DNA of 64,000 nucleotides, taken from the IMG/VR virus record IMGVR_UViG_3300032116_000006; one strand, written 5' to 3'. Below the pieces are notes generated by a model. That model saw only the letters and a program-made list of their open reading frames with translations. It ran no database searches and had not been told where the DNA came from. Shown here piece by piece: positions 1 to 64,000 of this stretch. Positions within the stretch are counted from its first letter, which is position 1. Every line of letters begins with the position of its first letter. The stretch is from a virus. Its lineage: Duplodnaviria; Heunggongvirae; Uroviricota; Caudoviricetes. Made by a program: the position numbers and the translations under genes.

Positions 1-185
1 GATGCTCATCCAAATGATCGTTCAATTTGAATTTTACTAATAAAACTACCCTTCTTTTTTAAAAACCATGATCTTTAACCCTCCAAACCAGGCTTTACAA
101 GCACTCATTGAAGAGAATAAAAAACTTAAATTAGAGAATAAACTCCTAAAGGAGCAAATTAAAGGGAAAATTTACGACGTTTAAT

Positions 186-422
186 ATGAAATTTAAAATT
201 TACTCCAAAGATGGATGTTCTTATTGCGAACAAGTTAAAAAATTATTGAATACCCTCTGTCTAGACTTTATCGTTTATAATCTAGGAGAGCATTTTTCAA
301 AGGATGATTTCTATTATGAATTTGGTGAGGGATCAACATTCCCTCAAGTTGTTGTTAATGATAATAATATTGGTGGGTGTAAAGAAACAATTGAGTTTCT
401 CAGAGAGCAAAAAATAATTTAA
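186..422 (+). CDS. glutaredoxin/NrdH-like redoxin, 78 aa
   Basis: N-terminal CxxC motif (KDGCSYCEQVKKLL) in a ~80-aa thioredoxin-fold-sized ORF. ATGA start-stop overlap with the next ORF. Confidence 0.7.
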   Translation: MKFKIYSKDGCSYCEQVKKLLNTLCLDFIVYNLGEHFSKDDFYYEFGEGSTFPQVVVNDNNIGGCKETIEFLREQKII

Positions 423-775
423 TGGAAGAAGTTAATACTGATGTAGAAAGAGCCATAGATTATGCATTTTGTGATAATAAATTTATTCTAAATTTTTATG
501 TTTACCTAAAACAAAAAGAATTTAAAAGAGTTGATGCACAGAATTTTTTAGATAGTAATACTGCGAGTAATCTGCAATCATTAATCAACGATCTTTCTTC
601 TTATCTTGAGGGTGGTCAGGATCCACTTCATTCTTACTTGAGAGAAGCTTATGGATATCTGTCAAAACCTAATGCAAGGCGAATAAAAATATATCTTGAA
701 AAGATAATTTTAGACACTAAAAAATACATTTATGATAAGAGGCCAGGAAGAAGAGCAAAAACTAAAGATAAATAG
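422..775 (+). CDS. hypothetical protein, 117 aa
   Basis: ORF packed on the + strand with a start overlapping the previous stop. No recognisable motif. Confidence 0.45.
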   Translation: MEEVNTDVERAIDYAFCDNKFILNFYVYLKQKEFKRVDAQNFLDSNTASNLQSLINDLSSYLEGGQDPLHSYLREAYGYLSKPNARRIKIYLEKIILDTKKYIYDKRPGRRAKTKDK

Positions 776-882
776 GGGCATGGAGTTCATGCTTCATAAT
801 AAAAAAATAAGGAGGAAAGAACTTTTTAGAATTATCATTGATAAGGGAATTTCCTTTCTTTCAAGGGAAATTAGCCTGAAGT

Positions 883-1140
883 TTGAATTTACAATTACCA
901 AAAAACATTCAGGTAAAAATAATGTATAGCCTTATTGCAACTCTATTAATTCTCATTTCTTTTTGTTTTCTAATGTTGGGTGGAATTATTGTTTTCCTCG
1001 CCCTTAATTTTTACTCTCCAGCTCCCAGATTACACCCAGAAATGTATAATCCAGATGGGAGCATTAGACCAGATATTCTCTATTCAGTAACATTTGACCA
1101 AAACTATGACGACGACAACGAAGACTACGAAAAAGCCTAG
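883..1140 (+). CDS. small membrane protein, 85 aa
   Basis: One long hydrophobic helix (YSLIATLLILISFCFLMLGGIIVFLALNF). An overlapping alternative ORF 732..929 is not resolved. Confidence 0.35.
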   Translation: MNLQLPKNIQVKIMYSLIATLLILISFCFLMLGGIIVFLALNFYSPAPRLHPEMYNPDGSIRPDILYSVTFDQNYDDDNEDYEKA

Positions 1141-1672
1141 GGTAGCAGTAGAATTGCCGGCTAATCCATTTATATTTGAGATTTTAGAGCTTGCTGTAAA
1201 GCAACGAACAAATGCCAAAAAGGCTGAAGTCCTTCAGACTTATAAGGATCCTTCGTTGATGGCTGTGCTGATTTGGAATTATGATCCTAGCCTTGAATCT
1301 GTTTTGCCACCTGGAAGTGTGCCCTTTGCAGAAGCAAAAGAGATTGGAGTAATTGGAAATGACAGCTCATTTTCAGACAGCTTAGGTAAGCAATTAAAAT
1401 CAGATGAAATGCTAGATTCTTATGGAAGCAACAGCAAAACATCAATCCGTAAAGAGTATGTAAACTTTTTCAATTTTATTAAGGGTGGCAATGATTCTCT
1501 TTCTAACATAAGAAGGGAAACAATGTTCATTAATCTTCTATATGGACTACACCCCAAAGAAGCAGAAATTCTATGCCTAGTCAAAGATAAATGCCTACAA
1601 GAAAAATATCCAATATCTTTTGATGTGGTAAAATCTGCATTCCCCGAAATTCAATGGGGAAATAGAGTATGA
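1094..1672 (+). CDS. hypothetical protein, 192 aa
   Basis: Long ORF on the + strand. No motif recognised. Thr/Lys-rich N-terminus. Confidence 0.5.
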   Translation: MTKTMTTTTKTTKKPRVAVELPANPFIFEILELAVKQRTNAKKAEVLQTYKDPSLMAVLIWNYDPSLESVLPPGSVPFAEAKEIGVIGNDSSFSDSLGKQLKSDEMLDSYGSNSKTSIRKEYVNFFNFIKGGNDSLSNIRRETMFINLLYGLHPKEAEILCLVKDKCLQEKYPISFDVVKSAFPEIQWGNRV

Positions 1673-1829
1673 CAGATAAAGTAAAAGAATATTTTCAAAA
1701 GCAGATTGAATTAAAAGAGATACAAAAGATTGAAGATGATCTTTTAGATGAAATGGATATACTCTGGCAGTTTCTTTCAACAGAAGAAATAGCATATATA
1801 GATCAGAAAAACCGAGAAAATAATAAATG
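1671..1829 (+). CDS. small hypothetical protein (~52 aa)
   Basis: Short ORF read manually from the sequence (MTDKVKEYFQKQIELKEIQK...). It fills a gap otherwise covered only by an antisense ORF. Confidence 0.3.
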
Positions 1830-1997
1830 AGTGGATTTGCAACAGTTATTATTAATGATGATGAGTTAAATAAACTCGTCAAAAGATATAAGAAGATTAA
1901 AAAGTACATGAAAAGCAATTATTATACTTTAAAGATTCTAGACAAAACAGAAACTATAGTTACACAATTATTAATGGAGAATAAGCCTGATGATTAG
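1827..1997 (+). CDS. small hypothetical protein (~56 aa)
   Basis: Short ORF read manually (MSGFATVIINDDELNKLVKRYKK...). ATGA overlap with the preceding short ORF. Confidence 0.3.
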   Translation: MSGFATVIINDDELNKLVKRYKKIKKYMKSNYYTLKILDKTETIVTQLLMENKPDD

Positions 1998-2325
1998 AAT
2001 GGGACAACACTGTCTTCTTAATTTGTATGGCTGTAATGCTGAAATTTTAGAAAATGTTGAGTTTATGCTCACTACTCTAAAAACTGTAGCAAATGAATGT
2101 GGGGCAACAATTTTACATTGTGCTCATCATAAATTTGAACCTCAAGGTCTTACAGCGTTTTTATTGCTTTCTGAATCTCATATTTCTGTTCACACATATC
2201 CAGAACAAAATTCAGCTGCATTTGACATTTTCACTTGTGGACAAGCAGATTCAAAATTAGGAGTACAGTATATTCTCAATTCTATTCCATCAGATTATCA
2301 CACTTTAATTGAAGTTGGTCGCTAA
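1990..2325 (+). CDS. speD: S-adenosylmethionine decarboxylase proenzyme (class 1b, pyruvoyl-dependent)
   Basis: 111 aa with the characteristic self-cleavage segment LLLSESHISVHTYPE and TCG motif. Matches the small SpeH/SpeD AdoMetDC proteins known as marine phage auxiliary genes. Confidence 0.85.
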   Translation: MIRMGQHCLLNLYGCNAEILENVEFMLTTLKTVANECGATILHCAHHKFEPQGLTAFLLLSESHISVHTYPEQNSAAFDIFTCGQADSKLGVQYILNSIPSDYHTLIEVGR

Positions 2326-2349
2326 CCCACTTGACACCTAGGAGAAACT

Positions 2350-2550
2350 ATGCTAGGGTATTATCCCCCAGAACCCCCACCACCAGGAAATAAAAGACTA
2401 AAGCTTTTAGTTCAAAATCTAGAAAATATTGTTGAACTGTTAAAGGAAGAACTTATAACACCTGAAGTTACAAATCTTGTTGATGTATCTAAGTTAATGG
2501 AAACGATACAAGCAGAAGAGGAACCAGACTATTATGAAGAGGAGGATTAA
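2350..2550 (+). CDS. hypothetical acidic protein, 66 aa
   Basis: ORF with a Pro-rich N-terminus and an acidic C-terminus. Confidence 0.4.
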   Translation: MLGYYPPEPPPPGNKRLKLLVQNLENIVELLKEELITPEVTNLVDVSKLMETIQAEEEPDYYEEED

Positions 2551-2741
2551 TGTACGATTTAGATCCCTTTGAGCGTGAATTAGCCCTATTTGCTAACAGA
2601 GTAGATATTATAGTTGGACTACAGATGGGTAAAAAACTTTCGGCTGAGGATGCATACAAAGAAATTAAATATAGGTTTAAAACTCTTAAACAATCAAGAA
2701 AAACATTAAAAGGAGAAAAGAATAAAAATGAGCAATGTTGA
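2550..2741 (+). CDS. hypothetical protein, 63 aa
   Basis: ORF with start overlapping the previous stop. Confidence 0.4.
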   Translation: MYDLDPFERELALFANRVDIIVGLQMGKKLSAEDAYKEIKYRFKTLKQSRKTLKGEKNKNEQC

Positions 2742-3384
2742 GTTAGTTACATATAATGAAAATGCTGAAAAAATAATTGCTTATTGTGCTAGGGTATCAA
2801 ATCCTAAAAATCAAAATAATGAATCCTTTGAGAACCTAATCAAATATTGTATTAAGGAGAAGCATTGGAGCATTTTTACTATGGCTGACATGACAGTTGA
2901 AATTAATTGTCAGCTACCTATTGCTACTCAAATTCTCAGGCATAAAAGTTTTGATTTTCAACAATTTTCACAAAGATATGCTGATATCACTGAAATTACA
3001 GAAGACATTCCAATTCCAGATTTAAGAAAACAAGATCTAAAAAATAGGCAAAATTCAACTAATGATTTAAATTCTTATCTTAAGTTGACACTTCAAGAAG
3101 AAATTAGAGAACATTTTGAGCGTTCCAAATCTTTATATAAAAAACTTCTTGAAAATAATGTAGCAAAAGAATGTGCAAGAATGATTCTCCCTAATGCTAC
3201 AATGACTCGCTTATATATGAAAGGAAATCTAAGATCTTGGATAACTTACATTGCATTAAGAGAGAAAAATGGAACACAACTGGAGCACAAAATTGTTGCC
3301 CTACAATGCAAAAAAATTTTTAATCAATGTTTTCCAACAATTTCTAGTGCTCTTGGTGGACTAGATAAAGAATGGATCGTTTAA
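2728..3384 (+). CDS. thyX: flavin-dependent thymidylate synthase ThyX
   Basis: ThyX signature RHR-x7-S is present as RHKSFDFQQFSQRY. Size of 218 aa is typical of ThyX. Confidence 0.85.
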   Translation: MSNVELVTYNENAEKIIAYCARVSNPKNQNNESFENLIKYCIKEKHWSIFTMADMTVEINCQLPIATQILRHKSFDFQQFSQRYADITEITEDIPIPDLRKQDLKNRQNSTNDLNSYLKLTLQEEIREHFERSKSLYKKLLENNVAKECARMILPNATMTRLYMKGNLRSWITYIALREKNGTQLEHKIVALQCKKIFNQCFPTISSALGGLDKEWIV

Positions 3385-3396
3385 GGAGCTAAACTT

Positions 3397-3645
3397 ATGG
3401 CATTATATCCAATTATCAATACTGAAACAGGTGAAACTAAAACAATTGAAATGAGTGTTCATGATATCACTCAATGGTATAAAGATAACCCAAATTGGAA
3501 AAGAAATTGGTCTCAGGGTTGTGCATCACCCGGTGAAGTTGGAGAATGGAAAGATAAACTGATTAAAAAGAATCCAGGATGGAATGACATACTCCAAAAA
3601 GTCAACAAATCTGCCGGATCTCAAAGTAAAATTGGAAAAATCTAA
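3397..3645 (+). CDS. hypothetical protein, 82 aa
   Basis: ORF with a plausible RBS (aaggagc) upstream. No motif recognised. Confidence 0.5.
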   Translation: MALYPIINTETGETKTIEMSVHDITQWYKDNPNWKRNWSQGCASPGEVGEWKDKLIKKNPGWNDILQKVNKSAGSQSKIGKI

Positions 3646-4398
3646 ATGACAAGAAAAAGAAGGGCAACAGATTCATTAAATTCATTCAAAACTCAAAAGC
3701 GCTCAAAAAGAACTATCAGCTTAGAGTTGCTCCATAAAATGCACCCTCTAACTGAAAATCAAGAAAAATTATTTCAATCATATGAAAATGGCAAGAATAT
3801 TCTTGCTCATGGTTGCCCAGGAACTGGTAAAACTCATGTTCTCCTTTACAATGCATTAAAGGATGTTCTCAATGAAAAAACTCCTTATGATAAAATCTTT
3901 ATTTTCAGATCTACAGTTCAATCATTAGATATTGGGTTTTTGCCTGGTAACATTGGTGAAAAGATTGCACCATTTGAGGCACCATACCGAAACATGGTTA
4001 AAAGCATGTTTAATCTTTCAACAGATGAAGAATTTGAAATGATTTATGGTCTTCTTAAGACCGAAAAAATTCTAGAATTTGATTGCGTTTCATTTTTACG
4101 GGGAACAACTTATGATAATTGCATTCTTATTGTTGATGAATGTCAGAATTTAAATTACCATCAACTTTCAACAATTATCACAAGGGTTGGACAAGATACC
4201 AAAATTTTCTTTGCGGGTGATTCTAGGCAGTCAGATTTAACAAAACAAAGTGAACGTAATGGGTTCATTGAGTTTACTAAGGTTCTTAATCAAATGGAGT
4301 CTTTTGATCTAATTCAATTCACTATTGATGATGTTGTCCGTTCTAATCTAGTTAAAGAGTTTCTTATGGCTGAGCAAAAAGTTTATGAGCGCATTTAA
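3646..4398 (+). CDS. phoH: PhoH-like ATPase
   Basis: Walker A GCPGTGKTH, Walker B-like LIVDECQN, and conserved PhoH-like spacing in 250 aa. PhoH is a common marine phage gene. Confidence 0.85.
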   Translation: MTRKRRATDSLNSFKTQKRSKRTISLELLHKMHPLTENQEKLFQSYENGKNILAHGCPGTGKTHVLLYNALKDVLNEKTPYDKIFIFRSTVQSLDIGFLPGNIGEKIAPFEAPYRNMVKSMFNLSTDEEFEMIYGLLKTEKILEFDCVSFLRGTTYDNCILIVDECQNLNYHQLSTIITRVGQDTKIFFAGDSRQSDLTKQSERNGFIEFTKVLNQMESFDLIQFTIDDVVRSNLVKEFLMAEQKVYERI

Positions 4399-5089
4399 AG
4401 AAAAATTAAAAAAAATCTCAAGACCAATTTTTGAGCAATTAGATCTAAATTTTCCAATCTTAACACGAACTACAATTGATGGAATTAGATATTATAAAAT
4501 TGAAAATATTGAGGAGCCTAAGACATTCATCTCTGTTACCTCAATTACTTCCAATTACTCTAAGGAAAAAATTAAGGAGTGGAGAAAAAGAGTTGGAGAA
4601 GATGAAGCGAACCGAATTACTAAATTTGCAACAGCACTAGGAACTCAATATCATGCAATTGTTGAATGCTATCTAAAAAATGAAGAGCTTCCAGAAAAAT
4701 CAGATCTCGCAAAATATCTTTTTAGTAATGCTAAATCTCACTTAAACAGAATTGGTAAAATTCATACCATTGAGCAGCCACTTTATTCATCGTTTTGGGA
4801 ATTAGCTGGCACTCCAGATATCATAGCAGAATTTGATGGTGTTTTAAGTGTCATTGACAATAAGACTTCAAAGGAGCCAAAAAAATTAGAATGGATTGAA
4901 GGTTATTTTGTTCAATGTTTTGCTTATGCTCTAATGTATGCTGAACATTTTGGAACAATGCCAAAACAATTAGTCATTATTATGTCATGTCAAAATGGTG
5001 ATGTTGAAGTTTATATTGAAAGAGATCTCATAAAATATGTAAAAATTTTGAGACAATACATTAATAAATTCATTGAAGATAAGAAATGA
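4385..5089 (+). CDS. PD-(D/E)XK nuclease, RecB/Cas4-like exonuclease domain
   Basis: GTPD...VIDNKTSK (PD-DxK) followed by the QCFAY (QxxxY) motif typical of the RecB-nuclease/Cas4 family. No C-terminal Cys cluster. Confidence 0.6.
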   Translation: MSAFKEKLKKISRPIFEQLDLNFPILTRTTIDGIRYYKIENIEEPKTFISVTSITSNYSKEKIKEWRKRVGEDEANRITKFATALGTQYHAIVECYLKNEELPEKSDLAKYLFSNAKSHLNRIGKIHTIEQPLYSSFWELAGTPDIIAEFDGVLSVIDNKTSKEPKKLEWIEGYFVQCFAYALMYAEHFGTMPKQLVIIMSCQNGDVEVYIERDLIKYVKILRQYINKFIEDKK

Positions 5090-5349
5090 ACACAGCCGAA
5101 GAACTACAAAAAGAAATAGAAAAAAAATTCCTGTGCCCAGAAAAGTTTACCAAAGAGATTGAAAGGATGGTTTCAAGTCGTGATGACTTAAATTATATTA
5201 CGGCAATTACTGAATATTGTGAAATTAATGGGATTGATATTGAGTCTATCACAAAACTTATCTCTAGTAGTCTTAAAGATAGAATAAAAACTGATGCTAC
5301 TCGTTTAAATTTTATTAAAAGAACATCTAAATCTAGATTGCCGTGGTAA
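5086..5349 (+). CDS. hypothetical protein, 87 aa
   Basis: ORF with ATGA overlap. Confidence 0.45.
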   Translation: MNTAEELQKEIEKKFLCPEKFTKEIERMVSSRDDLNYITAITEYCEINGIDIESITKLISSSLKDRIKTDATRLNFIKRTSKSRLPW

Positions 5350-5936
5350 ATCCATATGAAGCATATGTAACATATCTTGCATTAAAAAGACATTTCTCTT
5401 CTGAACAATATGATTATTTCAAATACAATGGAAAAATAAGATGTTCAGAAGAATCCTTTAAAAAATGTAGAGAGCGGTTTTTCTTTGAAAAATTGAGCCG
5501 AAAGAAAAAACCACAGGAAATAATTGACCTTTTTGTTTCAAATTTTGTTGCAGTTGACAATCCGTCTTCACTATGGATTGGAGATATTGTCAAAAATGGT
5601 GAATCAATCTATAAGGAAAGTCAAAAAATAAGAGAATCATTATCTTATATTTTTGAACAAGACTTAAGAGAATTGACTGATAATAGTCATCTATATGAAT
5701 TAGTAAAAGTTGAAGGCTCAAAGCATCCAAAAATAATAAAACTTTTCTTAAATAAAAATATAAGATTTGAAACCTTTTTCATTCTTATTAAATGTCTTGA
5801 ACTTAAGAAAAAATATGATCAAGCTCTTGATGATCCAATCTGGAAAATAATTAGTAATAAAATTTCAAAATACGAAAACTTTTTTCGCGGGGATCTCTCT
5901 AAATACAAGGGCATTATACGAAAACATATCTCATGA
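5343..5936 (+). CDS. hypothetical protein, 197 aa
   Basis: ORF. No motif recognised. Confidence 0.5.
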   Translation: MVNPYEAYVTYLALKRHFSSEQYDYFKYNGKIRCSEESFKKCRERFFFEKLSRKKKPQEIIDLFVSNFVAVDNPSSLWIGDIVKNGESIYKESQKIRESLSYIFEQDLRELTDNSHLYELVKVEGSKHPKIIKLFLNKNIRFETFFILIKCLELKKKYDQALDDPIWKIISNKISKYENFFRGDLSKYKGIIRKHIS

Positions 5937-6253
5937 GTTTTTTTGATTCAACTGTTGTTCAAGATGAAGCTGAGTACACTAGAAAGCTAATTAAAAGATT
6001 TGCAGAACTTCCACTTGTAATAACCCTATCAGAAGAGGAGATTCGTAGTTGGGTAAATGATATGGAAGAGTTATTAGATAAGACTAAAATCTTTTTCACT
6101 CGCCTAGGATTATCTGACGATAAAGAAGCACAAGAAATCAAACATAAAGCCGATATCTATGCGAAATTGATTGGAAAAAATTATTTTATGGAAGCATTAG
6201 ACGAGGTGCAAATAGTAATTAATGAAGTAAAGAACCAACTTGATAAACAATGA
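5933..6253 (+). CDS. hypothetical protein, 106 aa
   Basis: ORF with ATGA overlap. Confidence 0.5.
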   Translation: MSFFDSTVVQDEAEYTRKLIKRFAELPLVITLSEEEIRSWVNDMEELLDKTKIFFTRLGLSDDKEAQEIKHKADIYAKLIGKNYFMEALDEVQIVINEVKNQLDKQ

Positions 6254-6827
6254 TTTATTAAATAGAATAAAATATAGAATAAAGCAGCACCATAAACTAT
6301 ACGAATTACCTGTTATTGCTGAATATTGGGAAGAGATATTTGCAAAATCTATTGAAGATATTGAAGGTTATACTGATTGGAGACCAGATCGTTCACATTC
6401 CGTTGGTAAAGATCAAATATGCACAATAGATGGAAATACGTTAAAGATCTCAAATAAGAGCGGAAAATATAATATCATTAAAAGAACCCTTCAAATAAGT
6501 GGTTCAAGAAGTGGTGAATATAAAACACTCAAGCAAAAATTGAAGTTCTTTTCAGATAAACAGGAAGATGTTTATGTGTGTCTAGCAACAAACACCAAAA
6601 AATCCATAAGAAATGAATATTATTTATTCTCATTCAACACAAAAATACTAGACTATTCGGAAGCTATATGGGAACCTAAGATCTCAAAGGCTGGAAAACA
6701 AAATGGTTGGCACTGTAAAACTGATAATTATTATGCCTGCATACAACAATCTCTAAGTGGACAATTGTGGACAACTATTAACACTCTTTCAACAAATTTA
6801 GAACCGGAGATTGTAAAAATTGATTGA
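6240..6827 (+). CDS. hypothetical protein, 195 aa
   Basis: ORF. No motif recognised. Confidence 0.5.
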   Translation: MINNDLLNRIKYRIKQHHKLYELPVIAEYWEEIFAKSIEDIEGYTDWRPDRSHSVGKDQICTIDGNTLKISNKSGKYNIIKRTLQISGSRSGEYKTLKQKLKFFSDKQEDVYVCLATNTKKSIRNEYYLFSFNTKILDYSEAIWEPKISKAGKQNGWHCKTDNYYACIQQSLSGQLWTTINTLSTNLEPEIVKID

Positions 6828-7566
6828 CTTATATTGTGGCGATTGCCTAAAAATTCTTCCTAATATTGATTCAAATATAGTAGATTTAGTGCTCGTTGAT
6901 CTTCCATATAAAATGACGGCAGCCAAATTTGATGTTCTTATTCCTTTTGAACCACTTTGGGAACAATATAATAGAATAGCAAAGGAAAATGCGGCATTTG
7001 TTTTTACTGCATCTCAACCTTTCACAACTCTTCTTATTAATTCAAATCTAAAAAACTTCAGATATGAATGGATTTGGGTAAAACCTCAAGGAACTAATCC
7101 AATGGTCAAAGACCATCAACCACTTAAGTCGCATGAGAATATTATAGTTTTTTATAGGAAAAAGCCCACATATAATCCCCAGATGACTATATCAACGCCT
7201 TATGGTGGATTTAAATCAAAAACGAAACAGATTGGTGAAGTCTATGGGGATTTAAAATCTAAGCATAGGACAAACCCAGAAGGAACAAGATATCCAAAAA
7301 CTGTCTTGCATTATAAGCAAGAAAAGGGTCTTCATCCAACTCAAAAGCCAGTTGGATTGATGGAATATTTAATTAAGACCTACACAAACGAGGGAGAGGT
7401 GGTTTTGGATAACGCTTTTGGTAGTGGGACAACTGGAGTAGCTGCCAAAAAAACTGGAAGAGATTTTATCGGCATGGAGATAGATGAAGATTATTTCAAT
7501 ATTGGTTCACAGAGAATAGCTAAAACACCTAAACTAAATACATTAGATAAAATATTTGGTTGGTAA
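6820..7566 (+). CDS. DNA methyltransferase (beta-class N6-adenine/N4-cytosine)
   Basis: Motif IV DLPY (VLVDLPYKM) precedes motif I FGSGTTGVAA. This motif order is that of beta-class amino-MTases. No nuclease partner is visible. Confidence 0.8.
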   Translation: MIDLYCGDCLKILPNIDSNIVDLVLVDLPYKMTAAKFDVLIPFEPLWEQYNRIAKENAAFVFTASQPFTTLLINSNLKNFRYEWIWVKPQGTNPMVKDHQPLKSHENIIVFYRKKPTYNPQMTISTPYGGFKSKTKQIGEVYGDLKSKHRTNPEGTRYPKTVLHYKQEKGLHPTQKPVGLMEYLIKTYTNEGEVVLDNAFGSGTTGVAAKKTGRDFIGMEIDEDYFNIGSQRIAKTPKLNTLDKIFGW

Positions 7567-7623
7567 ACCATTGATTTTCAAGAAGCCTCCAAATTAAACA
7601 ACATACATCGCAAACAACGTTAA

Positions 7624-8571
7624 ATGGATTTCAAACAATTTAAAAAGCGCAGTCAAACAAACATTGGTGCTCTCACCGAAAAACTCTTAAAAGATTCTGA
7701 GAATCAAAAAGGTAGCTCATATACTGAAAACACGAACGAATTTAAACTACAGACCGATAAATCTGGTAATGGTCGGGCAATTATTAGGTTTCTTCCAGAT
7801 CCTGTGGATCCTGAAGGCATTTTCTACGTTTCCCTTTATAATCACGGCTTTAAAGTTGGAAACAAATGGCTAATTGAAAATTGCCCAACCACTCTAGGCA
7901 ATGATAATCCTTGCCCTGTTTGTGAAGCCAATGTTGAACTTTGGAATAGTGGTATTGAATCTAATAAAGGTGTTGCACGAGATAGAAAGCGCAAACTTTC
8001 TTATTATGCAAACATTTATGTCATTAGCAATCCTGCAGATCCTTCTATTGAGGGTCAGGTTAAACTCTTTAGATTTGGTCAAAAGCTTCTGGATAAAATC
8101 AAAGCTGCATCAAAACCCGAATTTGAAGGCGATACTGTAATTCTTCCTCATAATTATTGGGAAGGTGCAAACTTCCGTCTCATTTCTAAGACTGTAAAAA
8201 CTACAATAGGTGGCAAGGAAGTAAATATGCCAAACTACGATGACAGTCGCTTTGAAGACAAATCAGTCTTTCTTGGTGGTGATGATGATCAAATTGAGGA
8301 GGTGCATAATCAACTTATTCAAATTCGGGAACTTGTTGATCCTTCTAAGTTTAAGTCATACGATGAATTACAAAAGCGGTTTTCCTCTGTTATTAAAACC
8401 CGTTCAGTTCATTCTGTAGAAGAACAAGAAAAGGATCTTAACGAAATGCTTTCTGATAAAGAAGACATTTTAGCCGAACTTGAAAGTTCTTATAGTAAAT
8501 CTAGAGAAGTTCTCTCCGATAGTGATGAAGATGAGGATCTTAAGCGTTTTATGGCTCTTGCTGATAGCTGA
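7624..8571 (+). CDS. gp32: T4 gp32-like single-stranded DNA-binding protein
   Basis: The N-terminal half matches my recollection of T4 gp32: KSGNGRAIIRFLP..LYNHGFKVGNKW.IENC. The C-x9-C-x2-C zinc site is present as CPTTLGNDNPCPVCE, plus PxNYWEGANFRL. The acidic C-terminal tail is SDSDEDEDLKRF. Confidence 0.85.
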   Translation: MDFKQFKKRSQTNIGALTEKLLKDSENQKGSSYTENTNEFKLQTDKSGNGRAIIRFLPDPVDPEGIFYVSLYNHGFKVGNKWLIENCPTTLGNDNPCPVCEANVELWNSGIESNKGVARDRKRKLSYYANIYVISNPADPSIEGQVKLFRFGQKLLDKIKAASKPEFEGDTVILPHNYWEGANFRLISKTVKTTIGGKEVNMPNYDDSRFEDKSVFLGGDDDQIEEVHNQLIQIRELVDPSKFKSYDELQKRFSSVIKTRSVHSVEEQEKDLNEMLSDKEDILAELESSYSKSREVLSDSDEDEDLKRFMALADS

Positions 8572-8598
8572 AGCCAGTTAAACAACTGAACACTCTCC

Positions 8599-8623
8599 AC
8601 CCCACTTGGTCAACAGGTGGGGT
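8599..8623 (+). terminator. GC-rich hairpin downstream of the gp32-like gene (weak terminator candidate)
   Basis: ACCCCAC-11nt-GTGGGGT stem-loop followed by ATTATTAT. It is unusually GC-rich for this genome. Confidence 0.3.
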
Positions 8624-8647
8624 ATTATTATGGAAATTGCAACATTC

Positions 8648-9025
8648 ATGAAAATCTCAACAACACATAAAGAATTTTCAGATCGCTTAAATGACCAAAC
8701 TGCTCTAGAATATCCCGAACATTTTCTTGGACCTAATTGGAAAGATGTATTGAACTTCTGGATTTATTTGGATACTTTGAGTGTTGAAGATTTTAGATTA
8801 ATTATTAATCGTTTTTGGGATGTATGTGCAGATGCTAGAGTTTCTGCTAGGGACAAGGCCTTTAAAGCTGCTGAAGCTACTATAGGTAATGATTATACAA
8901 ATATGGCTTTGTCTGCCGCTGCCGCTGCCGATGGCCCTGCTGGGTCTTCTTATGCAACTCTTGATCTCATTGGTTCTCATAAGCTAGAGTCTCTTAAGTT
9001 TCTTCCTTTGTTTTTAACGAAATGA
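8648..9025 (+). CDS. MKISTTHK-family paralog 1 (array 1)
   Basis: Conserved N-terminus MKISTTHKEFSDRLNDQTALEYPEHFLGPNWKDVLNFWIYLDTLS and C-terminus ATLDLIGSHKLESLKFLPLFLTK. The track ORF starts at a TTG at 8606, but the family-conserved ATG is at 8648. Confidence 0.7.
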   Translation: MKISTTHKEFSDRLNDQTALEYPEHFLGPNWKDVLNFWIYLDTLSVEDFRLIINRFWDVCADARVSARDKAFKAAEATIGNDYTNMALSAAAAADGPAGSSYATLDLIGSHKLESLKFLPLFLTK

Positions 9026-9426
9026 AAATCTCTAAAACACATCAAAAATTTGAATATCTGTTAAGATATAGTGATCATCACGTCCGTCGTCGCCAAACTA
9101 CTCTAGAATACCCTGAACTATTTCTTGGACCCAATTGGAAAAATGTCCTGAACTTCTGGATTTATTTGGATACTTTGAGTGATGAAAAGCTTAATTTAAG
9201 TGATGAAAAGCTTAATTTAATTGATAGGCTCTATTCGTCTTTAGATGATTTGGGGACCTTAAAGATATTTTCTTGGAAAGCTGCTAAAGATACTATAGAT
9301 AATGAATATGCAGATGCAGCTTGGTGGGCCACTCCTACAATTGTATATGGTTATGCAACTCTTGAACTCATCGCTTCACAAGAGCTTAAGTCTCTTAAGT
9401 TTCTTCCTTTGTTTTTAACGAAATGA
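9022..9426 (+). CDS. MKISTTHK-family paralog 2
   Basis: Same conserved termini. The core contains the in-frame tandem duplication SDEKLNLSDEKLNL. ATGA overlap with paralog 1. Confidence 0.7.
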   Translation: MKISKTHQKFEYLLRYSDHHVRRRQTTLEYPELFLGPNWKNVLNFWIYLDTLSDEKLNLSDEKLNLIDRLYSSLDDLGTLKIFSWKAAKDTIDNEYADAAWWATPTIVYGYATLELIASQELKSLKFLPLFLTK

Positions 9427-9788
9427 AAATCTCTAAAACACATAAAGAATTTGCAGATGATTTAAAAGACCAAACTGCTCTAGAATACCCTGAACGATTT
9501 CTAGGACCCAATTGGAAGAATGTCCTGAACTTCTGGATTTACTTGGATACTTTGAGTGATGAAGATTTTGATATAGTTACTAAGCGTTATTTGGATTTAG
9601 ATGCAGATGCTAGAGTTTCTGCTTGGGACAATGCCTTTAAAGCTACTGAAGCTACTATATGTGATGATTATGTATATGTAATTTGGTACTCTGCCGGTAT
9701 AGATGCATCTGTTTATGCAACCCTTGAACTCATCGCTTCACATAAGCTTGAGACTCTCAATTTTCTTCCACTGTTTCTAACCCCATGA
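9423..9788 (+). CDS. MKISTTHK-family paralog 3
   Basis: Conserved termini. Core of the 'DARVSA.DNAFKA.EATI' subtype. Confidence 0.7.
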   Translation: MKISKTHKEFADDLKDQTALEYPERFLGPNWKNVLNFWIYLDTLSDEDFDIVTKRYLDLDADARVSAWDNAFKATEATICDDYVYVIWYSAGIDASVYATLELIASHKLETLNFLPLFLTP

Positions 9789-10150
9789 AAATCTCCACCG
9801 CCCATCAAAAATTTGCAGATCGGTTAAATAACCAAACTGCTCTAGAATACCCTGAACTTTATCTAGGACCCAATTGGAAGGATGTATTGAACTTCTGGTT
9901 GTACTTGGATACTTTGAGTCGTGAAGATTTTAGGTTACTTAATAAGCGTTATTATGCTTTAGAAGAAGATGCTAGAGTTTCTGCTAGAGACAATGCTTTT
10001 AAAGCTGCTGAAGCTACTATAGTTCACGAATATGGAAATGTAGCTTGGTTTGTAACACCTATATATGTATCTAGTCATGCAACCCTTGAACTCATTGGTT
10101 CTCATAATCTAGAATCTCTTAAGTTTCTTCCTTTGTTTTTAACGAAATGA
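9785..10150 (+). CDS. MKISTTHK-family paralog 4
   Basis: Conserved termini. 'DARVSARDNAFKAAEATI' subtype. Confidence 0.7.
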   Translation: MKISTAHQKFADRLNNQTALEYPELYLGPNWKDVLNFWLYLDTLSREDFRLLNKRYYALEEDARVSARDNAFKAAEATIVHEYGNVAWFVTPIYVSSHATLELIGSHNLESLKFLPLFLTK

Positions 10151-10515
10151 AAATCTCAACAACACATCAACAATTTGCAGATCGTTTAAGAAACAAAAGA
10201 GCCATAAAACATCCAGAAGAATTTCTAGGTAAAAATTGGAAAGATGTTTTGAACTTTTGGATCTTTATAGATACTTTGAATGAAGATCAGTGGAAGAGTA
10301 TTAAAGATGCTCATTATTCTTTAAGACTCCATGAATGTAATCTTGCTATTGATGCTGCTATTGATGCTGCTTGGCTTGCTGCAGGCGCCGGTGGATGCGA
10401 TGCTGCTTTGTTTACTTCTGGTTATGCTGCTTGCGAAATTATAGGTTCTCATATACTTAAAGAACAAGGTAAATCTTTAGTCTCCTTTCCACTATACTTA
10501 AAATTTTCTCAATAA
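10147..10515 (+). CDS. MKISTTHK-family paralog 5 (divergent)
   Basis: N-terminus MKISTTHQQFADRL and NWKDVLNFWIFIDTL retained. C-terminus diverged (CEIIGSHILKEQGKSLVSFPLYL). Confidence 0.6.
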   Translation: MKISTTHQQFADRLRNKRAIKHPEEFLGKNWKDVLNFWIFIDTLNEDQWKSIKDAHYSLRLHECNLAIDAAIDAAWLAAGAGGCDAALFTSGYAACEIIGSHILKEQGKSLVSFPLYLKFSQ

Positions 10516-11468
10516 AATTTATCACTTCTTTTAAGTTTCTCATTAACATATTGACTTCCACCGATTTTATAATTACTATAAGACTCTGCATCATTTATAA
10601 CAACTCCAAGATATGTAGGCTTAAGAACATAAATTTCTCTTTTTTTATTATTAATATTTAATTCATAATCATAGTTTAAAACACTACTTAAAAATGTTGA
10701 GCTACCAACGCGGCTCAATTTGCCCTGATCATAATATTCAAAATAATAAGTATTACCCGAAGTTGAATTTTCATTTAGCATGTAAGTAACACTTTCATTA
10801 TTTTCAGAAATTTCTGGATTTAGATCTACTGGAGTGTTCTCGACATCATATGTAAACGAATAAACCTTATTATCAGAAAAAGGAATAAAAACTGAAGTGA
10901 TTCTAAAAATTCCATTATAAGATAAATCATTTACATTTGAAATAGTAATAGAATTTCCAACTTTAAGATTTTCAATAGGATCATTCATGGTAACCGTAAC
11001 GACATTTAATTCATTACAAAAAATCTGAGTTATTTTTTTAGAAATCGCTGCAATAAAATTTCCATTGGTCTTCCATTCTTTTTGAATTTTAAGACCTGCT
11101 GGTAAAACTGTAATACCGGCAGATGTTTTTAATTCTTTTGTTTCGTAATGGTGAACATCATAAATGCTATCGTATGAACCATATTTTTCAATTAAATATT
11201 CTTTAAACGAAAAATCATCCAAGGGCCATTCATCTCTTATGTTGATGATATTATTTGAAAGGAGAATGACCCAATCTAAAGTTTCATCTTCATAAAACTT
11301 TTCTGCAACTTGTTCTGGCCGTTCATTACCTAAAACATTATACTTATTAAAATATACGAGATTACCAAAAATATCATCGCGTATTTTATTTTTTCTAAAG
11401 AGATTCTTTATTTGAATGTTTAATTCACTATATTCAAAATTAGGAACACTGCGAAAATAGAAAGACAT
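10509..11468 (-). CDS. hypothetical protein, 319 aa (probable virion/structural module)
   Basis: Long ORF on the - strand in a 4-gene minus-strand block. Its 3' end overlaps the convergent paralog 5 by 7 nt. Confidence 0.55.
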   Translation of the reverse strand: MSFYFRSVPNFEYSELNIQIKNLFRKNKIRDDIFGNLVYFNKYNVLGNERPEQVAEKFYEDETLDWVILLSNNIINIRDEWPLDDFSFKEYLIEKYGSYDSIYDVHHYETKELKTSAGITVLPAGLKIQKEWKTNGNFIAAISKKITQIFCNELNVVTVTMNDPIENLKVGNSITISNVNDLSYNGIFRITSVFIPFSDNKVYSFTYDVENTPVDLNPEISENNESVTYMLNENSTSGNTYYFEYYDQGKLSRVGSSTFLSSVLNYDYELNINNKKREIYVLKPTYLGVVINDAESYSNYKIGGSQYVNEKLKRSDKFY

Positions 11469-11470
11469 TG

Positions 11471-12832
11471 TTAAAAACCGATCTCATCCATTGGAAGTTT
11501 TTGATAATCATCAAAATATAATGGCTCAAGTTCTTGAAATTGCATATCAAGAGAATAAGCAGTCATTGTATTTTCCGCATCATCATAAGTCATATATTGA
11601 TTTGAAGGTGTATAATTCACATTAAAAATCTTAAGTGCACAAGTTTTCATTTGACCGATTGCTTTATGTTTCTTGTCGCTTTTTCCATTAATATATTCAA
11701 TTTCATAAATCATTGGAGTTTTAAGAAAAATATCTGCAACACCTTTTCGTGCTGCCATTGATTGTTTAAATACTCTTATAATTTGCCTGACTTGTTTTGC
11801 TTCTTTTTTATTTCTTGGGGTTAAATCAAATCTAAAGCTAAATGGTCGCAATTCTGGACTTTGGAAGAGAAGTTCTAAATTTGGATTTAAAACCGAACCA
11901 TAAGCTCTACTAAAAAAGTTACTCTGAGATCCTATAGACATTCTAGCAAAGAAAGAATGTAAATAATTGGATATCCCAGCATTTGACTCTTTATCTCTGA
12001 GTAAATTTTCAAAGGTACTCTTAATACTATCAAATTGTTCCTTTAATTCTTTTTGCTGCAATGTTAAGGATGTGAATCCAGCGGCTTGTTCAATTGCATT
12101 CATAGTATCTGTATTCCAATTCACCATATTGCTATCTGATATCCCACCTTGAATTGGAAGCATTATTGTTGACTTTATAATTTTTTCAGTAGTATCAAAT
12201 CGTTCTAGACGCTTTAATCCATCGGTTGTAAAGGCTCGTGGCTTATAATTTATAACTTTAAACTTAATAAAGTCTTGTTCAAATTTATTTTCTTCTAGCG
12301 TTTCAGGATAAAATAACTTTACTGGAAATGGTATAAATTCTTTATCTGCAGTATTTGCTGGAACACCTTCAACGAGAATACTGGGCAATTTTTCAGAATC
12401 TATAGCATAATCACCATCTTCACCATTTAAGGGTTCAGTAAATCTTGAAAGGCCATTTGAGATTATTTCTTCTGGCTGAAGAGTTTTAATTTGATCTCTT
12501 CGCAGTTTCTCAACATTTCCTTTTTTATATACATCATTTATTAAACTTTTCTTAATAATTTCCGATTCATTTTTATTAACAACTTTCACTACATAATTAT
12601 CACTCTTATTTGAAGTTATTTTTGCAACCTTATTACCATTTGGCCTAATCTCAAATACTGTTGTATCACCAGTGCATTGATTAATTACTGTTTCATATTT
12701 TCTTTCTGATGTTGTTAAGTTTAATTCAACACTTATTGGTGCCGATGGGTTTATACTTTGCGCAATGGTAGAAGGATTTTTTTCTGTTAATGTGGCTTTA
12801 AATGGCGGAAGTGTTACAGTTTTACAGGCCAT
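11471..12832 (-). CDS. hypothetical protein, 453 aa (probable virion structural protein)
   Basis: Long ORF immediately upstream of the previous one (2-nt spacing). No catalytic motifs. Confidence 0.55.
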   Translation of the reverse strand: MACKTVTLPPFKATLTEKNPSTIAQSINPSAPISVELNLTTSERKYETVINQCTGDTTVFEIRPNGNKVAKITSNKSDNYVVKVVNKNESEIIKKSLINDVYKKGNVEKLRRDQIKTLQPEEIISNGLSRFTEPLNGEDGDYAIDSEKLPSILVEGVPANTADKEFIPFPVKLFYPETLEENKFEQDFIKFKVINYKPRAFTTDGLKRLERFDTTEKIIKSTIMLPIQGGISDSNMVNWNTDTMNAIEQAAGFTSLTLQQKELKEQFDSIKSTFENLLRDKESNAGISNYLHSFFARMSIGSQSNFFSRAYGSVLNPNLELLFQSPELRPFSFRFDLTPRNKKEAKQVRQIIRVFKQSMAARKGVADIFLKTPMIYEIEYINGKSDKKHKAIGQMKTCALKIFNVNYTPSNQYMTYDDAENTMTAYSLDMQFQELEPLYFDDYQKLPMDEIGF

Positions 12833-12856
12833 TATCAGTCATTTAATATAAGCTAT

Positions 12857-13468
12857 TTATAATGGAATGAAGATTGGTAGAAAGGTTGGAATCTGTAAAA
12901 AGTATTCAAGCTCATGCGGCTTTATTCTATAAAACTTACTTTGAAGTCCACTATACAAATAAGTTCTATGGACACTTTCAACATATTCAGGTGCTCTTTC
13001 CCAGTGAAAATTGAAGCCTTTAAAATACACTGGATGTATTGAATTTAACATAATAACCGGAAATACATCATAATATTTACCCTTTGTCTTGGCAATATAC
13101 TTAAAGGTATAGATTCCATGAAGATCCATTGCCTCTTCAGCTCTGCCCATTTTACGCAGAAGCTCTAGAATAAGATTAAAGTATTGCGGAGGAGATAAGC
13201 CCGGTGGCATCTTTTCAACAAAATTTTTAATTGCATAGAACTCATCTGCTTCTTCTTTAAGCTCTTCAACTTGTCTAATAATTGATCTAGGTTCTTCTTG
13301 ACCAGAAGCCTTTAATCTATTCGTAATTGTCTTTAGTTGATCTGAGAGCCGCTGAAGTCTTATTTCACTTGCTTTACCTAATCTTGAAAAAAATCCTTTA
13401 AGAGCTTGCATTGTGCCAAAAGCAGCTTTCGCGATGTTGCTCATTTTTCTTGGAAATTTCATAGCCAC
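12857..13468 (-). CDS. hypothetical protein, 203 aa
   Basis: ORF in the minus-strand block. Confidence 0.5.
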   Translation of the reverse strand: MAMKFPRKMSNIAKAAFGTMQALKGFFSRLGKASEIRLQRLSDQLKTITNRLKASGQEEPRSIIRQVEELKEEADEFYAIKNFVEKMPPGLSPPQYFNLILELLRKMGRAEEAMDLHGIYTFKYIAKTKGKYYDVFPVIMLNSIHPVYFKGFNFHWERAPEYVESVHRTYLYSGLQSKFYRIKPHELEYFLQIPTFLPIFIPL

Positions 13469-13908
13469 AGCTCCTTTTCAGTTACGAGTTTGAATATAAA
13501 TCCATGGTCTATACAAAATCTTTGAGCTGCTTCCCATTTGGCTAAATTTTTCGCATAAGTTTTAGTTTCAGTAATATATGTTTTACTTCTTTTTCTAGGT
13601 GATGGTTTCGGTGGCATAGTTTGCCTTTTAGGTTTTATTTCAAGAATATACTTCTTTATTTCTCCAGATTGTTCCTTTATCTCTACAAATAAATCTGGAA
13701 AATATCTTCTTATTTTTTTAGTTGTTGGGTCAAAATATTTAATTTGAATAGATTCACTGCTCCATGAAAGAATATCTGGCTGTAAATCACACCAATGAAA
13801 AGCCTTTAATTCATAGCTACTTCTATAAACTATATTTCTAATATCTCCAATGTATTTTTGTGGATTTACTGGATTAAAGAAATTTTGTATATAATTCTTT
13901 TCTGCCAC
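13459..13908 (-). CDS. hypothetical protein, 149 aa
   Basis: ORF with an apparent GTG start. First gene of the minus-strand block, reading away from a short divergent region. Confidence 0.5.
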   Translation of the reverse strand: MAEKNYIQNFFNPVNPQKYIGDIRNIVYRSSYELKAFHWCDLQPDILSWSSESIQIKYFDPTTKKIRRYFPDLFVEIKEQSGEIKKYILEIKPKRQTMPPKPSPRKRSKTYITETKTYAKNLAKWEAAQRFCIDHGFIFKLVTEKELWL

Positions 13909-13923
13909 ACTAATAAATAGAAT
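13909..13923 (+). promoter_or_regulatory. late-promoter-like box CTAATAAATAGAATA
   Basis: ATAAATAG resembles the T4-type late promoter TATAAATA. It lies about 25 nt upstream of the ATG at 13945, inside a 36-bp divergent intergenic region. Confidence 0.3.
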
Positions 13924-13944
13924 ACATGGAAGTCTTATTTATTT

Positions 13945-14613
13945 ATGTCTTTACAAGCTAATATTAGCCCAAAACCTATATCAGCTTTAAAGAATACGAT
14001 TCTTAGTCCTTCTTTAACGTCTCATTTTGCTGTAAAAATTGTACCACCAGCTAATGATAGTTTCACTAAATTTATAACCGCTGAAGGTAGGTTTAAAAAT
14101 TTTAATTTATCCAAACTAGATGAATTAACCCTACTTTGTAGCGACGCCGCTCTCCCAGGGAGTAGTTTGTTTACACATGAAGTGACCAATGATTATCCTG
14201 GTGTTACAGAAAAAATGGTCTATCGTAGACAATATGATGACTATTCATCCTTCAATTTTTATGTTGATTTAAACTACGAAATAGTTGAATTTTTTGAAAG
14301 TTGGATAAATTATATTGTTAATGAAAATGATAGAACCAAATATGAGAATTACAGTGCATCATATAGAATGAAATTTAGGGAAGATTATGCAGGTTCAATG
14401 GCAATCACAAAATTTGAAAGAAGTATGGGAGCAGTAATTAATACTCAAAATACTACACCATCACTTTCTGGACCAAGAGTGAACTATCAATTTATTCAAG
14501 CATTTCCAATTTCAATAGATCCAATGCCAGTCTCATATGAAAACACAACAGTTCTCAAATGCAATGTGAATTTTACTTACTTAAGATATATCCGAGAAAG
14601 ACTCACTAAATAA
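13945..14613 (+). CDS. hypothetical protein, 222 aa (structural module)
   Basis: ORF. First of a long + strand run of large genes. Confidence 0.55.
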   Translation: MSLQANISPKPISALKNTILSPSLTSHFAVKIVPPANDSFTKFITAEGRFKNFNLSKLDELTLLCSDAALPGSSLFTHEVTNDYPGVTEKMVYRRQYDDYSSFNFYVDLNYEIVEFFESWINYIVNENDRTKYENYSASYRMKFREDYAGSMAITKFERSMGAVINTQNTTPSLSGPRVNYQFIQAFPISIDPMPVSYENTTVLKCNVNFTYLRYIRERLTK

Positions 14614-14635
14614 CACAAATAACAACATTCAAAAT

Positions 14636-15358
14636 ATGCCATTACCCACAATTGTAACTCCGATTTATGAACTCACTCTTCCTTCAACTGGGCAAGAAAT
14701 TAAATATCGCCCATTTGTTGTAAAGGAAGAAAAAATTCTTCTGTTAGCATTGGAGTCTGAAGATCTTAAAGAGATCACAAATGCAATGAAAATTATTATT
14801 TCAAATTGCATTAAAACTAAGAATATTAAAGTAGAATCACTTCCTTCATTTGATATTGAATATATCTTCCTAAACATTCGCAAAAAGTCTGTTGGCGAAG
14901 AACTTGAATTGAATATTCTTTGTCCGGATGATGGAACCACTGAAATTAAAGTAAAAATTGATATTGATGATATTGAAGTCAAAAAGAATCCGAATCATAC
15001 CAATAAAATTGAAATTAGTAAAGATCTCATTCTAGAGTTAAAATATCCGTCTTTGGATCAATTTATTCGCAATAATTTTAATCCAGAGAATATTACAGTT
15101 GATCAATCATTTGATCTTATCATTGATTCTATTGATAAGTTATATGATAAAGAAAATGTGTATGCTCAAACTGATTATACAAAAGAAGAGTGGCTACAAT
15201 TTTTAGATCAAGTTAATTCGGCACAGTTTATAAAAATTCAAGAATTTTTTGAGACCATGCCAAAACTTTCACATACAATTGAAGTTGTAAATCCTAAGAC
15301 TAAAGTAGAAAGTGAAGTTACTCTTGAAGGGTTAGGAGCTTTTTTTACGTCTCAATGA
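14636..15358 (+). CDS. hypothetical protein, 240 aa
   Basis: ORF. Acidic. Confidence 0.55.
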   Translation: MPLPTIVTPIYELTLPSTGQEIKYRPFVVKEEKILLLALESEDLKEITNAMKIIISNCIKTKNIKVESLPSFDIEYIFLNIRKKSVGEELELNILCPDDGTTEIKVKIDIDDIEVKKNPNHTNKIEISKDLILELKYPSLDQFIRNNFNPENITVDQSFDLIIDSIDKLYDKENVYAQTDYTKEEWLQFLDQVNSAQFIKIQEFFETMPKLSHTIEVVNPKTKVESEVTLEGLGAFFTSQ

Positions 15359-15528
15359 TGTATATGAGTCTTAAGACATATTATGAATTGAATTTTGCCA
15401 TGTGTCAATTTCATAAATGGAGTCTTGAGTCTTTGGAAAATATGTTACCATATGAGAGGGAAGCATATACACTACTATTACAAAATCATCTTGAACAAGA
15501 AGAACAAGAAAAACAGAAGAAGTAAATC

Positions 15529-17364
15529 ATGGCACGCTCCAATCCAAGAAAAAAGAATCTTCCTGATCTTGATACCGTCTTAAAAGAGTTGAGAGAGGAA
15601 AATAAACAAAAGCAACCTCAGGTAGAAAATACCCCCCAACAAACTCAACAAAAAAGTCCAGGAAAATATTCATCTCCTCTAGTAAGACCATCAAGCAGTA
15701 AAAATTGTTGCAATTGCTGCAAAGATATGCTAGCAGTATTGAGCACTATCAATGACTCTGCAACAAAAATTTTATCTGCCCTTAAGGCCGAACATCTTCT
15801 AGATAAAAAGACTGCAGAAAAATTTAAAAAAGATCAGGAAGAGAATGAGCGTAGAGAAAAAGAGAATCTCTTAGAATCTTCAGGAAGAAAATTATCAACT
15901 TCATTAAAAAGGGCTGTTGCACCTTTAACAAATGTATTAGACTCAATTTTCAAATTTCTTTTATTTACATTAGCTGGACGAGTTGTAGGTAAAATTCTCA
16001 AGTGGTTTGCAGATCCTTCAAATGAAAGAAAAGTAAAGTCATTAACTAGATTTCTTAGAGATTGGTGGCCAGCAATACTTGGCGCCTTTGTTTTATTTGG
16101 AACTAGATTTGGAGCTGCAATTAGATCAACAGTAAGAATGGCAATTTCAACCATTCTTTATCTTAAGAAGATTGGTATTCCAGGTATCATTGCTGGTTTA
16201 AAGAAATTTGGTAAATTTGGTCTAATTGCTGGTGGAGTTACTGGAGCAGCTTTTATTGCTAATAAACTTTTAAATCCTGATAAAAAAGAAGATAAACAAT
16301 CAGATAATCCAAATACAAATAAAGAACCAGAGAGATCTACAACAACTCCACCATTAAAAATGGCTGGAGGAGGATTAGTTCCTAGATTGAGCATAATGTT
16401 CCCGGAGGAAAGACATGTAGATGAGATAAGTTATGCTGAGGGTGGTCCAATTGATAATGCAAGTGGCATTTCAATTACTGGAGCTGGCCCAGATACTCAG
16501 TTAATAGCAGCTCAACCTGGAGAAATAGTTATTTCAAAGGCTGCAGTAGATAAATTTGGGGCAGATACATTTTTAAGAATGAATCTCGCTGCCGGTGCAA
16601 CAAATAAGCCAAAGTTTGCTGATAATATTCAATTGGCAAAGCAGGGTGGTATGGTTGGTAAAATGTCACCACCACCTTCTCCTAATAATCAAAATTTTAA
16701 TATAGCTGCTCCAAATCTTACTTTTCCTGTTAATAATTCATTTTCTCAGCGCAGAGGAAATTCAAAAGTTTCCTTCAATATTCCACCACCAAATCAAAAG
16801 ATTAAAAATTCTCAAATTAACTATAATTTAGCAAATTCATCATTTCCACGGATAAGTTTGGATAATCATAGTCAGAGTAATAAAAACTATGACTCAAGAA
16901 CTTTGTCTAGTAAATATAATTTAATGTCTCCAAATTTATCACAAGATAAATTTACAAATTATAATTCAAACCGATACAAACTTGTATCAAACAATTCAAC
17001 AGAAGAGCCTAGACAAACTTCTAGAAATTCTCCCATGCAAATGGCTAAAATGGGTGGAAGAGTATTGGCTAGAAATAAACCTCAGCAATATTCAGCATCT
17101 TATGGACTAAAAACCGAAGAACCACCGATAACTTTCAATATAAAGACTCATTTAGCATCAAAACCTGAAACAATAACTGCGCCTAGACCTAGAATTGCAA
17201 GAACTATAAACATTTCAGAACTTCCAGCTATTGATCTAAGAGCGAATAAAATAGTTAATAATCCTCAGGCTCAGTCAGAAGTTCCAGATTTTTCTGCAAT
17301 TCCAAGATTATCTGATCGTTATGGTGATAATGGAACTCTTGAAATATATGGAATTGAATTATAA
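15529..17364 (+). CDS. large virion-associated protein, 611 aa (glycine-motif protein, possible internal/tape-measure-like protein)
   Basis: N-terminal coiled-coil/charged region with a CC-x-CC cluster, then a hydrophobic segment. Repeated short motifs MAGGGLV, AEGGPI, AKQGGMVGK, MAKMGGRV. Asn/Ser-rich low-complexity C-terminus. Confidence 0.55.
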   Translation: MARSNPRKKNLPDLDTVLKELREENKQKQPQVENTPQQTQQKSPGKYSSPLVRPSSSKNCCNCCKDMLAVLSTINDSATKILSALKAEHLLDKKTAEKFKKDQEENERREKENLLESSGRKLSTSLKRAVAPLTNVLDSIFKFLLFTLAGRVVGKILKWFADPSNERKVKSLTRFLRDWWPAILGAFVLFGTRFGAAIRSTVRMAISTILYLKKIGIPGIIAGLKKFGKFGLIAGGVTGAAFIANKLLNPDKKEDKQSDNPNTNKEPERSTTTPPLKMAGGGLVPRLSIMFPEERHVDEISYAEGGPIDNASGISITGAGPDTQLIAAQPGEIVISKAAVDKFGADTFLRMNLAAGATNKPKFADNIQLAKQGGMVGKMSPPPSPNNQNFNIAAPNLTFPVNNSFSQRRGNSKVSFNIPPPNQKIKNSQINYNLANSSFPRISLDNHSQSNKNYDSRTLSSKYNLMSPNLSQDKFTNYNSNRYKLVSNNSTEEPRQTSRNSPMQMAKMGGRVLARNKPQQYSASYGLKTEEPPITFNIKTHLASKPETITAPRPRIARTINISELPAIDLRANKIVNNPQAQSEVPDFSAIPRLSDRYGDNGTLEIYGIEL

Positions 17365-20096
17365 TGAATAGTTTTACTAGATCTTCTTTCATTCCAAAGA
17401 ATAATGCCATTTATCCAAAATGTATAAAAGATCCTTTAGTTCTTGGGCTAAAATCTATTAACAATAATATGCGAAGAATGGACGCATATGTTGTATTAGG
17501 TTTAAAGGGAAAAAGAAAACTCAAAGAAGAGGAAGAGCGGCGAAATAAACAATCAAATCGTCGCAAAAAGGAAAGTTCGTTAGAGAGGCAGAGAAAGGCA
17601 AATCCAATACTTTTTTTAAAAGATTCTCTCCCTAGAACAGGTTTTTTGGATGCAATAAGAAATTTTATTCTTTATACCGTAATGGGAAAAATGGTCCCAT
17701 TCGTATTAAAAAATTTACCAGCCATTCTTAATGCATCTAAACTTCTCATACCAGTTTATAATTTTTTTGAAAACTTTTTGGGAAATGTTTTGAAGGGGGT
17801 CGTGAATGCTATAGATTTTGGCTATAGCATTCACGACAAAATGCGAAAACTTTTAAAGGATGTTACAGGAAGTAAATTTGAAAAAACATTTGACGATTTA
17901 GAAAAAAATCTCAATAATTTTTTAAATCTTGCTATCATTGCTGGATTAGCGATTGGTGGAGCTGGAATTGGTAATATTGCTAAAGGGAGAAAAACTGGAC
18001 TTAATTCTCTTACCGTACAACAACTTAAAAAATTAGCAAAAGAAAAGGGGCTAAAGGGTTATAGTAAATTCAGAAAAGCGGAACTCGTTGATTTATTAGA
18101 AAATAAACCGAAACCCGTAGCACCAGTAGCGAAACGAACTAAAGTTGGTGCTATTCCTGGTGCAAAATTTTTCGGTAAATTTGGCAGAGTATTTGGAAGA
18201 ATTCCAATCATTGGTGGTCTTATAGATTTTGCTGTTTCACTTATGTTCGGTGAAAAAATTGGAAGAGCTGCAGCTAGAGCAGTTGGCTCAATGTTGGGTG
18301 CAGCTCTTGGGACATTTATTCCAGTTCCTGGTGTTGGAACCATTATTGGTGGAATTTTGGGAGACATTGTTGGAGGAGCGCTCTATGACACACTTGAATC
18401 TTTCAATAAACCAAAAAGAATGGCTTCTGGTGGTCAAGTTGGAAGAAAAACTACTAATGTTTCAAGAAAAATAAGAGCAAAAAGAGTACAAAAACCCTCC
18501 AAACAAATTGCACAGAGAACCTCTCCAGGAAAACATGTTGGTGGTAAAGAAGAAATATCTAAACTTTTCCCAGATAGTGACGATTCAAATACGATGAGTT
18601 CTTTGAGAGTCTTATCTAAAAACTCATCAATTATGAAGAGCGGTGGAGTTTTAGGTAAGTTTCTTAGTTCTGGAGTTGAATTGATGGCTCTAGGTCAGAA
18701 AATAGAAAGACAAACTTTAATCGGCCTTGAAAAATATCTAGCCTATGTGATTGACGCTTCCATTGCAGAAAAATCTAATGTAAATTCAAAAGCTCTTGCT
18801 GGAACAATGCTCGCAATGGCTGAAGGTGGAATTGTTCCAGAAAATAGAACTCTTATTAGTTCTAGAGACACAACTGGAACTGTAGTTGCTAAAGATATTG
18901 TAAAATCATTTAATTCTATGATGAGTAATAAAAGTGCGGCGATTTTACAAAATATTAAAAGTGAAATTTCCTTATTTAAGCCTGGTGTAACTCCTGGGGC
19001 AATTGAGCCCACTTTTAGTGGAGAAATCGGTGGGTATGGATCATCTGAAGAACAGGCTCTTTTAAAGGCCATACGTTTTGCAGAGGGAACAACCTCAAGT
19101 TACGGTGTCATATTTGGTGGAGCTATTATCCCAGAATTAGCAGAGGGTAAAATGACAGTGAAAGATGTCATTGATATGGGAAATAGCGGAAAACTTCCAT
19201 CTAAATTTGGTGGAAGAAATGCCGGTTATGGTTCGGGTTCTGCCGCAACTGGCGCATATCAGTTTATGCCTTATACTCTGGAAAGTCTTATTAAAGATGG
19301 AACATTAAATCTTGGTGATCTTTTTACACCAGAACTGCAAGATAAAGCTGCATTAGCATTGGCAAAACGAAGAGGAGTTACCTCAGAAATGTTAAGAAAA
19401 GAAGGCCTTAGTGCAAATATTTCAGCAAAACTTGCACCAGAATGGGCATCTTTTCCTACTTTATCTGGTGGTAGTTATTATGGTCAACCATTTAAAGAAT
19501 TAAGTTCTTTACAGAAAATATATAAAGACACTTTATCTAAATCGTCAATTTCTACTTCTGGTTCAAACCCAATTTCGGTTGGATTAGATTTACTCAAACA
19601 GGGTTTTACAGTTGCTGAAAATAGATTTTTCACAAAATTTCAGGGTTTTAATCCTGCTGGAACGTCAATTGTAGGTAGACATTCAAATAGTGCAGATCAT
19701 GCCGAACATTCCCTAGATGTAACTGATTGGCGTGGATCTGAAAGTGAAGGTATTGAAAGACTTAAAAAATTATTTAAAAAGTTATACCATAATAAAGAAA
19801 AAATGGGAATAGTAGAATTAATTTTTGATCCAATTGGCCATTGGTTTGATGGTATGCGTTCGTATTCTGCAGATCCTATAGGGGGTCATCATAATCATTT
19901 GCATATTAGATTTAAAACTCCAGCGAGCAAATCAATTTTCTCCCAGCAATTAAAATCATCAGTATCATATAATAAGAACATTAATTTAGCTTCAAATCAA
20001 CCCACATCATTGGTTACAAATTATATAAGTAATAAGAATACATATACTGATAACTCACAACAAACACAAATTTTAATTCAACCTATTCTTACATAA
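17364..20096 (+). CDS. multidomain virion-associated cell-wall hydrolase, 910 aa: Rho_N-like motif + SLT-like transglycosylase motif + LAS-type (HxH) metallopeptidase motif
   Basis: Rho-N/SAP-like LTVQQLKKLAKEKGLKGYSKFRKAELVDLL. SLT-like segment GAYQFMPYT resembling the GLMQxMPxT motif. C-terminal H-x5-D (HAEHSLD) and HHNHLH (HxH) arrangement of LAS zinc peptidases. Further (A/K)xGGxV motifs (MASGGQVG, MKSGGVLG, AEGGIVPE). Confidence 0.65.
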   Translation: MNSFTRSSFIPKNNAIYPKCIKDPLVLGLKSINNNMRRMDAYVVLGLKGKRKLKEEEERRNKQSNRRKKESSLERQRKANPILFLKDSLPRTGFLDAIRNFILYTVMGKMVPFVLKNLPAILNASKLLIPVYNFFENFLGNVLKGVVNAIDFGYSIHDKMRKLLKDVTGSKFEKTFDDLEKNLNNFLNLAIIAGLAIGGAGIGNIAKGRKTGLNSLTVQQLKKLAKEKGLKGYSKFRKAELVDLLENKPKPVAPVAKRTKVGAIPGAKFFGKFGRVFGRIPIIGGLIDFAVSLMFGEKIGRAAARAVGSMLGAALGTFIPVPGVGTIIGGILGDIVGGALYDTLESFNKPKRMASGGQVGRKTTNVSRKIRAKRVQKPSKQIAQRTSPGKHVGGKEEISKLFPDSDDSNTMSSLRVLSKNSSIMKSGGVLGKFLSSGVELMALGQKIERQTLIGLEKYLAYVIDASIAEKSNVNSKALAGTMLAMAEGGIVPENRTLISSRDTTGTVVAKDIVKSFNSMMSNKSAAILQNIKSEISLFKPGVTPGAIEPTFSGEIGGYGSSEEQALLKAIRFAEGTTSSYGVIFGGAIIPELAEGKMTVKDVIDMGNSGKLPSKFGGRNAGYGSGSAATGAYQFMPYTLESLIKDGTLNLGDLFTPELQDKAALALAKRRGVTSEMLRKEGLSANISAKLAPEWASFPTLSGGSYYGQPFKELSSLQKIYKDTLSKSSISTSGSNPISVGLDLLKQGFTVAENRFFTKFQGFNPAGTSIVGRHSNSADHAEHSLDVTDWRGSESEGIERLKKLFKKLYHNKEKMGIVELIFDPIGHWFDGMRSYSADPIGGHHNHLHIRFKTPASKSIFSQQLKSSVSYNKNINLASNQPTSLVTNYISNKNTYTDNSQQTQILIQPILT

Positions 20097-21400
20097 TGAA
20101 AGATTTAAGGCCAGAAATACAAGTAAAACGACTTGAAATTCTATCAAATAATGGCAAATCAGTTGAAATTTCTAGTGGACTTGCTCAACTTTACTATTAT
20201 GAAAGTATTCTTGAAAATTCGGTAAAAGCAGATATAACTTATGCAGATACTGGTAGCCGCAATTATCCTGGAGAGACTTTTTCTTCATCTGAAGCGAATG
20301 ATGCAGATCTTCAATATGCAGAAAAAGTCTTTATGGATATTGAAGATGAAGAGACGGGTAGAGTTCAATTTATAACACCAGAAACCTGCCTACATTTCAT
20401 TACTAGACCAAAAATTGTAGGAAATACTCGTTCAGAAATAATTTCAGCTAATCTTGCAAGCAAAGAATATTTAAATAATCAATTTGAGAGCGCGAGAGTT
20501 TCTAGAACATATGAAGGAAAAATATCAGAAACTATAAAGAGAATTTTAAGAAATCATTTACAAACATCTAAGACAATATTCATAGAAGATACTCTTAATA
20601 ATCTAAAAATAGATGGAAGAATTGATAATAGTTCAATGCCATTTCAAGTTATTAGAGAACTTTCCAAAAAATCAATACCAATACTTCCATCTAAAACATC
20701 TGAAGGATATACGGCTGGTTATTTTTTCTTTGAGACCTCTGATGGTTATCATTTCAAATCTATTGATAATCTTCTATCTCAAACACCAGTGAAAAAATAC
20801 ATAATGAACAATACGATTGATTTGCCATTTGGATATGATGGAAAAATCTTAAAGTATGAATTCAGAGAAGGACCATCAATAATCAATCAAATGAAAGCTG
20901 GAACCTATAATTCAACAAGAATTACATTTAATCCAATAACACATGAATATAAAAGAGAATCTATAAATGCAAATCAACAAAATAAAGGATCAGTAAGATC
21001 TGGGAAAAATCTTCCAAATATCCCAGAAGAATTAAACCAATCAACAAAAACCACATTTTCAACTCTTGATATTGGTCAAATGCCTTATGGAATTTCTATA
21101 GATGATCAAGTTCAAACATCTGAACAAGAAAATTTTAAAGTGAGAGAAATATTAAATCAAAGTATAATGAGATACAATCAACTCTTTTCATTGCCTCTTA
21201 CTGTAACTATATTTTGTGATGTTTCTCTTCATGCTGGAGATATGATTGAATGTGTATTTCCAGAGGTTTCATCAAAACAGACACAAACTCTCAGTAAGAA
21301 AAAATCGGGTAGATATCTTGTTACGGATCTTTGTCATTTTATTTCACCAATTGGTCCAAATTATACTAAAATGATTCTTGCAAGAGATAGTTATGGTTAA
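20096..21400 (+). CDS. hypothetical structural protein, 434 aa
   Basis: ATGA overlap with the 910-aa gene. Confidence 0.55.
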   Translation: MKDLRPEIQVKRLEILSNNGKSVEISSGLAQLYYYESILENSVKADITYADTGSRNYPGETFSSSEANDADLQYAEKVFMDIEDEETGRVQFITPETCLHFITRPKIVGNTRSEIISANLASKEYLNNQFESARVSRTYEGKISETIKRILRNHLQTSKTIFIEDTLNNLKIDGRIDNSSMPFQVIRELSKKSIPILPSKTSEGYTAGYFFFETSDGYHFKSIDNLLSQTPVKKYIMNNTIDLPFGYDGKILKYEFREGPSIINQMKAGTYNSTRITFNPITHEYKRESINANQQNKGSVRSGKNLPNIPEELNQSTKTTFSTLDIGQMPYGISIDDQVQTSEQENFKVREILNQSIMRYNQLFSLPLTVTIFCDVSLHAGDMIECVFPEVSSKQTQTLSKKKSGRYLVTDLCHFISPIGPNYTKMILARDSYG

Positions 21401-21419
21401 TAAATATCAATAAAAACTG

Positions 21420-23576
21420 ATGAAGATACATATTGGAATTATTGAATCAGATTTTGATGAAAAGAATTCAAATCATAGTTTATGGTCCAATGAATCTGAA
21501 ATCAAAGGATGGGGCAAAAGATATAAGGTAAGAATACCAGGTGTCCATTCCGAAGATAAGGCAGTTACACCATCTTCTGCATTGCCGATTGCAGAAATTA
21601 TTTATCCAGTAACTGCAGGAACTGGTCATGATGCCTGCTATCAAACAGATAATCTAAAACCTGGATCTACCGTCATTCTATGGGAAGATGACAATAAAAG
21701 ACTTTTTATTACTGGATGTAAGGGTAATAATGAAAAAACAAATTTATTCCGTGGCGAACCTAATCAAGGTTTCATTCCTTATAGTTTAACTCTTAGTGGT
21801 CCTTCTTTTAACTTTTCAACTGTTGATAATAAATTTTTTGAGTCAACTTCAAATGCAGCCTATCTCAATAATTGGGCTAATTTTTATGAACTATCCGATG
21901 GTAAAAGAACTTCCCCACTAACTTCATCTTCAATATGTGAAAGAGCACCATTAGGTCAAATACAAATTACCATACAAAATTTCATTAAAGATATAAATGA
22001 AGCAAAGCTGTGGTTAGCTAAACAGAAGAAATCTTTACAACAACCAATACAAGTTGGAATTTCAACTGGAGAAAATCTTAATAAAAGTATTGACAATCAA
22101 CAGTTATTTCAGAATATTCAAAAACCAGTTACTCAAACATATTCAATTGATCAATGGCTAACAAGTAAGATACAAAATGTATCAAAAGATATTTCTAAAT
22201 TCTTGAAAGATGTCTCAAATAGAATTGAAACTGGTGTTACTAATCTGATAAATGATGCACTAAAGAAAGTATATTACACATTGTTTCCAAAACAACAGCA
22301 GGAATTAAAAGTAAAAGTAGAAACTGCAAATGATTTGATAGCTTGCCTCTTCAGAAAAATTGTTCGCAATTTATTAAAAATGGTTGCAAACTTTCTGAAA
22401 AGTGCTGCAGATAATATCACGAATCCTGCAATTTGCATAATTGAAAATTTTATTGGGGGTTTATTTGGAAAAATTCTTGGGTTGATTACAAGTGCAATTG
22501 ATGCAATTCTACAACCACTAAATGCAATTTTAGGAATTTTTGATATTGCTTCTGATCTTCTTAATATTGTTGAAGATGTTTTAACCACTCTTTCGTGTGA
22601 TGAACAACCCTCTTGCCCAAAAATTCAAGAATGGAGTCTTTGGGAAGGAACAGAATCGGTTTTCACTACTACAAATTTTTCAGATATTTTTAATAAGATT
22701 AAATCTTTCTCAGCATCTGTGCAGGATTCTATTGATCCAGATAATTTTAATTTTGATCTAGATTTTTCAGATATTTTTGCAAATAATTGTAATGTGGGTG
22801 CTCTTGCTTGCGGGCCACCTACAGTCAAGTTTATTGGAGGAGGTGGTTCTAATGCATCTGGAAATGCAATCATTAACTCTTTAGGTCAAATTATTGGGAT
22901 TGACATTACTTCTTCTGGTAGAAACTATTCGTCACCTCCTGTAATAAAATTCGCAGACAATTGTGGAAATGGTTCAGGTGCGATAGGGCGAGCAGTAATT
23001 GGACCAGTATTTGTTAGTATCCCAAGTAGTTCTATAATTGGGTTAAATACAAATACTTCTGGTATATCAACAAACACAACTAATACTGGAATTGGAACTA
23101 CTGTTATAGAAACAACTGGAGTAATTAATGTAATTATAGAAGACACTGGAAATGGTTATCTTCCAGTATCTGATGGAAGTCTTGGGGCAACTGGCTTGAC
23201 ACTATCAGATAAATTAATTAATCCAACTATAAAATATCCAATAAGTTCAAATGGCTCATATTCAGTAATCATGAAGTTATGTGAAATTATTATTGATGAT
23301 GGTGGATTCGGTTATAATCAATCGGATACAATTTTAATAAATCCATCAAATGGAGCAGTAGCTAGACCATATTTTACAACAGGTGGCTCTCTCTATAAAA
23401 TTGAGATTCTAAGTAAAGGTGAAGGATTTATTGAACCTCCAAATATTACAGTTGTTTCAAAAACAGGATTTAATGCAGTTTTGATACCTAGATTATGCGT
23501 AGAACAAATAGGCGAACAAATAAATTCAACTGCACTAGATAAGATAATTGATGTCGTAGATTGCCCCGGAAAATAA
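21420..23576 (+). CDS. hypothetical structural protein, 718 aa (baseplate/tail-spike-like, with internal repeat modules)
   Basis: Large ORF. Repeated modules ITSSGRNYSSPPVIKF and LSKGEGFIEPPNITVV suggest tandem beta-rich domains. Confidence 0.55.
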   Translation: MKIHIGIIESDFDEKNSNHSLWSNESEIKGWGKRYKVRIPGVHSEDKAVTPSSALPIAEIIYPVTAGTGHDACYQTDNLKPGSTVILWEDDNKRLFITGCKGNNEKTNLFRGEPNQGFIPYSLTLSGPSFNFSTVDNKFFESTSNAAYLNNWANFYELSDGKRTSPLTSSSICERAPLGQIQITIQNFIKDINEAKLWLAKQKKSLQQPIQVGISTGENLNKSIDNQQLFQNIQKPVTQTYSIDQWLTSKIQNVSKDISKFLKDVSNRIETGVTNLINDALKKVYYTLFPKQQQELKVKVETANDLIACLFRKIVRNLLKMVANFLKSAADNITNPAICIIENFIGGLFGKILGLITSAIDAILQPLNAILGIFDIASDLLNIVEDVLTTLSCDEQPSCPKIQEWSLWEGTESVFTTTNFSDIFNKIKSFSASVQDSIDPDNFNFDLDFSDIFANNCNVGALACGPPTVKFIGGGGSNASGNAIINSLGQIIGIDITSSGRNYSSPPVIKFADNCGNGSGAIGRAVIGPVFVSIPSSSIIGLNTNTSGISTNTTNTGIGTTVIETTGVINVIIEDTGNGYLPVSDGSLGATGLTLSDKLINPTIKYPISSNGSYSVIMKLCEIIIDDGGFGYNQSDTILINPSNGAVARPYFTTGGSLYKIEILSKGEGFIEPPNITVVSKTGFNAVLIPRLCVEQIGEQINSTALDKIIDVVDCPGK

Positions 23577-23577
23577 A

Positions 23578-24159
23578 ATGAGCACTAAAAAATTATCAAC
23601 AATTCGTTATGGAAATAAAGATGCTGAATTAAAATTTGGCCATCTTCATTCCGATGGAAAAATTTCAGCATTTATTGTAAGAAGTGGAACTGATCCTAAT
23701 CATTATATTTCCATGGATTCTGAAGGAGCCCCACATAGAAAACATGGAACAATTTGCAGATCAACAGGTGCTTTTCAAATAAAAGCAGGAGATAATGTAA
23801 AATCCACTGGTATTGAAGAAAATATTGGGGTTTATATTGAAGCTGTTGATGGTGATATTGTTCTTAATGCCAGAAATGGAAGAGTTAGAATTATTGGAGA
23901 AAATATTGATCTCATTGCGAGAGGCGCAGATGGACAAAATGGTAACATAAGTATTGATGCAAATGAGAAGGTAATTATAAATGCCTCAAGCGTTTCTATT
24001 AATTCAAAAGTCTCAACGCGAATTGTATCAGAAAAAAGAGTTGAAATGATTGGTAAAGCTATACTTAACTGTTATGGTGGTTTAATTGATTTTGCAGATG
24101 GATCAACAAAAATTAATGGCTCTAAAGGTGGTTCAACATTTGAGGATTTTTTTAAATGA
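23578..24159 (+). CDS. hypothetical structural protein, 193 aa
   Basis: ORF 2 nt after the previous stop. Confidence 0.5.
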   Translation: MSTKKLSTIRYGNKDAELKFGHLHSDGKISAFIVRSGTDPNHYISMDSEGAPHRKHGTICRSTGAFQIKAGDNVKSTGIEENIGVYIEAVDGDIVLNARNGRVRIIGENIDLIARGADGQNGNISIDANEKVIINASSVSINSKVSTRIVSEKRVEMIGKAILNCYGGLIDFADGSTKINGSKGGSTFEDFFK

Positions 24160-24782
24160 AAGTTCCTGATTTTTATGTTGGTAAAAGACTATTTGTTGGA
24201 GATGGTGAACCAATTGCTCTAGGCCTCGGTCCAACAGAAGTACGAGGTTCAGCTTACATTGAAGGTCCACTTCTAGTGGGGGATGCAACAAAATTTCCAA
24301 CAATTACTGCAGCCTTAATGGTTGCCCCGCAAATAAATTCAGATGTAAAAACTCCAGCTTTTTGGTCTGCTTATTTTCATGGCGGCGTGCGTGTTAAAGG
24401 AACAATAATTGCTGATACTATTGCTGCAACTCAATCTAAACCTTTTATCATTGATCATCCAACAAAACCAGATAAAAAACTGGTGCATGTTGCACTAGAG
24501 GGTCCAGAGAATGGAGTTTATGTAAGGGGTAGATTAACAGATTCTTCAATTATTGAGCTACCAGAATATTGGAAAAATTTAGTAGATGAAAAAACAATTA
24601 CAGTAAATTTGCAAACAATTGGAATTGAGCAGCAATTAATTGTAGAAGACATTAAAAGCAATCAAATTTTTGTTCGTAGCAATATAAGCTTAAATATTGA
24701 TTGTTTTTATCATGTCTATGGGACAAGAAAAGATATAGATAAACTTAAAGTTGAGGTAAATCCAGAAGATTATGGCCTTTGA
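24156..24782 (+). CDS. hypothetical protein, 208 aa (tandem paralog A)
   Basis: Shares about 35-40% identity over ~110 aa with the next ORF: DHPTKPDKKLVHVALEGPENGVYVRGRL...LPEYWKNL...IDCFYHVYGTRKDIDKLKVEVN. Confidence 0.55.
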   Translation: MKVPDFYVGKRLFVGDGEPIALGLGPTEVRGSAYIEGPLLVGDATKFPTITAALMVAPQINSDVKTPAFWSAYFHGGVRVKGTIIADTIAATQSKPFIIDHPTKPDKKLVHVALEGPENGVYVRGRLTDSSIIELPEYWKNLVDEKTITVNLQTIGIEQQLIVEDIKSNQIFVRSNISLNIDCFYHVYGTRKDIDKLKVEVNPEDYGL

Positions 24783-25464
24783 ATACAATAAAAACTTTGG
24801 AGCATTCATTCGCAAAAAATATGGTTATCCTATAGAAGATTATGAAGTAGATCCAAATTCTTTAGATTTTGGTCTTGAGTATAATATAAATGTTGCAGCA
24901 GTTTGGGTTGGGAATTCTCCAATGCAATATGCTTACTGTGATTTAACGAGTGATACTTCTTTAACATTAAGTCACTCTTCTGGTTCATTAACCGAATTTA
25001 TACTTAATGCAAATAACCTTAATATAAATTCAAGTGCAAAAATTTCATTAAATTCACCCATTGTAGAATGTTCAACTGAAATTAAAGCACCTCTAGGAAC
25101 TTTTATTAATCTTTCGGCTCCATATAAGATGTTTGATATCAAACATCCATCAAAAGAAAATATGAGACTTAGACATGCCTGCCTTGAGGGTCCTGAAATT
25201 TCAGTTTTCATTAAAGGCAGATTACAAGGTAAAGATACAATTACTCTTCCAGAATATTGGAAAGAATTAATTGATCTTGAAAGTATCAATGTAAGTCTTA
25301 CACAAATTGGAAGAAATCAGGACTTATTTGTAGTTTCAATTAATGATAAAGAAATAAAAATTTCCTCAAATTTAACTAACTTTATAGATTGCTTCTACAC
25401 AATTATGGCCACAAGAAAAGATGTTGAAAAATTGGAGGTTGAGGTAAATGAGTACACGCCCTGA
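24772..25464 (+). CDS. hypothetical protein, 230 aa (tandem paralog B)
   Basis: KHPSKENMRLRHACLEGPEISVFIKGRL...LPEYWKEL...IDCFYTIMATRKDVEKLEVEVN, paralogous to 24156..24782. Confidence 0.55.
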   Translation: MAFEYNKNFGAFIRKKYGYPIEDYEVDPNSLDFGLEYNINVAAVWVGNSPMQYAYCDLTSDTSLTLSHSSGSLTEFILNANNLNINSSAKISLNSPIVECSTEIKAPLGTFINLSAPYKMFDIKHPSKENMRLRHACLEGPEISVFIKGRLQGKDTITLPEYWKELIDLESINVSLTQIGRNQDLFVVSINDKEIKISSNLTNFIDCFYTIMATRKDVEKLEVEVNEYTP

Positions 25465-25679
25465 AACGAAAGAGTCTTTAAGAAATCTATTTACCGCTAA
25501 ATGGAATTTGCCAAAAGCTGCAGATAATGCGAATCTTTCATACAAAGAAATGAAAATAATTTTTAATGAGTTTTGTGAGCTTAATCCTCCATCCTTTGAA
25601 CCAGATCTAGAAGTGTCATAGTGGGCATTTAACTGTTGAAAAATTGATTTAAGCTATCTATAAATCACAAACACCCAAA

Positions 25680-25892
25680 ATGAATGATTGCCCTGGGGAA
25701 TTTTATGATGAACATGAAATTGATTATAATGATCTAAATTTAACAGTTGTCATTTATCGCAAAAACGAAGATTATCTTTTACTGCGAAGAGAATTTGACA
25801 CGATGATGGAAGCATTGAATTATGCTCAAGATATTGCTGGAGAGTTTAAAGTTATTGGAGTTGTCAGAAAAAATTATCCAGTGACAGTTTGA
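25680..25892 (+). CDS. hypothetical protein, 70 aa
   Basis: ORF in a gap between larger genes. Confidence 0.4.
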   Translation: MNDCPGEFYDEHEIDYNDLNLTVVIYRKNEDYLLLRREFDTMMEALNYAQDIAGEFKVIGVVRKNYPVTV

Positions 25893-25937
25893 TAACTGCC
25901 CTATAATGACTCAATTGGCTTTCATAGTTGCTATGCT

Positions 25938-26996
25938 ATGGAAGCCACTTTAAATGAATTCATGTCTGATACTCCAGTTTCTTTCAATTTAGGTACACCT
26001 GAACTTGCGCAGTCTATCACAAATCATTTTATCACCAGAAGATATCTGAACGGTGGTAGCTCACATTTAAAGACTTTGAAAATTGAATATGATTTGCAAA
26101 ATCACGATCCCCAACAGCTTATTGATTTGTTTGTAAATATTGGATATAAAGTGATAGGTTGCCTAAGCACTGACTCATTATTATATAATGAACATAATTT
26201 AATTTATACTCGGTTCTTACGTGGTGGTTATTCTAATATTAGTATTCATGGTGATAAGACTAATTTTGATGAAATTGAAAATCTTATTTTATCAAAATTC
26301 AACAAGTGGGATGGCAACAATAAATCTAAAATAAAATGGTGTTTTCTCAATGATTGTGGTAAGATTGAGTATCTAGAATCAAATTTAGAGGAAAAAAATC
26401 CACCCTTCACAGAAATGTATCCATTTCTTAATGGTGAAAGTCTTCATGATTATTATGAGCGATATAACAATTCTTCTGCATCTATTCTCCTTTTGCAGGG
26501 TCCACCCGGTACTGGTAAAACTACATTTATTCGGGGGTTACTACAGCATCTTAAAAAGAGTGCATTATTGTCTTATGATGATGCAATCTTAAAAAGTGAT
26601 AATTTTTTGAATATTTTCATTAAGGATAATAATATAAATTTTCTAGTTTTTGAAGATGCTGATGCTTATCTGACCTCTAGAGAATCTGGTAATAAGGTGA
26701 TTCATAAATTTCTCAATGCTGGTGATGGTCTCATTTCTAAATCTAATAAGAAAATTATCTTCACTACAAATCTTCAAAGTATTACCGATATTGATTCGGC
26801 ACTTACTCGGCCAGGAAGGTGTCATGATATTTTACAATTTCGTAGTCTCACTACAGATGAATCTATTAAAGTTGCCAGCATTTGTAAAATCGAAATTAAA
26901 TTACCAGAAAAAGAATATACAATTGCAGAAATATTTAATACACAAACCAATACTGAGAAGAAAGTAATCCGAAATATTGGGTTTGGCAATCCATGA
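25938..26996 (+). CDS. AAA+ ATPase (classic-clade-like), 352 aa
   Basis: Walker A LLQGPPGTGKTT, Walker B FLVFEDADAY, sensor-1-like FTTN, arginine-finger region RPGRCHD. About 190-aa N-terminal domain. Confidence 0.75.
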   Translation: MEATLNEFMSDTPVSFNLGTPELAQSITNHFITRRYLNGGSSHLKTLKIEYDLQNHDPQQLIDLFVNIGYKVIGCLSTDSLLYNEHNLIYTRFLRGGYSNISIHGDKTNFDEIENLILSKFNKWDGNNKSKIKWCFLNDCGKIEYLESNLEEKNPPFTEMYPFLNGESLHDYYERYNNSSASILLLQGPPGTGKTTFIRGLLQHLKKSALLSYDDAILKSDNFLNIFIKDNNINFLVFEDADAYLTSRESGNKVIHKFLNAGDGLISKSNKKIIFTTNLQSITDIDSALTRPGRCHDILQFRSLTTDESIKVASICKIEIKLPEKEYTIAEIFNTQTNTEKKVIRNIGFGNP

Positions 26997-27352
26997 AAAT
27001 ATCCAACACCCATCAAAGTTTTGCAGATAATTTTAATCTCCAAACTGCTCTATATTATCCTGAACAATTCTTGGGTCCCAATTGGAAAGATGTACTGAAC
27101 TTCTGGCTCTATTTGGATACTTTACATTATGAAGTTCTTAGGTTAATTGACATGAGATATTATACTTTAGGGGAAATAGGGACATTAAAGAAACTTTCTT
27201 GGAATGTTGCTAAAGATACTATAGGTCTTAAATATGCAGATGCAGCTTGGCACGCCAGCCCAACACTTGCAGATGGTTGTGCAACCTGTGAACTTATCGG
27301 CTCACACAATCTTAAGTCTTTGAATTTTCTTCCCTTGTTTTTGAATCTATGA
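26993..27352 (+). CDS. MKISTTHK-family paralog 6 (array 2)
   Basis: MKISNTHQSFADNF...NWKDVLNFWLYLDTL...CELIGSHNLKSLNFLPLFLNL. ATGA overlap with the AAA ATPase stop. Confidence 0.7.
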   Translation: MKISNTHQSFADNFNLQTALYYPEQFLGPNWKDVLNFWLYLDTLHYEVLRLIDMRYYTLGEIGTLKKLSWNVAKDTIGLKYADAAWHASPTLADGCATCELIGSHNLKSLNFLPLFLNL

Positions 27353-27708
27353 AAATCTCTACAACACATCAAAAATTTGCAAATGATTTAAAAGACCAAA
27401 CTGCTCTAGAATACCCTGAATATTTTATAGGTCCCAATTGGAAAGATGTTCTGAACTTCTGGATTTATTTGGACACTTTGAGCGGTGAAAAGCGTAAGAT
27501 AATTAGCAATCGCTTTGATAATCTTGAAGAGCTGGGCCGATTAACAAGTATTACTCTGAAAGCTGCTGAAGATACTATAGGTGTTAAATATGTAGATGCA
27601 GCTTGGAGTGCCCCTCCATCATTTGCATCTGCTTATGCAACCTGTGAACTTATCAATTCACATAATCTAGAGTCTTTTAATTTTCTTCCTTTGTTTTTGA
27701 ATCCATGA
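27349..27708 (+). CDS. MKISTTHK-family paralog 7
   Basis: Conserved termini. 'AAEDTIGVKYVDAAW' core subtype. Confidence 0.7.
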   Translation: MKISTTHQKFANDLKDQTALEYPEYFIGPNWKDVLNFWIYLDTLSGEKRKIISNRFDNLEELGRLTSITLKAAEDTIGVKYVDAAWSAPPSFASAYATCELINSHNLESFNFLPLFLNP

Positions 27709-28118
27709 AAATCTCTAAAATACATAAAAAATTTGCAGATCATTTAGATGATCAAGATGCCCTAAAATATCCTGAAGAATTTCTAGGTACTAATTGGAAA
27801 GATGTTTTGAACTTCTGGATTTATTTGGACACTTTGAGTGATGGAGAACATAATTTAATTAATGAACATAATTTAATTAATGAACATTATTACAATTTAA
27901 ATTGTATTCATGTAAAAGAAGCCAATAAGAAAGCTACTAGACGTATTATAGGTTACTATTGTGCAAATGCAGCTTGGAATGCCACTCCTACAGTTGCATC
28001 TGCTTATGCAACCATTGAACTCATTGGTTCTCATAATCTAGAGTCTATTAATTTACTTTCATTGTTTTATCAATCAGAAACTTTTAAGTGTCACTTCAAA
28101 AACTGGACTAGCACCTAA
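27705..28118 (+). CDS. MKISTTHK-family paralog 8
   Basis: Conserved N-terminus. Core contains the in-frame 21-bp tandem duplication EHNLINEHNLINEH. C-terminus extended and diverged. Confidence 0.6.
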   Translation: MKISKIHKKFADHLDDQDALKYPEEFLGTNWKDVLNFWIYLDTLSDGEHNLINEHNLINEHYYNLNCIHVKEANKKATRRIIGYYCANAAWNATPTVASAYATIELIGSHNLESINLLSLFYQSETFKCHFKNWTST

Positions 28119-28143
28119 ATCAACCTGAGGACAAACAGCTATT

Positions 28144-29205
28144 ATGATAAAAGTTAATTCACTCAAAGACATGACAAATCTTCCATATGATGCTGTAGTT
28201 TTTATTGGCAGATTTAATCCACCTCATCATGAACATTTAAACATCATTTGTCGCGCTTTTGAAACTCTTTCACATAAGGTAATTATAATTATTGGTTCAG
28301 CAGGAAAGCCAAGATCATATAAGAATCCCTTTTTTGAAAACGAAAGGGAAAACCTCATCATTACAAGCCTGCTACATGATTATGGTCATCATACAACACA
28401 GACCGAAAATTTTCATATCTTCCATAGCATTGATTACATTTATGATAACAAAAAATGGGCAGATGAAATCAAAAAGCAAGTAAAAACGGTAACCGCAGAA
28501 ACTGACAAAATTGCAATCATTGGTCACCGAAAAGATCAATCATCATTCTATCTTGACCTATTTCCCGAGTATGATTTGATTGAACAACCAATGACTCAAA
28601 ATCTTAGTTCCACAGATATCCGAAAACTCTACTTCAAAGAATCCCCCAATCTCAACTTTCTTTCGGGTGTTATTACAGATAGTGTAAGTGAGTTTTTGAA
28701 AGAATTTTCAGAAACTGAAGATTTTCAGATGTTGGTGAGAGAAAGGGAGTATGAGGAAAATTATAAGAAGCCCTTTTCACTTTTACCATATCCTCCAGTA
28801 TTTGTAACTGCAGATGCTGTAGTTTTTTCTGGGAATCAAATTCTTTTGATTGAACGAGCCAACGAACCTGGAAAGGGTCTATTGGCTCTTCCTGGTGGAT
28901 TTTTGGATGCTAACTCGGATGCTTCACTCCAAGATGCAATGTTTCGTGAACTTAAAGAAGAAACTGGTCTTGAATTAACTGAAAAAGATATCACAGAATT
29001 CAATGTATTTGATGCAATTGATAGAAGCTCAAGAGGCCGAGTGATCACTATGGCATATACTTTAAATGTTCCAGATCGGTTTTTACATCAAGTCATAGCA
29101 TCTACAGATGCAAAAACTGTAGATTGGTATCCTATCTCAAGTCTAAACCGAAGACAGTTTTTTGAAGATCATTTTGAAATTATTTCTCAATGTGGAGGGT
29201 TTTGA
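28144..29205 (+). CDS. nadM: bifunctional NMN adenylyltransferase / Nudix hydrolase (NadM-Nudix, NatV-like)
   Basis: N-terminal nucleotidyltransferase (H/T)xGH-type motif GRFNPPHHEH. C-terminal Nudix box GGFLDANSDASLQDAMFRELKEETGL (REx2EE). Same architecture as KVP40 NatV. Confidence 0.8.
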   Translation: MIKVNSLKDMTNLPYDAVVFIGRFNPPHHEHLNIICRAFETLSHKVIIIIGSAGKPRSYKNPFFENERENLIITSLLHDYGHHTTQTENFHIFHSIDYIYDNKKWADEIKKQVKTVTAETDKIAIIGHRKDQSSFYLDLFPEYDLIEQPMTQNLSSTDIRKLYFKESPNLNFLSGVITDSVSEFLKEFSETEDFQMLVREREYEENYKKPFSLLPYPPVFVTADAVVFSGNQILLIERANEPGKGLLALPGGFLDANSDASLQDAMFRELKEETGLELTEKDITEFNVFDAIDRSSRGRVITMAYTLNVPDRFLHQVIASTDAKTVDWYPISSLNRRQFFEDHFEIISQCGGF

Positions 29206-29207
29206 AC

Positions 29208-29531
29208 ATGTCATGCTTTTCCGAACAGCGTCACCAGTTGAATCTCAGGATCCAGCAGGAGAGCAAGGAAAATCTTAAACATTATGGTTTGAATGTATCG
29301 GATCGGGTATTGGCGATCTTAATGGCAAACTACTGTTGTGAAATGGGTAGGCTTCTTGATGAAAATGGTTTATTGGCTGGCTTAAGTGATGATTGTTTTT
29401 ATTGGTATGATAATCACAAAAAGAGAGATAAGAGTAAAAGAGATGAAAAGATGAAACAACTTAAGGAACTACAAGATAATCTACAAGCCCAATTAAAAGA
29501 AGTAGAAAATCAACTCAAGGAGCTAAATTGA
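29208..29531 (+). CDS. hypothetical protein (~108 aa)
   Basis: The track ORF begins at 29190, overlapping nadM. The ATG at 29208 (MSCFSEQ...) is more plausible. Coiled-coil C-terminus. Confidence 0.4.
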   Translation: MSCFSEQRHQLNLRIQQESKENLKHYGLNVSDRVLAILMANYCCEMGRLLDENGLLAGLSDDCFYWYDNHKKRDKSKRDEKMKQLKELQDNLQAQLKEVENQLKELN

Positions 29532-29878
29532 TTGTGACAAATCAACCACTTTGGAAGCAACTGGAAAAAGGAAACTGGACAAAAGTTATTGAATTATTGC
29601 AGGACAATTTGATCACATTATTCAATTCTGAGGCTAACAAGGCTAAAATGCCAGAAATAACTTTATGTAGGGATTGCATACATTGGGAATGCAATATTGC
29701 TAACTCAGAACTTGAAAATTATCCAAGGAATATTAAACCTTCAGATGGTTGGATTGATGGTCAATGTAGTAAACTTAAATATGAAACTTATATTTCAACT
29801 TATGGTGGCAATCAGTGTCCTGTTGTATTAATTGAAACTGATGCAAACTTTTGGTGTGCATGTGGTAGTCCAAAATGA
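29528..29878 (+). CDS. Cys-rich hypothetical protein, 116 aa (probable zinc-binding)
   Basis: Several Cys pairs (CRDCIHWEC ... CSKL ... CPVV ... CACG). Confidence 0.5.
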   Translation: MIVTNQPLWKQLEKGNWTKVIELLQDNLITLFNSEANKAKMPEITLCRDCIHWECNIANSELENYPRNIKPSDGWIDGQCSKLKYETYISTYGGNQCPVVLIETDANFWCACGSPK

Positions 29879-30228
29879 AAGATGAACATTTAAGAATATT
29901 GAGACATATGCTGGGCCTAACCGATTTATACAAAGCAATTCCAGAACCATATAGAAATTATTATTGTGCTAATCCTGGCAATGAAATTTTACATGAATTG
30001 CAAACACTAGGAATGGTTAAACTCTATAATATTTGTGATAATTATGAATGGTTCACTACAACAGATTTAGGAAAATCCAAAGCCATAGAAAGCTTTTGGA
30101 AATTACAAAAGCCTAAAAAAGCTAGGAGATATGTATGCTTCTTGAGGATTAAAGATATTTATAATCAGCTAACATTTAAAGAGTTTTTAACACTCCCAGA
30201 ATTTAAAACACATCGTACCAATTGCTAA
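29875..30228 (+). CDS. hypothetical protein, 117 aa
   Basis: ORF with ATGA overlap. Confidence 0.5.
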   Translation: MKDEHLRILRHMLGLTDLYKAIPEPYRNYYCANPGNEILHELQTLGMVKLYNICDNYEWFTTTDLGKSKAIESFWKLQKPKKARRYVCFLRIKDIYNQLTFKEFLTLPEFKTHRTNC

Positions 30229-30235
30229 CTCACTC

Positions 30236-30604
30236 ATGATAAACATTCTAGTCATTTTATTTCAACTCTATTTTTCAATTCCAATTTCTCAAAGTAATCC
30301 TTTTTGGATCTTTAATGTTTGGTTTTATTCTCTAGGTTTTATCAGTCAATTGATTATTCTTTATGCAATTTTAACACAGCCTGGAGTTTTTACCTTTATT
30401 GAAAATGAAGTCAGAAACATCTATTATAAAAACCTGGCATCTCAGGAAGAAAGATTTTCCTATTATGCTACAATTGTTATTGAATTCATTGAGCTGTTTC
30501 TTTTTCTTTATTTTGGACTTTATAATGTTTTCATAGCTTATTCACTTTACCTTGGAACTTTTTATCTCATTCGGCATTTTCTATTCTCAACTGAAAAATC
30601 GTAG
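30236..30604 (+). CDS. hypothetical multi-pass membrane protein, 122 aa
   Basis: Three to four hydrophobic helices. Confidence 0.45.
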   Translation: MINILVILFQLYFSIPISQSNPFWIFNVWFYSLGFISQLIILYAILTQPGVFTFIENEVRNIYYKNLASQEERFSYYATIVIEFIELFLFLYFGLYNVFIAYSLYLGTFYLIRHFLFSTEKS

Positions 30605-30688
30605 ACAGTTCTCCTTCTGTCACTGGTTGGTTGAGACAACGGGCCATTTCACCTATAATGTTCTTAACACTAAAACATTCAAAATCAA

Positions 30689-32065
30689 ATGACAATTTCT
30701 AAATCAATCGTCTGCAACACAGATCTTTACAAATATTCTCAGCCTTATCAATATCCTAAAAATACCCAAGCTATTTTTTCGTATATTGCAAGTCGCGGTG
30801 GAGATTGGGATCAAAGTGTTTTCTTTGGACTTCAAATGTTCCTAAAAGAATATCTTGAACCGAGAGTAACTACTGAAGATATTGATTATGCTCAAGAATT
30901 GATTCCAGCACATGGGCTTCCTTTTTATAGAGATTTGTGGGATTATATTGTTGATGCACATGACGGAAAACTGCCACTAAAAATCAGAGCAGTTCCTGAA
31001 GGAACTGTAGTTCCAACTAAAAATGTTCTAGTTACAATTGAACCAACAGACCAAAACTGCTGGTGGCTTGTAGATCACGTTGAATCTCCTCTTCTTAGGG
31101 GAGTCTGGTATCCCACTACCGTTTGCACTAATTCTTATTTGAGCAAAGCAATCATCAAAGAGTATCTAGAAGAAACTGGATCACCAGAATTGCTATCAAC
31201 TCGTTTGAGTGATTTTGGATTAAGGGGAGTTTCATCTTTTGAATCTTCTGGAATTGGAGGTGTTGCACATCTAGTTCATTTTGATGGAACTGATAATGTA
31301 AATGGATCTCAATATGCTAGACATTTTTATAATAGAAAGTTGACTGGGCTTGAATCCATTCCAGCAATGCAACATTCTACAGTAACATCTTGGGGTAGAG
31401 AAGCTGAAGTTGACTCATATCGCAATATGTTGAGTCTATTTGGGTTTCCTAAAGCTGTTATTGCCTGCGTTAGTGATAGTTACAACATTTATGAGGCATG
31501 TGAAAATCTATGGGGAGACCAATTACGTGAAGAAGTTATTAATTCTGGTGCAATTGTTGTTGTTAGATCTGATAGTGGGGATCCAACAGTCGTTCTACTT
31601 AAATGTCTAGAAATTCTTGATAAGAAATTTGGACACACGGTAAACTCTAAAGGTTATAAAGTCTTGAATAATGTGCGCCTCTTTCAAAGTGATGGAATCA
31701 AACATGATCTAATTTCTAGGATTCTTTATCTTTTCAAGGCCGCTGGGTTCTCTACTGATAACATTGCCTTTGGTCAAGGTGGTGCACTACTTCAACAACT
31801 TGATCGGGATACTCAAAAAGAAGCAATGAAAGGTTCTGCAATTATGATTAATGGCATTTGGTATGAAATGTATAAGGATCCAATTACAGATCCAGGTAAA
31901 AGCTCTTTCAGGGGTCGCTTAGATTTATTCCAAACTGATGATGGAGTTTTCACTGCGAAAGAAGGTTCTTTCAATTACCCATCAGCTCTAAGAAATGTTT
32001 TTGAAAATGGTGATCTTTATCATGTTGAAGATATGGATACCATTAAGGCTAGGGTCACCTTTTAA
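30689..32065 (+). CDS. nadV: nicotinamide phosphoribosyltransferase (NAMPT/NadV)
   Basis: 458 aa. N-terminal TDLYKYSQ and overall length and architecture of NadV. Pairs with nadM-Nudix as in the KVP40 NAD salvage pathway. Confidence 0.85.
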   Translation: MTISKSIVCNTDLYKYSQPYQYPKNTQAIFSYIASRGGDWDQSVFFGLQMFLKEYLEPRVTTEDIDYAQELIPAHGLPFYRDLWDYIVDAHDGKLPLKIRAVPEGTVVPTKNVLVTIEPTDQNCWWLVDHVESPLLRGVWYPTTVCTNSYLSKAIIKEYLEETGSPELLSTRLSDFGLRGVSSFESSGIGGVAHLVHFDGTDNVNGSQYARHFYNRKLTGLESIPAMQHSTVTSWGREAEVDSYRNMLSLFGFPKAVIACVSDSYNIYEACENLWGDQLREEVINSGAIVVVRSDSGDPTVVLLKCLEILDKKFGHTVNSKGYKVLNNVRLFQSDGIKHDLISRILYLFKAAGFSTDNIAFGQGGALLQQLDRDTQKEAMKGSAIMINGIWYEMYKDPITDPGKSSFRGRLDLFQTDDGVFTAKEGSFNYPSALRNVFENGDLYHVEDMDTIKARVTF

Positions 32066-32100
32066 AGTGGCCTAAGCTTTCTACACTCACCCTCAAAATC
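32053..32100 (+). repeat. 48-bp perfect dispersed repeat, copy 1 (GGTCACCTTTTAAAGTGGCCTAAGCTTTCTACACTCACCCTCAAAATC)
   Basis: Identical 48-mer at 33243..33290. Copy 1 encodes the last 4 codons of nadV and extends into the intergenic region. Contains a hairpin GGTCAC-N8-GTGGCC. Confidence 0.8.
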
Positions 32101-32136
32101 TACTATACTATTAAAGGTTAAATACAATTCCTAATT

Positions 32137-32691
32137 ATGAGTACATTTAATCCAACACTATTCACTCAAATGGAGCTACCATCTAGTTCTTACGACATCG
32201 AAAACCTATCATTGGAAGAACTAGATGCTTTATTGCCAGAACTTGAAACTAAATTGCAGTCTCTAGAAACACCCCCAATTGATGAGGTAGTTGAACAAAA
32301 GTTTAATAATGAATGGGAATTAATTTTTGGTTGTCTGGAAGAGGAGTATAACTCAGATTTAAATACAACAAAACAGGTGCTATATATCTATACTGCTTTT
32401 GAAAATTTACTTAAAGAACTAATTGGAGATGAAAATACAAAATTATTTCTGAGGATCTCTAAACAATGTATCAACGAGAAGTCATTTAAATATGTTAATC
32501 GTATATATTCAAAAGTTGATACGCCGGTTGAAAATGCTACAATTAAGCTATTTTTCAGCATTCTACAGAACAAGTTTGGTAAACTCAAGAATTGGGAATT
32601 GAAAAGTAATATTAATTATATTACCACAGAATATCCAGAGCTAAAAGAAACCTGCTCCATTCTTAAAGAACTTCAAATCATTACCTTTTAA
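32137..32691 (+). CDS. hypothetical protein, 184 aa
   Basis: ORF. Confidence 0.5.
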   Translation: MSTFNPTLFTQMELPSSSYDIENLSLEELDALLPELETKLQSLETPPIDEVVEQKFNNEWELIFGCLEEEYNSDLNTTKQVLYIYTAFENLLKELIGDENTKLFLRISKQCINEKSFKYVNRIYSKVDTPVENATIKLFFSILQNKFGKLKNWELKSNINYITTEYPELKETCSILKELQIITF

Positions 32692-32697
32692 TTCATC

Positions 32698-33231
32698 ATG
32701 CAAACACTCCAAAATCCCCAAGAAGTCAAATCACTAATTGAACAAATCAAAAGGCGTAAATTTGAGATTGAAAATTCAAAGACAATTAAAGATTTAATTG
32801 CAGATTCTTTTCGTGAAAGATGGGAAAGAGTTGAAAAAAATAAAATTGAAAAATTTCAAAAAGTTATTCAACATGCTCAAACTTCTCTAAGAGTTGAAAT
32901 CTCAATCATTGAATCCCTGCGTCAACTTGTAGATGATGAATTTGTTCAGAATCTAGAATATGGATTTTCGCTCGTTCGTAAAACAAATGATTTGCGCTCT
33001 ATTAAGAGTGTTTATTCTAAATATCAACATGATGAGAAACTTCGCCAGGTTTTGAAGCTTATCACTTGCGTTTATAAGTATAATACTGAAACTGATAAGC
33101 TAGCATTAAACATGATTAAGTTTAATTTAAAATCTAGAATTAAATATGCAATTCTTTGTCCGCATTGTGGAGAAGTCGCTAAAAGTATTCTAACAAATAT
33201 TCAAAACACCAAGGTTCTTCAGCTTCCATAG
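32698..33231 (+). CDS. hypothetical protein, 177 aa
   Basis: ORF. C-terminal CPHCGE motif. Confidence 0.5.
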   Translation: MQTLQNPQEVKSLIEQIKRRKFEIENSKTIKDLIADSFRERWERVEKNKIEKFQKVIQHAQTSLRVEISIIESLRQLVDDEFVQNLEYGFSLVRKTNDLRSIKSVYSKYQHDEKLRQVLKLITCVYKYNTETDKLALNMIKFNLKSRIKYAILCPHCGEVAKSILTNIQNTKVLQLP

Positions 33232-33242
33232 GATTTATCAAA

Positions 33243-33290
33243 GGTCACCTTTTAAAGTGGCCTAAGCTTTCTACACTCACCCTCAAAATC
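33243..33290 (+). repeat. 48-bp perfect dispersed repeat, copy 2
   Basis: Identical to 32053..32100. Intergenic, 15 nt upstream of the ATG at 33305. Confidence 0.8.
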
Positions 33291-33304
33291 CATTATTCTA
33301 CATC

Positions 33305-33580
33305 ATGACAGCAGAACCCCTTTTCGTTTATGAAAATTCTTGGTCATCACCACGATTTCTATTCAAACAAAACATTGGTGACTTTGTTGGTGCTACTTCT
33401 TTAAGTATCAATCTTGATGAGTTTACTGAAAATAAAACATTTTTCGGAAGATCTGGAAGTTTTAAAGTAAGTGGAGATTACTCAAATGTAAAGAGATTTG
33501 GTCAACTTCTTGAACGAGAATATGGTAAATATCTTTCGCTTGAAGCTGACTGGCCCTACTACGATTCACTTGTTTATTAA
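33305..33580 (+). CDS. hypothetical protein, 91 aa
   Basis: ORF. Confidence 0.45.
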   Translation: MTAEPLFVYENSWSSPRFLFKQNIGDFVGATSLSINLDEFTENKTFFGRSGSFKVSGDYSNVKRFGQLLEREYGKYLSLEADWPYYDSLVY

Positions 33581-33590
33581 TTTTTAGAAC

Positions 33591-34289
33591 ATGTTCATCT
33601 CATTTGCTCTAGCGCACACCCTTAGCACTGCACCAGTACAAATTCCATTTCTTGTCACTGAGCCTGTAACAATTGCTCGTAGTTATGGGAGCCGCTCTAG
33701 TTCTTTTCGCTCTAGTTCTTTTCGCTCAAGTTATTCTGCACCATCTCGTATTCGTGTAAACTCTACATCTGTTCAAAGGGTTTCACCTCCAAGGACAATT
33801 AATATCTCTAAACCAGCCAATTCATCTTTAACACCAAAACTTGGGCCAACTCTACAGAAAACAACCTTGAAAAGGTTGGCAGATAAAAATGGGATGGTTC
33901 CAATTACTAAATCTGCTCCACCAAAACCAGTTCTAGTTTCGGCACCAAAAACAACTCCACCTAAAACTATTATTTCTGCTCCTCGTCCAAAAAATACAAT
34001 TGCTGCACCATCAACCTCAAGGTATTATCCACAGCCATCAAATTCACCAGTAATTATTCATCAAGATTCATCATTTTCAAATCCTTGGATGTGGATGTAT
34101 CTTATGGATAACCGAAACCAAGCTCCTCAAATTTCAACAAATGCTGCACTTAGAAATTTGAATGGTGATACTGTCAGCACCAAAATTGTGACACGGGAAG
34201 AGAGAAATCCACTTAAGGATTTTCTTCTTATTTCTCTTGGTCTTGGTTGTGGTATTCCTGTTGGGTATCTTTTCTTAAACAAAAAATGA
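33591..34289 (+). CDS. Pro/Ser/Thr-rich low-complexity protein with C-terminal transmembrane anchor, 232 aa
   Basis: N-terminal hydrophobic segment. Repeats SSSFRSSSFRSSYS and PPKP/APKTTPPK. Single C-terminal TM (LLISLGLGCGIPVGYLFL). Confidence 0.5.
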   Translation: MFISFALAHTLSTAPVQIPFLVTEPVTIARSYGSRSSSFRSSSFRSSYSAPSRIRVNSTSVQRVSPPRTINISKPANSSLTPKLGPTLQKTTLKRLADKNGMVPITKSAPPKPVLVSAPKTTPPKTIISAPRPKNTIAAPSTSRYYPQPSNSPVIIHQDSSFSNPWMWMYLMDNRNQAPQISTNAALRNLNGDTVSTKIVTREERNPLKDFLLISLGLGCGIPVGYLFLNKK

Positions 34290-34310
34290 AAACTCCAGAA
34301 TGATTCATAT

Positions 34311-34326
34311 GGCTCATAACTGAGCC
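34311..34326 (+). other. short hairpin GGCTCA-TAAC-TGAGCC followed by TTTAA (terminator or processing hairpin before the tRNA)
   Basis: Perfect 6-bp stem, read directly from the sequence. Confidence 0.3.
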
Positions 34327-34332
34327 TTTAAC

Positions 34333-34416
34333 CGGCCTCTGATGGAATAGGTAGACATAGTGGACTTAAAATCCCCTGTCCGTAAGGGCGTAAGAGTTCG
34401 AGTCTCTTGGGGCCGA
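34333..34416 (+). tRNA. tRNA-Leu (anticodon TAA), class II with long variable arm; 3' CCA not encoded
   Basis: Manual fold. Acceptor CGGCCTC/GGGGCCG (7 bp, one GU). D-stem ATG/CAT. Anticodon stem GTGGA/TCCCC (one mismatch) with loop CTTAAAA. Variable arm ~15 nt. T-arm AAGAG-TTCGAGT-CTCTT. Discriminator A. Confidence 0.65.
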
Positions 34417-34504
34417 TTTAAACGATAAAGAATCCTTATCAAAAACACCTTGACAGTTCAAACCACTTCGGTTATCGTTAAATCAACCAAGCAAATGAGC
34501 CTCA

Positions 34505-34867
34505 ATGAACTTAATCAATTTGATTATAGAAGGAATCCCAACAAAAAATGACCATACCTTAAAGGTGAATAAGCCACTACTAATTTTTAAAATTGCAATT
34601 CAAGCTCCATTTCAGATCTTTAACATACTTTCTAGTCAAATTGCTTTCCTTAGTGCCAAAGGAATTGATTTTCTATACATTGTTATACGAAAACCACACA
34701 TTAGTACAATTGTATTTTCCAGTCTTCTGGGAGCTTTAAATCTTCTTTTTGATCAAATTTCTGAAATTTGTAGAAAATTGATTCAAGCAATTGATTTCAT
34801 TTTCCCAAAATACTATCACTACATTCAATTATCATCCAAAGAGCAAGAAACAAATGAACATTCTTAG
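34505..34867 (+). CDS. hypothetical membrane protein, 120 aa
   Basis: Hydrophobic ORF. First of three overlapping small hydrophobic ORFs. Confidence 0.35.
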   Translation: MNLINLIIEGIPTKNDHTLKVNKPLLIFKIAIQAPFQIFNILSSQIAFLSAKGIDFLYIVIRKPHISTIVFSSLLGALNLLFDQISEICRKLIQAIDFIFPKYYHYIQLSSKEQETNEHS

Positions 34868-35090
34868 AGCCTGGATCTTAAAACTTAATAGAGCAGATCG
34901 TAATGCAACTGTAAACTGGTTAAACATAATCATTCGGTTATTGATTATCTCTATTATTCTTTTCCCCAGTGCATTACTCATAATCTTAGTTGAGATTATT
35001 AATAAGGTTTTAAATGGAATTTATGATAAAACTTATAATTTTATTGATATGTGGTTCCCACCAGTAAAATATACAAAAATTACCAAGTAA
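34791..35090 (+). CDS. hypothetical membrane protein, 99 aa
   Basis: Hydrophobic ORF. Overlaps its neighbours in another frame. Confidence 0.3.
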   Translation: MISFSQNTITTFNYHPKSKKQMNILRAWILKLNRADRNATVNWLNIIIRLLIISIILFPSALLIILVEIINKVLNGIYDKTYNFIDMWFPPVKYTKITK

Positions 35091-35353
35091 TCAAACCCAA
35101 CCAATCAACCAATCAAAGAACAATGGCATTCAAAGTTTCGTTTACCACTAAAACCAAAAAAATCACCATTTACCCACATTGGCTCATTCTTGAAATTTGT
35201 ATTGCGGTTCCACTGATTATTATTGGTGTATTGGTTTTAATTGGCTATGGCTTATTTGCCACTCTTCTATTTGCTATTAACAAGATGATTGATACAGTTC
35301 AATATCTTATCCCATCTGGAATTAACGTAAGCGATAGAGAGCAAAATAAATAA
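35051..35353 (+). CDS. hypothetical membrane protein, 100 aa
   Basis: Two TM-like segments. Confidence 0.35.
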   Translation: MVPTSKIYKNYQVIKPNQSTNQRTMAFKVSFTTKTKKITIYPHWLILEICIAVPLIIIGVLVLIGYGLFATLLFAINKMIDTVQYLIPSGINVSDREQNK

Positions 35354-35372
35354 TTTCAGTTGCAATGATAAA

Positions 35373-35651
35373 ATGGACTACACCATCACAACTTGTTTTA
35401 GATGGTTACTGTTCCCAAAAAATAAAAAGGAGATCGTAAAAATCTACAAGATTGAAGGATTTCCTTTTTCATTTGACCGTCTTCCTGAACTAGCAAGAAA
35501 TGAACCTGAAATAATCAGCGAAGCTAATGAAAAAATGGCAATAAGAATTGAACAAATGTCTAGGTGGTCTAATTATCTAATAGCAGAAGAAGCACATCCA
35601 TTTTTCTTTGATTTGAAACTAAAAAATCCAGAAGAACTTCCAACTATTTAA
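35373..35651 (+). CDS. hypothetical protein, 92 aa
   Basis: ORF. Confidence 0.45.
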   Translation: MDYTITTCFRWLLFPKNKKEIVKIYKIEGFPFSFDRLPELARNEPEIISEANEKMAIRIEQMSRWSNYLIAEEAHPFFFDLKLKNPEELPTI

Positions 35652-35658
35652 ATACTCA

Positions 35659-35672
35659 TTCATAAATAGTGC
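35659..35672 (+). promoter_or_regulatory. late-promoter-like box TCATAAATAGTGCA upstream of the 2044-aa gene
   Basis: ATAAATAG again, as at 13909. About 25 nt upstream of the in-frame ATG at 35696. Confidence 0.3.
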
Positions 35673-38600
35673 ATAAGTTATTTTATGCACTAAGAATGGG
35701 GTTATCAAGACTTAGCCAACTGTTATCAAATATAACCGGAAGAACTTTATATGTAAACCCTGATTCAATAGATGCAACAGATTCTATTGAAAATCGTGGC
35801 AATTCTCCAACAAGACCTTTTAATGGTCTAAACCGTGCAATCGCAGAAGCTGTAAGATTCTCATATCAAACTGGACCAAATAATGATAGATTTGCTAGAT
35901 GCACCATTATTCTTTCCCCTGGTTATCATAGAGTAACTAATCGCCCTGGATGGATTCCAGATGGTTCAAATAATTTCATATTAAGAAACGGAACAACTTC
36001 AAGTAATTTCTCTCAATGGGATATTAATACTAATTTTGATTTTAATTCAAGCAATAATGCACTCTATAAATTAAATTCAATACATGGTGGAATTTTTCTA
36101 CCTCGTGGTGTTAGCATTATTGGTCAAGATTATAGAAAAACTATAATTGTTCCAGATTATATTCCAAATCCTGAAAATGATTTAATTGAAAGATGTGGAG
36201 TTTTTCTTCTTACTGGTCAGAACTTTATTAATGAAATAACCATTGAAGACCCTTCAGAGAGTGTTTATATTGATTACACAAATAATAGATATTCTCCAAA
36301 ATTTTCACAACATAAATTAACAAACTTTGAAATGGCAGATGGTGTAAATCCAGTTGCCATAAATGATGGAATTATTGAATATTCATCTACTAGAACCGAT
36401 CTTCAAATGTATTATGAGAAGATCGGTCTAGTTTTTGGTGCATCTTCAGGTAGAGAAATAAAACCAGATTATCCCTCATCTTCAGTTGATATTCAACCAA
36501 GAATTGATGAATATAGAATTGTTGGTTCAAGAGGAAAGGAAGTCTTATTAAGTGCAATACAAGCTGGAAATGGTATTACCGCCACAACCACAATTACTGC
36601 AACTCTCTCAGAGCCTATTAATGATTTAGATGTAAATACTCCAATTAGAGTTCAAGGTGTTCCAGTTTCTGGATATGACGGCCAATTTATAATTAAACAA
36701 ATCATTAGTCCAACTCAAGTAGTTTATGAAGTTTCAGTTGCTCCAATAGTTGCAAATCCATCTTTAGCTTCATCAACTGCAACTTTAAATATTTCTGTTG
36801 ATACTATCACATCTTCTTCGCCTTATCTTTTTAATCTAGCAAGTAAAACTGTTTGGGGGAGAAATGGCCTTGATGTTGATGGCTCTAAAATTTCTGGCTT
36901 TAAGTCAGTTGTAGTAGCTCAATTTACTGGAATTGGCCTACAAAAAGATCCCAAAGCATTTGTAAAATATAATACAGCTTCTGGAATTTTTGAAGATTTT
37001 TCTGCTTCAGGTAACGAAAATATTCAAACATCTAGTAGAGCATATTATAAACCCTCTTATGAAAACTTTCATATTAAGGCGAGTAATGATGGTTATGTTC
37101 AAGTAGTTTCAGTATTTGCTATCGGTTATGCCCATCAATTTTTATCAGAAAGTGGTGCAGATCAATCCATCAATGCTTCAAACTCTAATTTTGGTTCAAA
37201 AGCCTTAGTTTCTCGTGGATTTAGAAGTTCAGCATTTGTTCGTGATGATGTTGGTTATATTACACACATTATTCCACCGAAAGAAATTAAAACTACTGAA
37301 AATGCAATCACATACGATTCAATTGATGTTGGCATTACAACCTCAGTTGGACTAGCATCTCGCTTGTATTTTTATAATAAAAAATCTCTCGCTTCTCCCC
37401 CAGATTCTGTCATTGAAGGATTTAGAATTGGTGCAAACCCTTATGATTCATTAAGAGTTGTTATTAATTCTAGAGAATATTTTTCAACAATTGTGATGCC
37501 AAACTCGGCTAAAACGGGTGAAAAATCATATTCTGTTGGTAGAAGTAATGCTGGAATCAATAGTATCACTTCAGATACATTTACATTAACTGAAACTCAT
37601 ACATTTGTATCTGGGGAATCTGTAAGAGTTATTAGTGAAACTGGGCAACTTCCAAATAGTCTAAATTCTGGATTGTATTATGTCATTACTACTGGTAATC
37701 CAAATGAAATTAAACTTGCTCAAACCTTCACAGATGCCTTAACAGGAACAGAACTGTCTGTGAGCCCCTCTGGGGGGCCTCTGAGCATCGTTAGTCGGGT
37801 CTCAGACAAAGTGGCCGGAGAAATTGGACATCCTATTCAATTTGATCCTAATAATGGTTGGTATATCACTGTAGCAGTTTCTTTTGATAATCTTTTAAAT
37901 AGCATCTATTATAGTTTGAATACAGTTTCAAGAATAGCGACTCAAAGAACATATTTTTATCGTAGAAATGACAATCGTAGTTTGGGTGATACAATATATA
38001 AGCTTCGTTATGTTATTCCATCATCTGTTGATGCGGCTAGACCTCCTCTTGACGGCTATATTATTCAAGAGACTAATAGTACAATTGGCAAATCAAATAC
38101 TGAAGTTGAGTCACAATTTAATCCATCAACAACTACATTAAATTCAACATTCCAACTAAGAAACCAAAAGTTGATTGCCAATGCAAGTTGGTCAGCAAAT
38201 ACTGCAACTTTTGAATGTGAAGTTTCTCATAAACTCTCCATTGGTTCTGAAGTTGAAATAAAAAATGTAAAGAGCACTAATAATACAACTAGCCTAGATA
38301 ACTTAGGTTATAATGGAACATTCATTGTTACTGAGATTGTTAATGGAAAAATATTCAAAGTCATCCTTGAAACTAATCCTGGAACATTTACAAACAACAC
38401 ATCACAAAGAACCGTAGATTCACCTTATTTTATAAGAAAAAAATATAATAATATCTTCTACATTTATAAAGTTGAAGAGACTAAAAAACATATTCCCGGT
38501 GTTCAAGATGGAGTTTATTATCTTACTATACTGAATTCGTCAAATTATCCTGCAGTAGAACCCTTTAGGAATAAAGGATATTCTCAACCAATTCAAAATC

Positions 38601-41600
38601 TTTATCCTCAGAAGAATAGGGACAATCCAATTTCTGATCCAAAGGAAACGGCTTGTTATACTCTTCCTGATCCTCTTGGGCAGGTTGTTGTAAATAATCC
38701 ACAATACTCACTCACAAAAGAAACTTTACAAAGAGTTTTTCTTGAGAATGCTATTGGTATTGGTGTCACAAATATCATTTCAAATAGTGCTGGAACCGCT
38801 CACACAATTTATACCACATTAGATCATGGACTTGATCCAATTACTTCAGTTTCAATTACGTCTCCTGGAAATGGTTATGGAATTGGATCTGGGAGTAATG
38901 AAACTTACTATAATGCTAAATTAGTTAATATTTCTTCATCCGGTGAAAATGCAACAGCGAGTATTATTGTAAATTCAAGTGGATCTATCTCTAGTATTCG
39001 TATTATGGATGGTGGCAGCAATTATAATGTTGGAGATAGATTAAGTGTGGTTGGAATTGCAACGACAACTGGATATACAGTTGGAATTGTAAGTGTTGCA
39101 TCAATTTATAGTCATGTTGGAGAAACAATAAAGGTCAATAAAACTTTAGACCGATACAATACCAGTTATAGAATTACTGGAATTACAAGTAGTAGAGCGA
39201 TTCAAGTAAGTTCTGCCTCTTCAATAATCTCTCCATCTATATCTGGAATTGGAAGTGTTTCAATTGGACAATGTTATGCTGAATTGACCGGAAAAGCCAT
39301 TGCAATCTCATCAGTCGTCCATTCATCTGGAATTGCAACTATAACAACAATTGATTCACATGATTTATACGTTGACAATAAAATTCTTTTTGGTGGATTT
39401 ACTGAAAGTCCATTTAATAGAGAGTTTTTAGTGAATGGTGTTGTTGGTCTCAATACATTTACAGTAGCTACAGGTAGTACAAATATTTCTGTATCTTTCA
39501 CTCAAACTCCATATGCCTATAGACAAGGTGCAGCTTCTAATGGTGGCTCTTATACTAATGACAATGAAGGTTTAAGAACTAGAATGATTCCTTTATATTC
39601 TGGAATCACTACAACTTTATCTGGAAACATTAATTCCACTATAACTACAATTAATGTTTCAAATGCAGTTAATTGTGGTCTAAAAATTGGAGACTATTTA
39701 CAAATTGATGAAGAATTTGTAAGAATTTCAACAACAGTTGTTTCCAATACCCTTACTGTTTTTCGTGGGGTTTTGGGTTCAAGAAGTTCTTCACATTCTT
39801 CTGGAGCTATTGTTTATAAGATTGGCATTGTTCCCATTGAACTTAGACGCAACTCTTTACTTCGGGCAAGTGCACATACATTTGAATATAATGGCTTTGG
39901 ATCTGGAAATTATTCATCAGCTCTACCAGATAGACAAGATAGAACCTTATCCCAACAGGAAGAATTATTAGCACAATCAACCAAAGAAAATGGCGGCATC
40001 GTTGTTTTTTCTGGGATGAATGCAAATGGTAGTTTTTATGTTGGAAATAAAAAAGTTAATTCTGCAACTGGAACCGAAGAAATTTTTGAGACTCCAATAC
40101 CTACTATTACTGGCGAAGATGTCAGTACATTAAGTGGTTACAATAATGTAAATACATTTGAAGCGACTATTAATCGCTCTCTGTTTGTTGAAGGTGGGGC
40201 TAACAAAAATCTTATTTCACAATTTGATGGACCCGTTGTTTTTAATAATAAAATAGTTTCAAATTCTGAAAGAGGATTTGAAGCATCTTCAATGCTATTA
40301 TATGGTCAAGGATTAACACCAAGAAATTATACAATTGGTTCATCTGAACCGAAATTATCTGGAAATCCTGGTGATGTTCAATATAATTCAGAGCCAATAA
40401 GTGGTGGATTTTTAGGTTGGGTCTATACCACAAATAATCGTTGGGAAAAATTTGGAAAAATCGGAAGCAGTGGATTATCTGTTGATAATAGTGTCGGAGT
40501 TTCTAGTAATGGCTCTTTTGTTGGACTTTCAACTCTTATTGACTTTAAGACAAGTGGAATTGTTCTGACTTCTTCATATGATTCAGTAAGCGGGATTACA
40601 ACATTAAATTTTTCTGGTGCTTCACCTTTAGGTAATAGTATTGGTATTTCAACTGGTTCTAATAATTTTGTTGGAATGGCAACTCAAATTAATTTTGTCG
40701 GTAGTCCAAATATTGATATAATTGGAACTGGTGGAACGGGAATTAATACAATAAGAGTCGGAATTTCATCTACTTCTTCAATATTAGCTTCAGGTTTCAT
40801 TAAAAGAGGTGCAACCGGAACCAATTTCTTAAAAGCTGATGGGTCAGATGCAACCATTACTTACAATGAGGTTACCAATGCCTTAGGTTATGTTCCTGCA
40901 AATTCAGGTTCAGTCTCTGGTGGTTCTGAAACTGGTAATTCAATTATTTTAGATCAATTATCATCTTTTAATGGAATTACTTCTACATTTGATTTAAAAC
41001 TTAATGGGAATCTTTTTGTTCCCCCTGGTGGACCTGCTAATTTAATTGTATCTCTTGGCGGAATTATTCAAAGGCCAGGAACTGATTATTTTATTCCTCA
41101 AAATGCTGGAATTAATACAAGCAAGATACAATTTACTGATGTACCTTTATCTGGTCTTTCACACTTTATTGTTAGTCTTGGTGGTCAAGGATCCCTATTA
41201 AGTAATGGATCTTGGAACTCTAAAGGAGATTTAGTTGTTGGTCTTACTGATAATAATGCAGGTATTTTAAGTGTTGGTGCTAATGGTCAGGTTCTTACCG
41301 TTGATAGTAATTCTCCAGTTGGAGTAGCTTGGACTGATGGCCCAAAAATAATTTTAGCTGGATCTCAAAATACAAGCAGTGGAAATTCAATTAGTTATAC
41401 AGACATTCCAAGCTGGGCTAAAAAAATTACAATATCATTTGAAGGGGTTGGTATTAATGGTTCTGGAGATATTCTAATTCAATTAGGAACTAATAGTATA
41501 ATAACTTCTGGATATGAATCAACAAGTTCAAAAGTTAGTACGGCTGTTGCAACAATAAATTCAACCAATGGATTCATTGTTGAGAGTGATGGTTTCACTG

Positions 41601-41803
41601 CCCTAATAGGTGGCCATTTTACTTTAACTACAAATGGAGGAAATAAGTGGATTAGTAGTCATACTATGAGAGGTGGCCTTTCTGCTTCTTATTTCGGAGC
41701 TGGAAATGTTACATTATCTTCATTATTACAACAAATTCATATTAGTATTACAAACTCAAATAGTTTTACTTCTGGTTCTATTAATGTCATTTACGAGGGC
41801 TAA
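35669..41803 (+). CDS. giant fibre/structural protein, 2044 aa (likely tail fibre or decoration fibre with many beta-rich repeats)
   Basis: Single uninterrupted ORF. Ser/Thr/Gly/Asn/Ile-rich with recurring GxxGYxxG.G..S-type segments typical of phage fibre proteins. The track start is GTG at 35669. The first in-frame ATG is 35696 (MGLSRLSQ). Confidence 0.7.
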   Translation: MHKLFYALRMGLSRLSQLLSNITGRTLYVNPDSIDATDSIENRGNSPTRPFNGLNRAIAEAVRFSYQTGPNNDRFARCTIILSPGYHRVTNRPGWIPDGSNNFILRNGTTSSNFSQWDINTNFDFNSSNNALYKLNSIHGGIFLPRGVSIIGQDYRKTIIVPDYIPNPENDLIERCGVFLLTGQNFINEITIEDPSESVYIDYTNNRYSPKFSQHKLTNFEMADGVNPVAINDGIIEYSSTRTDLQMYYEKIGLVFGASSGREIKPDYPSSSVDIQPRIDEYRIVGSRGKEVLLSAIQAGNGITATTTITATLSEPINDLDVNTPIRVQGVPVSGYDGQFIIKQIISPTQVVYEVSVAPIVANPSLASSTATLNISVDTITSSSPYLFNLASKTVWGRNGLDVDGSKISGFKSVVVAQFTGIGLQKDPKAFVKYNTASGIFEDFSASGNENIQTSSRAYYKPSYENFHIKASNDGYVQVVSVFAIGYAHQFLSESGADQSINASNSNFGSKALVSRGFRSSAFVRDDVGYITHIIPPKEIKTTENAITYDSIDVGITTSVGLASRLYFYNKKSLASPPDSVIEGFRIGANPYDSLRVVINSREYFSTIVMPNSAKTGEKSYSVGRSNAGINSITSDTFTLTETHTFVSGESVRVISETGQLPNSLNSGLYYVITTGNPNEIKLAQTFTDALTGTELSVSPSGGPLSIVSRVSDKVAGEIGHPIQFDPNNGWYITVAVSFDNLLNSIYYSLNTVSRIATQRTYFYRRNDNRSLGDTIYKLRYVIPSSVDAARPPLDGYIIQETNSTIGKSNTEVESQFNPSTTTLNSTFQLRNQKLIANASWSANTATFECEVSHKLSIGSEVEIKNVKSTNNTTSLDNLGYNGTFIVTEIVNGKIFKVILETNPGTFTNNTSQRTVDSPYFIRKKYNNIFYIYKVEETKKHIPGVQDGVYYLTILNSSNYPAVEPFRNKGYSQPIQNLYPQKNRDNPISDPKETACYTLPDPLGQVVVNNPQYSLTKETLQRVFLENAIGIGVTNIISNSAGTAHTIYTTLDHGLDPITSVSITSPGNGYGIGSGSNETYYNAKLVNISSSGENATASIIVNSSGSISSIRIMDGGSNYNVGDRLSVVGIATTTGYTVGIVSVASIYSHVGETIKVNKTLDRYNTSYRITGITSSRAIQVSSASSIISPSISGIGSVSIGQCYAELTGKAIAISSVVHSSGIATITTIDSHDLYVDNKILFGGFTESPFNREFLVNGVVGLNTFTVATGSTNISVSFTQTPYAYRQGAASNGGSYTNDNEGLRTRMIPLYSGITTTLSGNINSTITTINVSNAVNCGLKIGDYLQIDEEFVRISTTVVSNTLTVFRGVLGSRSSSHSSGAIVYKIGIVPIELRRNSLLRASAHTFEYNGFGSGNYSSALPDRQDRTLSQQEELLAQSTKENGGIVVFSGMNANGSFYVGNKKVNSATGTEEIFETPIPTITGEDVSTLSGYNNVNTFEATINRSLFVEGGANKNLISQFDGPVVFNNKIVSNSERGFEASSMLLYGQGLTPRNYTIGSSEPKLSGNPGDVQYNSEPISGGFLGWVYTTNNRWEKFGKIGSSGLSVDNSVGVSSNGSFVGLSTLIDFKTSGIVLTSSYDSVSGITTLNFSGASPLGNSIGISTGSNNFVGMATQINFVGSPNIDIIGTGGTGINTIRVGISSTSSILASGFIKRGATGTNFLKADGSDATITYNEVTNALGYVPANSGSVSGGSETGNSIILDQLSSFNGITSTFDLKLNGNLFVPPGGPANLIVSLGGIIQRPGTDYFIPQNAGINTSKIQFTDVPLSGLSHFIVSLGGQGSLLSNGSWNSKGDLVVGLTDNNAGILSVGANGQVLTVDSNSPVGVAWTDGPKIILAGSQNTSSGNSISYTDIPSWAKKITISFEGVGINGSGDILIQLGTNSIITSGYESTSSKVSTAVATINSTNGFIVESDGFTALIGGHFTLTTNGGNKWISSHTMRGGLSASYFGAGNVTLSSLLQQIHISITNSNSFTSGSINVIYEG

Positions 41804-41806
41804 TTA

Positions 41807-41979
41807 ATGTCAAAAACTCAAGCAGAGATTTACAAAGATTCAACAATTAATGAAAATGATTTAGCAACAGATTCAGTAACAACTCCAAAAATTAAAGATG
41901 AGAATGTTACTAGAAGTAAGCTGAGTAATGATGTAAAACCTTCACCATTTACAACTAGAGGATTTAATTTACCAATTTA
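41807..41979 (+). CDS. small hypothetical protein (~57 aa)
   Basis: Read manually (MSKTQAEIYKDSTINENDLATD...). Immediately downstream of the giant gene. Confidence 0.3.
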
Positions 41980-42318
41980 ACCATCTTCAGGAATAATTAA
42001 AATGTTGTAGGAAGCAGTTCCTCCAGATAAAGCTAAAGTAATTGATCTAGTGTGTGGAATATAAACCTCTGTTGGAATTGCAGTAGAAATTCTATCTAGC
42101 CCAACTGTCATAAATTCCTCCCTTCTAATGGACTTGCCAAAGGCTCTAGCTGCTGGAGAATTAATAATTGCATTAGCAGCATTCATTGAAATTCCTAATC
42201 CTTGAGCTGGAGTATAGACATCACTTGCCCCAAAGTAATTAATTACAACTCTTACATTACCCCCAGTATTATTAGTCCAAGAGACATTGCCAGTACCAGA
42301 AAGAATTGTTGCTGCCAT
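41977..42318 (-). CDS. hypothetical protein, 113 aa
   Basis: The only minus-strand ORF in this region. Gly/Ala/Asn-rich. Diverges from the 516-bp intergenic region. Confidence 0.45.
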   Translation of the reverse strand: MAATILSGTGNVSWTNNTGGNVRVVINYFGASDVYTPAQGLGISMNAANAIINSPAARAFGKSIRREEFMTVGLDRISTAIPTEVYIPHTRSITLALSGGTASYNILIIPEDG

Positions 42319-42724
42319 GAGAATACAAAATTATTGAACTATTTATTAGAATGGTGGTGATCTTGAATTATTATCCAAATTTACTAAATGGTCTTGATTG
42401 GACAGTTTTACTATTGGACTGAACTGCACCACAAGGCCTCTGAATGGTTCTATAATGTCCTTGATAAATGAAAACAAAATGTCAATTAGTGAAAGAATAA
42501 TTTTCATCATGTGTTTTATGTGGTTCATGAATTGGGCTACAAGAGTAATGGAATTATTGATTCGTTACGTTTTTTATTAACTTAACTTTGTTATCTACAC
42601 TAGCACCTCTTTCAAAATTTGTCAAGTCCCTTCAGTAATGTCAAGAAACCCTGACGTAGTATAAGTACTTATTGACAGACCTTCAATAATCATGTACGCT
42701 CAGCTTTGTCAAAGATGATGCACG

Positions 42725-42825
42725 ATAACTTAAGTGACTTAAAGAACTTAAATACTCTTAAAGATTCTTAAGTTACTTAAATACTCTTAAGTTATTTAAA
42801 GATTCTTAAAGATACTTAAGTAACA
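42725..42825. repeat. CTTAAG/CTTAAA-rich iterated repeat cluster in the 516-bp divergent intergenic region
   Basis: Units such as ACTTAAATACTCTTAA and AAGATTCTTAA each occur twice. Many CTTAAG palindromes fall within ~100 bp. Confidence 0.6.
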
Positions 42826-42834
42826 ATTAATAAA

Positions 42835-43575
42835 ATGATTCATTATCTCTTACAATCAGGAAACATTCTATCCACTGAAAAATCTGCATGTCTTAGAACA
42901 GAACATAAAATTACATGGACTGCTCATTCAAATCTTTTTAATACTATCAATCATCTTCTATTAACAGATAAACTTTCAGATATTATTCCTGTAGGATCTG
43001 TAGAATTTTGTAGAACTTATACTGAAATTGTAGGACTTGAGTTACCTGATGATTTTTCATATGGTTCAGTAGATATTTCTTTAATAGAACCATATTTAAA
43101 AAGAAAAATCAATAAAACAACTTTTGCGTTAGCAAAAGAATGTAGTTTCATTAAGCCGGTCTACACTAAACTTTTTACTGGAGACATTAAGAATCGCATT
43201 AATGATTCATCGCTTTCAGAATTTGAAGTATGGGAATCTGAACCTGTAGAATTTACAGCAGAATTTAGATTCTATATCTATAGGGATAAAGTTATTGGTT
43301 ATTCTCGTTATGATGATTTAGACTGTGATTGTAAAGAACTAGACCACCATTTAATTGAAAAAATTATTAAAGTGCAAAACTCTTTCCCAATTGCTTATTC
43401 AATTGATATTGGTTGGCGAAATGATATTAATGAGTGGAGTCTTATTGAATTAAATGATGCATGGGCCTTGGGTTTTTATAATAATAGTGATACCTCTTCA
43501 AAACCCCCAAAAAGCAGTGATTATGCTCTAATGATTGCAGAAAGGTGGAGAGAAATTGTAAATGGACAGATTTGA
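42835..43575 (+). CDS. hypothetical protein, 246 aa
   Basis: ORF. Confidence 0.55.
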   Translation: MIHYLLQSGNILSTEKSACLRTEHKITWTAHSNLFNTINHLLLTDKLSDIIPVGSVEFCRTYTEIVGLELPDDFSYGSVDISLIEPYLKRKINKTTFALAKECSFIKPVYTKLFTGDIKNRINDSSLSEFEVWESEPVEFTAEFRFYIYRDKVIGYSRYDDLDCDCKELDHHLIEKIIKVQNSFPIAYSIDIGWRNDINEWSLIELNDAWALGFYNNSDTSSKPPKSSDYALMIAERWREIVNGQI

Positions 43576-43653
43576 AAGTGTCTATAAAATTTTCAACAGC
43601 TTGAAAAGTGATGTATGATTTTGTTGTCAGATACTAGACTTAATAAAAAGATT

Positions 43654-44019
43654 AAAATCAAAATGAAAGCCTATAAAATTGAAATTCTCGTCATTGATAA
43701 TGAGAATATTGGAGAAGAATCTATTAAAGAATACATTAAAAATGCCAAGTACATTTATCCATCAATTTTATCAATAAAATCTAAAGAAATTGGTGATTGG
43801 TCAGATGATCATCCACTTAATAAGAAAGAAACATTTTCCAAAACTGCTAAAGACTTATTTAACCATATAAGTCATGAAAAATTAAAAGAATGGATTGAAG
43901 ATCAAGAATACTATTTGGGTTCTCCAGAAGACATTGGAGATGGTCAACATTTTGAATATTATATTCAACCACATACTTTAGAGCAATTAATTGAGTTAGC
44001 ACTTGAGGAGTTATCATGA
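43654..44019 (+). CDS. hypothetical protein (~121 aa)
   Basis: The track ORF starts at 43615. The ATG at 43654 (MKAYKIEILV) is a likelier start. Confidence 0.45.
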   Translation, partial: KIKMKAYKIEILVIDNENIGEESIKEYIKNAKYIYPSILSIKSKEIGDWSDDHPLNKKETFSKTAKDLFNHISHEKLKEWIEDQEYYLGSPEDIGDGQHFEYYIQPHTLEQLIELALEELS

Positions 44020-44408
44020 CAGATCAAAATGTTATAGATTTAGTTAAATTACTTCAAAAAGCTTATTCTTCAGTTCCATGGGTGCGAGAAGAAGAACTCA
44101 ATAAAATTCTTGAAGAAGCAGTTAGTTTAGCTAATAAAATTGAAGATGATGAAAATAATTCTAGACATTTTTTATTAAACGATCTTAAAGAAGATCTAAT
44201 GCGTCTTGAAAAAGGTATATTAGCTAAAAAGAACCAAATTAGAGAAAAAAGACTAGAATGTAAAAACTCTAAACAAGAATGGTTAAAACCATTGATAAGA
44301 GGAACAATAGAAACAATGGAAAAAACCTTGAAAAGTATGGAAGAAAGAAGAGAAATTATTAAAGAGCAATTGGACACTTTAAAATCTGACCTTGACCATA
44401 CAGATTGA
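44016..44408 (+). CDS. hypothetical coiled-coil protein, 130 aa
   Basis: ORF with ATGA overlap. Confidence 0.5.
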   Translation: MTDQNVIDLVKLLQKAYSSVPWVREEELNKILEEAVSLANKIEDDENNSRHFLLNDLKEDLMRLEKGILAKKNQIREKRLECKNSKQEWLKPLIRGTIETMEKTLKSMEERREIIKEQLDTLKSDLDHTD

Positions 44409-44422
44409 GGTAATTTGAGTTT

Positions 44423-44671
44423 ATGATATTCTTAGATCAAACACCACCGATCAAAATGAAAATCAAACAGATCACGGGCCGGCATCGTCGGGACTTCACT
44501 GCAATTTATGAGTGTGAACATTGTGGTGTAACCTACAAAGGAAGCGGATATGACGACGCCAATTTCCACGATAACGTGATACCTGCGATGAAGTGTTCAT
44601 CTTGTGGCAAGACTGCAAGTGATGATTATCAACCACTTCAGCCACGGTATCCTGAATCTTTTGTCATTTGA
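44423..44671 (+). CDS. zinc-ribbon protein, 82 aa
   Basis: CEHCG ... CSSCGK (CxxC-x~25-CxxC). Confidence 0.5.
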   Translation: MIFLDQTPPIKMKIKQITGRHRRDFTAIYECEHCGVTYKGSGYDDANFHDNVIPAMKCSSCGKTASDDYQPLQPRYPESFVI

Positions 44672-45105
44672 TTCTGATGGACGCCTTTATCCCTAGCCCG
44701 CACAATCTATCGGCCACATTTAAATCATCATTTACAGTCCACCAGAGAAGTAATAATATCGGCGGCTTACCATACTATCCACCAAATGAAACAATGCAGG
44801 AACGACTGGCGCGATGCATTGAGCATGAGTTGTATTATGGTGGCAATCATGTGGCTGCAGCCGCTGCAATCGTTAGGGACATTAGTGAAGGTTACATCCA
44901 ATTCTCCGATGTTCTAGAAGGTGTAAAGGTTGAGCGCGACCTAGCCATTCGTATGTTGGCTAAATGGTGCACATCCGTTGAATTAAAAGGCTCTGACTGG
45001 GATGCCTGGGACGAGCACTATAAAAATGCTGCTCACCGGCCGGGTCCTTTGCGTGAACTTCTAGACGCAGCCATTATGGAGATCAAGGTGGAGAAAGAGG
45101 CATGA
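44668..45105 (+). CDS. hypothetical protein, 145 aa
   Basis: ORF. Noticeably higher GC than its surroundings. Confidence 0.5.
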   Translation: MILMDAFIPSPHNLSATFKSSFTVHQRSNNIGGLPYYPPNETMQERLARCIEHELYYGGNHVAAAAAIVRDISEGYIQFSDVLEGVKVERDLAIRMLAKWCTSVELKGSDWDAWDEHYKNAAHRPGPLRELLDAAIMEIKVEKEA

Positions 45106-45368
45106 ACCACTATAACGAGTCTAACAATACTTCTTATCCTTCTGATACTTTGGATGACACTAAAGAAGAGCATATGGAATTCCGTGCAACTGGTAGAATT
45201 CTTAATATCCTTAATGAACTTCGCGACAACTACAATCTGAGCAGGTCTGAAATTATTCGCAGGGCCATTGCTCTTTTCTTCATTGCGAAGAGAGAACAAA
45301 AAAGGGGTAACAGATTGGTAGTCTTGAATAGTGATGATGAACTTATCTCTGAGATCACCTCTATTTAA
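45102..45368 (+). CDS. ribbon-helix-helix (CopG/Arc-like) putative transcriptional regulator, 88 aa
   Basis: MEFRATGRILNILNELRDNYNLSRSEIIRRAIALFF fits a beta-strand + two-helix RHH pattern. Confidence 0.45.
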   Translation: MNHYNESNNTSYPSDTLDDTKEEHMEFRATGRILNILNELRDNYNLSRSEIIRRAIALFFIAKREQKRGNRLVVLNSDDELISEITSI

Positions 45369-45411
45369 ATCTCACAATTATGAAACCTGTCAATCGCTTT
45401 CAAACTAAACA

Positions 45412-45687
45412 ATGACAATAAGAAACTTAAGTAATTATTATCTATCAAAAGATTATGAAGCCTTATATGAATTGGCGCAGAAACAATCTGTGGTCTGTAT
45501 AGTAGATTATTTTAGCTGTAGGGATGTTTGTCAAACTTTATATAATTCTTATTCAAATGTTATTGAAGTATGCTCCAGAGGTCATGGTTACATTTTTGCT
45601 GAAAATATGGAAGACTTTATAGCTATCTGTGAACCTTTGAATCTTGAATGGATTGTCCCGACGCTTTGTGAGCTGTCACATTCTTGA
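45412..45687 (+). CDS. hypothetical protein, 91 aa
   Basis: ORF. Confidence 0.45.
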   Translation: MTIRNLSNYYLSKDYEALYELAQKQSVVCIVDYFSCRDVCQTLYNSYSNVIEVCSRGHGYIFAENMEDFIAICEPLNLEWIVPTLCELSHS

Positions 45688-45737
45688 TTACAAATGCTCA
45701 AAGTTATTGATAACATTACATCAGCTAACTACACCCT

Positions 45738-45947
45738 ATGAATCATCCCACTTCTAAATGGGTAACATTTACCCGAACAATTTGTCCTAAAACTGGAATT
45801 CATTATCTTGATGCTCTTGATGAACATGGTCGTCATTGGGCGGCTCAAATGCACTATGGGCCAGAAAGGTGGCTAACTTTTATTCCAAATGAAAACTGGG
45901 CGCCCAGAACCATGTCACAGCCCCTTGAAACATTCACTCAACCATGA
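45738..45947 (+). CDS. hypothetical protein, 69 aa
   Basis: ORF. Confidence 0.4.
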   Translation: MNHPTSKWVTFTRTICPKTGIHYLDALDEHGRHWAAQMHYGPERWLTFIPNENWAPRTMSQPLETFTQP

Positions 45948-46423
45948 AACTCTCAGACATTAAAAATGGTGACTTTCTTTATTATACAGAAAGACCTTTT
46001 AGTAATTATGCAGATTCTTTAGTTGAAATTTTGGAAATTAATGGTGAATTGGTCGGACATACTGTATGCACTAATTGGGAAGGTCAATATATTAATGTTC
46101 CCTATGAAGAGTCGGAAGATCTTCCACTAGCTCCATATTATGATGAGAACTGTTGGTATCCAACAACTTATTCTTTAAAAGATGGAGATGCCTCAATATG
46201 GATGAATAAAACTTATCCACCAGATAAGCCATCTATTATACCAGTGAAAGAAATATATGCTCTTTATAAATCCTCTATGTTTTATCCTTATGCTAGTAAA
46301 ATTGTTGGATTATTTACTGATAAAAATTTACTTGAATTAGCAATGAATTCCATAAATGTTTCTAATAGTAGTGTTTTCAAATTTTATTACGAAACATATG
46401 AACCCAACAAAATTGGAGACTGA
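45944..46423 (+). CDS. hypothetical protein, 159 aa
   Basis: ORF with ATGA overlap. Confidence 0.5.
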   Translation: MKLSDIKNGDFLYYTERPFSNYADSLVEILEINGELVGHTVCTNWEGQYINVPYEESEDLPLAPYYDENCWYPTTYSLKDGDASIWMNKTYPPDKPSIIPVKEIYALYKSSMFYPYASKIVGLFTDKNLLELAMNSINVSNSSVFKFYYETYEPNKIGD

Positions 46424-46425
46424 TC

Positions 46426-46809
46426 ATGAAAGTTTTTGTTCTTTATGTAGGTGAAAGGCTTGGACCAATTGATAAAATTATAGGAATCTATACGAATGAA
46501 GAACTTGCAAAGAATGCCCTTTCACTATGTCCAAAGTCTACATATGAATATTATTATTCATATTTTGAACAAGACCTAAATGTAATCCCAAATCATCCTG
46601 AAGGTACTAAAGCCTTTATTTGCTCTATTAGAAATAATGAAGTACAATATCTAAGACAATTTTCAATCCTTGAAGATACTAGAAGTATTCATCTTTTTCC
46701 TAGTGTTCATAAAAATGGGAATGAATGTACTGTATATTGTTGGGCAACTGATGAAAAACATGCTGGGCAAATAGCCCTAGACCACTTTAAAAACTGTCAT
46801 GAGTCCTAA
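46426..46809 (+). CDS. hypothetical protein, 127 aa
   Basis: ORF. Confidence 0.5.
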   Translation: MKVFVLYVGERLGPIDKIIGIYTNEELAKNALSLCPKSTYEYYYSYFEQDLNVIPNHPEGTKAFICSIRNNEVQYLRQFSILEDTRSIHLFPSVHKNGNECTVYCWATDEKHAGQIALDHFKNCHES

Positions 46810-46824
46810 CCACTGGGCCATATT

Positions 46825-47685
46825 TTGAGCCATAATAACAAGGTCAACCAAACACCGACACCTCAAATGGCCAAAGTGATTGAAAATGCTAAAGATGCAA
46901 TTGAATTTTTTGGTGAACCAGTGGTAGCTAGGAGAAAAACTAAAGTTAGGATCCGAGAAACAAATGGCGTTGAAACATTTGTGAGCAAATATGGACAAGG
47001 CACTCTTACGGCCAAACAGGGAATTGATTATGTAGTCATTCCTGTTGACGGCTCTGATCCATATCCATGCAAGATTGACATCTTTCATAATACTTGGGAA
47101 GAGATTGATGGAACAGGAACTTATCGTAAGACTGGATTGTGTAGGTTCATTCCAATTCCTGAAGGTACTACAGTGGAGCTTAAAACACTGGAGGGGCCAG
47201 TAGAAGTTTCGCATCCAAATTACATTGCTCTCGGTGCTGAAGGGGAAGTTTATTCATATAGTAAAGAATTCATTGAGAAAAATCTTGATTTAATTTATGT
47301 TGTCTTTGGTGAAGATTATCTTATATTCGGTGTGTACTCAACTCTTGAACTTGCTGAAAAATGTAAAGGGGTAAAACCTGGCAGTTTTATTGGTTATTAT
47401 TCAATAGATGTAGTTACTCCTCCAGATTTTCTTTTATGGCAAGTCTGCATCTTTACGAAAACTGGCAAGATCGACTCAATTGAACAAATTGATTCATTTA
47501 GCTTTGAATATGTAATGCGGTGTGCTGAACAAAATCCTTTCAGTTTATTTTATGCTAGTTACTGTTTCAGGGTCAAAGCTGAAACCAAAGAAGAAGCTGC
47601 AAAAATAGCACAGGAAAAATTCAAAGAAGCATTTAAAAATGATGCGGAACTAGCACTCGAAAAATTTGAAAATGAAACCAATTAA
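46825..47685 (+). CDS. hypothetical protein, 286 aa
   Basis: ORF. The likely start is the internal ATG (MAKVIENAK) at ~46867. Confidence 0.5.
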   Translation: MSHNNKVNQTPTPQMAKVIENAKDAIEFFGEPVVARRKTKVRIRETNGVETFVSKYGQGTLTAKQGIDYVVIPVDGSDPYPCKIDIFHNTWEEIDGTGTYRKTGLCRFIPIPEGTTVELKTLEGPVEVSHPNYIALGAEGEVYSYSKEFIEKNLDLIYVVFGEDYLIFGVYSTLELAEKCKGVKPGSFIGYYSIDVVTPPDFLLWQVCIFTKTGKIDSIEQIDSFSFEYVMRCAEQNPFSLFYASYCFRVKAETKEEAAKIAQEKFKEAFKNDAELALEKFENETN

Positions 47686-47742
47686 TCTCTTAGTCATTGT
47701 CCTCGTCTTTTTGCATTTCTTCTGAATAATCATAAGGCTGCT

Positions 47743-48072
47743 GTGAGAAATAAATACAGCAGCCATTTTATTAAAACTATGAAAAACCTTTTTGGATTTT
47801 TAACATCCTTGTTACTTCTTTTACAATTTGTTTCTCCAGCTTTTGCTAAAATTCCTAGTGGAGCAATCCCACTAGAATGGAGACCAAACTATAAAGAACA
47901 GGTTGAATATATCATTAATAATAAATGTGAATCTAATGGAATTGTCCCATATTATGGATACACATATTACACTTGTCCTTCAGGTGAAAAATTCTGGGCG
48001 GAAGTTTTAGTTCCTGTTGATAATTCTATTCTATATTTCAAGAACCGAGACAAACATTCAGATGAATATTAA
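47743..48072 (+). CDS. secreted/periplasmic small protein with signal peptide, 109 aa
   Basis: N-terminus MKNLFGFLTSLLLLLQFVSPAFA-KIP is a classic signal peptide with AxA cleavage site. Four Cys. Confidence 0.5.
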   Translation: MRNKYSSHFIKTMKNLFGFLTSLLLLLQFVSPAFAKIPSGAIPLEWRPNYKEQVEYIINNKCESNGIVPYYGYTYYTCPSGEKFWAEVLVPVDNSILYFKNRDKHSDEY

Positions 48073-48074
48073 TT

Positions 48075-48440
48075 ATGAAAATCTCTACAACACATAAAAG
48101 ATTTGCAGATCATTTAGATGACCAAATCGCTCTAGAATACCCTGCACGTTTTCTAGGACCCAATTGGAAGAATGTATTGAACTTCTGGATCTATTTGGAT
48201 ACTTTGAGTGGTGAAGAATTTAGGTTAATTTTTGATCGTTATTGGGCTTTAGATGAAGATGCTAGAGTTTCTGCTATAAATAATGCTCATAAAGCGGCTG
48301 AAGCGACTATAGATATTCATTATACATATACAACTCGTGGTGCCGCCCTTACACTTGCACCTGCTTATGCATCCCTTGAACTCATTGGTTCTCATAAGCT
48401 AGAGTCTCTTAATTTTCTTCCTTTGTTTCTAAACCAGTGA
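48075..48440 (+). CDS. MKISTTHK-family paralog 9 (array 3)
   Basis: Conserved termini. 'DARVSAINNAHKAAEATI' subtype. Starts 2 nt after the upstream stop. Confidence 0.7.
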   Translation: MKISTTHKRFADHLDDQIALEYPARFLGPNWKNVLNFWIYLDTLSGEEFRLIFDRYWALDEDARVSAINNAHKAAEATIDIHYTYTTRGAALTLAPAYASLELIGSHKLESLNFLPLFLNQ

Positions 48441-48808
48441 AAATATCTTCTTCTCATCAAAAATTTGCAGATCGGTTAAATAACCAAACTGCTCTAGAAT
48501 ACCCTGAACGTTTTCTGGGACCTAATTGGAAGGATGTATTGAATTTCTGGATTTATTTGGATACTTTGAGTCGTGAAGAGCTTGATAAAGTCTATGAGCA
48601 TCATCGTGGTTTGAAAGACATACATATATCAAGGCGTCTTGCTTGGTGTGCTGCTAAGGATACTATAGGTTATGATTATACAAATGCAGCTGCATTTGCA
48701 TATTATGTTAATTGTTATAATGCCGCTGGATGTCATGCAACCAGTGAACTCATTGGTTCTCATAAGCTTGAGACCTTGACGTTTTTTCCTTTGTTCATAA
48801 ATTTTTAA
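48437..48808 (+). CDS. MKISTTHK-family paralog 10
   Basis: MKISSSHQKFADRL...ELIGSHKLETLTFFPLFINF. Confidence 0.7.
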   Translation: MKISSSHQKFADRLNNQTALEYPERFLGPNWKDVLNFWIYLDTLSREELDKVYEHHRGLKDIHISRRLAWCAAKDTIGYDYTNAAAFAYYVNCYNAAGCHATSELIGSHKLETLTFFPLFINF

Positions 48809-48816
48809 ACTTATTC

Positions 48817-49965
48817 ATGAATTTACTTAATGGCATTGTAGATATATTCCCATCAATAGAACCACAAAATTTTTTGGAAACTCCAAAAAGAATTAAACTT
48901 GGATTTGATCCAACAACAGATTTTTTACATTTAGGTCATGCTGTTCTTTTAAGAAAATTAAGGCAATTTCAAAATGAAAATCATACTCCTGTAATAATTA
49001 TAGGTGACTTTACTGCAAGAATTGGAGATCCAACAGGAAAATCAAAAACTAGAAAACAATTAACCAAAGAAGAAGTAGAATTCAATACCAATGAATTTTT
49101 GAATACTCTTTCAAATTTTATTGACCCCGAAAAATCTGAAATTATTTTTAATTCTAAACATTTAGAACAATTATCTCTATCTACAATTATACAATTACAA
49201 TCATTGGTAACAGTAAATCAACTCCTAGCGAAAAGGGATTTTCATCAAAGATTTGAATTACAAAGCCCTATCAGTTTGCATGAATTTATGTATCCACTAC
49301 TTCAAGGATATGATAGTCATGTAATATCATCTGAAATAGAACTTGGAGGAATTGATCAAAAATTTAACATCTCAATGGGTAGAGATGTTCAAAGACATTT
49401 CAAAAATAAAAATGAACAAATTGGAATGTTAATGCCAATTTTATGTGGTACTGATGGTGCCAATAAAATGTCTAAAAGTTTGAATAATGCAATAAAAATT
49501 GATGAACATCCTTTAATAATGTTTTCTCAATTGGAAAAAATTCCAGATAATTTAGTAGATGAATATATTCTTCTACTCACCGACTGTAATTTGGGAGATT
49601 TTTCTCCAGATCCTAGAGAAAGGCAAAAACAAATGGCCTTTGAGATTGTTTCAGAATTTTATGGTTCTGAAGTTGCTCTAAAGTCTATGAATGAATCTCA
49701 ACAGATCGTTTTGTCTAATTCAAATATATCAGATGTCCCAGAGATAGTTGTTTCACATTTGCAGTTTCCATTACCTCTTGCAACTTTATTGAGAGAAACT
49801 AAATTATCAGATAGTTCATCTGCAGCAAGAAGATCAATTCGTTCAGGTTGTATTAAATTAGATGGGATTAAAATTACAGATGAAAATATTATGGTTGATA
49901 TAAATGATATTGAAAATAAAATTATAAGAATGTCAAAGAACTCTTTTCATCGTTTTGTCATGTGA
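48817..49965 (+). CDS. tyrS: tyrosyl-tRNA synthetase (class I aaRS), 382 aa
   Basis: HIGH motif as HLGH (DFLHLGHAVLL), TyrRS-typical IGDPTGKS, and KMSKS motif (KMSKSLNNAI). C-terminal S4-like region. Confidence 0.8.
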   Translation: MNLLNGIVDIFPSIEPQNFLETPKRIKLGFDPTTDFLHLGHAVLLRKLRQFQNENHTPVIIIGDFTARIGDPTGKSKTRKQLTKEEVEFNTNEFLNTLSNFIDPEKSEIIFNSKHLEQLSLSTIIQLQSLVTVNQLLAKRDFHQRFELQSPISLHEFMYPLLQGYDSHVISSEIELGGIDQKFNISMGRDVQRHFKNKNEQIGMLMPILCGTDGANKMSKSLNNAIKIDEHPLIMFSQLEKIPDNLVDEYILLLTDCNLGDFSPDPRERQKQMAFEIVSEFYGSEVALKSMNESQQIVLSNSNISDVPEIVVSHLQFPLPLATLLRETKLSDSSSAARRSIRSGCIKLDGIKITDENIMVDINDIENKIIRMSKNSFHRFVM

Positions 49966-50162
49966 CAGTAGTTAAACTGTCACTATGGAATACACACACT
50001 TCACTTCAGTTTGCTAAGATGAAAAAGAAACTTGGAGATTCCCCATGTTTAAAAGTAAGTTCTTTCCTTTAATTCTTTATCTTAGTTTACTCTTTATTGG
50101 AATTTCTTTTCCCTTTGCTATTCTAATGATTTATCCAGTATCGCCCACTCACAAAATTTTTT

Positions 50163-50390
50163 ATGAATTCTGACAACTTTATTTTATGTTATTGTGTTAC
50201 TCTTCTTTTTGGTTTCGTGGGGTTTGTTAGTTATGGTACTATTAAAAATCAACCAGAATCTCTATATAGAGAAACTTTTAATAGATCTATTTCTTGTCGT
50301 GAAACTATAGGACTAAAACAAATAACAAATTTAGACTATATTTGTGGCAAACTTCCTCAAATCTCCGAATTCCATACACCTTCTAAATAA
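50163..50390 (+). CDS. hypothetical membrane protein, 75 aa
   Basis: N-terminal TM helix. Four Cys. Confidence 0.4.
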   Translation: MNSDNFILCYCVTLLFGFVGFVSYGTIKNQPESLYRETFNRSISCRETIGLKQITNLDYICGKLPQISEFHTPSK

Positions 50391-50391
50391 A

Positions 50392-51264
50392 ATGACACTC
50401 AAACTTACTGCAGTACATTTAGTTGATGAGGGATCTTATTTGGTTAAGTTCCCATATAATAATAAAAATATCTTGGTTTCTGGAGTTGTACCTGAAAGTT
50501 GCAATTATGTTGTAGTTTCTAGCCTTGATGAAATTGTAGAACTTTATACACCATCAGCAATTCTAACGCATTATACAAATGATAATGATCCAACTCAAAC
50601 CATAACCCCAACAATCTATCAACAACAAGTTGATATCCTTCGTGCTAAAGGAAATTATGATGATTTTTCTGGAGAATTAGTTTTCACAAATCTTGATGAT
50701 GAATATGCATATAAAAAATTCATTAAAACTTGGAACCCTTTTTATGTTAAACAAGAAACCATAAAAAGACCAGTTGAAATTGAAATAACTGAAATTCGCA
50801 CAAATTCTGGAGATCCAGATATTGTATCTTTATGGAACTCTCCTGCACTAGGAGTTGATCGTAAACTGTATTCAATTAATCGTCTGGATTTAGCTGTCAA
50901 AACTTTAAGAGCCATATGTGGTGATAATAATTGGAATCTTGAGATCCCAACACATTCTGGAATTTTATATGCAAAAATTAACAATAGTTATGTTTTTAAA
51001 GGTAATGAATTTAAATTTGAGACACATTTTATTGGCACTCTTGAACAATCAAAGAGTGAAAAAGCAAGAATTATTAAACTGATCAATGATGTAATAGCCA
51101 TCCGTAATGCATGTAGGAATAAGATTAATAAAAGAACTGCTGGATATGTTTTAGGAAATCTTAGAATCATTAGTTACAGTGTTCAGTCTTCTACTAAATC
51201 TAATATATCAATGAAAATTAATGATCTTATTACTGATATTGAGAATGAGCTGATTAAGGAATGA
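50392..51264 (+). CDS. hypothetical protein (~290 aa)
   Basis: The track ORF starts at 50344, overlapping the previous gene. The ATG at 50392 (MTLKLTAVHL) directly follows the upstream stop. Confidence 0.5.
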   Translation: MTLKLTAVHLVDEGSYLVKFPYNNKNILVSGVVPESCNYVVVSSLDEIVELYTPSAILTHYTNDNDPTQTITPTIYQQQVDILRAKGNYDDFSGELVFTNLDDEYAYKKFIKTWNPFYVKQETIKRPVEIEITEIRTNSGDPDIVSLWNSPALGVDRKLYSINRLDLAVKTLRAICGDNNWNLEIPTHSGILYAKINNSYVFKGNEFKFETHFIGTLEQSKSEKARIIKLINDVIAIRNACRNKINKRTAGYVLGNLRIISYSVQSSTKSNISMKINDLITDIENELIKE

Positions 51265-51465
51265 AAGCACCCAAAGAGTACAAACAATGGATCAATAGAC
51301 TGAGAGCTTTATATTCCTCTTAGATAATCCACATATGGAAAGGAAATTAAACAACAATAAAAAGCATAGAAAAATAAAAATTGAGACAATTTAACAACTG
51401 TCCACCAAATCTCAAAATTCACAAAAAATCCCTTAGTATTAACCTACAATCAACCAAAATCAACC

Positions 51466-52002
51466 ATGAGTGAACTTCCTGAATTTATTGCATTTCCTAA
51501 AATTCCACGTCTTCAAAAAGATTGTGTAGTTACTGAAAAAATTGATGGCACTAATGGTGTTATCTACATCACTCTTGATGGTGATATGTTTATTGGGAGC
51601 CGAAATCGTTGGATTACTGCAGACTCAGACAATGCTGGGTTTCATCGTTGGGTGATGGAAAATAAAGCTGAATTAGAGAAACTTGGACCAGGTAGACATC
51701 ATGGTGAATGGTGGGGAAGTGGAATTGGTCGGGGATATAATCTCCCCAAAGGAGAAAAGCGTTTTTCTCTTTTCAATGTTCATGTTTGGAATGAAGAGAA
51801 TATTCCTAGCTGTTGTCATGTAGTTCCAACTCTTTACACTGGAGAATTCAATACTAATGAAATTGAAAATGCAATGTTAAGTCTCCAAGAAATGGGTTCC
51901 CATGCTGCTCCCGGTTATATGAATCCTGAAGGAGTTATGGTCTATCATGCTGCTGCTTGTATGTACTTCAAAGCTCCATTTGACAAAAACCACAAAGGTT
52001 AA
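51466..52002 (+). CDS. minimal ATP-dependent RNA/DNA ligase-like nucleotidyltransferase (Rnl-like), 178 aa
   Basis: Ligase motif I KxDG as TEKIDGTN. Candidate motif IV EGVMVYH. Lys-rich C-terminus (motif V-like). The small size resembles phage RNA_ligase-family proteins. Confidence 0.5.
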   Translation: MSELPEFIAFPKIPRLQKDCVVTEKIDGTNGVIYITLDGDMFIGSRNRWITADSDNAGFHRWVMENKAELEKLGPGRHHGEWWGSGIGRGYNLPKGEKRFSLFNVHVWNEENIPSCCHVVPTLYTGEFNTNEIENAMLSLQEMGSHAAPGYMNPEGVMVYHAAACMYFKAPFDKNHKG

Positions 52003-52011
52003 AACAAATCA

Positions 52012-52776
52012 ATGAAATCTGAACTATTTCAATTTGCTGAAGTTGGTGGAGCTGTTCGGGATTCTTTTCTCGGAGTTCCTTCAAAAGATATAGACTTTGT
52101 TGCAATCCCAAATAATACAAATGATTGGAATTATGCAGATGAGGCTTTTACTAATTTAGTACAGGAATTATTTCATCTAGGATTCAAAGGATTTGATAGT
52201 AATAGTGGGAACTTCATTCTAAAGCCTGAATTTTTCACTGCTAGAGTGCAAGTCCCTAAAGAGAACCCTCTTCATCAACGTACAGTTGTGGCAGATTTTG
52301 TTCTATCACGTAAAGATGGACCAAGTTCTGATGGACGTAGACCCGATTATGTTCTACCTGGAACTTTGCTTGATGATCTTAAGCGTAGAGATTTTACCAT
52401 TAATGCAATGGCAGTCTTAGACGGCGAATTGGTAGATTATTTCGGCGGTCAAAAAGATCTAGAGGATCGCTTAATTCGCTTTGTTGGAGATCCACACGAA
52501 AGAATTGCAGAAGATGGTTTAAGAGTTATGAGAGCTTTAAGATTTGTAATCACTAAAGATTTTATGCTCCATCCAGAGACCTATGATGCTATTAATTGCA
52601 GTTTAGGTGCACAGATGTTGACAAAAGTTTCTATTGAACGTATTAGAGAAGAGCTGGAGAAAATGTTCACCTCAAATACATTGAAAACGATTTCTATTCT
52701 CAGTGGCCTTAAAGCTGATCTTCAAGAAGCAATTTTTAGAGATGGTTTGCGTCTGATGCCGTCTTTGAAGCATTAG
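52012..52776 (+). CDS. cca: tRNA nucleotidyltransferase (class II CCA/poly(A)-polymerase family, minimal head-neck form), 254 aa
   Basis: GGAVRDSFLG...KDIDFV (metal-binding DxD) and the class II signature RRDFTINAMA. Confidence 0.75.
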   Translation: MKSELFQFAEVGGAVRDSFLGVPSKDIDFVAIPNNTNDWNYADEAFTNLVQELFHLGFKGFDSNSGNFILKPEFFTARVQVPKENPLHQRTVVADFVLSRKDGPSSDGRRPDYVLPGTLLDDLKRRDFTINAMAVLDGELVDYFGGQKDLEDRLIRFVGDPHERIAEDGLRVMRALRFVITKDFMLHPETYDAINCSLGAQMLTKVSIERIREELEKMFTSNTLKTISILSGLKADLQEAIFRDGLRLMPSLKH

Positions 52777-52875
52777 ATTGTGACAGATTAAAATGTGTCA
52801 CCGCAAGAACCCAAACCGAGTTCCCTTGCCATATGATAATAGAGCATTAAACAAACCCTCATGCCTTTCTAGTCA

Positions 52876-53040
52876 ATGCTTGTAAGAATTATTGGAACTG
52901 CAATTGGAGTGTCTCTCTTACTTTTCATTCTTCTCTTGAGGGGACTTCCGGTTCTGTTTCTTCTTAAAATGATTCCTCTAGGAATTCTACTTTTTGTTGC
53001 TATTGCATTCATTTATGCTGGCGTAGCAAAAGATAGCTGA
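52876..53040 (+). CDS. small two-TM membrane protein (~54 aa), possible NfeD-like partner of the downstream SPFH protein
   Basis: Read manually: MLVRIIGTAIGVSLLLFILLLRGLPVLFLLKMIPLGILLFVAIAFIYAGVAKDS. Confidence 0.3.
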   Translation: MLVRIIGTAIGVSLLLFILLLRGLPVLFLLKMIPLGILLFVAIAFIYAGVAKDS

Positions 53041-53095
53041 TCAAAATCTCTGATCTTACTGTTTAACTTACCCATTCACTTCACCCTTTTTAACT

Positions 53096-53908
53096 ATGTC
53101 TCTCGTAAAAGTTGGTCTAGGTCTTGGTGCTGGCGTCCTGGTTCTTGCACTTATTTCCGGGCAATGGACAACAATCAATACAGGTGAAAACGGACTTTAC
53201 ACTGGATTTGATGGCCAGGTAAAGAATGAAGTTCTCACCCCCGGTATTAAATATGATGGTTTTGGTTCAATTAAAGTCTTCAATACTCGTAAGATTACGG
53301 TGACGGCAAATGACCTTCGCCCCAAGACTAAAGATAACACCATCATGAAGGAGATGGATGTGACCGTAACCTACAGTATCAATCCCACCTCTCTCTATGA
53401 TTTCTATACTGGTTATGATATGACCAATCACTCTATCAGCGAAAATGGACAAATTCAACTCATGTCCAGTTACATTGCTCGTCTGATTACTTCTGCTGTC
53501 AATCAATCTGTGGACGAATTCCCCGCTTTGGTTGTAAACAGCAGCCTTGGACAGGTTCAAGATACGATTAAGATTAATCTAAGCGAATCTCTAAAGAAAA
53601 ATGGTCTTGAGGGAAAGATTACCATTGATTCAATCATTGTTGGTAAAGCTGATCTTCCTGATACTCTTGTTGAATCTGTGAACCGTGTGGTTGCGGCCCA
53701 ATCTGCAAATAAAGAGCAACAAGTGAAGACTGAAACTGCCCAATTGAAAGCTGAAGAGAACAAGGCTCTTGCATCTACTGTGACGGCACAATCTCTTGAG
53801 TATCAACGTCTTGAAGTTCTTCGTGAAGCGATGAGGAATGGTAGCATTCAAAAAATTCTGATTAATGGTGCCAATGTTCTTTCACTTTCTGATAATGTTT
53901 TTAAGTGA
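53096..53908 (+). CDS. SPFH/band-7 (prohibitin/HflKC-like) domain protein, 270 aa
   Basis: N-terminal TM anchor. SPFH-like core (TKDNTIMKEMDVTVTYSINP). C-terminal coiled-coil (QVKTETAQLKAEENKALA...QRLEVLREAM). Confidence 0.65.
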   Translation: MSLVKVGLGLGAGVLVLALISGQWTTINTGENGLYTGFDGQVKNEVLTPGIKYDGFGSIKVFNTRKITVTANDLRPKTKDNTIMKEMDVTVTYSINPTSLYDFYTGYDMTNHSISENGQIQLMSSYIARLITSAVNQSVDEFPALVVNSSLGQVQDTIKINLSESLKKNGLEGKITIDSIIVGKADLPDTLVESVNRVVAAQSANKEQQVKTETAQLKAEENKALASTVTAQSLEYQRLEVLREAMRNGSIQKILINGANVLSLSDNVFK

Positions 53909-53943
53909 TAAATAATAATACCTGATATACGGCAATCTTCAGG

Positions 53944-53968
53944 AGGAGGGTGAAATTCCCTCCTTTTT
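53944..53968 (+). terminator. rho-independent terminator after the SPFH gene
   Basis: AGGAGGG-TGAAATT-CCCTCCT perfect 7-bp GC-rich stem followed by TTTTT. Confidence 0.65.
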
Positions 53969-54163
53969 AGTACCAATAGTAATGCCGTCTATTAGAGTAG
54001 AATTATGCTATCACGCATTTATACATACAAATTACTTTTGAATAAGTTCCATACTATTATTATGGTAGTAAGAAAAAAAAAATAAGTGATGACACCTCTC
54101 AAACTTAAAAAGATCACTTCACAAACTGTCCCTCCATAACTCAACCAACCACCCAAAGGTACT

Positions 54164-54430
54164 ATGATACTCTCATACACATTGGAACTCCAAATGTTTG
54201 ATGCCTACAATGACTATCCTTTTGAGCTGCTCCAGTTTTATGAAGTTATTCTTTCTTCGTCAAGGAAATCAACCATGGATCTTGAACACATTAAGCAGCA
54301 GTTAAACTGCTCAGAAGCATGTGCAAAGGATGTTTATCATTTGAGGAGTTCCCTTGATTGGTCTCTAGAAAAAGAACAAGAGCTAATTAATCTTCATAGT
54401 GCTGGTGTTTCTTTGTTGAGCCATGAGTAA
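54164..54430 (+). CDS. hypothetical protein, 88 aa (paralog of the C-terminus of 57483..57932)
   Basis: QQLNCSEACAKDVYHLRSSLDWSLEKEQELINLHSAGV aligns with EQIGCSSGCAIDVYLLRRKLDWTREQELELINTHNAGV in the other ORF. Confidence 0.5.
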   Translation: MILSYTLELQMFDAYNDYPFELLQFYEVILSSSRKSTMDLEHIKQQLNCSEACAKDVYHLRSSLDWSLEKEQELINLHSAGVSLLSHE

Positions 54431-54809
54431 CAATATTACAGATGTTTTTAAGTTCAATAAAAACCCCACAGGCTTAACGTCAACTTACACTTATGAGGTT
54501 CTTTCCAAAATTTTTGATAATAATTGGCTAACTTATCTTTTTACTGGGAAAAAACAAAGAGTTAGATATTATATTAGAGAGAGAGAAACATATAGGTATA
54601 ATAAATGGTCTAATAATTCATTTTCAACATTTAGAGTTTTACATTACTTATCTGATTATAGTTTTTATTCATTGAGTGACTGGACATTTGTTCTCTTTTG
54701 GGATGATCCATCAGAACCACAAAGAATAATTACAGAAGCAAAGCTCAGGTATTTTGACAATACTAACATTAATGATGTTATTTTTTCCTCTGACGACATT
54801 CCAATTTAA
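54423..54809 (+). CDS. hypothetical protein, 128 aa
   Basis: ORF. Confidence 0.45.
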   Translation: MSNNITDVFKFNKNPTGLTSTYTYEVLSKIFDNNWLTYLFTGKKQRVRYYIRERETYRYNKWSNNSFSTFRVLHYLSDYSFYSLSDWTFVLFWDDPSEPQRIITEAKLRYFDNTNINDVIFSSDDIPI

Positions 54810-55060
54810 TTCAAACTAATCATGAAACTTCTAGTCATTGATCTCAAAAATCCTGAAAATTCTCATTATAGCGATCCACATAAAATTGCAAGCTTTATGA
54901 TGGCTAAAACTGTTAAAAATTATCCAATGTTTGCTGTTAGTGATGGAACCAATTCTTACAACAACTTGTGACTGTGGTGAACTTCAACTGCAAGTTTTGG
55001 GACAAATTCATCATAAACGCCATCAACATAAACATACACAATAAACTTGGCATAATCTAA

Positions 55061-55156
55061 ATGGAGAAAAAATTCAATCGGAAAAAGAATGAAACTAAAG
55101 GACACTTTATGGAGAAAAAATTCAATCGGAAAAAGAATGAAACTAAAGGACACTTT
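55061..55156 (+). repeat. 48-bp perfect tandem duplication (2 units: ATGGAGAAAAAATTCAATCGGAAAAAGAATGAAACTAAAGGACACTTT)
   Basis: Read directly: 55061..55108 is identical to 55109..55156. The unit ends with the dispersed GGACACTTT motif. Confidence 0.85.
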
Positions 55157-55172
55157 AATGACTGACACATTG
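55148..55172 (+). promoter_or_regulatory. dispersed upstream motif GGACACTTTAATGACTGACACATTG (copy a)
   Basis: Related copies at 55842..55867, 57401..57424, 59487..59510 and 63309..63329. All lie on the + strand 70-190 nt upstream of + strand start codons. Confidence 0.4.
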
Positions 55173-55236
55173 ATCTGAGGTGTAGTGAGCCAGGTGATAT
55201 GCTGAACTTGTTCAACACACAACGTTAAAAACCCTA

Positions 55237-55788
55237 ATGAAAATTGACCTTTCACATTATGTCAGAAAAACTGTAAAAGTTAGATATGCCAATGGCAATG
55301 AAGCATTTGGTATAATTACAGTAAGACAATATCTACCTAGTAAATTTCTTCAATATAGACTTGTAGATAAAAACCAAAATAGAATTACAGATCATTACGC
55401 TTCTGGTAAGTGTTACTATTTTACAGAAAGTTATGACATTGTACAAATTGAACCTATAACTACTGAAAAAACTATGGATAAACTAGATCTTATGAGCAAT
55501 TTCTTTAATGCCAAAGATGCACACAAATTGTCAAGTCTTAGTGATCCAAATCAACTATTAAAAATAATTCTTGCAGAAATAGAGGAAGTAGCAAGGAATG
55601 GAAAATGGAAATATATTACTCGTTCTTATGGTTTTGGCGAAAGTGTTCTCTATGATATTGAAAACAATTATCCAACTAAAATTAAAGAAGTTTTGAATAT
55701 GTTGCGTGATTTGGGGTTTACTGCTAAAATTGTAATACATGAAAATCAGTTTGTTGATATTTTTCTGCAGGTTACTTGGAATACATAA
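55237..55788 (+). CDS. hypothetical protein, 183 aa
   Basis: ORF. Confidence 0.5.
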   Translation: MKIDLSHYVRKTVKVRYANGNEAFGIITVRQYLPSKFLQYRLVDKNQNRITDHYASGKCYYFTESYDIVQIEPITTEKTMDKLDLMSNFFNAKDAHKLSSLSDPNQLLKIILAEIEEVARNGKWKYITRSYGFGESVLYDIENNYPTKIKEVLNMLRDLGFTAKIVIHENQFVDIFLQVTWNT

Positions 55789-55841
55789 AAAACTTCTATC
55801 ATTGTCAAAAAATGCGCAGCCGGAACGGAGAATAAAGTGAA

Positions 55842-55867
55842 GGACACTTTAACGACTGGCACACACC
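55842..55867 (+). promoter_or_regulatory. dispersed upstream motif GGACACTTTAACGACTGGCACACACC (copy b) plus a downstream GTGCTCCTGCTATGATGAATCTGTTCAGCCAACAAA half-element
   Basis: 22/25 identity to copy a. The downstream half-element recurs at 57443..57478 and, more loosely, at 55185..55225. Confidence 0.4.
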
Positions 55868-55926
55868 CATACACTTTGACAAGCGTGCTCCTGCTATGAT
55901 GAATCTGTTCAGCCAACAAATCTCTA

Positions 55927-56124
55927 ATGATTGGAACAAAGGTTAGCACAGACTTAGTTGCACGAGTCCAAATTGAAAGGTTTGTAATTTCTATGGATGA
56001 CCTTAAAGAGTATATGAGAAAAAAATTTAGTGCTGGTGGTTGGTATGATGTTGAGTTTCGGATCAATATCTTCTCCCCAGATTCATTAATAATTATATCA
56101 CGGAAAAGAATAGTTAAGGTGTAA
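55927..56124 (+). CDS. hypothetical protein, 65 aa
   Basis: Short ORF downstream of motif copy b. A competing antisense ORF was rejected. Confidence 0.35.
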   Translation: MIGTKVSTDLVARVQIERFVISMDDLKEYMRKKFSAGGWYDVEFRINIFSPDSLIIISRKRIVKV

Positions 56125-56185
56125 AAGAACATATAGATCTTGTTAATTCTGTCTGCAATCCCCACTTCTCATTTATCTAAACAAA

Positions 56186-56548
56186 ATGACTTCTACCACT
56201 CCAACTCAAACAATGAAAAAGAAAATTACTAAGGCATTAGTTTGGAATTTGACCAATATAGTGGAATTGTTTCTCATCTACCAGTGGATTTTTAATGATG
56301 TTTATTGGGCAGGAAATCTCATTAAATTTTGGATTGTATTTATTTTTATTTGTACTCTTGCTGTTATATCTTCACCCGAAGCTGTAAAAAGACAACGTGA
56401 AATTGGACGATCTGTTCCTAAAATTTTAGCATATATTTCTTATATTTTATCAATTGCTTTGATCGTATCTCAAGGCCATTTTGTTTTTGGTGCACTTTAT
56501 ACACTTTCTGCTTGTTTTGAAATTTATAATTTTGATGGAACTGATTAA
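56186..56548 (+). CDS. hypothetical multi-pass membrane protein, 120 aa
   Basis: Three hydrophobic helices. Confidence 0.45.
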   Translation: MTSTTPTQTMKKKITKALVWNLTNIVELFLIYQWIFNDVYWAGNLIKFWIVFIFICTLAVISSPEAVKRQREIGRSVPKILAYISYILSIALIVSQGHFVFGALYTLSACFEIYNFDGTD

Positions 56549-56549
56549 A

Positions 56550-56831
56550 ATGAAAACCTCTCCTTGGATTGTTGATGGTCATTGTGCAATTCGTGTGTTG
56601 AATGGTAGTAATTCTGACCAAATCAAAAATAGGATTGCATTCATTGAAAAATCTCCTCGTATTCGGTTATCATCCTATACGGGTGATAACGATTATGAAA
56701 ATTGGGCATATGGCCCTAAAGGAAGCAGTGGTGGAAATCCTGAAATAGACTTGACTTATGGATTTGATCCCATTTCTCGTCAATGGTGCGATGAACAATT
56801 AACTGCTATTGGTTACACACTAGGAGAATAA
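56550..56831 (+). CDS. hypothetical protein (~93 aa)
   Basis: The track ORF starts at 56481. The ATG at 56550 (MKTSPWIVDG) lies 2 nt after the upstream stop. Confidence 0.45.
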   Translation: MKTSPWIVDGHCAIRVLNGSNSDQIKNRIAFIEKSPRIRLSSYTGDNDYENWAYGPKGSSGGNPEIDLTYGFDPISRQWCDEQLTAIGYTLGE

Positions 56832-56833
56832 AA

Positions 56834-57148
56834 ATGAAACGCAGAATCTACAGAAAATATTGGAACCTTATCTTTAAGAAAGTTTTCAATAAGTGTCATA
56901 TGCATGGCGAAGACATTGAGATTACTTGTTCAAAAATCAGAAAATATAGAAAGTATCTTCAGAGAATGAAGTATCATCATCAACAAAGTGAACAGGATTA
57001 TCGTAGTGGATATGAGACTTATGGTTATGAAAGTATTGTAGACATTGAGACCAGTCTTCTCTACATTTCAGACAGGTTTCATTCTGGATTTCGTTTAGCA
57101 TGGTTAGTTAATGTTCCTGAAGAAGTTGATAAATTAATGAACACCTGA
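56834..57148 (+). CDS. hypothetical protein, 104 aa
   Basis: ORF. His/Tyr-rich. Confidence 0.45.
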   Translation: MKRRIYRKYWNLIFKKVFNKCHMHGEDIEITCSKIRKYRKYLQRMKYHHQQSEQDYRSGYETYGYESIVDIETSLLYISDRFHSGFRLAWLVNVPEEVDKLMNT

Positions 57149-57189
57149 CCATCTTGTAGAATCTCTCACTTCACACTCATCTAACCATT

Positions 57190-57402
57190 ATGAAAAACTA
57201 CAGGATTAAAAAAGTAACAGAATCAAATTGTATTATGTATTTTCCGCAAAGAAAAATTCTTGGATTGTTTTGGATTGATATGTTTAGATATAACCCGTAT
57301 TATGATGGGTTTGATTCTTATGAAAATGCACATGAAGCACTTTATAATGCTATTTGTAAACCTGAAGTTGAATACATTGATGTATATTTTGAAAATGAAT
57401 GA
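57190..57402 (+). CDS. hypothetical protein, 70 aa
   Basis: ORF. Confidence 0.45.
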   Translation: MKNYRIKKVTESNCIMYFPQRKILGLFWIDMFRYNPYYDGFDSYENAHEALYNAICKPEVEYIDVYFENE

Positions 57403-57482
57403 ACACCTGATCATCTGGCACACCTCTATTCACTTTGAGGGGTGTGCTCGTGCTATGCTGCTTTCAGCAACCAAATTCCAAA

Positions 57483-57932
57483 ATGACTTCTCTTCATCTT
57501 GATTCCTCGGTTAGCGGACACCTTTTCAAAGATATTAAAATTTCTCTTTCTGATGATGAACAAGTTAATATCACACGGTTCATTAAAATTTATTATTTTG
57601 GTGATGATGAAATAACAAATGAAGAGATCTTAGACTATCCAAATGATGTTGTAGAAGGATACACTGCTGCTCTTGGTAGGTTAAGAGGTGGGTGGTCTAC
57701 AACACTTTCAATGTCTTTTAATCACAATGGGAATCCTTGTATTAAAATTTCCGAATATGACATTGCTGGTTATGACGAAATTGACAAAATAAAAGAACAA
57801 ATAGGTTGTTCTTCAGGTTGTGCAATTGATGTATATTTGCTTAGAAGAAAATTGGATTGGACACGAGAACAAGAACTTGAGCTAATCAATACTCATAATG
57901 CCGGTGTTCCATCACATGTTACATTGCTTTGA
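57483..57932 (+). CDS. hypothetical protein (~149 aa), C-terminal domain paralogous to 54164..54430
   Basis: The track ORF starts at 57435. The ATG at 57483 (MTSLHLDS) is likelier. The shared C-terminal domain carries the GCSxGCAxDVYxLRxxLDW motif. Confidence 0.45.
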   Translation: MTSLHLDSSVSGHLFKDIKISLSDDEQVNITRFIKIYYFGDDEITNEEILDYPNDVVEGYTAALGRLRGGWSTTLSMSFNHNGNPCIKISEYDIAGYDEIDKIKEQIGCSSGCAIDVYLLRRKLDWTREQELELINTHNAGVPSHVTLL

Positions 57933-58320
57933 TATGAAAGCTAAAATTTCTGAGGATCTCTTCAAATTTTCTGAAAATCTATATGGCAATTTTACAATAA
58001 AGTGCACACATATGAAATTTTATCCAAAAGCACTCCAACAAACTTGTTTACTTATCTTTTTACCATGAATCTCTCAGTCAATAGTTTTTATAAAAATTAA
58101 TGAATAGACAGAATAAGAAGTGGCACAAAGTTAAAGATTTTTCACCCGAGACCATATATTATTAGAGAGTTCACCATCCAGCAAATGACTAACCGACAGC
58201 TTTGTATTTTGGTATTTTCCTTGTCTACTCTAGCATTCGCACTTCAAATTAATAGCCTAATTTTAACATCATTAGTAATAAACATATCCGCAATTTTCGC
58301 TATTTACACAAGAAACTAAA

Positions 58321-58527
58321 ATGGAACCTTTTGATCTTTCTACATCCCAAAAATTTGAGATTGAGCGCTTTAATCGCGCTATTGATAATACCACAAATAT
58401 TGAAGATTTGCGTAAAATTGCTAAGCAACTTTTACAGGCTTGGTTTGTTCAAAAATCAGCAACAAGATGGGTAATGGAAGGCTCTTTAAATCGTAATTTG
58501 CCTTCTATTCCACCTCAACCAGAATAA
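58321..58527 (+). CDS. hypothetical protein, 68 aa
   Basis: ORF. Confidence 0.4.
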   Translation: MEPFDLSTSQKFEIERFNRAIDNTTNIEDLRKIAKQLLQAWFVQKSATRWVMEGSLNRNLPSIPPQPE

Positions 58528-58531
58528 ATTT

Positions 58532-58729
58532 ATGTTTGTTCAAATTTCTCCTGAAAAAAACATTGAAGTCTATTATATGAACAAGGAGAAGTGTGATAGC
58601 TATAATGATTTTCATGGGTATAATGAAAATGACAGTAATTATATCAGAGAAGGATATTATTATGAGAATATGATTGGAAATTTTAAAAGTCAGAAAGAAG
58701 CAATTGAACATGCCAAAGCTAAACTATGA
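58532..58729 (+). CDS. hypothetical protein, 65 aa
   Basis: ORF. Its stop overlaps the start of paralog 11 (ATGA). Confidence 0.4.
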   Translation: MFVQISPEKNIEVYYMNKEKCDSYNDFHGYNENDSNYIREGYYYENMIGNFKSQKEAIEHAKAKL

Positions 58730-59082
58730 AAATCTCTACAACACATAAAAGATTTGCAGATCGGTTAAGAGGCCAACCTGCCCTAAAATATCCTGAATAT
58801 TTCTTAGGACCTAATTGGAAGGATGTATTGAATTTCTGGATTTATTTGGATACTTTGAGTGATGATGATATTAGGTTAATTGATATGAGATATTTTGCTT
58901 TATGGGATTTAAATACCTTAAGGAATCTTGCTTGGAAAGCTGCTAAGGATACTATAGGTGTGTATTATGCAGAAGCATCTATTCTCACTCCTACATATGC
59001 TGGGACTTATGTAACCAGTGAACTTATTGGTTCTCATAAGCTTAAGTCTCTTAAGTTTCTCCCTTTGTTTTTAAACCTATGA
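58726..59082 (+). CDS. MKISTTHK-family paralog 11 (array 4)
   Basis: MKISTTHKRFADRLRGQPALKYPEYFLGPNWKDVLNFWIYLDTLS ... SELIGSHKLKSLKFLPLFLNL. Confidence 0.7.
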   Translation: MKISTTHKRFADRLRGQPALKYPEYFLGPNWKDVLNFWIYLDTLSDDDIRLIDMRYFALWDLNTLRNLAWKAAKDTIGVYYAEASILTPTYAGTYVTSELIGSHKLKSLKFLPLFLNL

Positions 59083-59450
59083 AAATCTCTACAACACATA
59101 AAAAATTTGCAGATCGGTTATGGGACCAACCTGTTTTAGAATACCCTGAACGATTTCTAGGACCTAATTGGAAGAATGTATTGAACTTCTGGATTTATTT
59201 GGATACTTTGAGTGCTGAGGATACTGATATAATTCATATGCGCTATTTGGTTTTAGGTGAAGATGCTATAGTTTATGCTGAAAACCATGATTGGAAAGCT
59301 GCTAGGGATACTATAGGTTTTACATATGCAGATGCAACTTGTCATATAACTTTTACATTTCCAAGCATTTATACAACTCTTGAACTCATTGGTTCTCATA
59401 ATCTTGAGTATTTGACTTTTCTTCCATTGTTTTTAAAACATAAAATTTAA
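59079..59450 (+). CDS. MKISTTHK-family paralog 12
   Basis: MKISTTHKKFADRLWDQPVLEYPERFLGPNWKNVLNFWIYLDTLS ... LELIGSHNLEYLTFLPLFLKHKI. Confidence 0.7.
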   Translation: MKISTTHKKFADRLWDQPVLEYPERFLGPNWKNVLNFWIYLDTLSAEDTDIIHMRYLVLGEDAIVYAENHDWKAARDTIGFTYADATCHITFTFPSIYTTLELIGSHNLEYLTFLPLFLKHKI

Positions 59451-59669
59451 TCAATTATATCCATTAATCTATAATAATATTTTCACGGACACCTTTTCAA
59501 CTGGCACATTATGAAAACTCTGAAAGATGTTGTTGAGCTAAAATAAAAAAGTTCACACAAAAATCATGATTCTCTTCATTACTGTTGCAGCAATTGTGCC
59601 AGAATCAATCGCATATTCTTTAATTCTTTTTAATCTCCCTCTTGTTTGAAAAATTATTCATAACAAACA

Positions 59670-60908
59670 ATGGAACTCCGACTGCAACAAAAAAAGGCCA
59701 TTGAAGTTCTTTCTCAGGCAAATAGAGGAATTATTGCAATGGCTCCAGGCTCAGGGAAAACTCTCATTCAAATTCATGATTCAAAAAGAATTTTTGAACA
59801 ATCTGAAGAACCACAGACTGTTGTAGTTGTAGCGCCAAGAATACTTCTTGCTTCGCAGTTATCTTTTGATTATGGAAAGCACATTAATTGTGCTAAGTAT
59901 CTCCATGTTCACTCAAAAATTGGAAAGGTAAATCATTATCATACAACAGATAAAGAAAATATCAGACAATGGTGTGAAATTCATAAGGAGCACCATAAAC
60001 TAATTTTTACCACCTATCATTCACTCAAAAAGATTTATAAATCAGGGATTACGGTAAATACATATATGTTTGATGAATCACATAATTCAACATCTGCTGG
60101 GTTTCATGAATATGTGAAAAAGGTAAGTGATAATAATCAAAGATGCTTCCATTTTAGTGGTACACCTAGATTTAGCAGGGCACCTAAAAATCCGAAAAAG
60201 ACAAAAAAACCTGGAATGAATGATCCAGTTTATGGTGAAATTATAGTAAAAGCCACAGCAGCAGAAATGATTAAGCATGGTTATATCTTAAAGCCAAGGG
60301 TCATTTCTCATTATCTTGAATGGGTTGAAGAGAGAACTGCACAACATGATGCAACAGATATCTTAAATATCATTAAGACATACAATCTTTCTAAACTTCT
60401 TATAAACGTAAGAAAAACATCAAATATGATGGAAATGCTTTCAGAGACAAATTTTCAAGAGTCTTTGAGAGAACTTGGCTATGATTTATTACATATTACT
60501 TCAAATTATGGTCCAGTGTATAATGGTAAAAAAATTAAAAGGGACAGATTTTTCCAACTCTTAGATAAGCTTGGTGAATCTATGGATAAAAAATATGTCA
60601 TTTTAAATTATTCAATTTTAGGTGAAGGAATAAACATTAAATCATTAGATGCTGTACTCTTACTAAGGCAACTAAATCTAATAAAACTTATTCAAACTAT
60701 AGGGCGAGCAATCAGACTCTCTTCTGAGGATCAAAGGGCTATTGATAATGGAAGCTTAAAGGCATGTGATTATATGAATTATCTTAAACCTGAAGGTTTA
60801 GTAATTATACCTGTTTATGATAAAAGACTTTTAGAGCAATCTAAAAGTATTACAACCACTGTTGAAGATGTCTATGAAAAGGGAGAACTCCCAATTATGC
60901 AAGTTTAA
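59670..60908 (+). CDS. superfamily-2 helicase (DExH, res-subunit-like), 412 aa
   Basis: Walker A/motif I MAPGSGKT. Motif II DESH (MFDESHNS). Motif III-like SGTP. Motif VI-like QTIGRAIR. Confidence 0.7.
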   Translation: MELRLQQKKAIEVLSQANRGIIAMAPGSGKTLIQIHDSKRIFEQSEEPQTVVVVAPRILLASQLSFDYGKHINCAKYLHVHSKIGKVNHYHTTDKENIRQWCEIHKEHHKLIFTTYHSLKKIYKSGITVNTYMFDESHNSTSAGFHEYVKKVSDNNQRCFHFSGTPRFSRAPKNPKKTKKPGMNDPVYGEIIVKATAAEMIKHGYILKPRVISHYLEWVEERTAQHDATDILNIIKTYNLSKLLINVRKTSNMMEMLSETNFQESLRELGYDLLHITSNYGPVYNGKKIKRDRFFQLLDKLGESMDKKYVILNYSILGEGINIKSLDAVLLLRQLNLIKLIQTIGRAIRLSSEDQRAIDNGSLKACDYMNYLKPEGLVIIPVYDKRLLEQSKSITTTVEDVYEKGELPIMQV

Positions 60909-60912
60909 ACTC

Positions 60913-61272
60913 ATGAAAATCTCTTCAACACATCAACAATTTGCAAATGATTTAAAAGACCAAACTGCTCTAGAATACCCTGAACGTTTTCTAGGACCCA
61001 ATTGGAAGAATGTCCTGAACTTCTGGATTTACTTGGATACTTTGAATGATGAAGAGAGTGAGTTAATTAATAAGCGTTATTGGGCTTCAGAAGATTTAAT
61101 GAATTTAACAAATCTTTCTTTTAAAACTGCTGAAGCTATTATAGGGCATGAAAATGCATCTGTAGCTTGGAGTGTCACTCCTTCATTTTCATCTGCTTGT
61201 GCAACCTGTGAACTCATTGGCTCACATAATCTAGAGTCTTTTAAGTTTCTTCCATTGTTTCTAAATATGTGA
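60913..61272 (+). CDS. MKISTTHK-family paralog 13 (singleton after the helicase)
   Basis: MKISSTHQQFANDLKDQTALEYPERFLGPNWKNVLNFWIYLDTL ... CELIGSHNLESFKFLPLFLNM. The track ORF begins at 60862 inside the helicase. The conserved ATG is at 60913. Confidence 0.7.
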   Translation: MKISSTHQQFANDLKDQTALEYPERFLGPNWKNVLNFWIYLDTLNDEESELINKRYWASEDLMNLTNLSFKTAEAIIGHENASVAWSVTPSFSSACATCELIGSHNLESFKFLPLFLNM

Positions 61273-61345
61273 CACTTTAAAAACTGCCCACCTGCACACA
61301 ACAACATGATAGATTTTGCTATGATTACTGTGAATTTAAGAACCG

Positions 61346-61858
61346 ATGAACATTTTTGCAACCTCTTTTTGTCCAGAACAGTCTGCAATTGTTCTCCCAG
61401 ATTTACATATTAAAAAGATGCCAATTGAATGCTGTCAAATGCTTGCTTATGTTGCATCTCCTTGGATTCACAATTACGGAACTATTCCTAAAAAAGATGG
61501 AACACCATACATGACAAAAAGAAACAGCCCTCGCCTTAAACATCCATGTACGCTATGGGTAGCAGAATCTATTCATAATGCTCATTGGCTAATTTATCAT
61601 GGGTTTATGTTGTGCGAGGAATATTTTAGACGTTATGAAAAACAAATTGCATGTTATGGATCTCTTTTAAATGCTCTAGAAATATTTCCTGATGGTGACT
61701 TTAATAAGATTACACCATTTATTAGAGCTATGCCTGATCATTTGAAGTTTGATAAGACAATTGACACATTTACAGCCTATAAAAAATATCTTGCATCAAA
61801 ATCATGGGCAGCAAACAATTATAAAAAACTTCCATCCCGCAAACCAAATTGGATTTAA
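61346..61858 (+). CDS. Cys/His-rich hypothetical protein, 170 aa
   Basis: ORF. Possible later start at the internal Met (MPIECCQMLAYVA). Confidence 0.45.
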   Translation: MNIFATSFCPEQSAIVLPDLHIKKMPIECCQMLAYVASPWIHNYGTIPKKDGTPYMTKRNSPRLKHPCTLWVAESIHNAHWLIYHGFMLCEEYFRRYEKQIACYGSLLNALEIFPDGDFNKITPFIRAMPDHLKFDKTIDTFTAYKKYLASKSWAANNYKKLPSRKPNWI

Positions 61859-61864
61859 TTATAA

Positions 61865-62239
61865 ATGAAAATCTCAACTTCTCTTAAATATTTTCAAGAC
61901 AACTATCACTATGATATTCCTAAACTTGGTTCCAATTATAAGAATATTTTAAACTTTTGGATTTTTATTGATACATTAAATATCAACCAATGGAATAAAA
62001 TTGAAAAAGCTTTTTATCTAATTGAACAAGGTTACAATCTAACAGAAATTAAACACTTTGCTGCGGATTTAAACGGCTATGCATATGAAATTCAACTTTC
62101 CACATGGGGATGTCCATATAAAAAATATAATTTATCACTAAGATCTCCAATATTTGCAGCTTATGAACTAATTGCAATGGATAAAATTCTTGATGAAGGA
62201 AAAACTCTACAGATTTTACCACTATTTTTAGATTTATGA
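61865..62239 (+). CDS. MKISTTHK-family paralog 14 (most divergent)
   Basis: Retains MKIST, NILNFWIFIDTLN, YELIAMDKIL..LQILPLFLDL. The rest has diverged. Confidence 0.55.
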   Translation: MKISTSLKYFQDNYHYDIPKLGSNYKNILNFWIFIDTLNINQWNKIEKAFYLIEQGYNLTEIKHFAADLNGYAYEIQLSTWGCPYKKYNLSLRSPIFAAYELIAMDKILDEGKTLQILPLFLDL

Positions 62240-62823
62240 ACCCCATAAGAAAAACCAACTATCTTTCTATTGATTTAGAACTTAATACTGATGGAACACA
62301 AACATATGAAATTTGCGAAATTGGAGTAGCTCTAGGAAATATTGATGAAATATTTTTAACAGATTCAAGGGTTATTAAAATTAAGCAGCCTCTATTTGAA
62401 AAAACTACAGAAATTACCAAAATTACACAAGAAGAGATTGATTCTGGGATCTCATTAAATGAAGCTGCTCAATGGCTTTCTGAAATAATTGATACTCATA
62501 AGCCTTTTGTAAATCCAGTACAATGGGGTGTTAGTGATTCTTTTGAATTGTTAGCTGAATTTAAACAGAACAATATTAATTTTCCATATTTTGGAAGACG
62601 AATTATTGATGTAAAACACATCTTTCTTTTTATTGAAGCTGCATATGGTAGAAGTCTTTCTGGTGGATTAAGAAGTGCAATGGGTAAACATAAGCTCAAA
62701 TTTTTCGGTACTCCACATAGAGCAGAGTGTGATGCTCACAATACTTTAAGATTATTTTTTCACCTTTTGAAACGACAAAGAAGTCTTGAAGAAATTATAG
62801 TTAAATCTAAATCCATTTTTTAA
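62236..62823 (+). CDS. DEDDh 3'-5' exonuclease (DnaQ-like), 195 aa
   Basis: Exo I LSIDLELN (DxE). Exo II-like region. Exo III HRAECDAHNTLRLF (H-x4-D). Confidence 0.65.
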   Translation: MNPIRKTNYLSIDLELNTDGTQTYEICEIGVALGNIDEIFLTDSRVIKIKQPLFEKTTEITKITQEEIDSGISLNEAAQWLSEIIDTHKPFVNPVQWGVSDSFELLAEFKQNNINFPYFGRRIIDVKHIFLFIEAAYGRSLSGGLRSAMGKHKLKFFGTPHRAECDAHNTLRLFFHLLKRQRSLEEIIVKSKSIF

Positions 62824-62825
62824 TA

Positions 62826-63332
62826 ATGAAAATATATACTGGTATTGGAAGCCGTTCAACACCTGAACACATCATAACATTAATTCATGGAATTTCAAAA
62901 AAGTTGAATGAACAAGGATTTTTATTGAGATCTGGTGGAGCTAATGGGGCAGACTCGGCATTTGAGAAATTCTCAACAAATAGAGAAATCTATTTACCTT
63001 GGGATGGATTTAATAGAAGAACACATGATGGATCATCTTATTTTGAGTTTTTGAAGTGCCCTGCGTGGACCACAGCAACTTCTAGTGTTAATACTTTTCA
63101 TCCATATCATGAAAAACTTTCATCATCTGCTAGACTTCTAATGGCTCGCAATTTTATGCAAATTATGGGCGCAGACGGTAAGACTCCCACCAATTTTGTG
63201 ATATGTTGGACTAAAGAGGGAAAAGATATTGGAGGAACTTCACAGGCACTGAGAATCGCAAGACATGAAAATATTCCTGTTCTCAATTTGGGGAATCTTA
63301 AGATAGAAAGACACTTTACAAACTGGCTGTAA
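62826..63332 (+). CDS. SLOG/DprA-like Rossmann-fold protein, 168 aa
   Basis: TGIGSRSTP ... LRSGGANGADSAFEKF resembles the GGAxGxDxxA nucleotide-binding signature of the DprA/LOG/SLOG superfamily. Confidence 0.45.
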   Translation: MKIYTGIGSRSTPEHIITLIHGISKKLNEQGFLLRSGGANGADSAFEKFSTNREIYLPWDGFNRRTHDGSSYFEFLKCPAWTTATSSVNTFHPYHEKLSSSARLLMARNFMQIMGADGKTPTNFVICWTKEGKDIGGTSQALRIARHENIPVLNLGNLKIERHFTNWL

Positions 63333-63388
63333 AGTGATCTGTTGGTCTAAAAATTTTGATATGGTAAGCAAGATACACAAGAGAATTT

Positions 63389-64000
63389 ATGGATCTCATT
63401 CCAGTTTCTTCGGGCAGATTTGATTCATTTAGGTATCATAATGAAACTTTCTATAGATTGAGATTTCAAGATGGTGCTAAATGGTATCGTTATCAATCAT
63501 CGTTGGAAAGTTTTAAAGAGTTATTATGTGAATATATTTTAATCTCAAAGTTAGAAGAAGAATATTCTCTTTTTATACGCCCAATTAAAAAACTCACCGA
63601 AAACAAGTCTGAACTTAATACAGAAGAAGTTTTCAATTTTGTGGTTGATGCAATTAAAAATAGAACCAATTATACAAGCTTCAATCAGCAGCCAAATAGT
63701 ACCAATAAATTAATTGTAGAAAGTAACTCTAAATGCTCATCTCTCTATATCTGCAGTAAACGAGATGCATATCTGAATAGAAATACTGTGGCAGCATTTT
63801 ATGATGACCATTGTATAGTGTTTCCATTAGAGAATGTCATCAGGGTAAATTTAAAGAAATTATATGGATTGTTGTTCTTATTTTTACATCGAGAATATTC
63901 AATTCAACTCTATCATTATAGAGAAAATAAAAATGGTTATACCCAACAAATTTGGAGACATAAAATTAACCCATCTGCGAATAAAAATGAGAAGATGTTT
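63389..64000 (+). CDS. hypothetical protein, partial (runs off the 3' end of the window)
   Basis: Open frame read manually from the ATG at 63389 (MDLIPVSSGRFDSFRYHNETFY...) to the end of the window with no stop. Preceded by motif copy 63309..63329. Confidence 0.35.
   Translation, partial: MDLIPVSSGRFDSFRYHNETFYRLRFQDGAKWYRYQSSLESFKELLCEYILISKLEEEYSLFIRPIKKLTENKSELNTEEVFNFVVDAIKNRTNYTSFNQQPNSTNKLIVESNSKCSSLYICSKRDAYLNRNTVAAFYDDHCIVFPLENVIRVNLKKLYGLLFLFLHREYSIQLYHYRENKNGYTQQIWRHKINPSANKNEKMF

Follow-up and report, generated by a model that had tools for sequence, protein, structure and literature searches.

A multigene family with constant ends and variable cores in an uncultured T4-like phage, probably diversified by recombination between copies and in-frame slippage

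How does a phage come to carry many copies of one small gene that are alike at both ends and differ in the middle, and what might such a set of proteins do? The question is raised by a stretch of 64,000 nucleotides (nt) of viral DNA, hereafter the window, in which genes for proteins of about 120 amino acids (aa) recur. An earlier reading of the letters alone (the sequence-only reading) had described constant termini, modular cores and fresh in-frame duplications, and had taken cassette exchange plus slippage as signs of ongoing diversification. Our analysis supports, with a probability of about 0.8, a phage-specific multigene family whose diversity comes from recombination between copies, slippage and point substitution, with its ends under purifying selection. 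None of the libraries searched annotates the family, and nothing else in the stretches that we compared between near-identical strains is as rearranged.

The phage and its gene family

The window has a G+C content of 33%. Its replication and baseplate genes are of the T4 type and include gp32, genes resembling gp59 and gp53, and the gene for a T4 baseplate protein. By gp32, the nearest cultured phages are Synechococcus phages B3 and B23, with an identity of only 50%. Several JGI and ENA samples contain metagenome contigs that match the DNA at 99.98–100% identity, and the contigs on which family proteins are recorded are about 249 kb long. The window thus belongs to an uncultured T4-like myophage of about that size.

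Scanning with a motif and with an HMM of the family recovered 14 paralogues, the number implied by the sequence-only reading. All are on the plus strand, encode about 120 aa each and are full-length open reading frames (ORFs) with MKIS starts. They lie in six places (beginning at 8648 to 10147, 26993 to 27705, 48075 and 48437, 58726 and 59079, 60913, and 61865) and take up 8% of the window:

8648–9025 (+), array 1, paralogue 1: 125 aa counted from MKIS; subtype-1 core DARVSARDKAFKAAEATI; possible start at 8630 with a MEIATF leader
9022–9426 (+), array 1, paralogue 2: 134 aa; 21-bp duplication, 24-bp insertion and H>Q at a nearly invariant histidine
9423–9788 (+), array 1, paralogue 3: 121 aa; subtype-1 core
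9785–10150 (+), array 1, paralogue 4: 121 aa; subtype-1 core; reference for the AF2 model
10147–10515 (+), array 1, paralogue 5: 122 aa; type B, with a C-terminal block 4 aa longer (ILKEQGKSL) and an Ala-rich core
26993–27352 (+), array 2, paralogue 1: 119 aa; subtype-2 core; start overlaps the stop of the upstream AAA-ATPase gene
27349–27708 (+), array 2, paralogue 2: 119 aa
27705–28118 (+), array 2, paralogue 3: 137 aa; 18-bp duplication, C-terminal extension, and P>T and P>S at conserved prolines
48075–48440 (+), array 3, paralogue 1: 121 aa; subtype-1 core
48437–48808 (+), array 3, paralogue 2: 123 aa; GTG start; subtype-2-like core with a 3-aa insertion
58726–59082 (+), array 4, paralogue 1: 118 aa; subtype-2 core
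59079–59450 (+), array 4, paralogue 2: 123 aa; hybrid core
60913–61272 (+), single paralogue downstream of a DEAD-box helicase gene: 119 aa
61865–62239 (+), the copy that diverges most: 124 aa; type B; family-HMM E value 1e-17

Neighbouring copies are joined by ATGA overlaps, and most copies are translationally coupled. Array 1 sits between gp32 and the gp53-like gene, and array 2 between an AAA ATPase gene and a Nmnat-Nudix gene. A strong terminator-like hairpin at 8599–8623 (+), between gp32 and the first paralogue, has a 10-bp stem with six G-C pairs and an A/T-rich tail (ATTATTATGG), so array 1 may be transcribed separately from gp32. A promoter scan of array 1 found sites no more often than in shuffled sequence.

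The whole genome holds at least 25 copies, about 20 with the short C terminus and five with the C-terminal block that is 4 aa longer; in a related 243-kb phage it is this second type that has expanded. Together they occupy roughly 9 kb, or about 3–4% of the 249-kb genome. No other family in the window is comparably expanded: the only other paralogous pairs found are the genes starting at 24156 and 24772 and a weak, partial pair starting at 15529 and 17364. The former, adjacent ORFs at 24156–24782 and 24772–25464 (+) with 49% identity over 108 aa, are the only other clear duplication there.

Constant ends and a free core

We compared substitutions by the Nei–Gojobori method in 14 close paralogues, comprising the 12 closest copies of the window and two just past its end. 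Synonymous differences were similar along the gene (pS of 0.36, 0.33 and 0.40 in the N terminus, core and C terminus, with a saturation expectation of 0.65–0.73), whereas pN was 0.12, 0.44 and 0.18, so that elevated non-synonymous change is confined to the core. Because pS is equal in all segments, the ends are conserved by selection on the protein and not by homogenization of the DNA. The termini are thus held constant, as the sequence-only reading had said, by purifying selection. The core, with a pN/pS of about 1.3, appears to evolve at or above the neutral rate; in this AT-rich genome and by this method, such a ratio is compatible with full relaxation and is not proof of positive selection.

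The core retains some pattern, in that its positions of low entropy are spaced i, i+3/4 and i+7 along the predicted helices. Presumably these positions form the buried face of each helix, with the variable positions on the other faces.

Core types and signs of exchange within the window

The two core subtypes proposed from the sequence both exist, but they are not discrete. A DARVSA..AEATI core is common to copies 8648, 9423, 9785 and 48075 (core clade at 78% bootstrap), and a looser L-x-W-K-A-A-K-D-T-I-G group is also present. Copy 59079 begins its core as subtype 1 and ends it as subtype 2, the opposite combination is seen in a sister-strain orthologue of 9022, and three copies (10147, 27705 and 61865) match neither subtype. 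All four half-motif combinations occur among the homologues, along with many other core types; the core types number more than two.

Do these patterns reflect exchange, or could old paralogues have drifted apart without it? The latter explanation posits ancient duplications with purified ends and drifting cores, the subtypes being two old clades. It would fit the similar pS across segments, which gives no sign of recent DNA homogenization, and the correlation between core and C-terminal distances (r = 0.48). The DARVSA-type motif is found also in a distant lineage of 243 kb, which makes the core types old, as this explanation would have it. The N-terminal and core distance matrices, however, are uncorrelated (Mantel r = −0.01). 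The separate segment trees proposed by the sequence-only reading are discordant: copies 9423 and 60913 form an N-terminal clade (77% bootstrap) that conflicts with the 78% core clade, and the N terminus of 9423 is nearest to that of 60913 (5% nt distance), at odds with its core. The trees are short and weakly resolved, the C-terminal one without any clade at 60% or above, and this low resolution leaves room for drift. The hybrid half-motif cores speak against it.

Rate heterogeneity along the gene confounds the tests for recombination within the window. With neighbourhoods of 3–20 sites, a PHI-type test gave z between −3.5 and −6.4, nearby informative sites being more compatible than distant ones; with the standard 100-nt window it was not significant (p = 0.47), significance appearing only with the shorter neighbourhoods. 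A Sawyer-type run test returned two globally significant fragments, which we discounted since its site permutation ignores the conserved N terminus. Exact in-register matches of at least 20 nt between paralogues (20–58 nt) occur only in the two conserved end blocks; these blocks therefore act as homology arms around the core.

Donor switching in a sister strain

Decisive for exchange is a sister strain, GROS21-1, whose flanks are about 92–97% identical to the window. Its family genes switch donor paralogue between tracts of 97–100% nt identity. One gene (H2) combines the N terminus of 27705, the core of 27349 (100% nt identity) and the C terminus of 27705/8648; another (H1) has the N terminus of 27349 and the remainder from 26993. 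In array 1, a 9022-like core is joined to the C terminus of 9423 (G1), and the orthologue of 10147 (G3) has a foreign N terminus on a 10147 body. The breakpoints fall in the NWKDVLNFW/LDTLS and AAW/YATLELIGSH blocks. Independent contigs carry other mosaics (P0045, P0023 and P0037).

Copy number also differs at orthologous slots (5 versus 3, 2 versus 1, 3 versus 2, and 4+4). Array 1, with five copies in the window and three in GROS21-1, is the most divergent spot across 19 kb of aligned DNA that is otherwise about 97% identical. Upstream of the helicase gene, two genes of the window (58726 and 59079) correspond to a single gene in the sister strain. This single gene carries the 5′ flank and N terminus of 58726, followed by the core, C terminus and 3′ flank of 59079, with the junction in the NWKDVLNFW/LDTLS block, and is the footprint of an unequal crossover. 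In the slot after the helicase, held by 60913 in the window, the sister-strain copy has an unrelated core. More distant syntenic phages carry two, or 4+4, copies around the same Nmnat-Nudix gene, compared with three in the window.

Donor switching between nearly identical tracts, a fusion matching on both flanks and differing copy numbers (5 versus 3 and 2 versus 1) go against divergence without exchange, which is already largely refuted and which we regard as improbable. The cassette exchange proposed from the sequence is borne out by the switching tracts, the fusion, the uncorrelated distances and the conflicting clades. Paralogy, copy-number differences between close relatives, evidence of exchange both statistical and direct, and non-synonymous change concentrated in the core mark this as a multigene family with birth-and-death evolution and interlocus recombination.

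In-frame tandem duplications

The window copies carry these small in-frame changes:

9069–9092 (+), 24-bp in-frame insertion in copy 9022, N-terminal loop: about 8 aa (RYSDHHVR region) that neither the sister strain nor any other copy has
9178–9219 (+), perfect 21-bp in-frame tandem duplication in copy 9022: AGTGATGAAAAGCTTAATTTA, SDEKLNL twice, units 9178–9198 and 9199–9219, then a 5/6 partial ATTGAT
10344–10371 (+), 12-bp in-frame repeat of 2.3 copies in copy 10147: AIDA AIDA
27846–27887 (+), perfect 18-bp in-frame tandem duplication of 2.33 copies in copy 27705: GAACATAATTTAATTAAT, EHNLIN twice plus EH, with 6-bp GAACAT microhomology at its bounds

The first duplication is as originally described, SDEKLNL twice and perfect, with an exact span of 9178–9219. 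The second is equally real, perfect and in frame, but its unit is 18 bp and not the 21 bp first given. The repeat in copy 10147 had not been reported; at its site, the sister strain has AWLA twice. Perfect 42-bp tandems cannot arise by chance. Three of the seven TRF loci scoring at least 50 lie in the 8% of the window that the family occupies, a roughly 9-fold enrichment with P of about 0.013 by our own binomial estimate from the TRF loci.

Repeated gene families are a classic source of assembly error, and the sequence-only reading had allowed that the duplications might be sequencing or assembly artefacts; the same could be asked of the mosaic sister-strain genes, which come from one assembly each (most of the sister-strain evidence is from a single metagenome assembly, ERZ19571839). 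The exact 134-aa and 137-aa duplication-bearing proteins each occur in nine contigs, the places shown coming from several ENA and JGI assemblies, and the arrays and both duplications are reproduced base for base by different samples and assemblers. The longest exact repeat between paralogues, 58 nt, is shorter than the reads and the final k-mers, so that short reads span it, and each mosaic gene is an unbroken ORF with the flanks expected of its locus. An artefact is therefore very improbable, and for the window, identical in six assemblies, we reject it. The duplications are real and fixed in this population.

They are also derived. The sister-strain orthologue of 9022 (G2) has neither the 21-bp duplication nor the 24-bp insertion, a homologue with the 27705-type core (P0019) is missing the 18-bp duplication, and in an alignment of the window copies neither the 21-bp nor the 18-bp insertion is present in any other paralogue; both are thus recent gains. 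Microhomology flanks both, and other in-frame tandems occur in homologues (P0062, P0090, P0094, P0098 and P0119), recurring forms in family members being AAGDAGFY twice, ELIGSHR twice, a 20-aa unit twice, ARFA twice and AAWD twice. The flanking microhomology, the absence from orthologues and the similar tandems in homologues bear out slippage.

Whether such gains are adaptive is a separate matter. Both duplication-bearing copies deviate at conserved residues, so the duplications may be neutral or mark decay rather than adaptation. The tandems could be neutral or slightly deleterious lesions in redundant copies that are decaying: 9022 and 27705 score lowest of the type-A copies against the HMM, are changed at nearly invariant residues (H>Q in 9022, P>T and P>S in 27705) and, in the case of 9022, carry the additional 24-bp insertion and lower AF2 confidence at the duplication (pLDDT 69). 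However, both remain intact ORFs fixed in the population, the predicted fold of 9022 is kept (pTM 0.81), the deviations affect only 2–3 of 37 conserved columns (family median 2), and in-frame tandems recur in many homologues. We consider decay possible but on balance rather unlikely.

Change between strains, identity within the population

Across contigs from six assemblies, which represent one population, the arrays are 100% identical to the window; the cores are therefore not hypervariable within it. The proposed ongoing diversification holds over evolutionary time and between strains and does not extend to variation within the population.

This identity also bears on programmed variation of the core, by a diversity-generating retroelement or by phase-variable repeats, either of which would produce a superficially similar layout, with unvarying ends around a variable middle that contains tandem repeats. 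No reverse-transcriptase domain was found among precomputed Pfam hits to genes called in loci over about 1–33 kb and 38–64 kb of the window, nor in a sister-strain locus (L007) collinear with about 27–38.5 kb. The adenine share of core mismatches was at most 50% for any putative template, taking every ordered pair of cores, and every copy is a full ORF, with no non-coding template. With no reverse transcriptase found in these loci and no adenine bias, we rejected the retroelement. As for phase variation, the repeats have units of 12, 18 and 21 bp in 2–2.3 in-frame copies, the same in six assemblies, across which no change of repeat number switches a gene or its frame. As far as these data reach, programmed variation is very improbable.

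A mechanism for core diversification

Recombination between copies, slippage and substitution, the reading that we favour, rests on the mosaic tracts, the crossover footprint, the copy-number differences, the derived and reproducible duplications and the selection pattern observed here. Purifying selection on the protein would hold the N-terminal ~45 aa and the C-terminal ~25 aa constant, while the three helices between them (residues ~46–98) would keep only their i/i+3–4/i+7 positions and elsewhere be free, or driven, to change. Homologous recombination between copies, by gene conversion and unequal crossover, would use the conserved end blocks as homology arms, swapping whole cores or sub-core patches and shifting copy number within fixed genomic slots. 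We infer that the phage's own T4-type machinery carries it out. Replication slippage at short direct repeats would add in-frame duplications of 12–60 bp at helix ends and in loops, and point substitution would proceed under relaxed or positive selection.

The mechanism is conventional, known from viral multigene families and from segmental gene conversion; the family itself has no annotation and no structural match. It offers a clean natural example of short conserved coding blocks that let phage recombination machinery shuffle protein modules.

A predicted fold and a possible role

A set of 1.84 billion proteins yielded about 500 close homologues of the family, with 399 representatives at 50% identity, and every named source is a metagenome. 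Searches of Pfam, PHROGs, NCBIfam, PADLOC and PDB sequences and a pattern scan of GTDB genomes gave no match; neither did a tblastn search of 50,697 phage records, nor was any cultured-phage match found, and a literature search for the samples or for a description of the family returned nothing relevant. The AF2 model of copy 9785 has nine helices and a pLDDT of 96.9; the fold is predicted with confidence and has no solved relative. Some longer homologues are fused to other domains (one RHH and one weak FlbD-like match), but these give no consistent clue. A match to a 1518-aa homologue looked like a low-complexity artefact and was set aside, and the idea of a DNA mimic was rejected, with isoelectric points ranging from 4.4 to 9.1.

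Array 2 lies immediately upstream of one of two genes that form a Nampt + Nmnat pair of the NARP2 type, with four small unannotated ORFs between them:

28144–29205 (+), Nmnat-Nudix gene (PF01467 + PF00293), paired with the Nampt gene
30689–32065 (+), Nampt gene (PF18127 + PF04095)

A pair of this kind constitutes an NAD+-reconstitution anti-defence pathway that counters NAD-depleting defences (bioRxiv 10.1101/2024.02.11.579819). Homology of the family to a known anti-defence family was looked for and not found, and this adjacency is the only link to what may be an anti-defence role.

On the basis of the selection pattern, the plastic copy number, the small size of the proteins, the early and metabolic gene neighbours and the position of array 2 beside the NARP2-kind pair, we tentatively propose, as an idea that has the odds against it, that the family is a repertoire of binding proteins for host takeover or anti-defence. 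The variable helical surface would then be the binding surface. More speculatively, and doubtful as a whole, the repertoire could be germline-encoded and combinatorial: a constant scaffold would dock to one common partner or effector, and the three exposed helices, reshuffled among ~25 copies, would each recognize a different host protein, for example a defence or toxin protein. Were this so, recombination among copies and between co-infecting phages would create new specificities, and the family would be the phage equivalent of adaptor families whose recognition modules vary, on a fold without a solved relative. Arms-race genes tend toward such patterns, which makes the family a testable candidate for a new host-takeover or anti-defence class in uncultured T4-like phages.

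Comparison with known systems

The polymorphic internal-protein (ip) loci of T-even phages, reportedly described by Repoila, Tetart, Bouet and Krisch in 1994, offer one parallel. One internal protein, IPI*, acts against the GmrSD restriction system, an arms-race role that has been demonstrated. As in the ip loci, small proteins of a T4-type phage, putatively early or packaged in the case of the family, are encoded in plastic regions between conserved modules, a conserved terminal segment accompanies a highly variable body, and gene content differs between close relatives. The family differs in having no sequence or profile similarity to ip proteins (Pfam, PHROG and tblastn in 50,697 phage records). 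Its two conserved ends (~45 and 25 aa) lie within one confidently predicted domain, whereas ip proteins have a capsid-targeting peptide of ~10 aa. The L/I-x-E protease site of the T-even proteins is not apparent by eye in the family's N-terminal consensus, and the copy number, at least 25, is far above that of the ip loci.

Amplification of poxvirus K3L and the MGF360/505 families of African swine fever virus (ASFV), known as genomic accordions, resemble the family in arrays that expand and contract by unequal recombination, in copy numbers that differ between strains and in copies that diverge under host-driven selection. Those are unrelated proteins of eukaryotic double-stranded DNA viruses; here the copies occupy several fixed phage slots, and exchange of internal segments is prominent.

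Antigenic variation at Neisseria pilE/pilS and Borrelia vlsE resembles the family in the exchange itself, with conserved flanks serving as homology arms that move variable cassettes between paralogues. Those systems, however, have silent, promoterless partial cassettes, a single expression site and high-frequency switching within a clone, whereas the phage family consists of complete ORFs in invariant arrays. Diversity-generating retroelements share the constant scaffold and localized variable region in a phage protein, but their hallmarks (reverse transcriptase, template repeat and adenine-specific pattern) were not found for the family. Immunity proteins of polymorphic toxins, for example PIM1 (PDB 8ows_A), are also among the closest known systems.

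Other features of the window

Directly downstream of array 3, at 48817–49965 (+), is a class-I aminoacyl-tRNA synthetase-like gene of 382 aa, with a PF00579 (tRNA-synt_1b) match and weak TyrRS C-terminal and S4 matches; to our knowledge such a gene is unusual for a phage. Near it are a gene of the CCA-adding/poly(A) polymerase family (52012–52776), RNA ligase genes and a tRNA-Leu(TAA) at 34333–34416. A 2044-aa ORF at 35669–41803 (+) has no Pfam match on record; both the sister strain and a related 243-kb phage conserve it, at 2044 and 2034 aa respectively.

A second hotspot of divergence, with 60–70% identity and indels, lies at 15750–16250 in the ORF at 15529–17364 (611 aa; 565 aa in the sister strain), a structural gene beside the baseplate genes that possibly encodes a host-recognition protein. 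Also among the baseplate genes, at 13459–13908 (−), is a 149-aa ORF with a Tn7 TnsA-like N-terminal endonuclease domain (PF08722), which may be a homing or restriction-like nuclease.

Tandem repeats are present outside the family as well. The strongest in the window, a perfect 48-bp unit in two copies at 55061–55157 (TRF score 194), is at a site with no called gene in matching contigs. A 15-bp unit repeated 2.7 times (96% matches) lies at 33693–33732 inside the ORF at 33591–34289, and a degenerate array of 10/19/29 bp, apparently intergenic, occupies 42729–42821, upstream of the ORF at 42835–43575.

Follow-up and report, generated by a model that had tools for sequence, protein, structure and literature searches.

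Large DNA viruses possess gene families that behave in an accordion-like manner, as illustrated by the amplification of poxvirus K3L, the MGF110, MGF360 and MGF505 families of ASFV and the baculovirus bro genes. In T-even phages, the ip loci are hypervariable and encode anti-restriction proteins with a common N-terminal targeting peptide; one of these, IPI* of T4, counters a host restriction system. Arrays that serve gene conversion or immunity are known as well, such as pilE/pilS, vlsE and the polymorphic-toxin immunity arrays. For T4-like phages, hyperplastic regions with PeSL-mediated modular shuffling have been described, in which indels between close relatives arise via homologous recombination at short repeats (Comeau, Arbiol and Krisch 2014, PMC4122927).

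The DNA analyzed here, a stretch of 64 kb that we call the window, is part of a 249.5-kb genome of a T4-like, cyanophage-type and Kyanoviridae-related myovirus that is found in metagenomes only. It carries 14 ORFs for paralogs of a protein of about 120 aa, all on the + strand and distributed over six loci (5+3+2+2+1+1), which together take up 8.2% of the window; the whole genome has at least 25 copies. The copies occupy variable junctions between conserved genes, always on the strand of the early and middle genes. We consider it probable that the six loci hold a phage-specific multigene family that is turned over by homologous recombination, and not a self-mobile cassette. As in the T4-type hyperplastic regions, variable small ORFs lie among conserved T4-type genes (gp32 and a gp53-like gene, an AAA ATPase and NMNAT, a 109-aa ORF and tyrosyl-tRNA synthetase, a helicase and a DenV-like gene), and their content differs between near-identical phages. 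Unlike in those regions, the cargo is a single paralogous family instead of unrelated ORFs. The features of the window are as follows.

8599-8623, + strand: GC-rich, terminator-like 10-bp hairpin, 3' of gp32 and 5' of array A
8648-10515, + strand: array A, five copies, between gp32 and a convergent gp53-like gene
8648-9025, + strand: A1, family copy of array A
9022-9426, + strand: A2, family copy of array A
9423-9788, + strand: A3, family copy of array A
9785-10150, + strand: A4, family copy of array A
10147-10515, + strand: A5, family copy of array A, a divergent 'long form'
25938-26996, + strand: AAA ATPase gene, upstream neighbour of array B
26993-27352, + strand: B1, 119 aa, start overlapping the AAA ATPase stop codon (ATGA)
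27349-27708, + strand: B2, 119 aa, the copy modelled with AF2
27705-28118, + strand: B3, 137 aa, with a read-through C-terminal tail
43577-43735, no strand: empty site G, 159 nt, where the 243.5-kb relative has 2,294 nt
48075-48808, + strand: array C, two copies, between the 109-aa ORF and the tyrosyl-tRNA synthetase gene
48075-48440, + strand: C1, family copy of array C
48437-48808, + strand: C2, family copy of array C, with a GTG start
58726-59450, + strand: array D, two copies, 3' of a 65-aa ORF (58532-58729)
58726-59082, + strand: D1, family copy of array D
59079-59450, + strand: D2, family copy of array D
60913-61272, + strand: E1, singleton, 4 nt past the SF2 helicase stop codon, with the DenV-like gene on the other side
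61865-62239, + strand: F1, singleton, member of a divergent subfamily, flanked by the DenV-like gene and an RNase_T-like exonuclease gene

Junction spacing and gene packing

The original prediction, made from the sequence of the window, took the position of the first copies at or just after the stop codons of unrelated genes for the footprint of inserted cassettes. The distances at the five upstream genes were confirmed when the coordinates were rechecked. At five of the six loci the distance between the stop codon upstream and the start of the first copy is -4 to +6 nt: B1 and D1 form ATGA overlaps with the AAA ATPase gene and the 65-aa ORF, respectively, whereas gaps of 2, 4 and 6 nt separate array C from the stop of the 109-aa ORF at 48072, E1 from the end of the helicase gene at 60908, and F1 from a 170-aa ORF that ends at 61858. 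The latter had been labelled a Cys-rich ORF; it matches Pfam Pyr_excise and is a DenV-like pyrimidine-dimer glycosylase. Array A is indeed the only one with a real upstream gap, 76 nt after gp32, with the GC hairpin inside; the sequence that precedes array A at this junction is alike in L001 and L021. It was also claimed that all copies share one start sequence. This holds for the 12 of 14 copies that have ATGAAAATCTC exactly, while B1 and C2 deviate and begin with ATGAAAATATC and GTGAAAATATC.

The footprint itself does not survive comparison with the rest of the genome, where abutment of stop codons is the norm: gaps of 6 nt or less occur in 53% of the same-strand junctions without family genes (n=77), with a median of 3 nt. 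Because the background is equally tight, finding five tight first-copy junctions out of six gives a binomial p of only about 0.14. The close fit to the upstream stop codons is thus the ordinary packing of genes in this genome, and the lesson for sequence scanning is that such abutment should be compared with the genome's own spacing before an insertion footprint is called. The distinctive part is the junctions between copies, which are ATGA/GTGA overlaps in 8/8 cases, versus 14% (11 of 77) ATGA overlaps in the background. Since all these junctions overlap, there is no spacer and not one non-coding base between copies. With no room for promoters, the earlier suggestion that the copies ride on neighbouring transcripts is plausible, and the family genes may well be co-transcribed with the genes upstream and translationally coupled.

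Promoter-like sites occurred at the level expected by chance (observed/expected 16/13.5, 21/17.7 and 28/28.4), and the T4 late-promoter motif TATAAATA was found three times in the window, never upstream of an array. No PeSL, promoter or terminator module was detected between copies, the only clear hairpin being the one after gp32. The arrangement thus differs from PeSL regions, which combine such elements, in its lack of intergenic spacers and in having promoter-like sites no more often than by chance, and the substrate of recombination is the family's own N- and C-terminal coding blocks rather than a promoter/stem-loop module.

Copy number and recombination footprints in related genomes

The relatives available for comparison are short-read metagenome assemblies (the close strain GROS21, a 243.5-kb lineage, contig L019 and others), so that some copy-number or mosaic calls may be assembly errors; the isolate used was Synechococcus phage B3. 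The view of the family genes as exchangeable units is supported by their numbers, which vary among genomes at orthologous sites. At site A the window has five copies, GROS21 three, the 243.5-kb lineage two and phage B3 none; for site D these numbers are two, one and two in the window and the first two relatives. Site C has two copies in the window and one in the 243.5-kb relative, and site E has one in the window, GROS21 and the 243.5-kb lineage and two in L019. Positional orthologs of F1 are present in L019, L022 and L023. The earlier proposal to look for flanking genes that are adjacent without the cassettes gave two cases: gp32 and the gp53-like gene of phage B3, which are 35 nt apart with no family copy between them, and site G, which is empty in the window and holds three copies plus further unrelated small ORFs in the 243.5-kb relative.

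Sequence divergence points in the same direction. Flanking orthologs have a median aa identity of 96.7% with the close strain and 81.5% with the 243.5-kb lineage, versus 54-92% and 40-51%, respectively, for positional homologs of the family. The pattern that would have spoken against exchange, namely the same ORFs with flank-like divergence and no polymorphism, is clearly absent. Occupied positions are kept between lineages at about 80% aa identity. The copies group according to genome rather than position; a 4-aa deletion is common to 12 window copies at five loci and absent from all copies of the 243.5-kb lineage that were examined.

Three footprints of recombination were found in the close strain. 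Its array D consists of a single hybrid copy with the 5' part of D1 and the 3' part of D2, as produced by unequal crossover, and at the position of B3 it has a B3/B2/B3 mosaic at the nucleotide level. At site E, E1 gives way to a paralog of 54% identity, with flanks of about 100% identity on both sides: apart from one mismatch, the flanking sequences agree upstream as far as position -2 relative to the ATG and downstream starting with the stop codon, and the middle of the ORF is 40-60% identical. The array A copies of the close strain are mosaics as well. Within the family, nucleotide identity among copies is 50-85% and aa identity 50-71%, exact shared runs extend up to 58 nt, and nearest neighbours differ among the N-terminal (N), middle (M) and C-terminal (C) regions; A3 and E1, for instance, are 95% identical in N and 59% in M.

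The breakpoints of these footprints lie within, or coincide with, conserved coding blocks, in agreement with the predicted spread through conserved 5' and 3' ends. Ordinary homologous recombination between the N-terminal (about 45 codons) and C-terminal (about 25 codons) blocks of copies that are joined head to tail by ATGA stop/start overlaps expands and contracts arrays and swaps sequence among copies. Copy number and content consequently differ even between strains that are about 97% identical elsewhere, and copies cluster by genome. Of the predicted mobile or recombining cassettes, the recombining part is therefore largely borne out by the hybrid, the mosaic and the replacement, whereas neither a mobility enzyme nor a non-coding site supports the mobile part.

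The protein and the selection acting on it

The AF2 model of B2 is all-alpha with a mean pLDDT of 95.8. According to this model and the alignment, the two conserved blocks, with about 45 residues at the N-terminus and 25 at the C-terminus, belong to one compact predicted domain. M1, K2, I3 and S4 are invariant in 14/14 window copies, with MKIS.TH..FA as the N-terminus. The protein has no match in Pfam, PHROGs, NCBIfam, PADLOC, PDB or BFVD, and the searches, PHROGs and PADLOC among them, gave no homology to known defence or anti-defence families. Neither tblastn of isolated phages with three different family members nor a pattern scan of bacterial and archaeal genomes yielded a match, while the family itself comprises 447 clusters at 50% identity. 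In IMG/VR, scans that used the AAA ATPase, helicase and NMNAT as queries detected no close relatives, and one metagenome scan, for the helicase, gave two loci only.

Simple Nei-Gojobori counts on these paralogs from an AT-rich genome gave dN/dS values of 0.28 for the N block, 1.41 for the middle (bootstrap CI 1.06-1.91) and 0.51 for the C block. For the middle region in the 243.5-kb lineage the value was 0.89 (CI 0.60-1.28), so that relaxed constraint is not separable from positive selection. In the three middle helices, evolution proceeds at the neutral rate or faster, and these helices also vary by in-frame micro-duplication, which was seen in four copies; in B3 it concerns an 18-nt unit repeated 2.6 times at 27846-27891. 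Since pS is flat along the gene (0.32-0.36), homogenization of the 5' and 3' ends at the DNA level can be discarded, and the conservation of the ends is due to purifying selection at the protein level. A rare ATC codon is retained at position 3, as are other rare codons.

Competing explanations and the biology of the family

Autonomous or site-specific cassettes with insertion points close to or exactly at stop codons, whether integron-like, transposon-like or driven by homing endonucleases, could account for the polymorphism in presence/absence and copy number among orthologous sites and for the ORF-precise boundaries at site E. Integron cassettes likewise are promoterless, ORF-sized units in arrays of one orientation, of which the content varies between relatives. 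They are, however, not all paralogs of one gene, and the loci described here lack attC-like sites, spacers, an integrase and attI: no attC was found at copy ends, and an inverted-repeat scan of 26900-28200 gave one internal palindrome only. In the precomputed Pfam tables of the neighbourhoods, no integrase, recombinase, endonuclease or transposase adjoins any array, no homing endonuclease (GIY-YIG, HNH, LAGLIDADG and similar) is encoded or adjacent, and the family protein itself resembles no nuclease or recombinase. Junction micro-homology, another suggested check, was scored by applying a PWM, built from the 3' end of the family, to the 18 nt that precede each first copy. It gave no general signal: the six window junctions lie at background percentiles of 0.04-0.81 (Fisher p about 0.2), and only L022:17242-17259, in front of a first copy, is clearly a leftover family 3' end. 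The 3' ends of the helicase and AAA ATPase genes are marginally like that of the family (top 4-9% of background), which would suit insertion. Derivation of the AAA ATPase C-terminus (IGFGNP*) from the family end (PLFLNP*) was rejected, because distant orthologs, which end in -IGFAM or -IGFDL, have kept the IGF motif. A DGR-type mechanism was also discarded, as there is no reverse transcriptase among the annotated neighbours and the variation extends beyond one template/variable repeat pair. Together with the overlapping copy junctions, the stability of occupied positions across lineages and the unrelated ORFs in the site G indel, these results make self-mobile cassettes very improbable. Even less credible is the idea that the family consists of static, ancient paralogs and that polymorphism and mosaics are artefacts of collapsed or chimeric repeats. 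It is true that the comparisons rest on short-read assemblies, that contig L020 stops inside an array, and that exact runs of up to 58 nt could confuse low-k assembly graphs. On the other hand, array structure agrees between independent assemblers and samples (the gene layout of array B is identical in three independent assemblies, and three likewise agree on array A of the 243.5-kb lineage), collapse is unlikely for copies that are only 50-85% identical in nucleotides, the site E variant departs from the window 2 nt before the ATG, ahead of any long shared k-mer, and in an isolate, phage B3, gp32 and the gp53-like gene have no cassette between them.

Two further explanations accept the turnover and differ in what the proteins would do. 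The proteins could be packaged and injected like T4 Ip, with MKIS.TH..FA as a capsid-targeting signal and the remainder as effector. The invariant first four residues, the variable middle region with dN/dS at or above 1, and the resemblance to the T-even ip loci, which belong to T4-type phages and encode hypervariable small proteins with a conserved N-terminal peptide, fit this possibility. We consider it unlikely, since conservation extends over some 45 N-terminal and 25 C-terminal residues of one domain instead of a short leader, no L/I-x-E protease motif follows the first ten or so residues (residues 8-12 of the alignment), and the genes lie at many loci instead of one, on the + strand among genes for replication and nucleotide metabolism, away from the head genes. 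Sequence similarity to the ip proteins is absent, the comparison being an indirect one through the negative PHROGs and PDB searches. Pure dosage amplification, in which redundant copies raise the expression of one function, agrees with the tandem head-to-tail copies and their predicted coupled translation, and with the strain-to-strain variation in copy number. The family indeed shares with the viral accordion families its tandem and dispersed paralogs, its recombination-driven variation between strains (five versus three copies at site A and two versus one at site D, with the other genes at a median of 96.7% identity) and a presumed interaction with the host. It differs from the poxvirus, ASFV and baculovirus examples in that it occurs in a tailed phage, as ORF-exact units with overlapping stop and start codons, and in its old, diverged copies (50-71% aa identity, pS about 0.33), which share a conserved scaffold and vary in the middle. 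As recent amplifications are near-identical and these middle regions are strongly differentiated, a role in dosage only is quite improbable.

With turnover by homologous recombination as the preferred reading, the family may represent a diversifying set of host-directed proteins, for anti-defence or host take-over, and a part in countering host defence or setting host range is conceivable, the dN/dS of 1.41 in the middle region being an indirect indication. The conserved scaffold would display a variable surface, with the arrays as a reservoir of new variants. A more specific proposal, which we put forward tentatively and regard as rather doubtful, is a variation system fed by recombination, in which a helical scaffold presents a hypervariable three-helix surface to host targets that are polymorphic, such as defence effectors or toxins, and the arrays act both as expressed repertoire and as gene-conversion donors; closely related phages would then carry different repertoires. 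As in pilE/pilS, vlsE and the immunity arrays, the variable segment swapped between paralogs lies between conserved coding blocks, and arrays could be the reservoir. Unlike in pilE/pilS and vlsE, all copies are complete ORFs predicted to be expressed, not silent partial cassettes, and no locus stands out as the expression site. If correct, this would be a phage analogue of antigenic-variation and immunity-gene arrays, built on a fold without known relative.

The three recombination footprints show how an accessory repertoire is turned over via homology inside the genes alone. The family is the fastest-changing part of its 250-kb phage genome. An ORFan family that occupies about 8% of the window is a prime candidate for a part in host interaction or anti-defence in uncultured freshwater T4-like (Kyanoviridae-related) phages. 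With an all-alpha model of high confidence and without relatives in Pfam, PHROGs or PDB, it is a well-defined target for structural and functional study.

Family copies and their genomic setting

The window derives from a 249,543-bp metagenomic contig and holds 14 copies of the family, all on the + strand and organized as arrays of five, three, two and two plus two singletons, with a combined span of 5,220 nt (8.2% of the window). At least 11 more paralogs lie outside it, on the 249.5-kb genome or a near-identical 249,370-bp assembly, which brings the family to at least 25 copies. The proteins have a conserved N-terminal block (MKIS.TH..FA....Q.AL.YPE.FLGPNWKDVLNFWIYLDTLS) and C-terminal block (YAT.ELIGSH.L..L.FLPLFL), separated by a variable middle. 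The original prediction that every copy starts alike holds for 12 of the 14, which carry the exact ATGAAAATCTC; two deviate. Features of the window are as follows.

26993-28118, + strand: three family ORFs head-to-tail (119, 119 and 137 aa)
28144-29205: NMNAT/Nudix bifunctional enzyme
30689-32065: NAMPT (NAD salvage)
34333-34416: single tRNA-Leu(TAA) gene
35696-41803: very large ORF (~2,044 aa), no Pfam family in precomputed tables, product 84% conserved in the 243.5-kb relative
42729-42821: intergenic degenerate array of 10/19/29-nt CTTAAGT-type repeats, directly upstream of an R2K-like gene
42835-43575: R2K-like gene; immediately 3' of it lies a site empty here and occupied in the 243.5-kb relative
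48275-48282: T4 late-promoter-like TATAAATA inside family copy C1, one of three in the window, where the motif is depleted (3 observed, 9.25 expected)
48817-49965: full-length tyrosyl-tRNA synthetase
53096-53908: intact Band_7 (SPFH) gene, in the close strain (L022 4367-5183) split into two ORFs of 100 and 164 aa
55061-55157: perfect 48-nt x2 tandem duplication (score 194, 100% match), the top-scoring short tandem repeat of the window

The neighbouring genes are of T4 type (gp32, gp59, gp53-like, baseplate genes, PhoH, Thy1, RNA ligase, SF2 helicase, DenV, and also NMNAT/Nudix, NAMPT and TyrRS). Among isolates, the Synechococcus phages B3 and B23 (Kyanoviridae) are the nearest; their gp32 shares only 50% identity. 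The nearest cellular relatives of the phage tyrosyl-tRNA synthetase are cyanobacterial (47-50% identity), and this affinity, together with the NAD-salvage genes, is consistent with a cyanobacterial host. The NAMPT homolog of a 243,166-bp relative (L025 14053-16368) is 771 aa long, whereas that of the window has 458 aa; the extra length points to a fusion or extension. In this relative the gene after NMNAT encodes a NADAR domain.

Relatives of the family number 349 in a database of 5.8 billion proteins, and a representative library holds 447 family clusters at 50% identity. Homologs that carry a name at source are called 'hypothetical protein'; the one exception is P0099, which JGI labels 'DOMON domain-containing protein'. 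Some are fused tandems, others have N-terminal extensions, and the metagenomic protein P0216 joins the family domain to an RHH domain. Sequence searches against Pfam, PHROGs, NCBIfam, PADLOC and PDB gave no match, and no member was found among 50,697 phage records; GTDB species genomes, scanned with a sequence pattern, likewise yielded none.

Stop-codon spacing and the cassette interpretation

The short distances between upstream stop codons and first copies, which had been proposed as the footprint of inserted cassettes, were all quoted correctly, yet they carry no statistical weight. In a crude, heuristic gene call of the whole window, 53% of the 77 same-strand junctions without family genes have gaps of at most 6 nt (median 3 nt), and 11 of the 77 are ATGA overlaps. 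Five tight family-entry junctions out of six are thus unremarkable (binomial p ~0.14 by our own arithmetic). What is distinctive are the copy-to-copy junctions, each of which is an ATGA overlap (GTGA once). Array A is preceded by a 76-nt gap, with a 10-bp hairpin 3' of gp32.

No spacer occurs at the copy-to-copy junctions, no inverted repeats were found, promoter-like sites are at chance level, and the precomputed Pfam tables show no recombinase or endonuclease next to any of the arrays. Upstream of the first copies there is no general micro-homology; the sole exception is a two-copy array of the close strain, before which a family 3' end survives in decayed form at L022:17242-17259; the decayed stretch ahead of its first copy comes to about 35 nt. 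This array (L022 17260-17978), located past the window's 3' end, comes after an RNA-ligase-like gene and shares an ATGA overlap with a Zeta_toxin/AAA_33 kinase-like gene. Derivation of the AAA ATPase tail from the family was rejected, since this tail is conserved in distant AAA orthologs.

Copy number and exchange among relatives

Synteny was compared at four levels of relatedness, using short-read metagenomic assemblies of which independent ones agree.

Relatives used for comparison (non-family orthologs, median aa identity, unless indicated)
Close strain, sample GROS21-1 (L020-L022): 96.7%
243.5-kb lineage (L001-L003, L023; L019 related): 81.5%
243,166-bp genome (L025): 59%
Isolate phage B3 (L028): gp32 identity 50%

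Family copies per site
A: window 5; close strain 3; 243.5-kb lineage 2 plus a 57-aa ORF; phage B3 0 (gp32 to gp53-like distance 35 nt)
B: window 3; close strain at least 3 (one extra upstream, third copy mosaic); L027 2; L025 0, with unrelated small ORFs
C: window 2; 243.5-kb lineage 1
D: window 2; close strain 1; 243.5-kb lineage 2
E: window 1; close strain 1; 243.5-kb lineage 1; L019 2
F: window 1; close strain 1; 243.5-kb lineage 1
G: window 0 (43577-43735, 159 nt); 243.5-kb lineage 3 (2,294 nt, with unrelated small ORFs)

Occupied positions are largely kept between relatives; their content is not. Between window and close strain, family proteins at corresponding positions share 54-92% identity, and for the 243.5-kb lineage the range is 40-51%, a divergence far beyond that of their flanks, which argues against genes that stay in place, diverge with their neighbours and show no presence/absence polymorphism. 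Next to its extra array the 243.5-kb relative has three small ORFs that the window lacks (L023 5834-6509), among them a Cys-rich one of 96 aa with CxxC pairs and one of 64 aa that by eye resembles a ribbon-helix-helix protein.

In the single site D copy of the close strain, nt 1-95 equal D1 and nt 190-372 equal D2, as an unequal crossover within the conserved N-terminal block would be expected to produce. The third site B copy of L020 is B3-like over nt 1-130, near-identical to B2 over nt 135-265 and again B3-like to its end, and array A of the close strain has A2-type middles joined to A3- or A4-type tails. At site E, window and close strain have identical DNA as far as 2 nt ahead of the ATG, and from the stop codon onward they agree once more, one mismatch apart, with an ORF middle of only 40-60% identity; the entire ORF has been replaced by another paralog. 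Nearest neighbours among window copies change with region: A3 and E1, for example, share 95% identity in the N block, including an exact run of 58 nt, and only 59% in the middle. Copies group by genome, not by position. A 4-aa deletion (L----ESL vs ILEQGKSL) common to 12 window copies at five loci, and absent from A5, F1 and all copies examined from the 243.5-kb lineage, requires inter-locus exchange or re-seeding.

What these comparisons show is a multigene family whose arrays grow, shrink and exchange by general homologous recombination, with the family's own conserved coding blocks acting as homology arms, much as had been proposed for its conserved ends. The cassette interpretation is partly right, on grounds other than stop-codon abutment: copy-number differences and hybrids mark the genes as recombining, presence/absence-polymorphic units. 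They are not autonomous cassettes, a reading against which the lack of spacers, repeats and an adjacent enzyme speaks.

Selection along the gene and possible role

Substitution rates among paralogs (simple counting method)
N-terminal block: pS 0.35, dN/dS 0.28
Middle: pS 0.32, dN/dS 1.41 (bootstrap CI 1.06-1.91)
C-terminal block: pS 0.36, dN/dS 0.51

The ends are maintained by protein-level selection, not by DNA homogenisation or as a nucleotide-level element. The middle coincides with predicted helices (about residues 46-91), carries recent in-frame micro tandem duplications in four copies, and changes at a rate equal to or higher than the neutral one. Since its dN/dS in the 243.5-kb lineage is 0.89 (CI 0.60-1.28), relaxed constraint is also a possible reading.

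The genes are probably carried on polycistronic transcripts with upstream genes, and the ATGA overlaps may couple translation of successive copies; strand and neighbouring genes point to early or middle expression. This phage multigene family is new and uncharacterised, of a general kind already known, and it may constitute a diversifying set of host-directed proteins.
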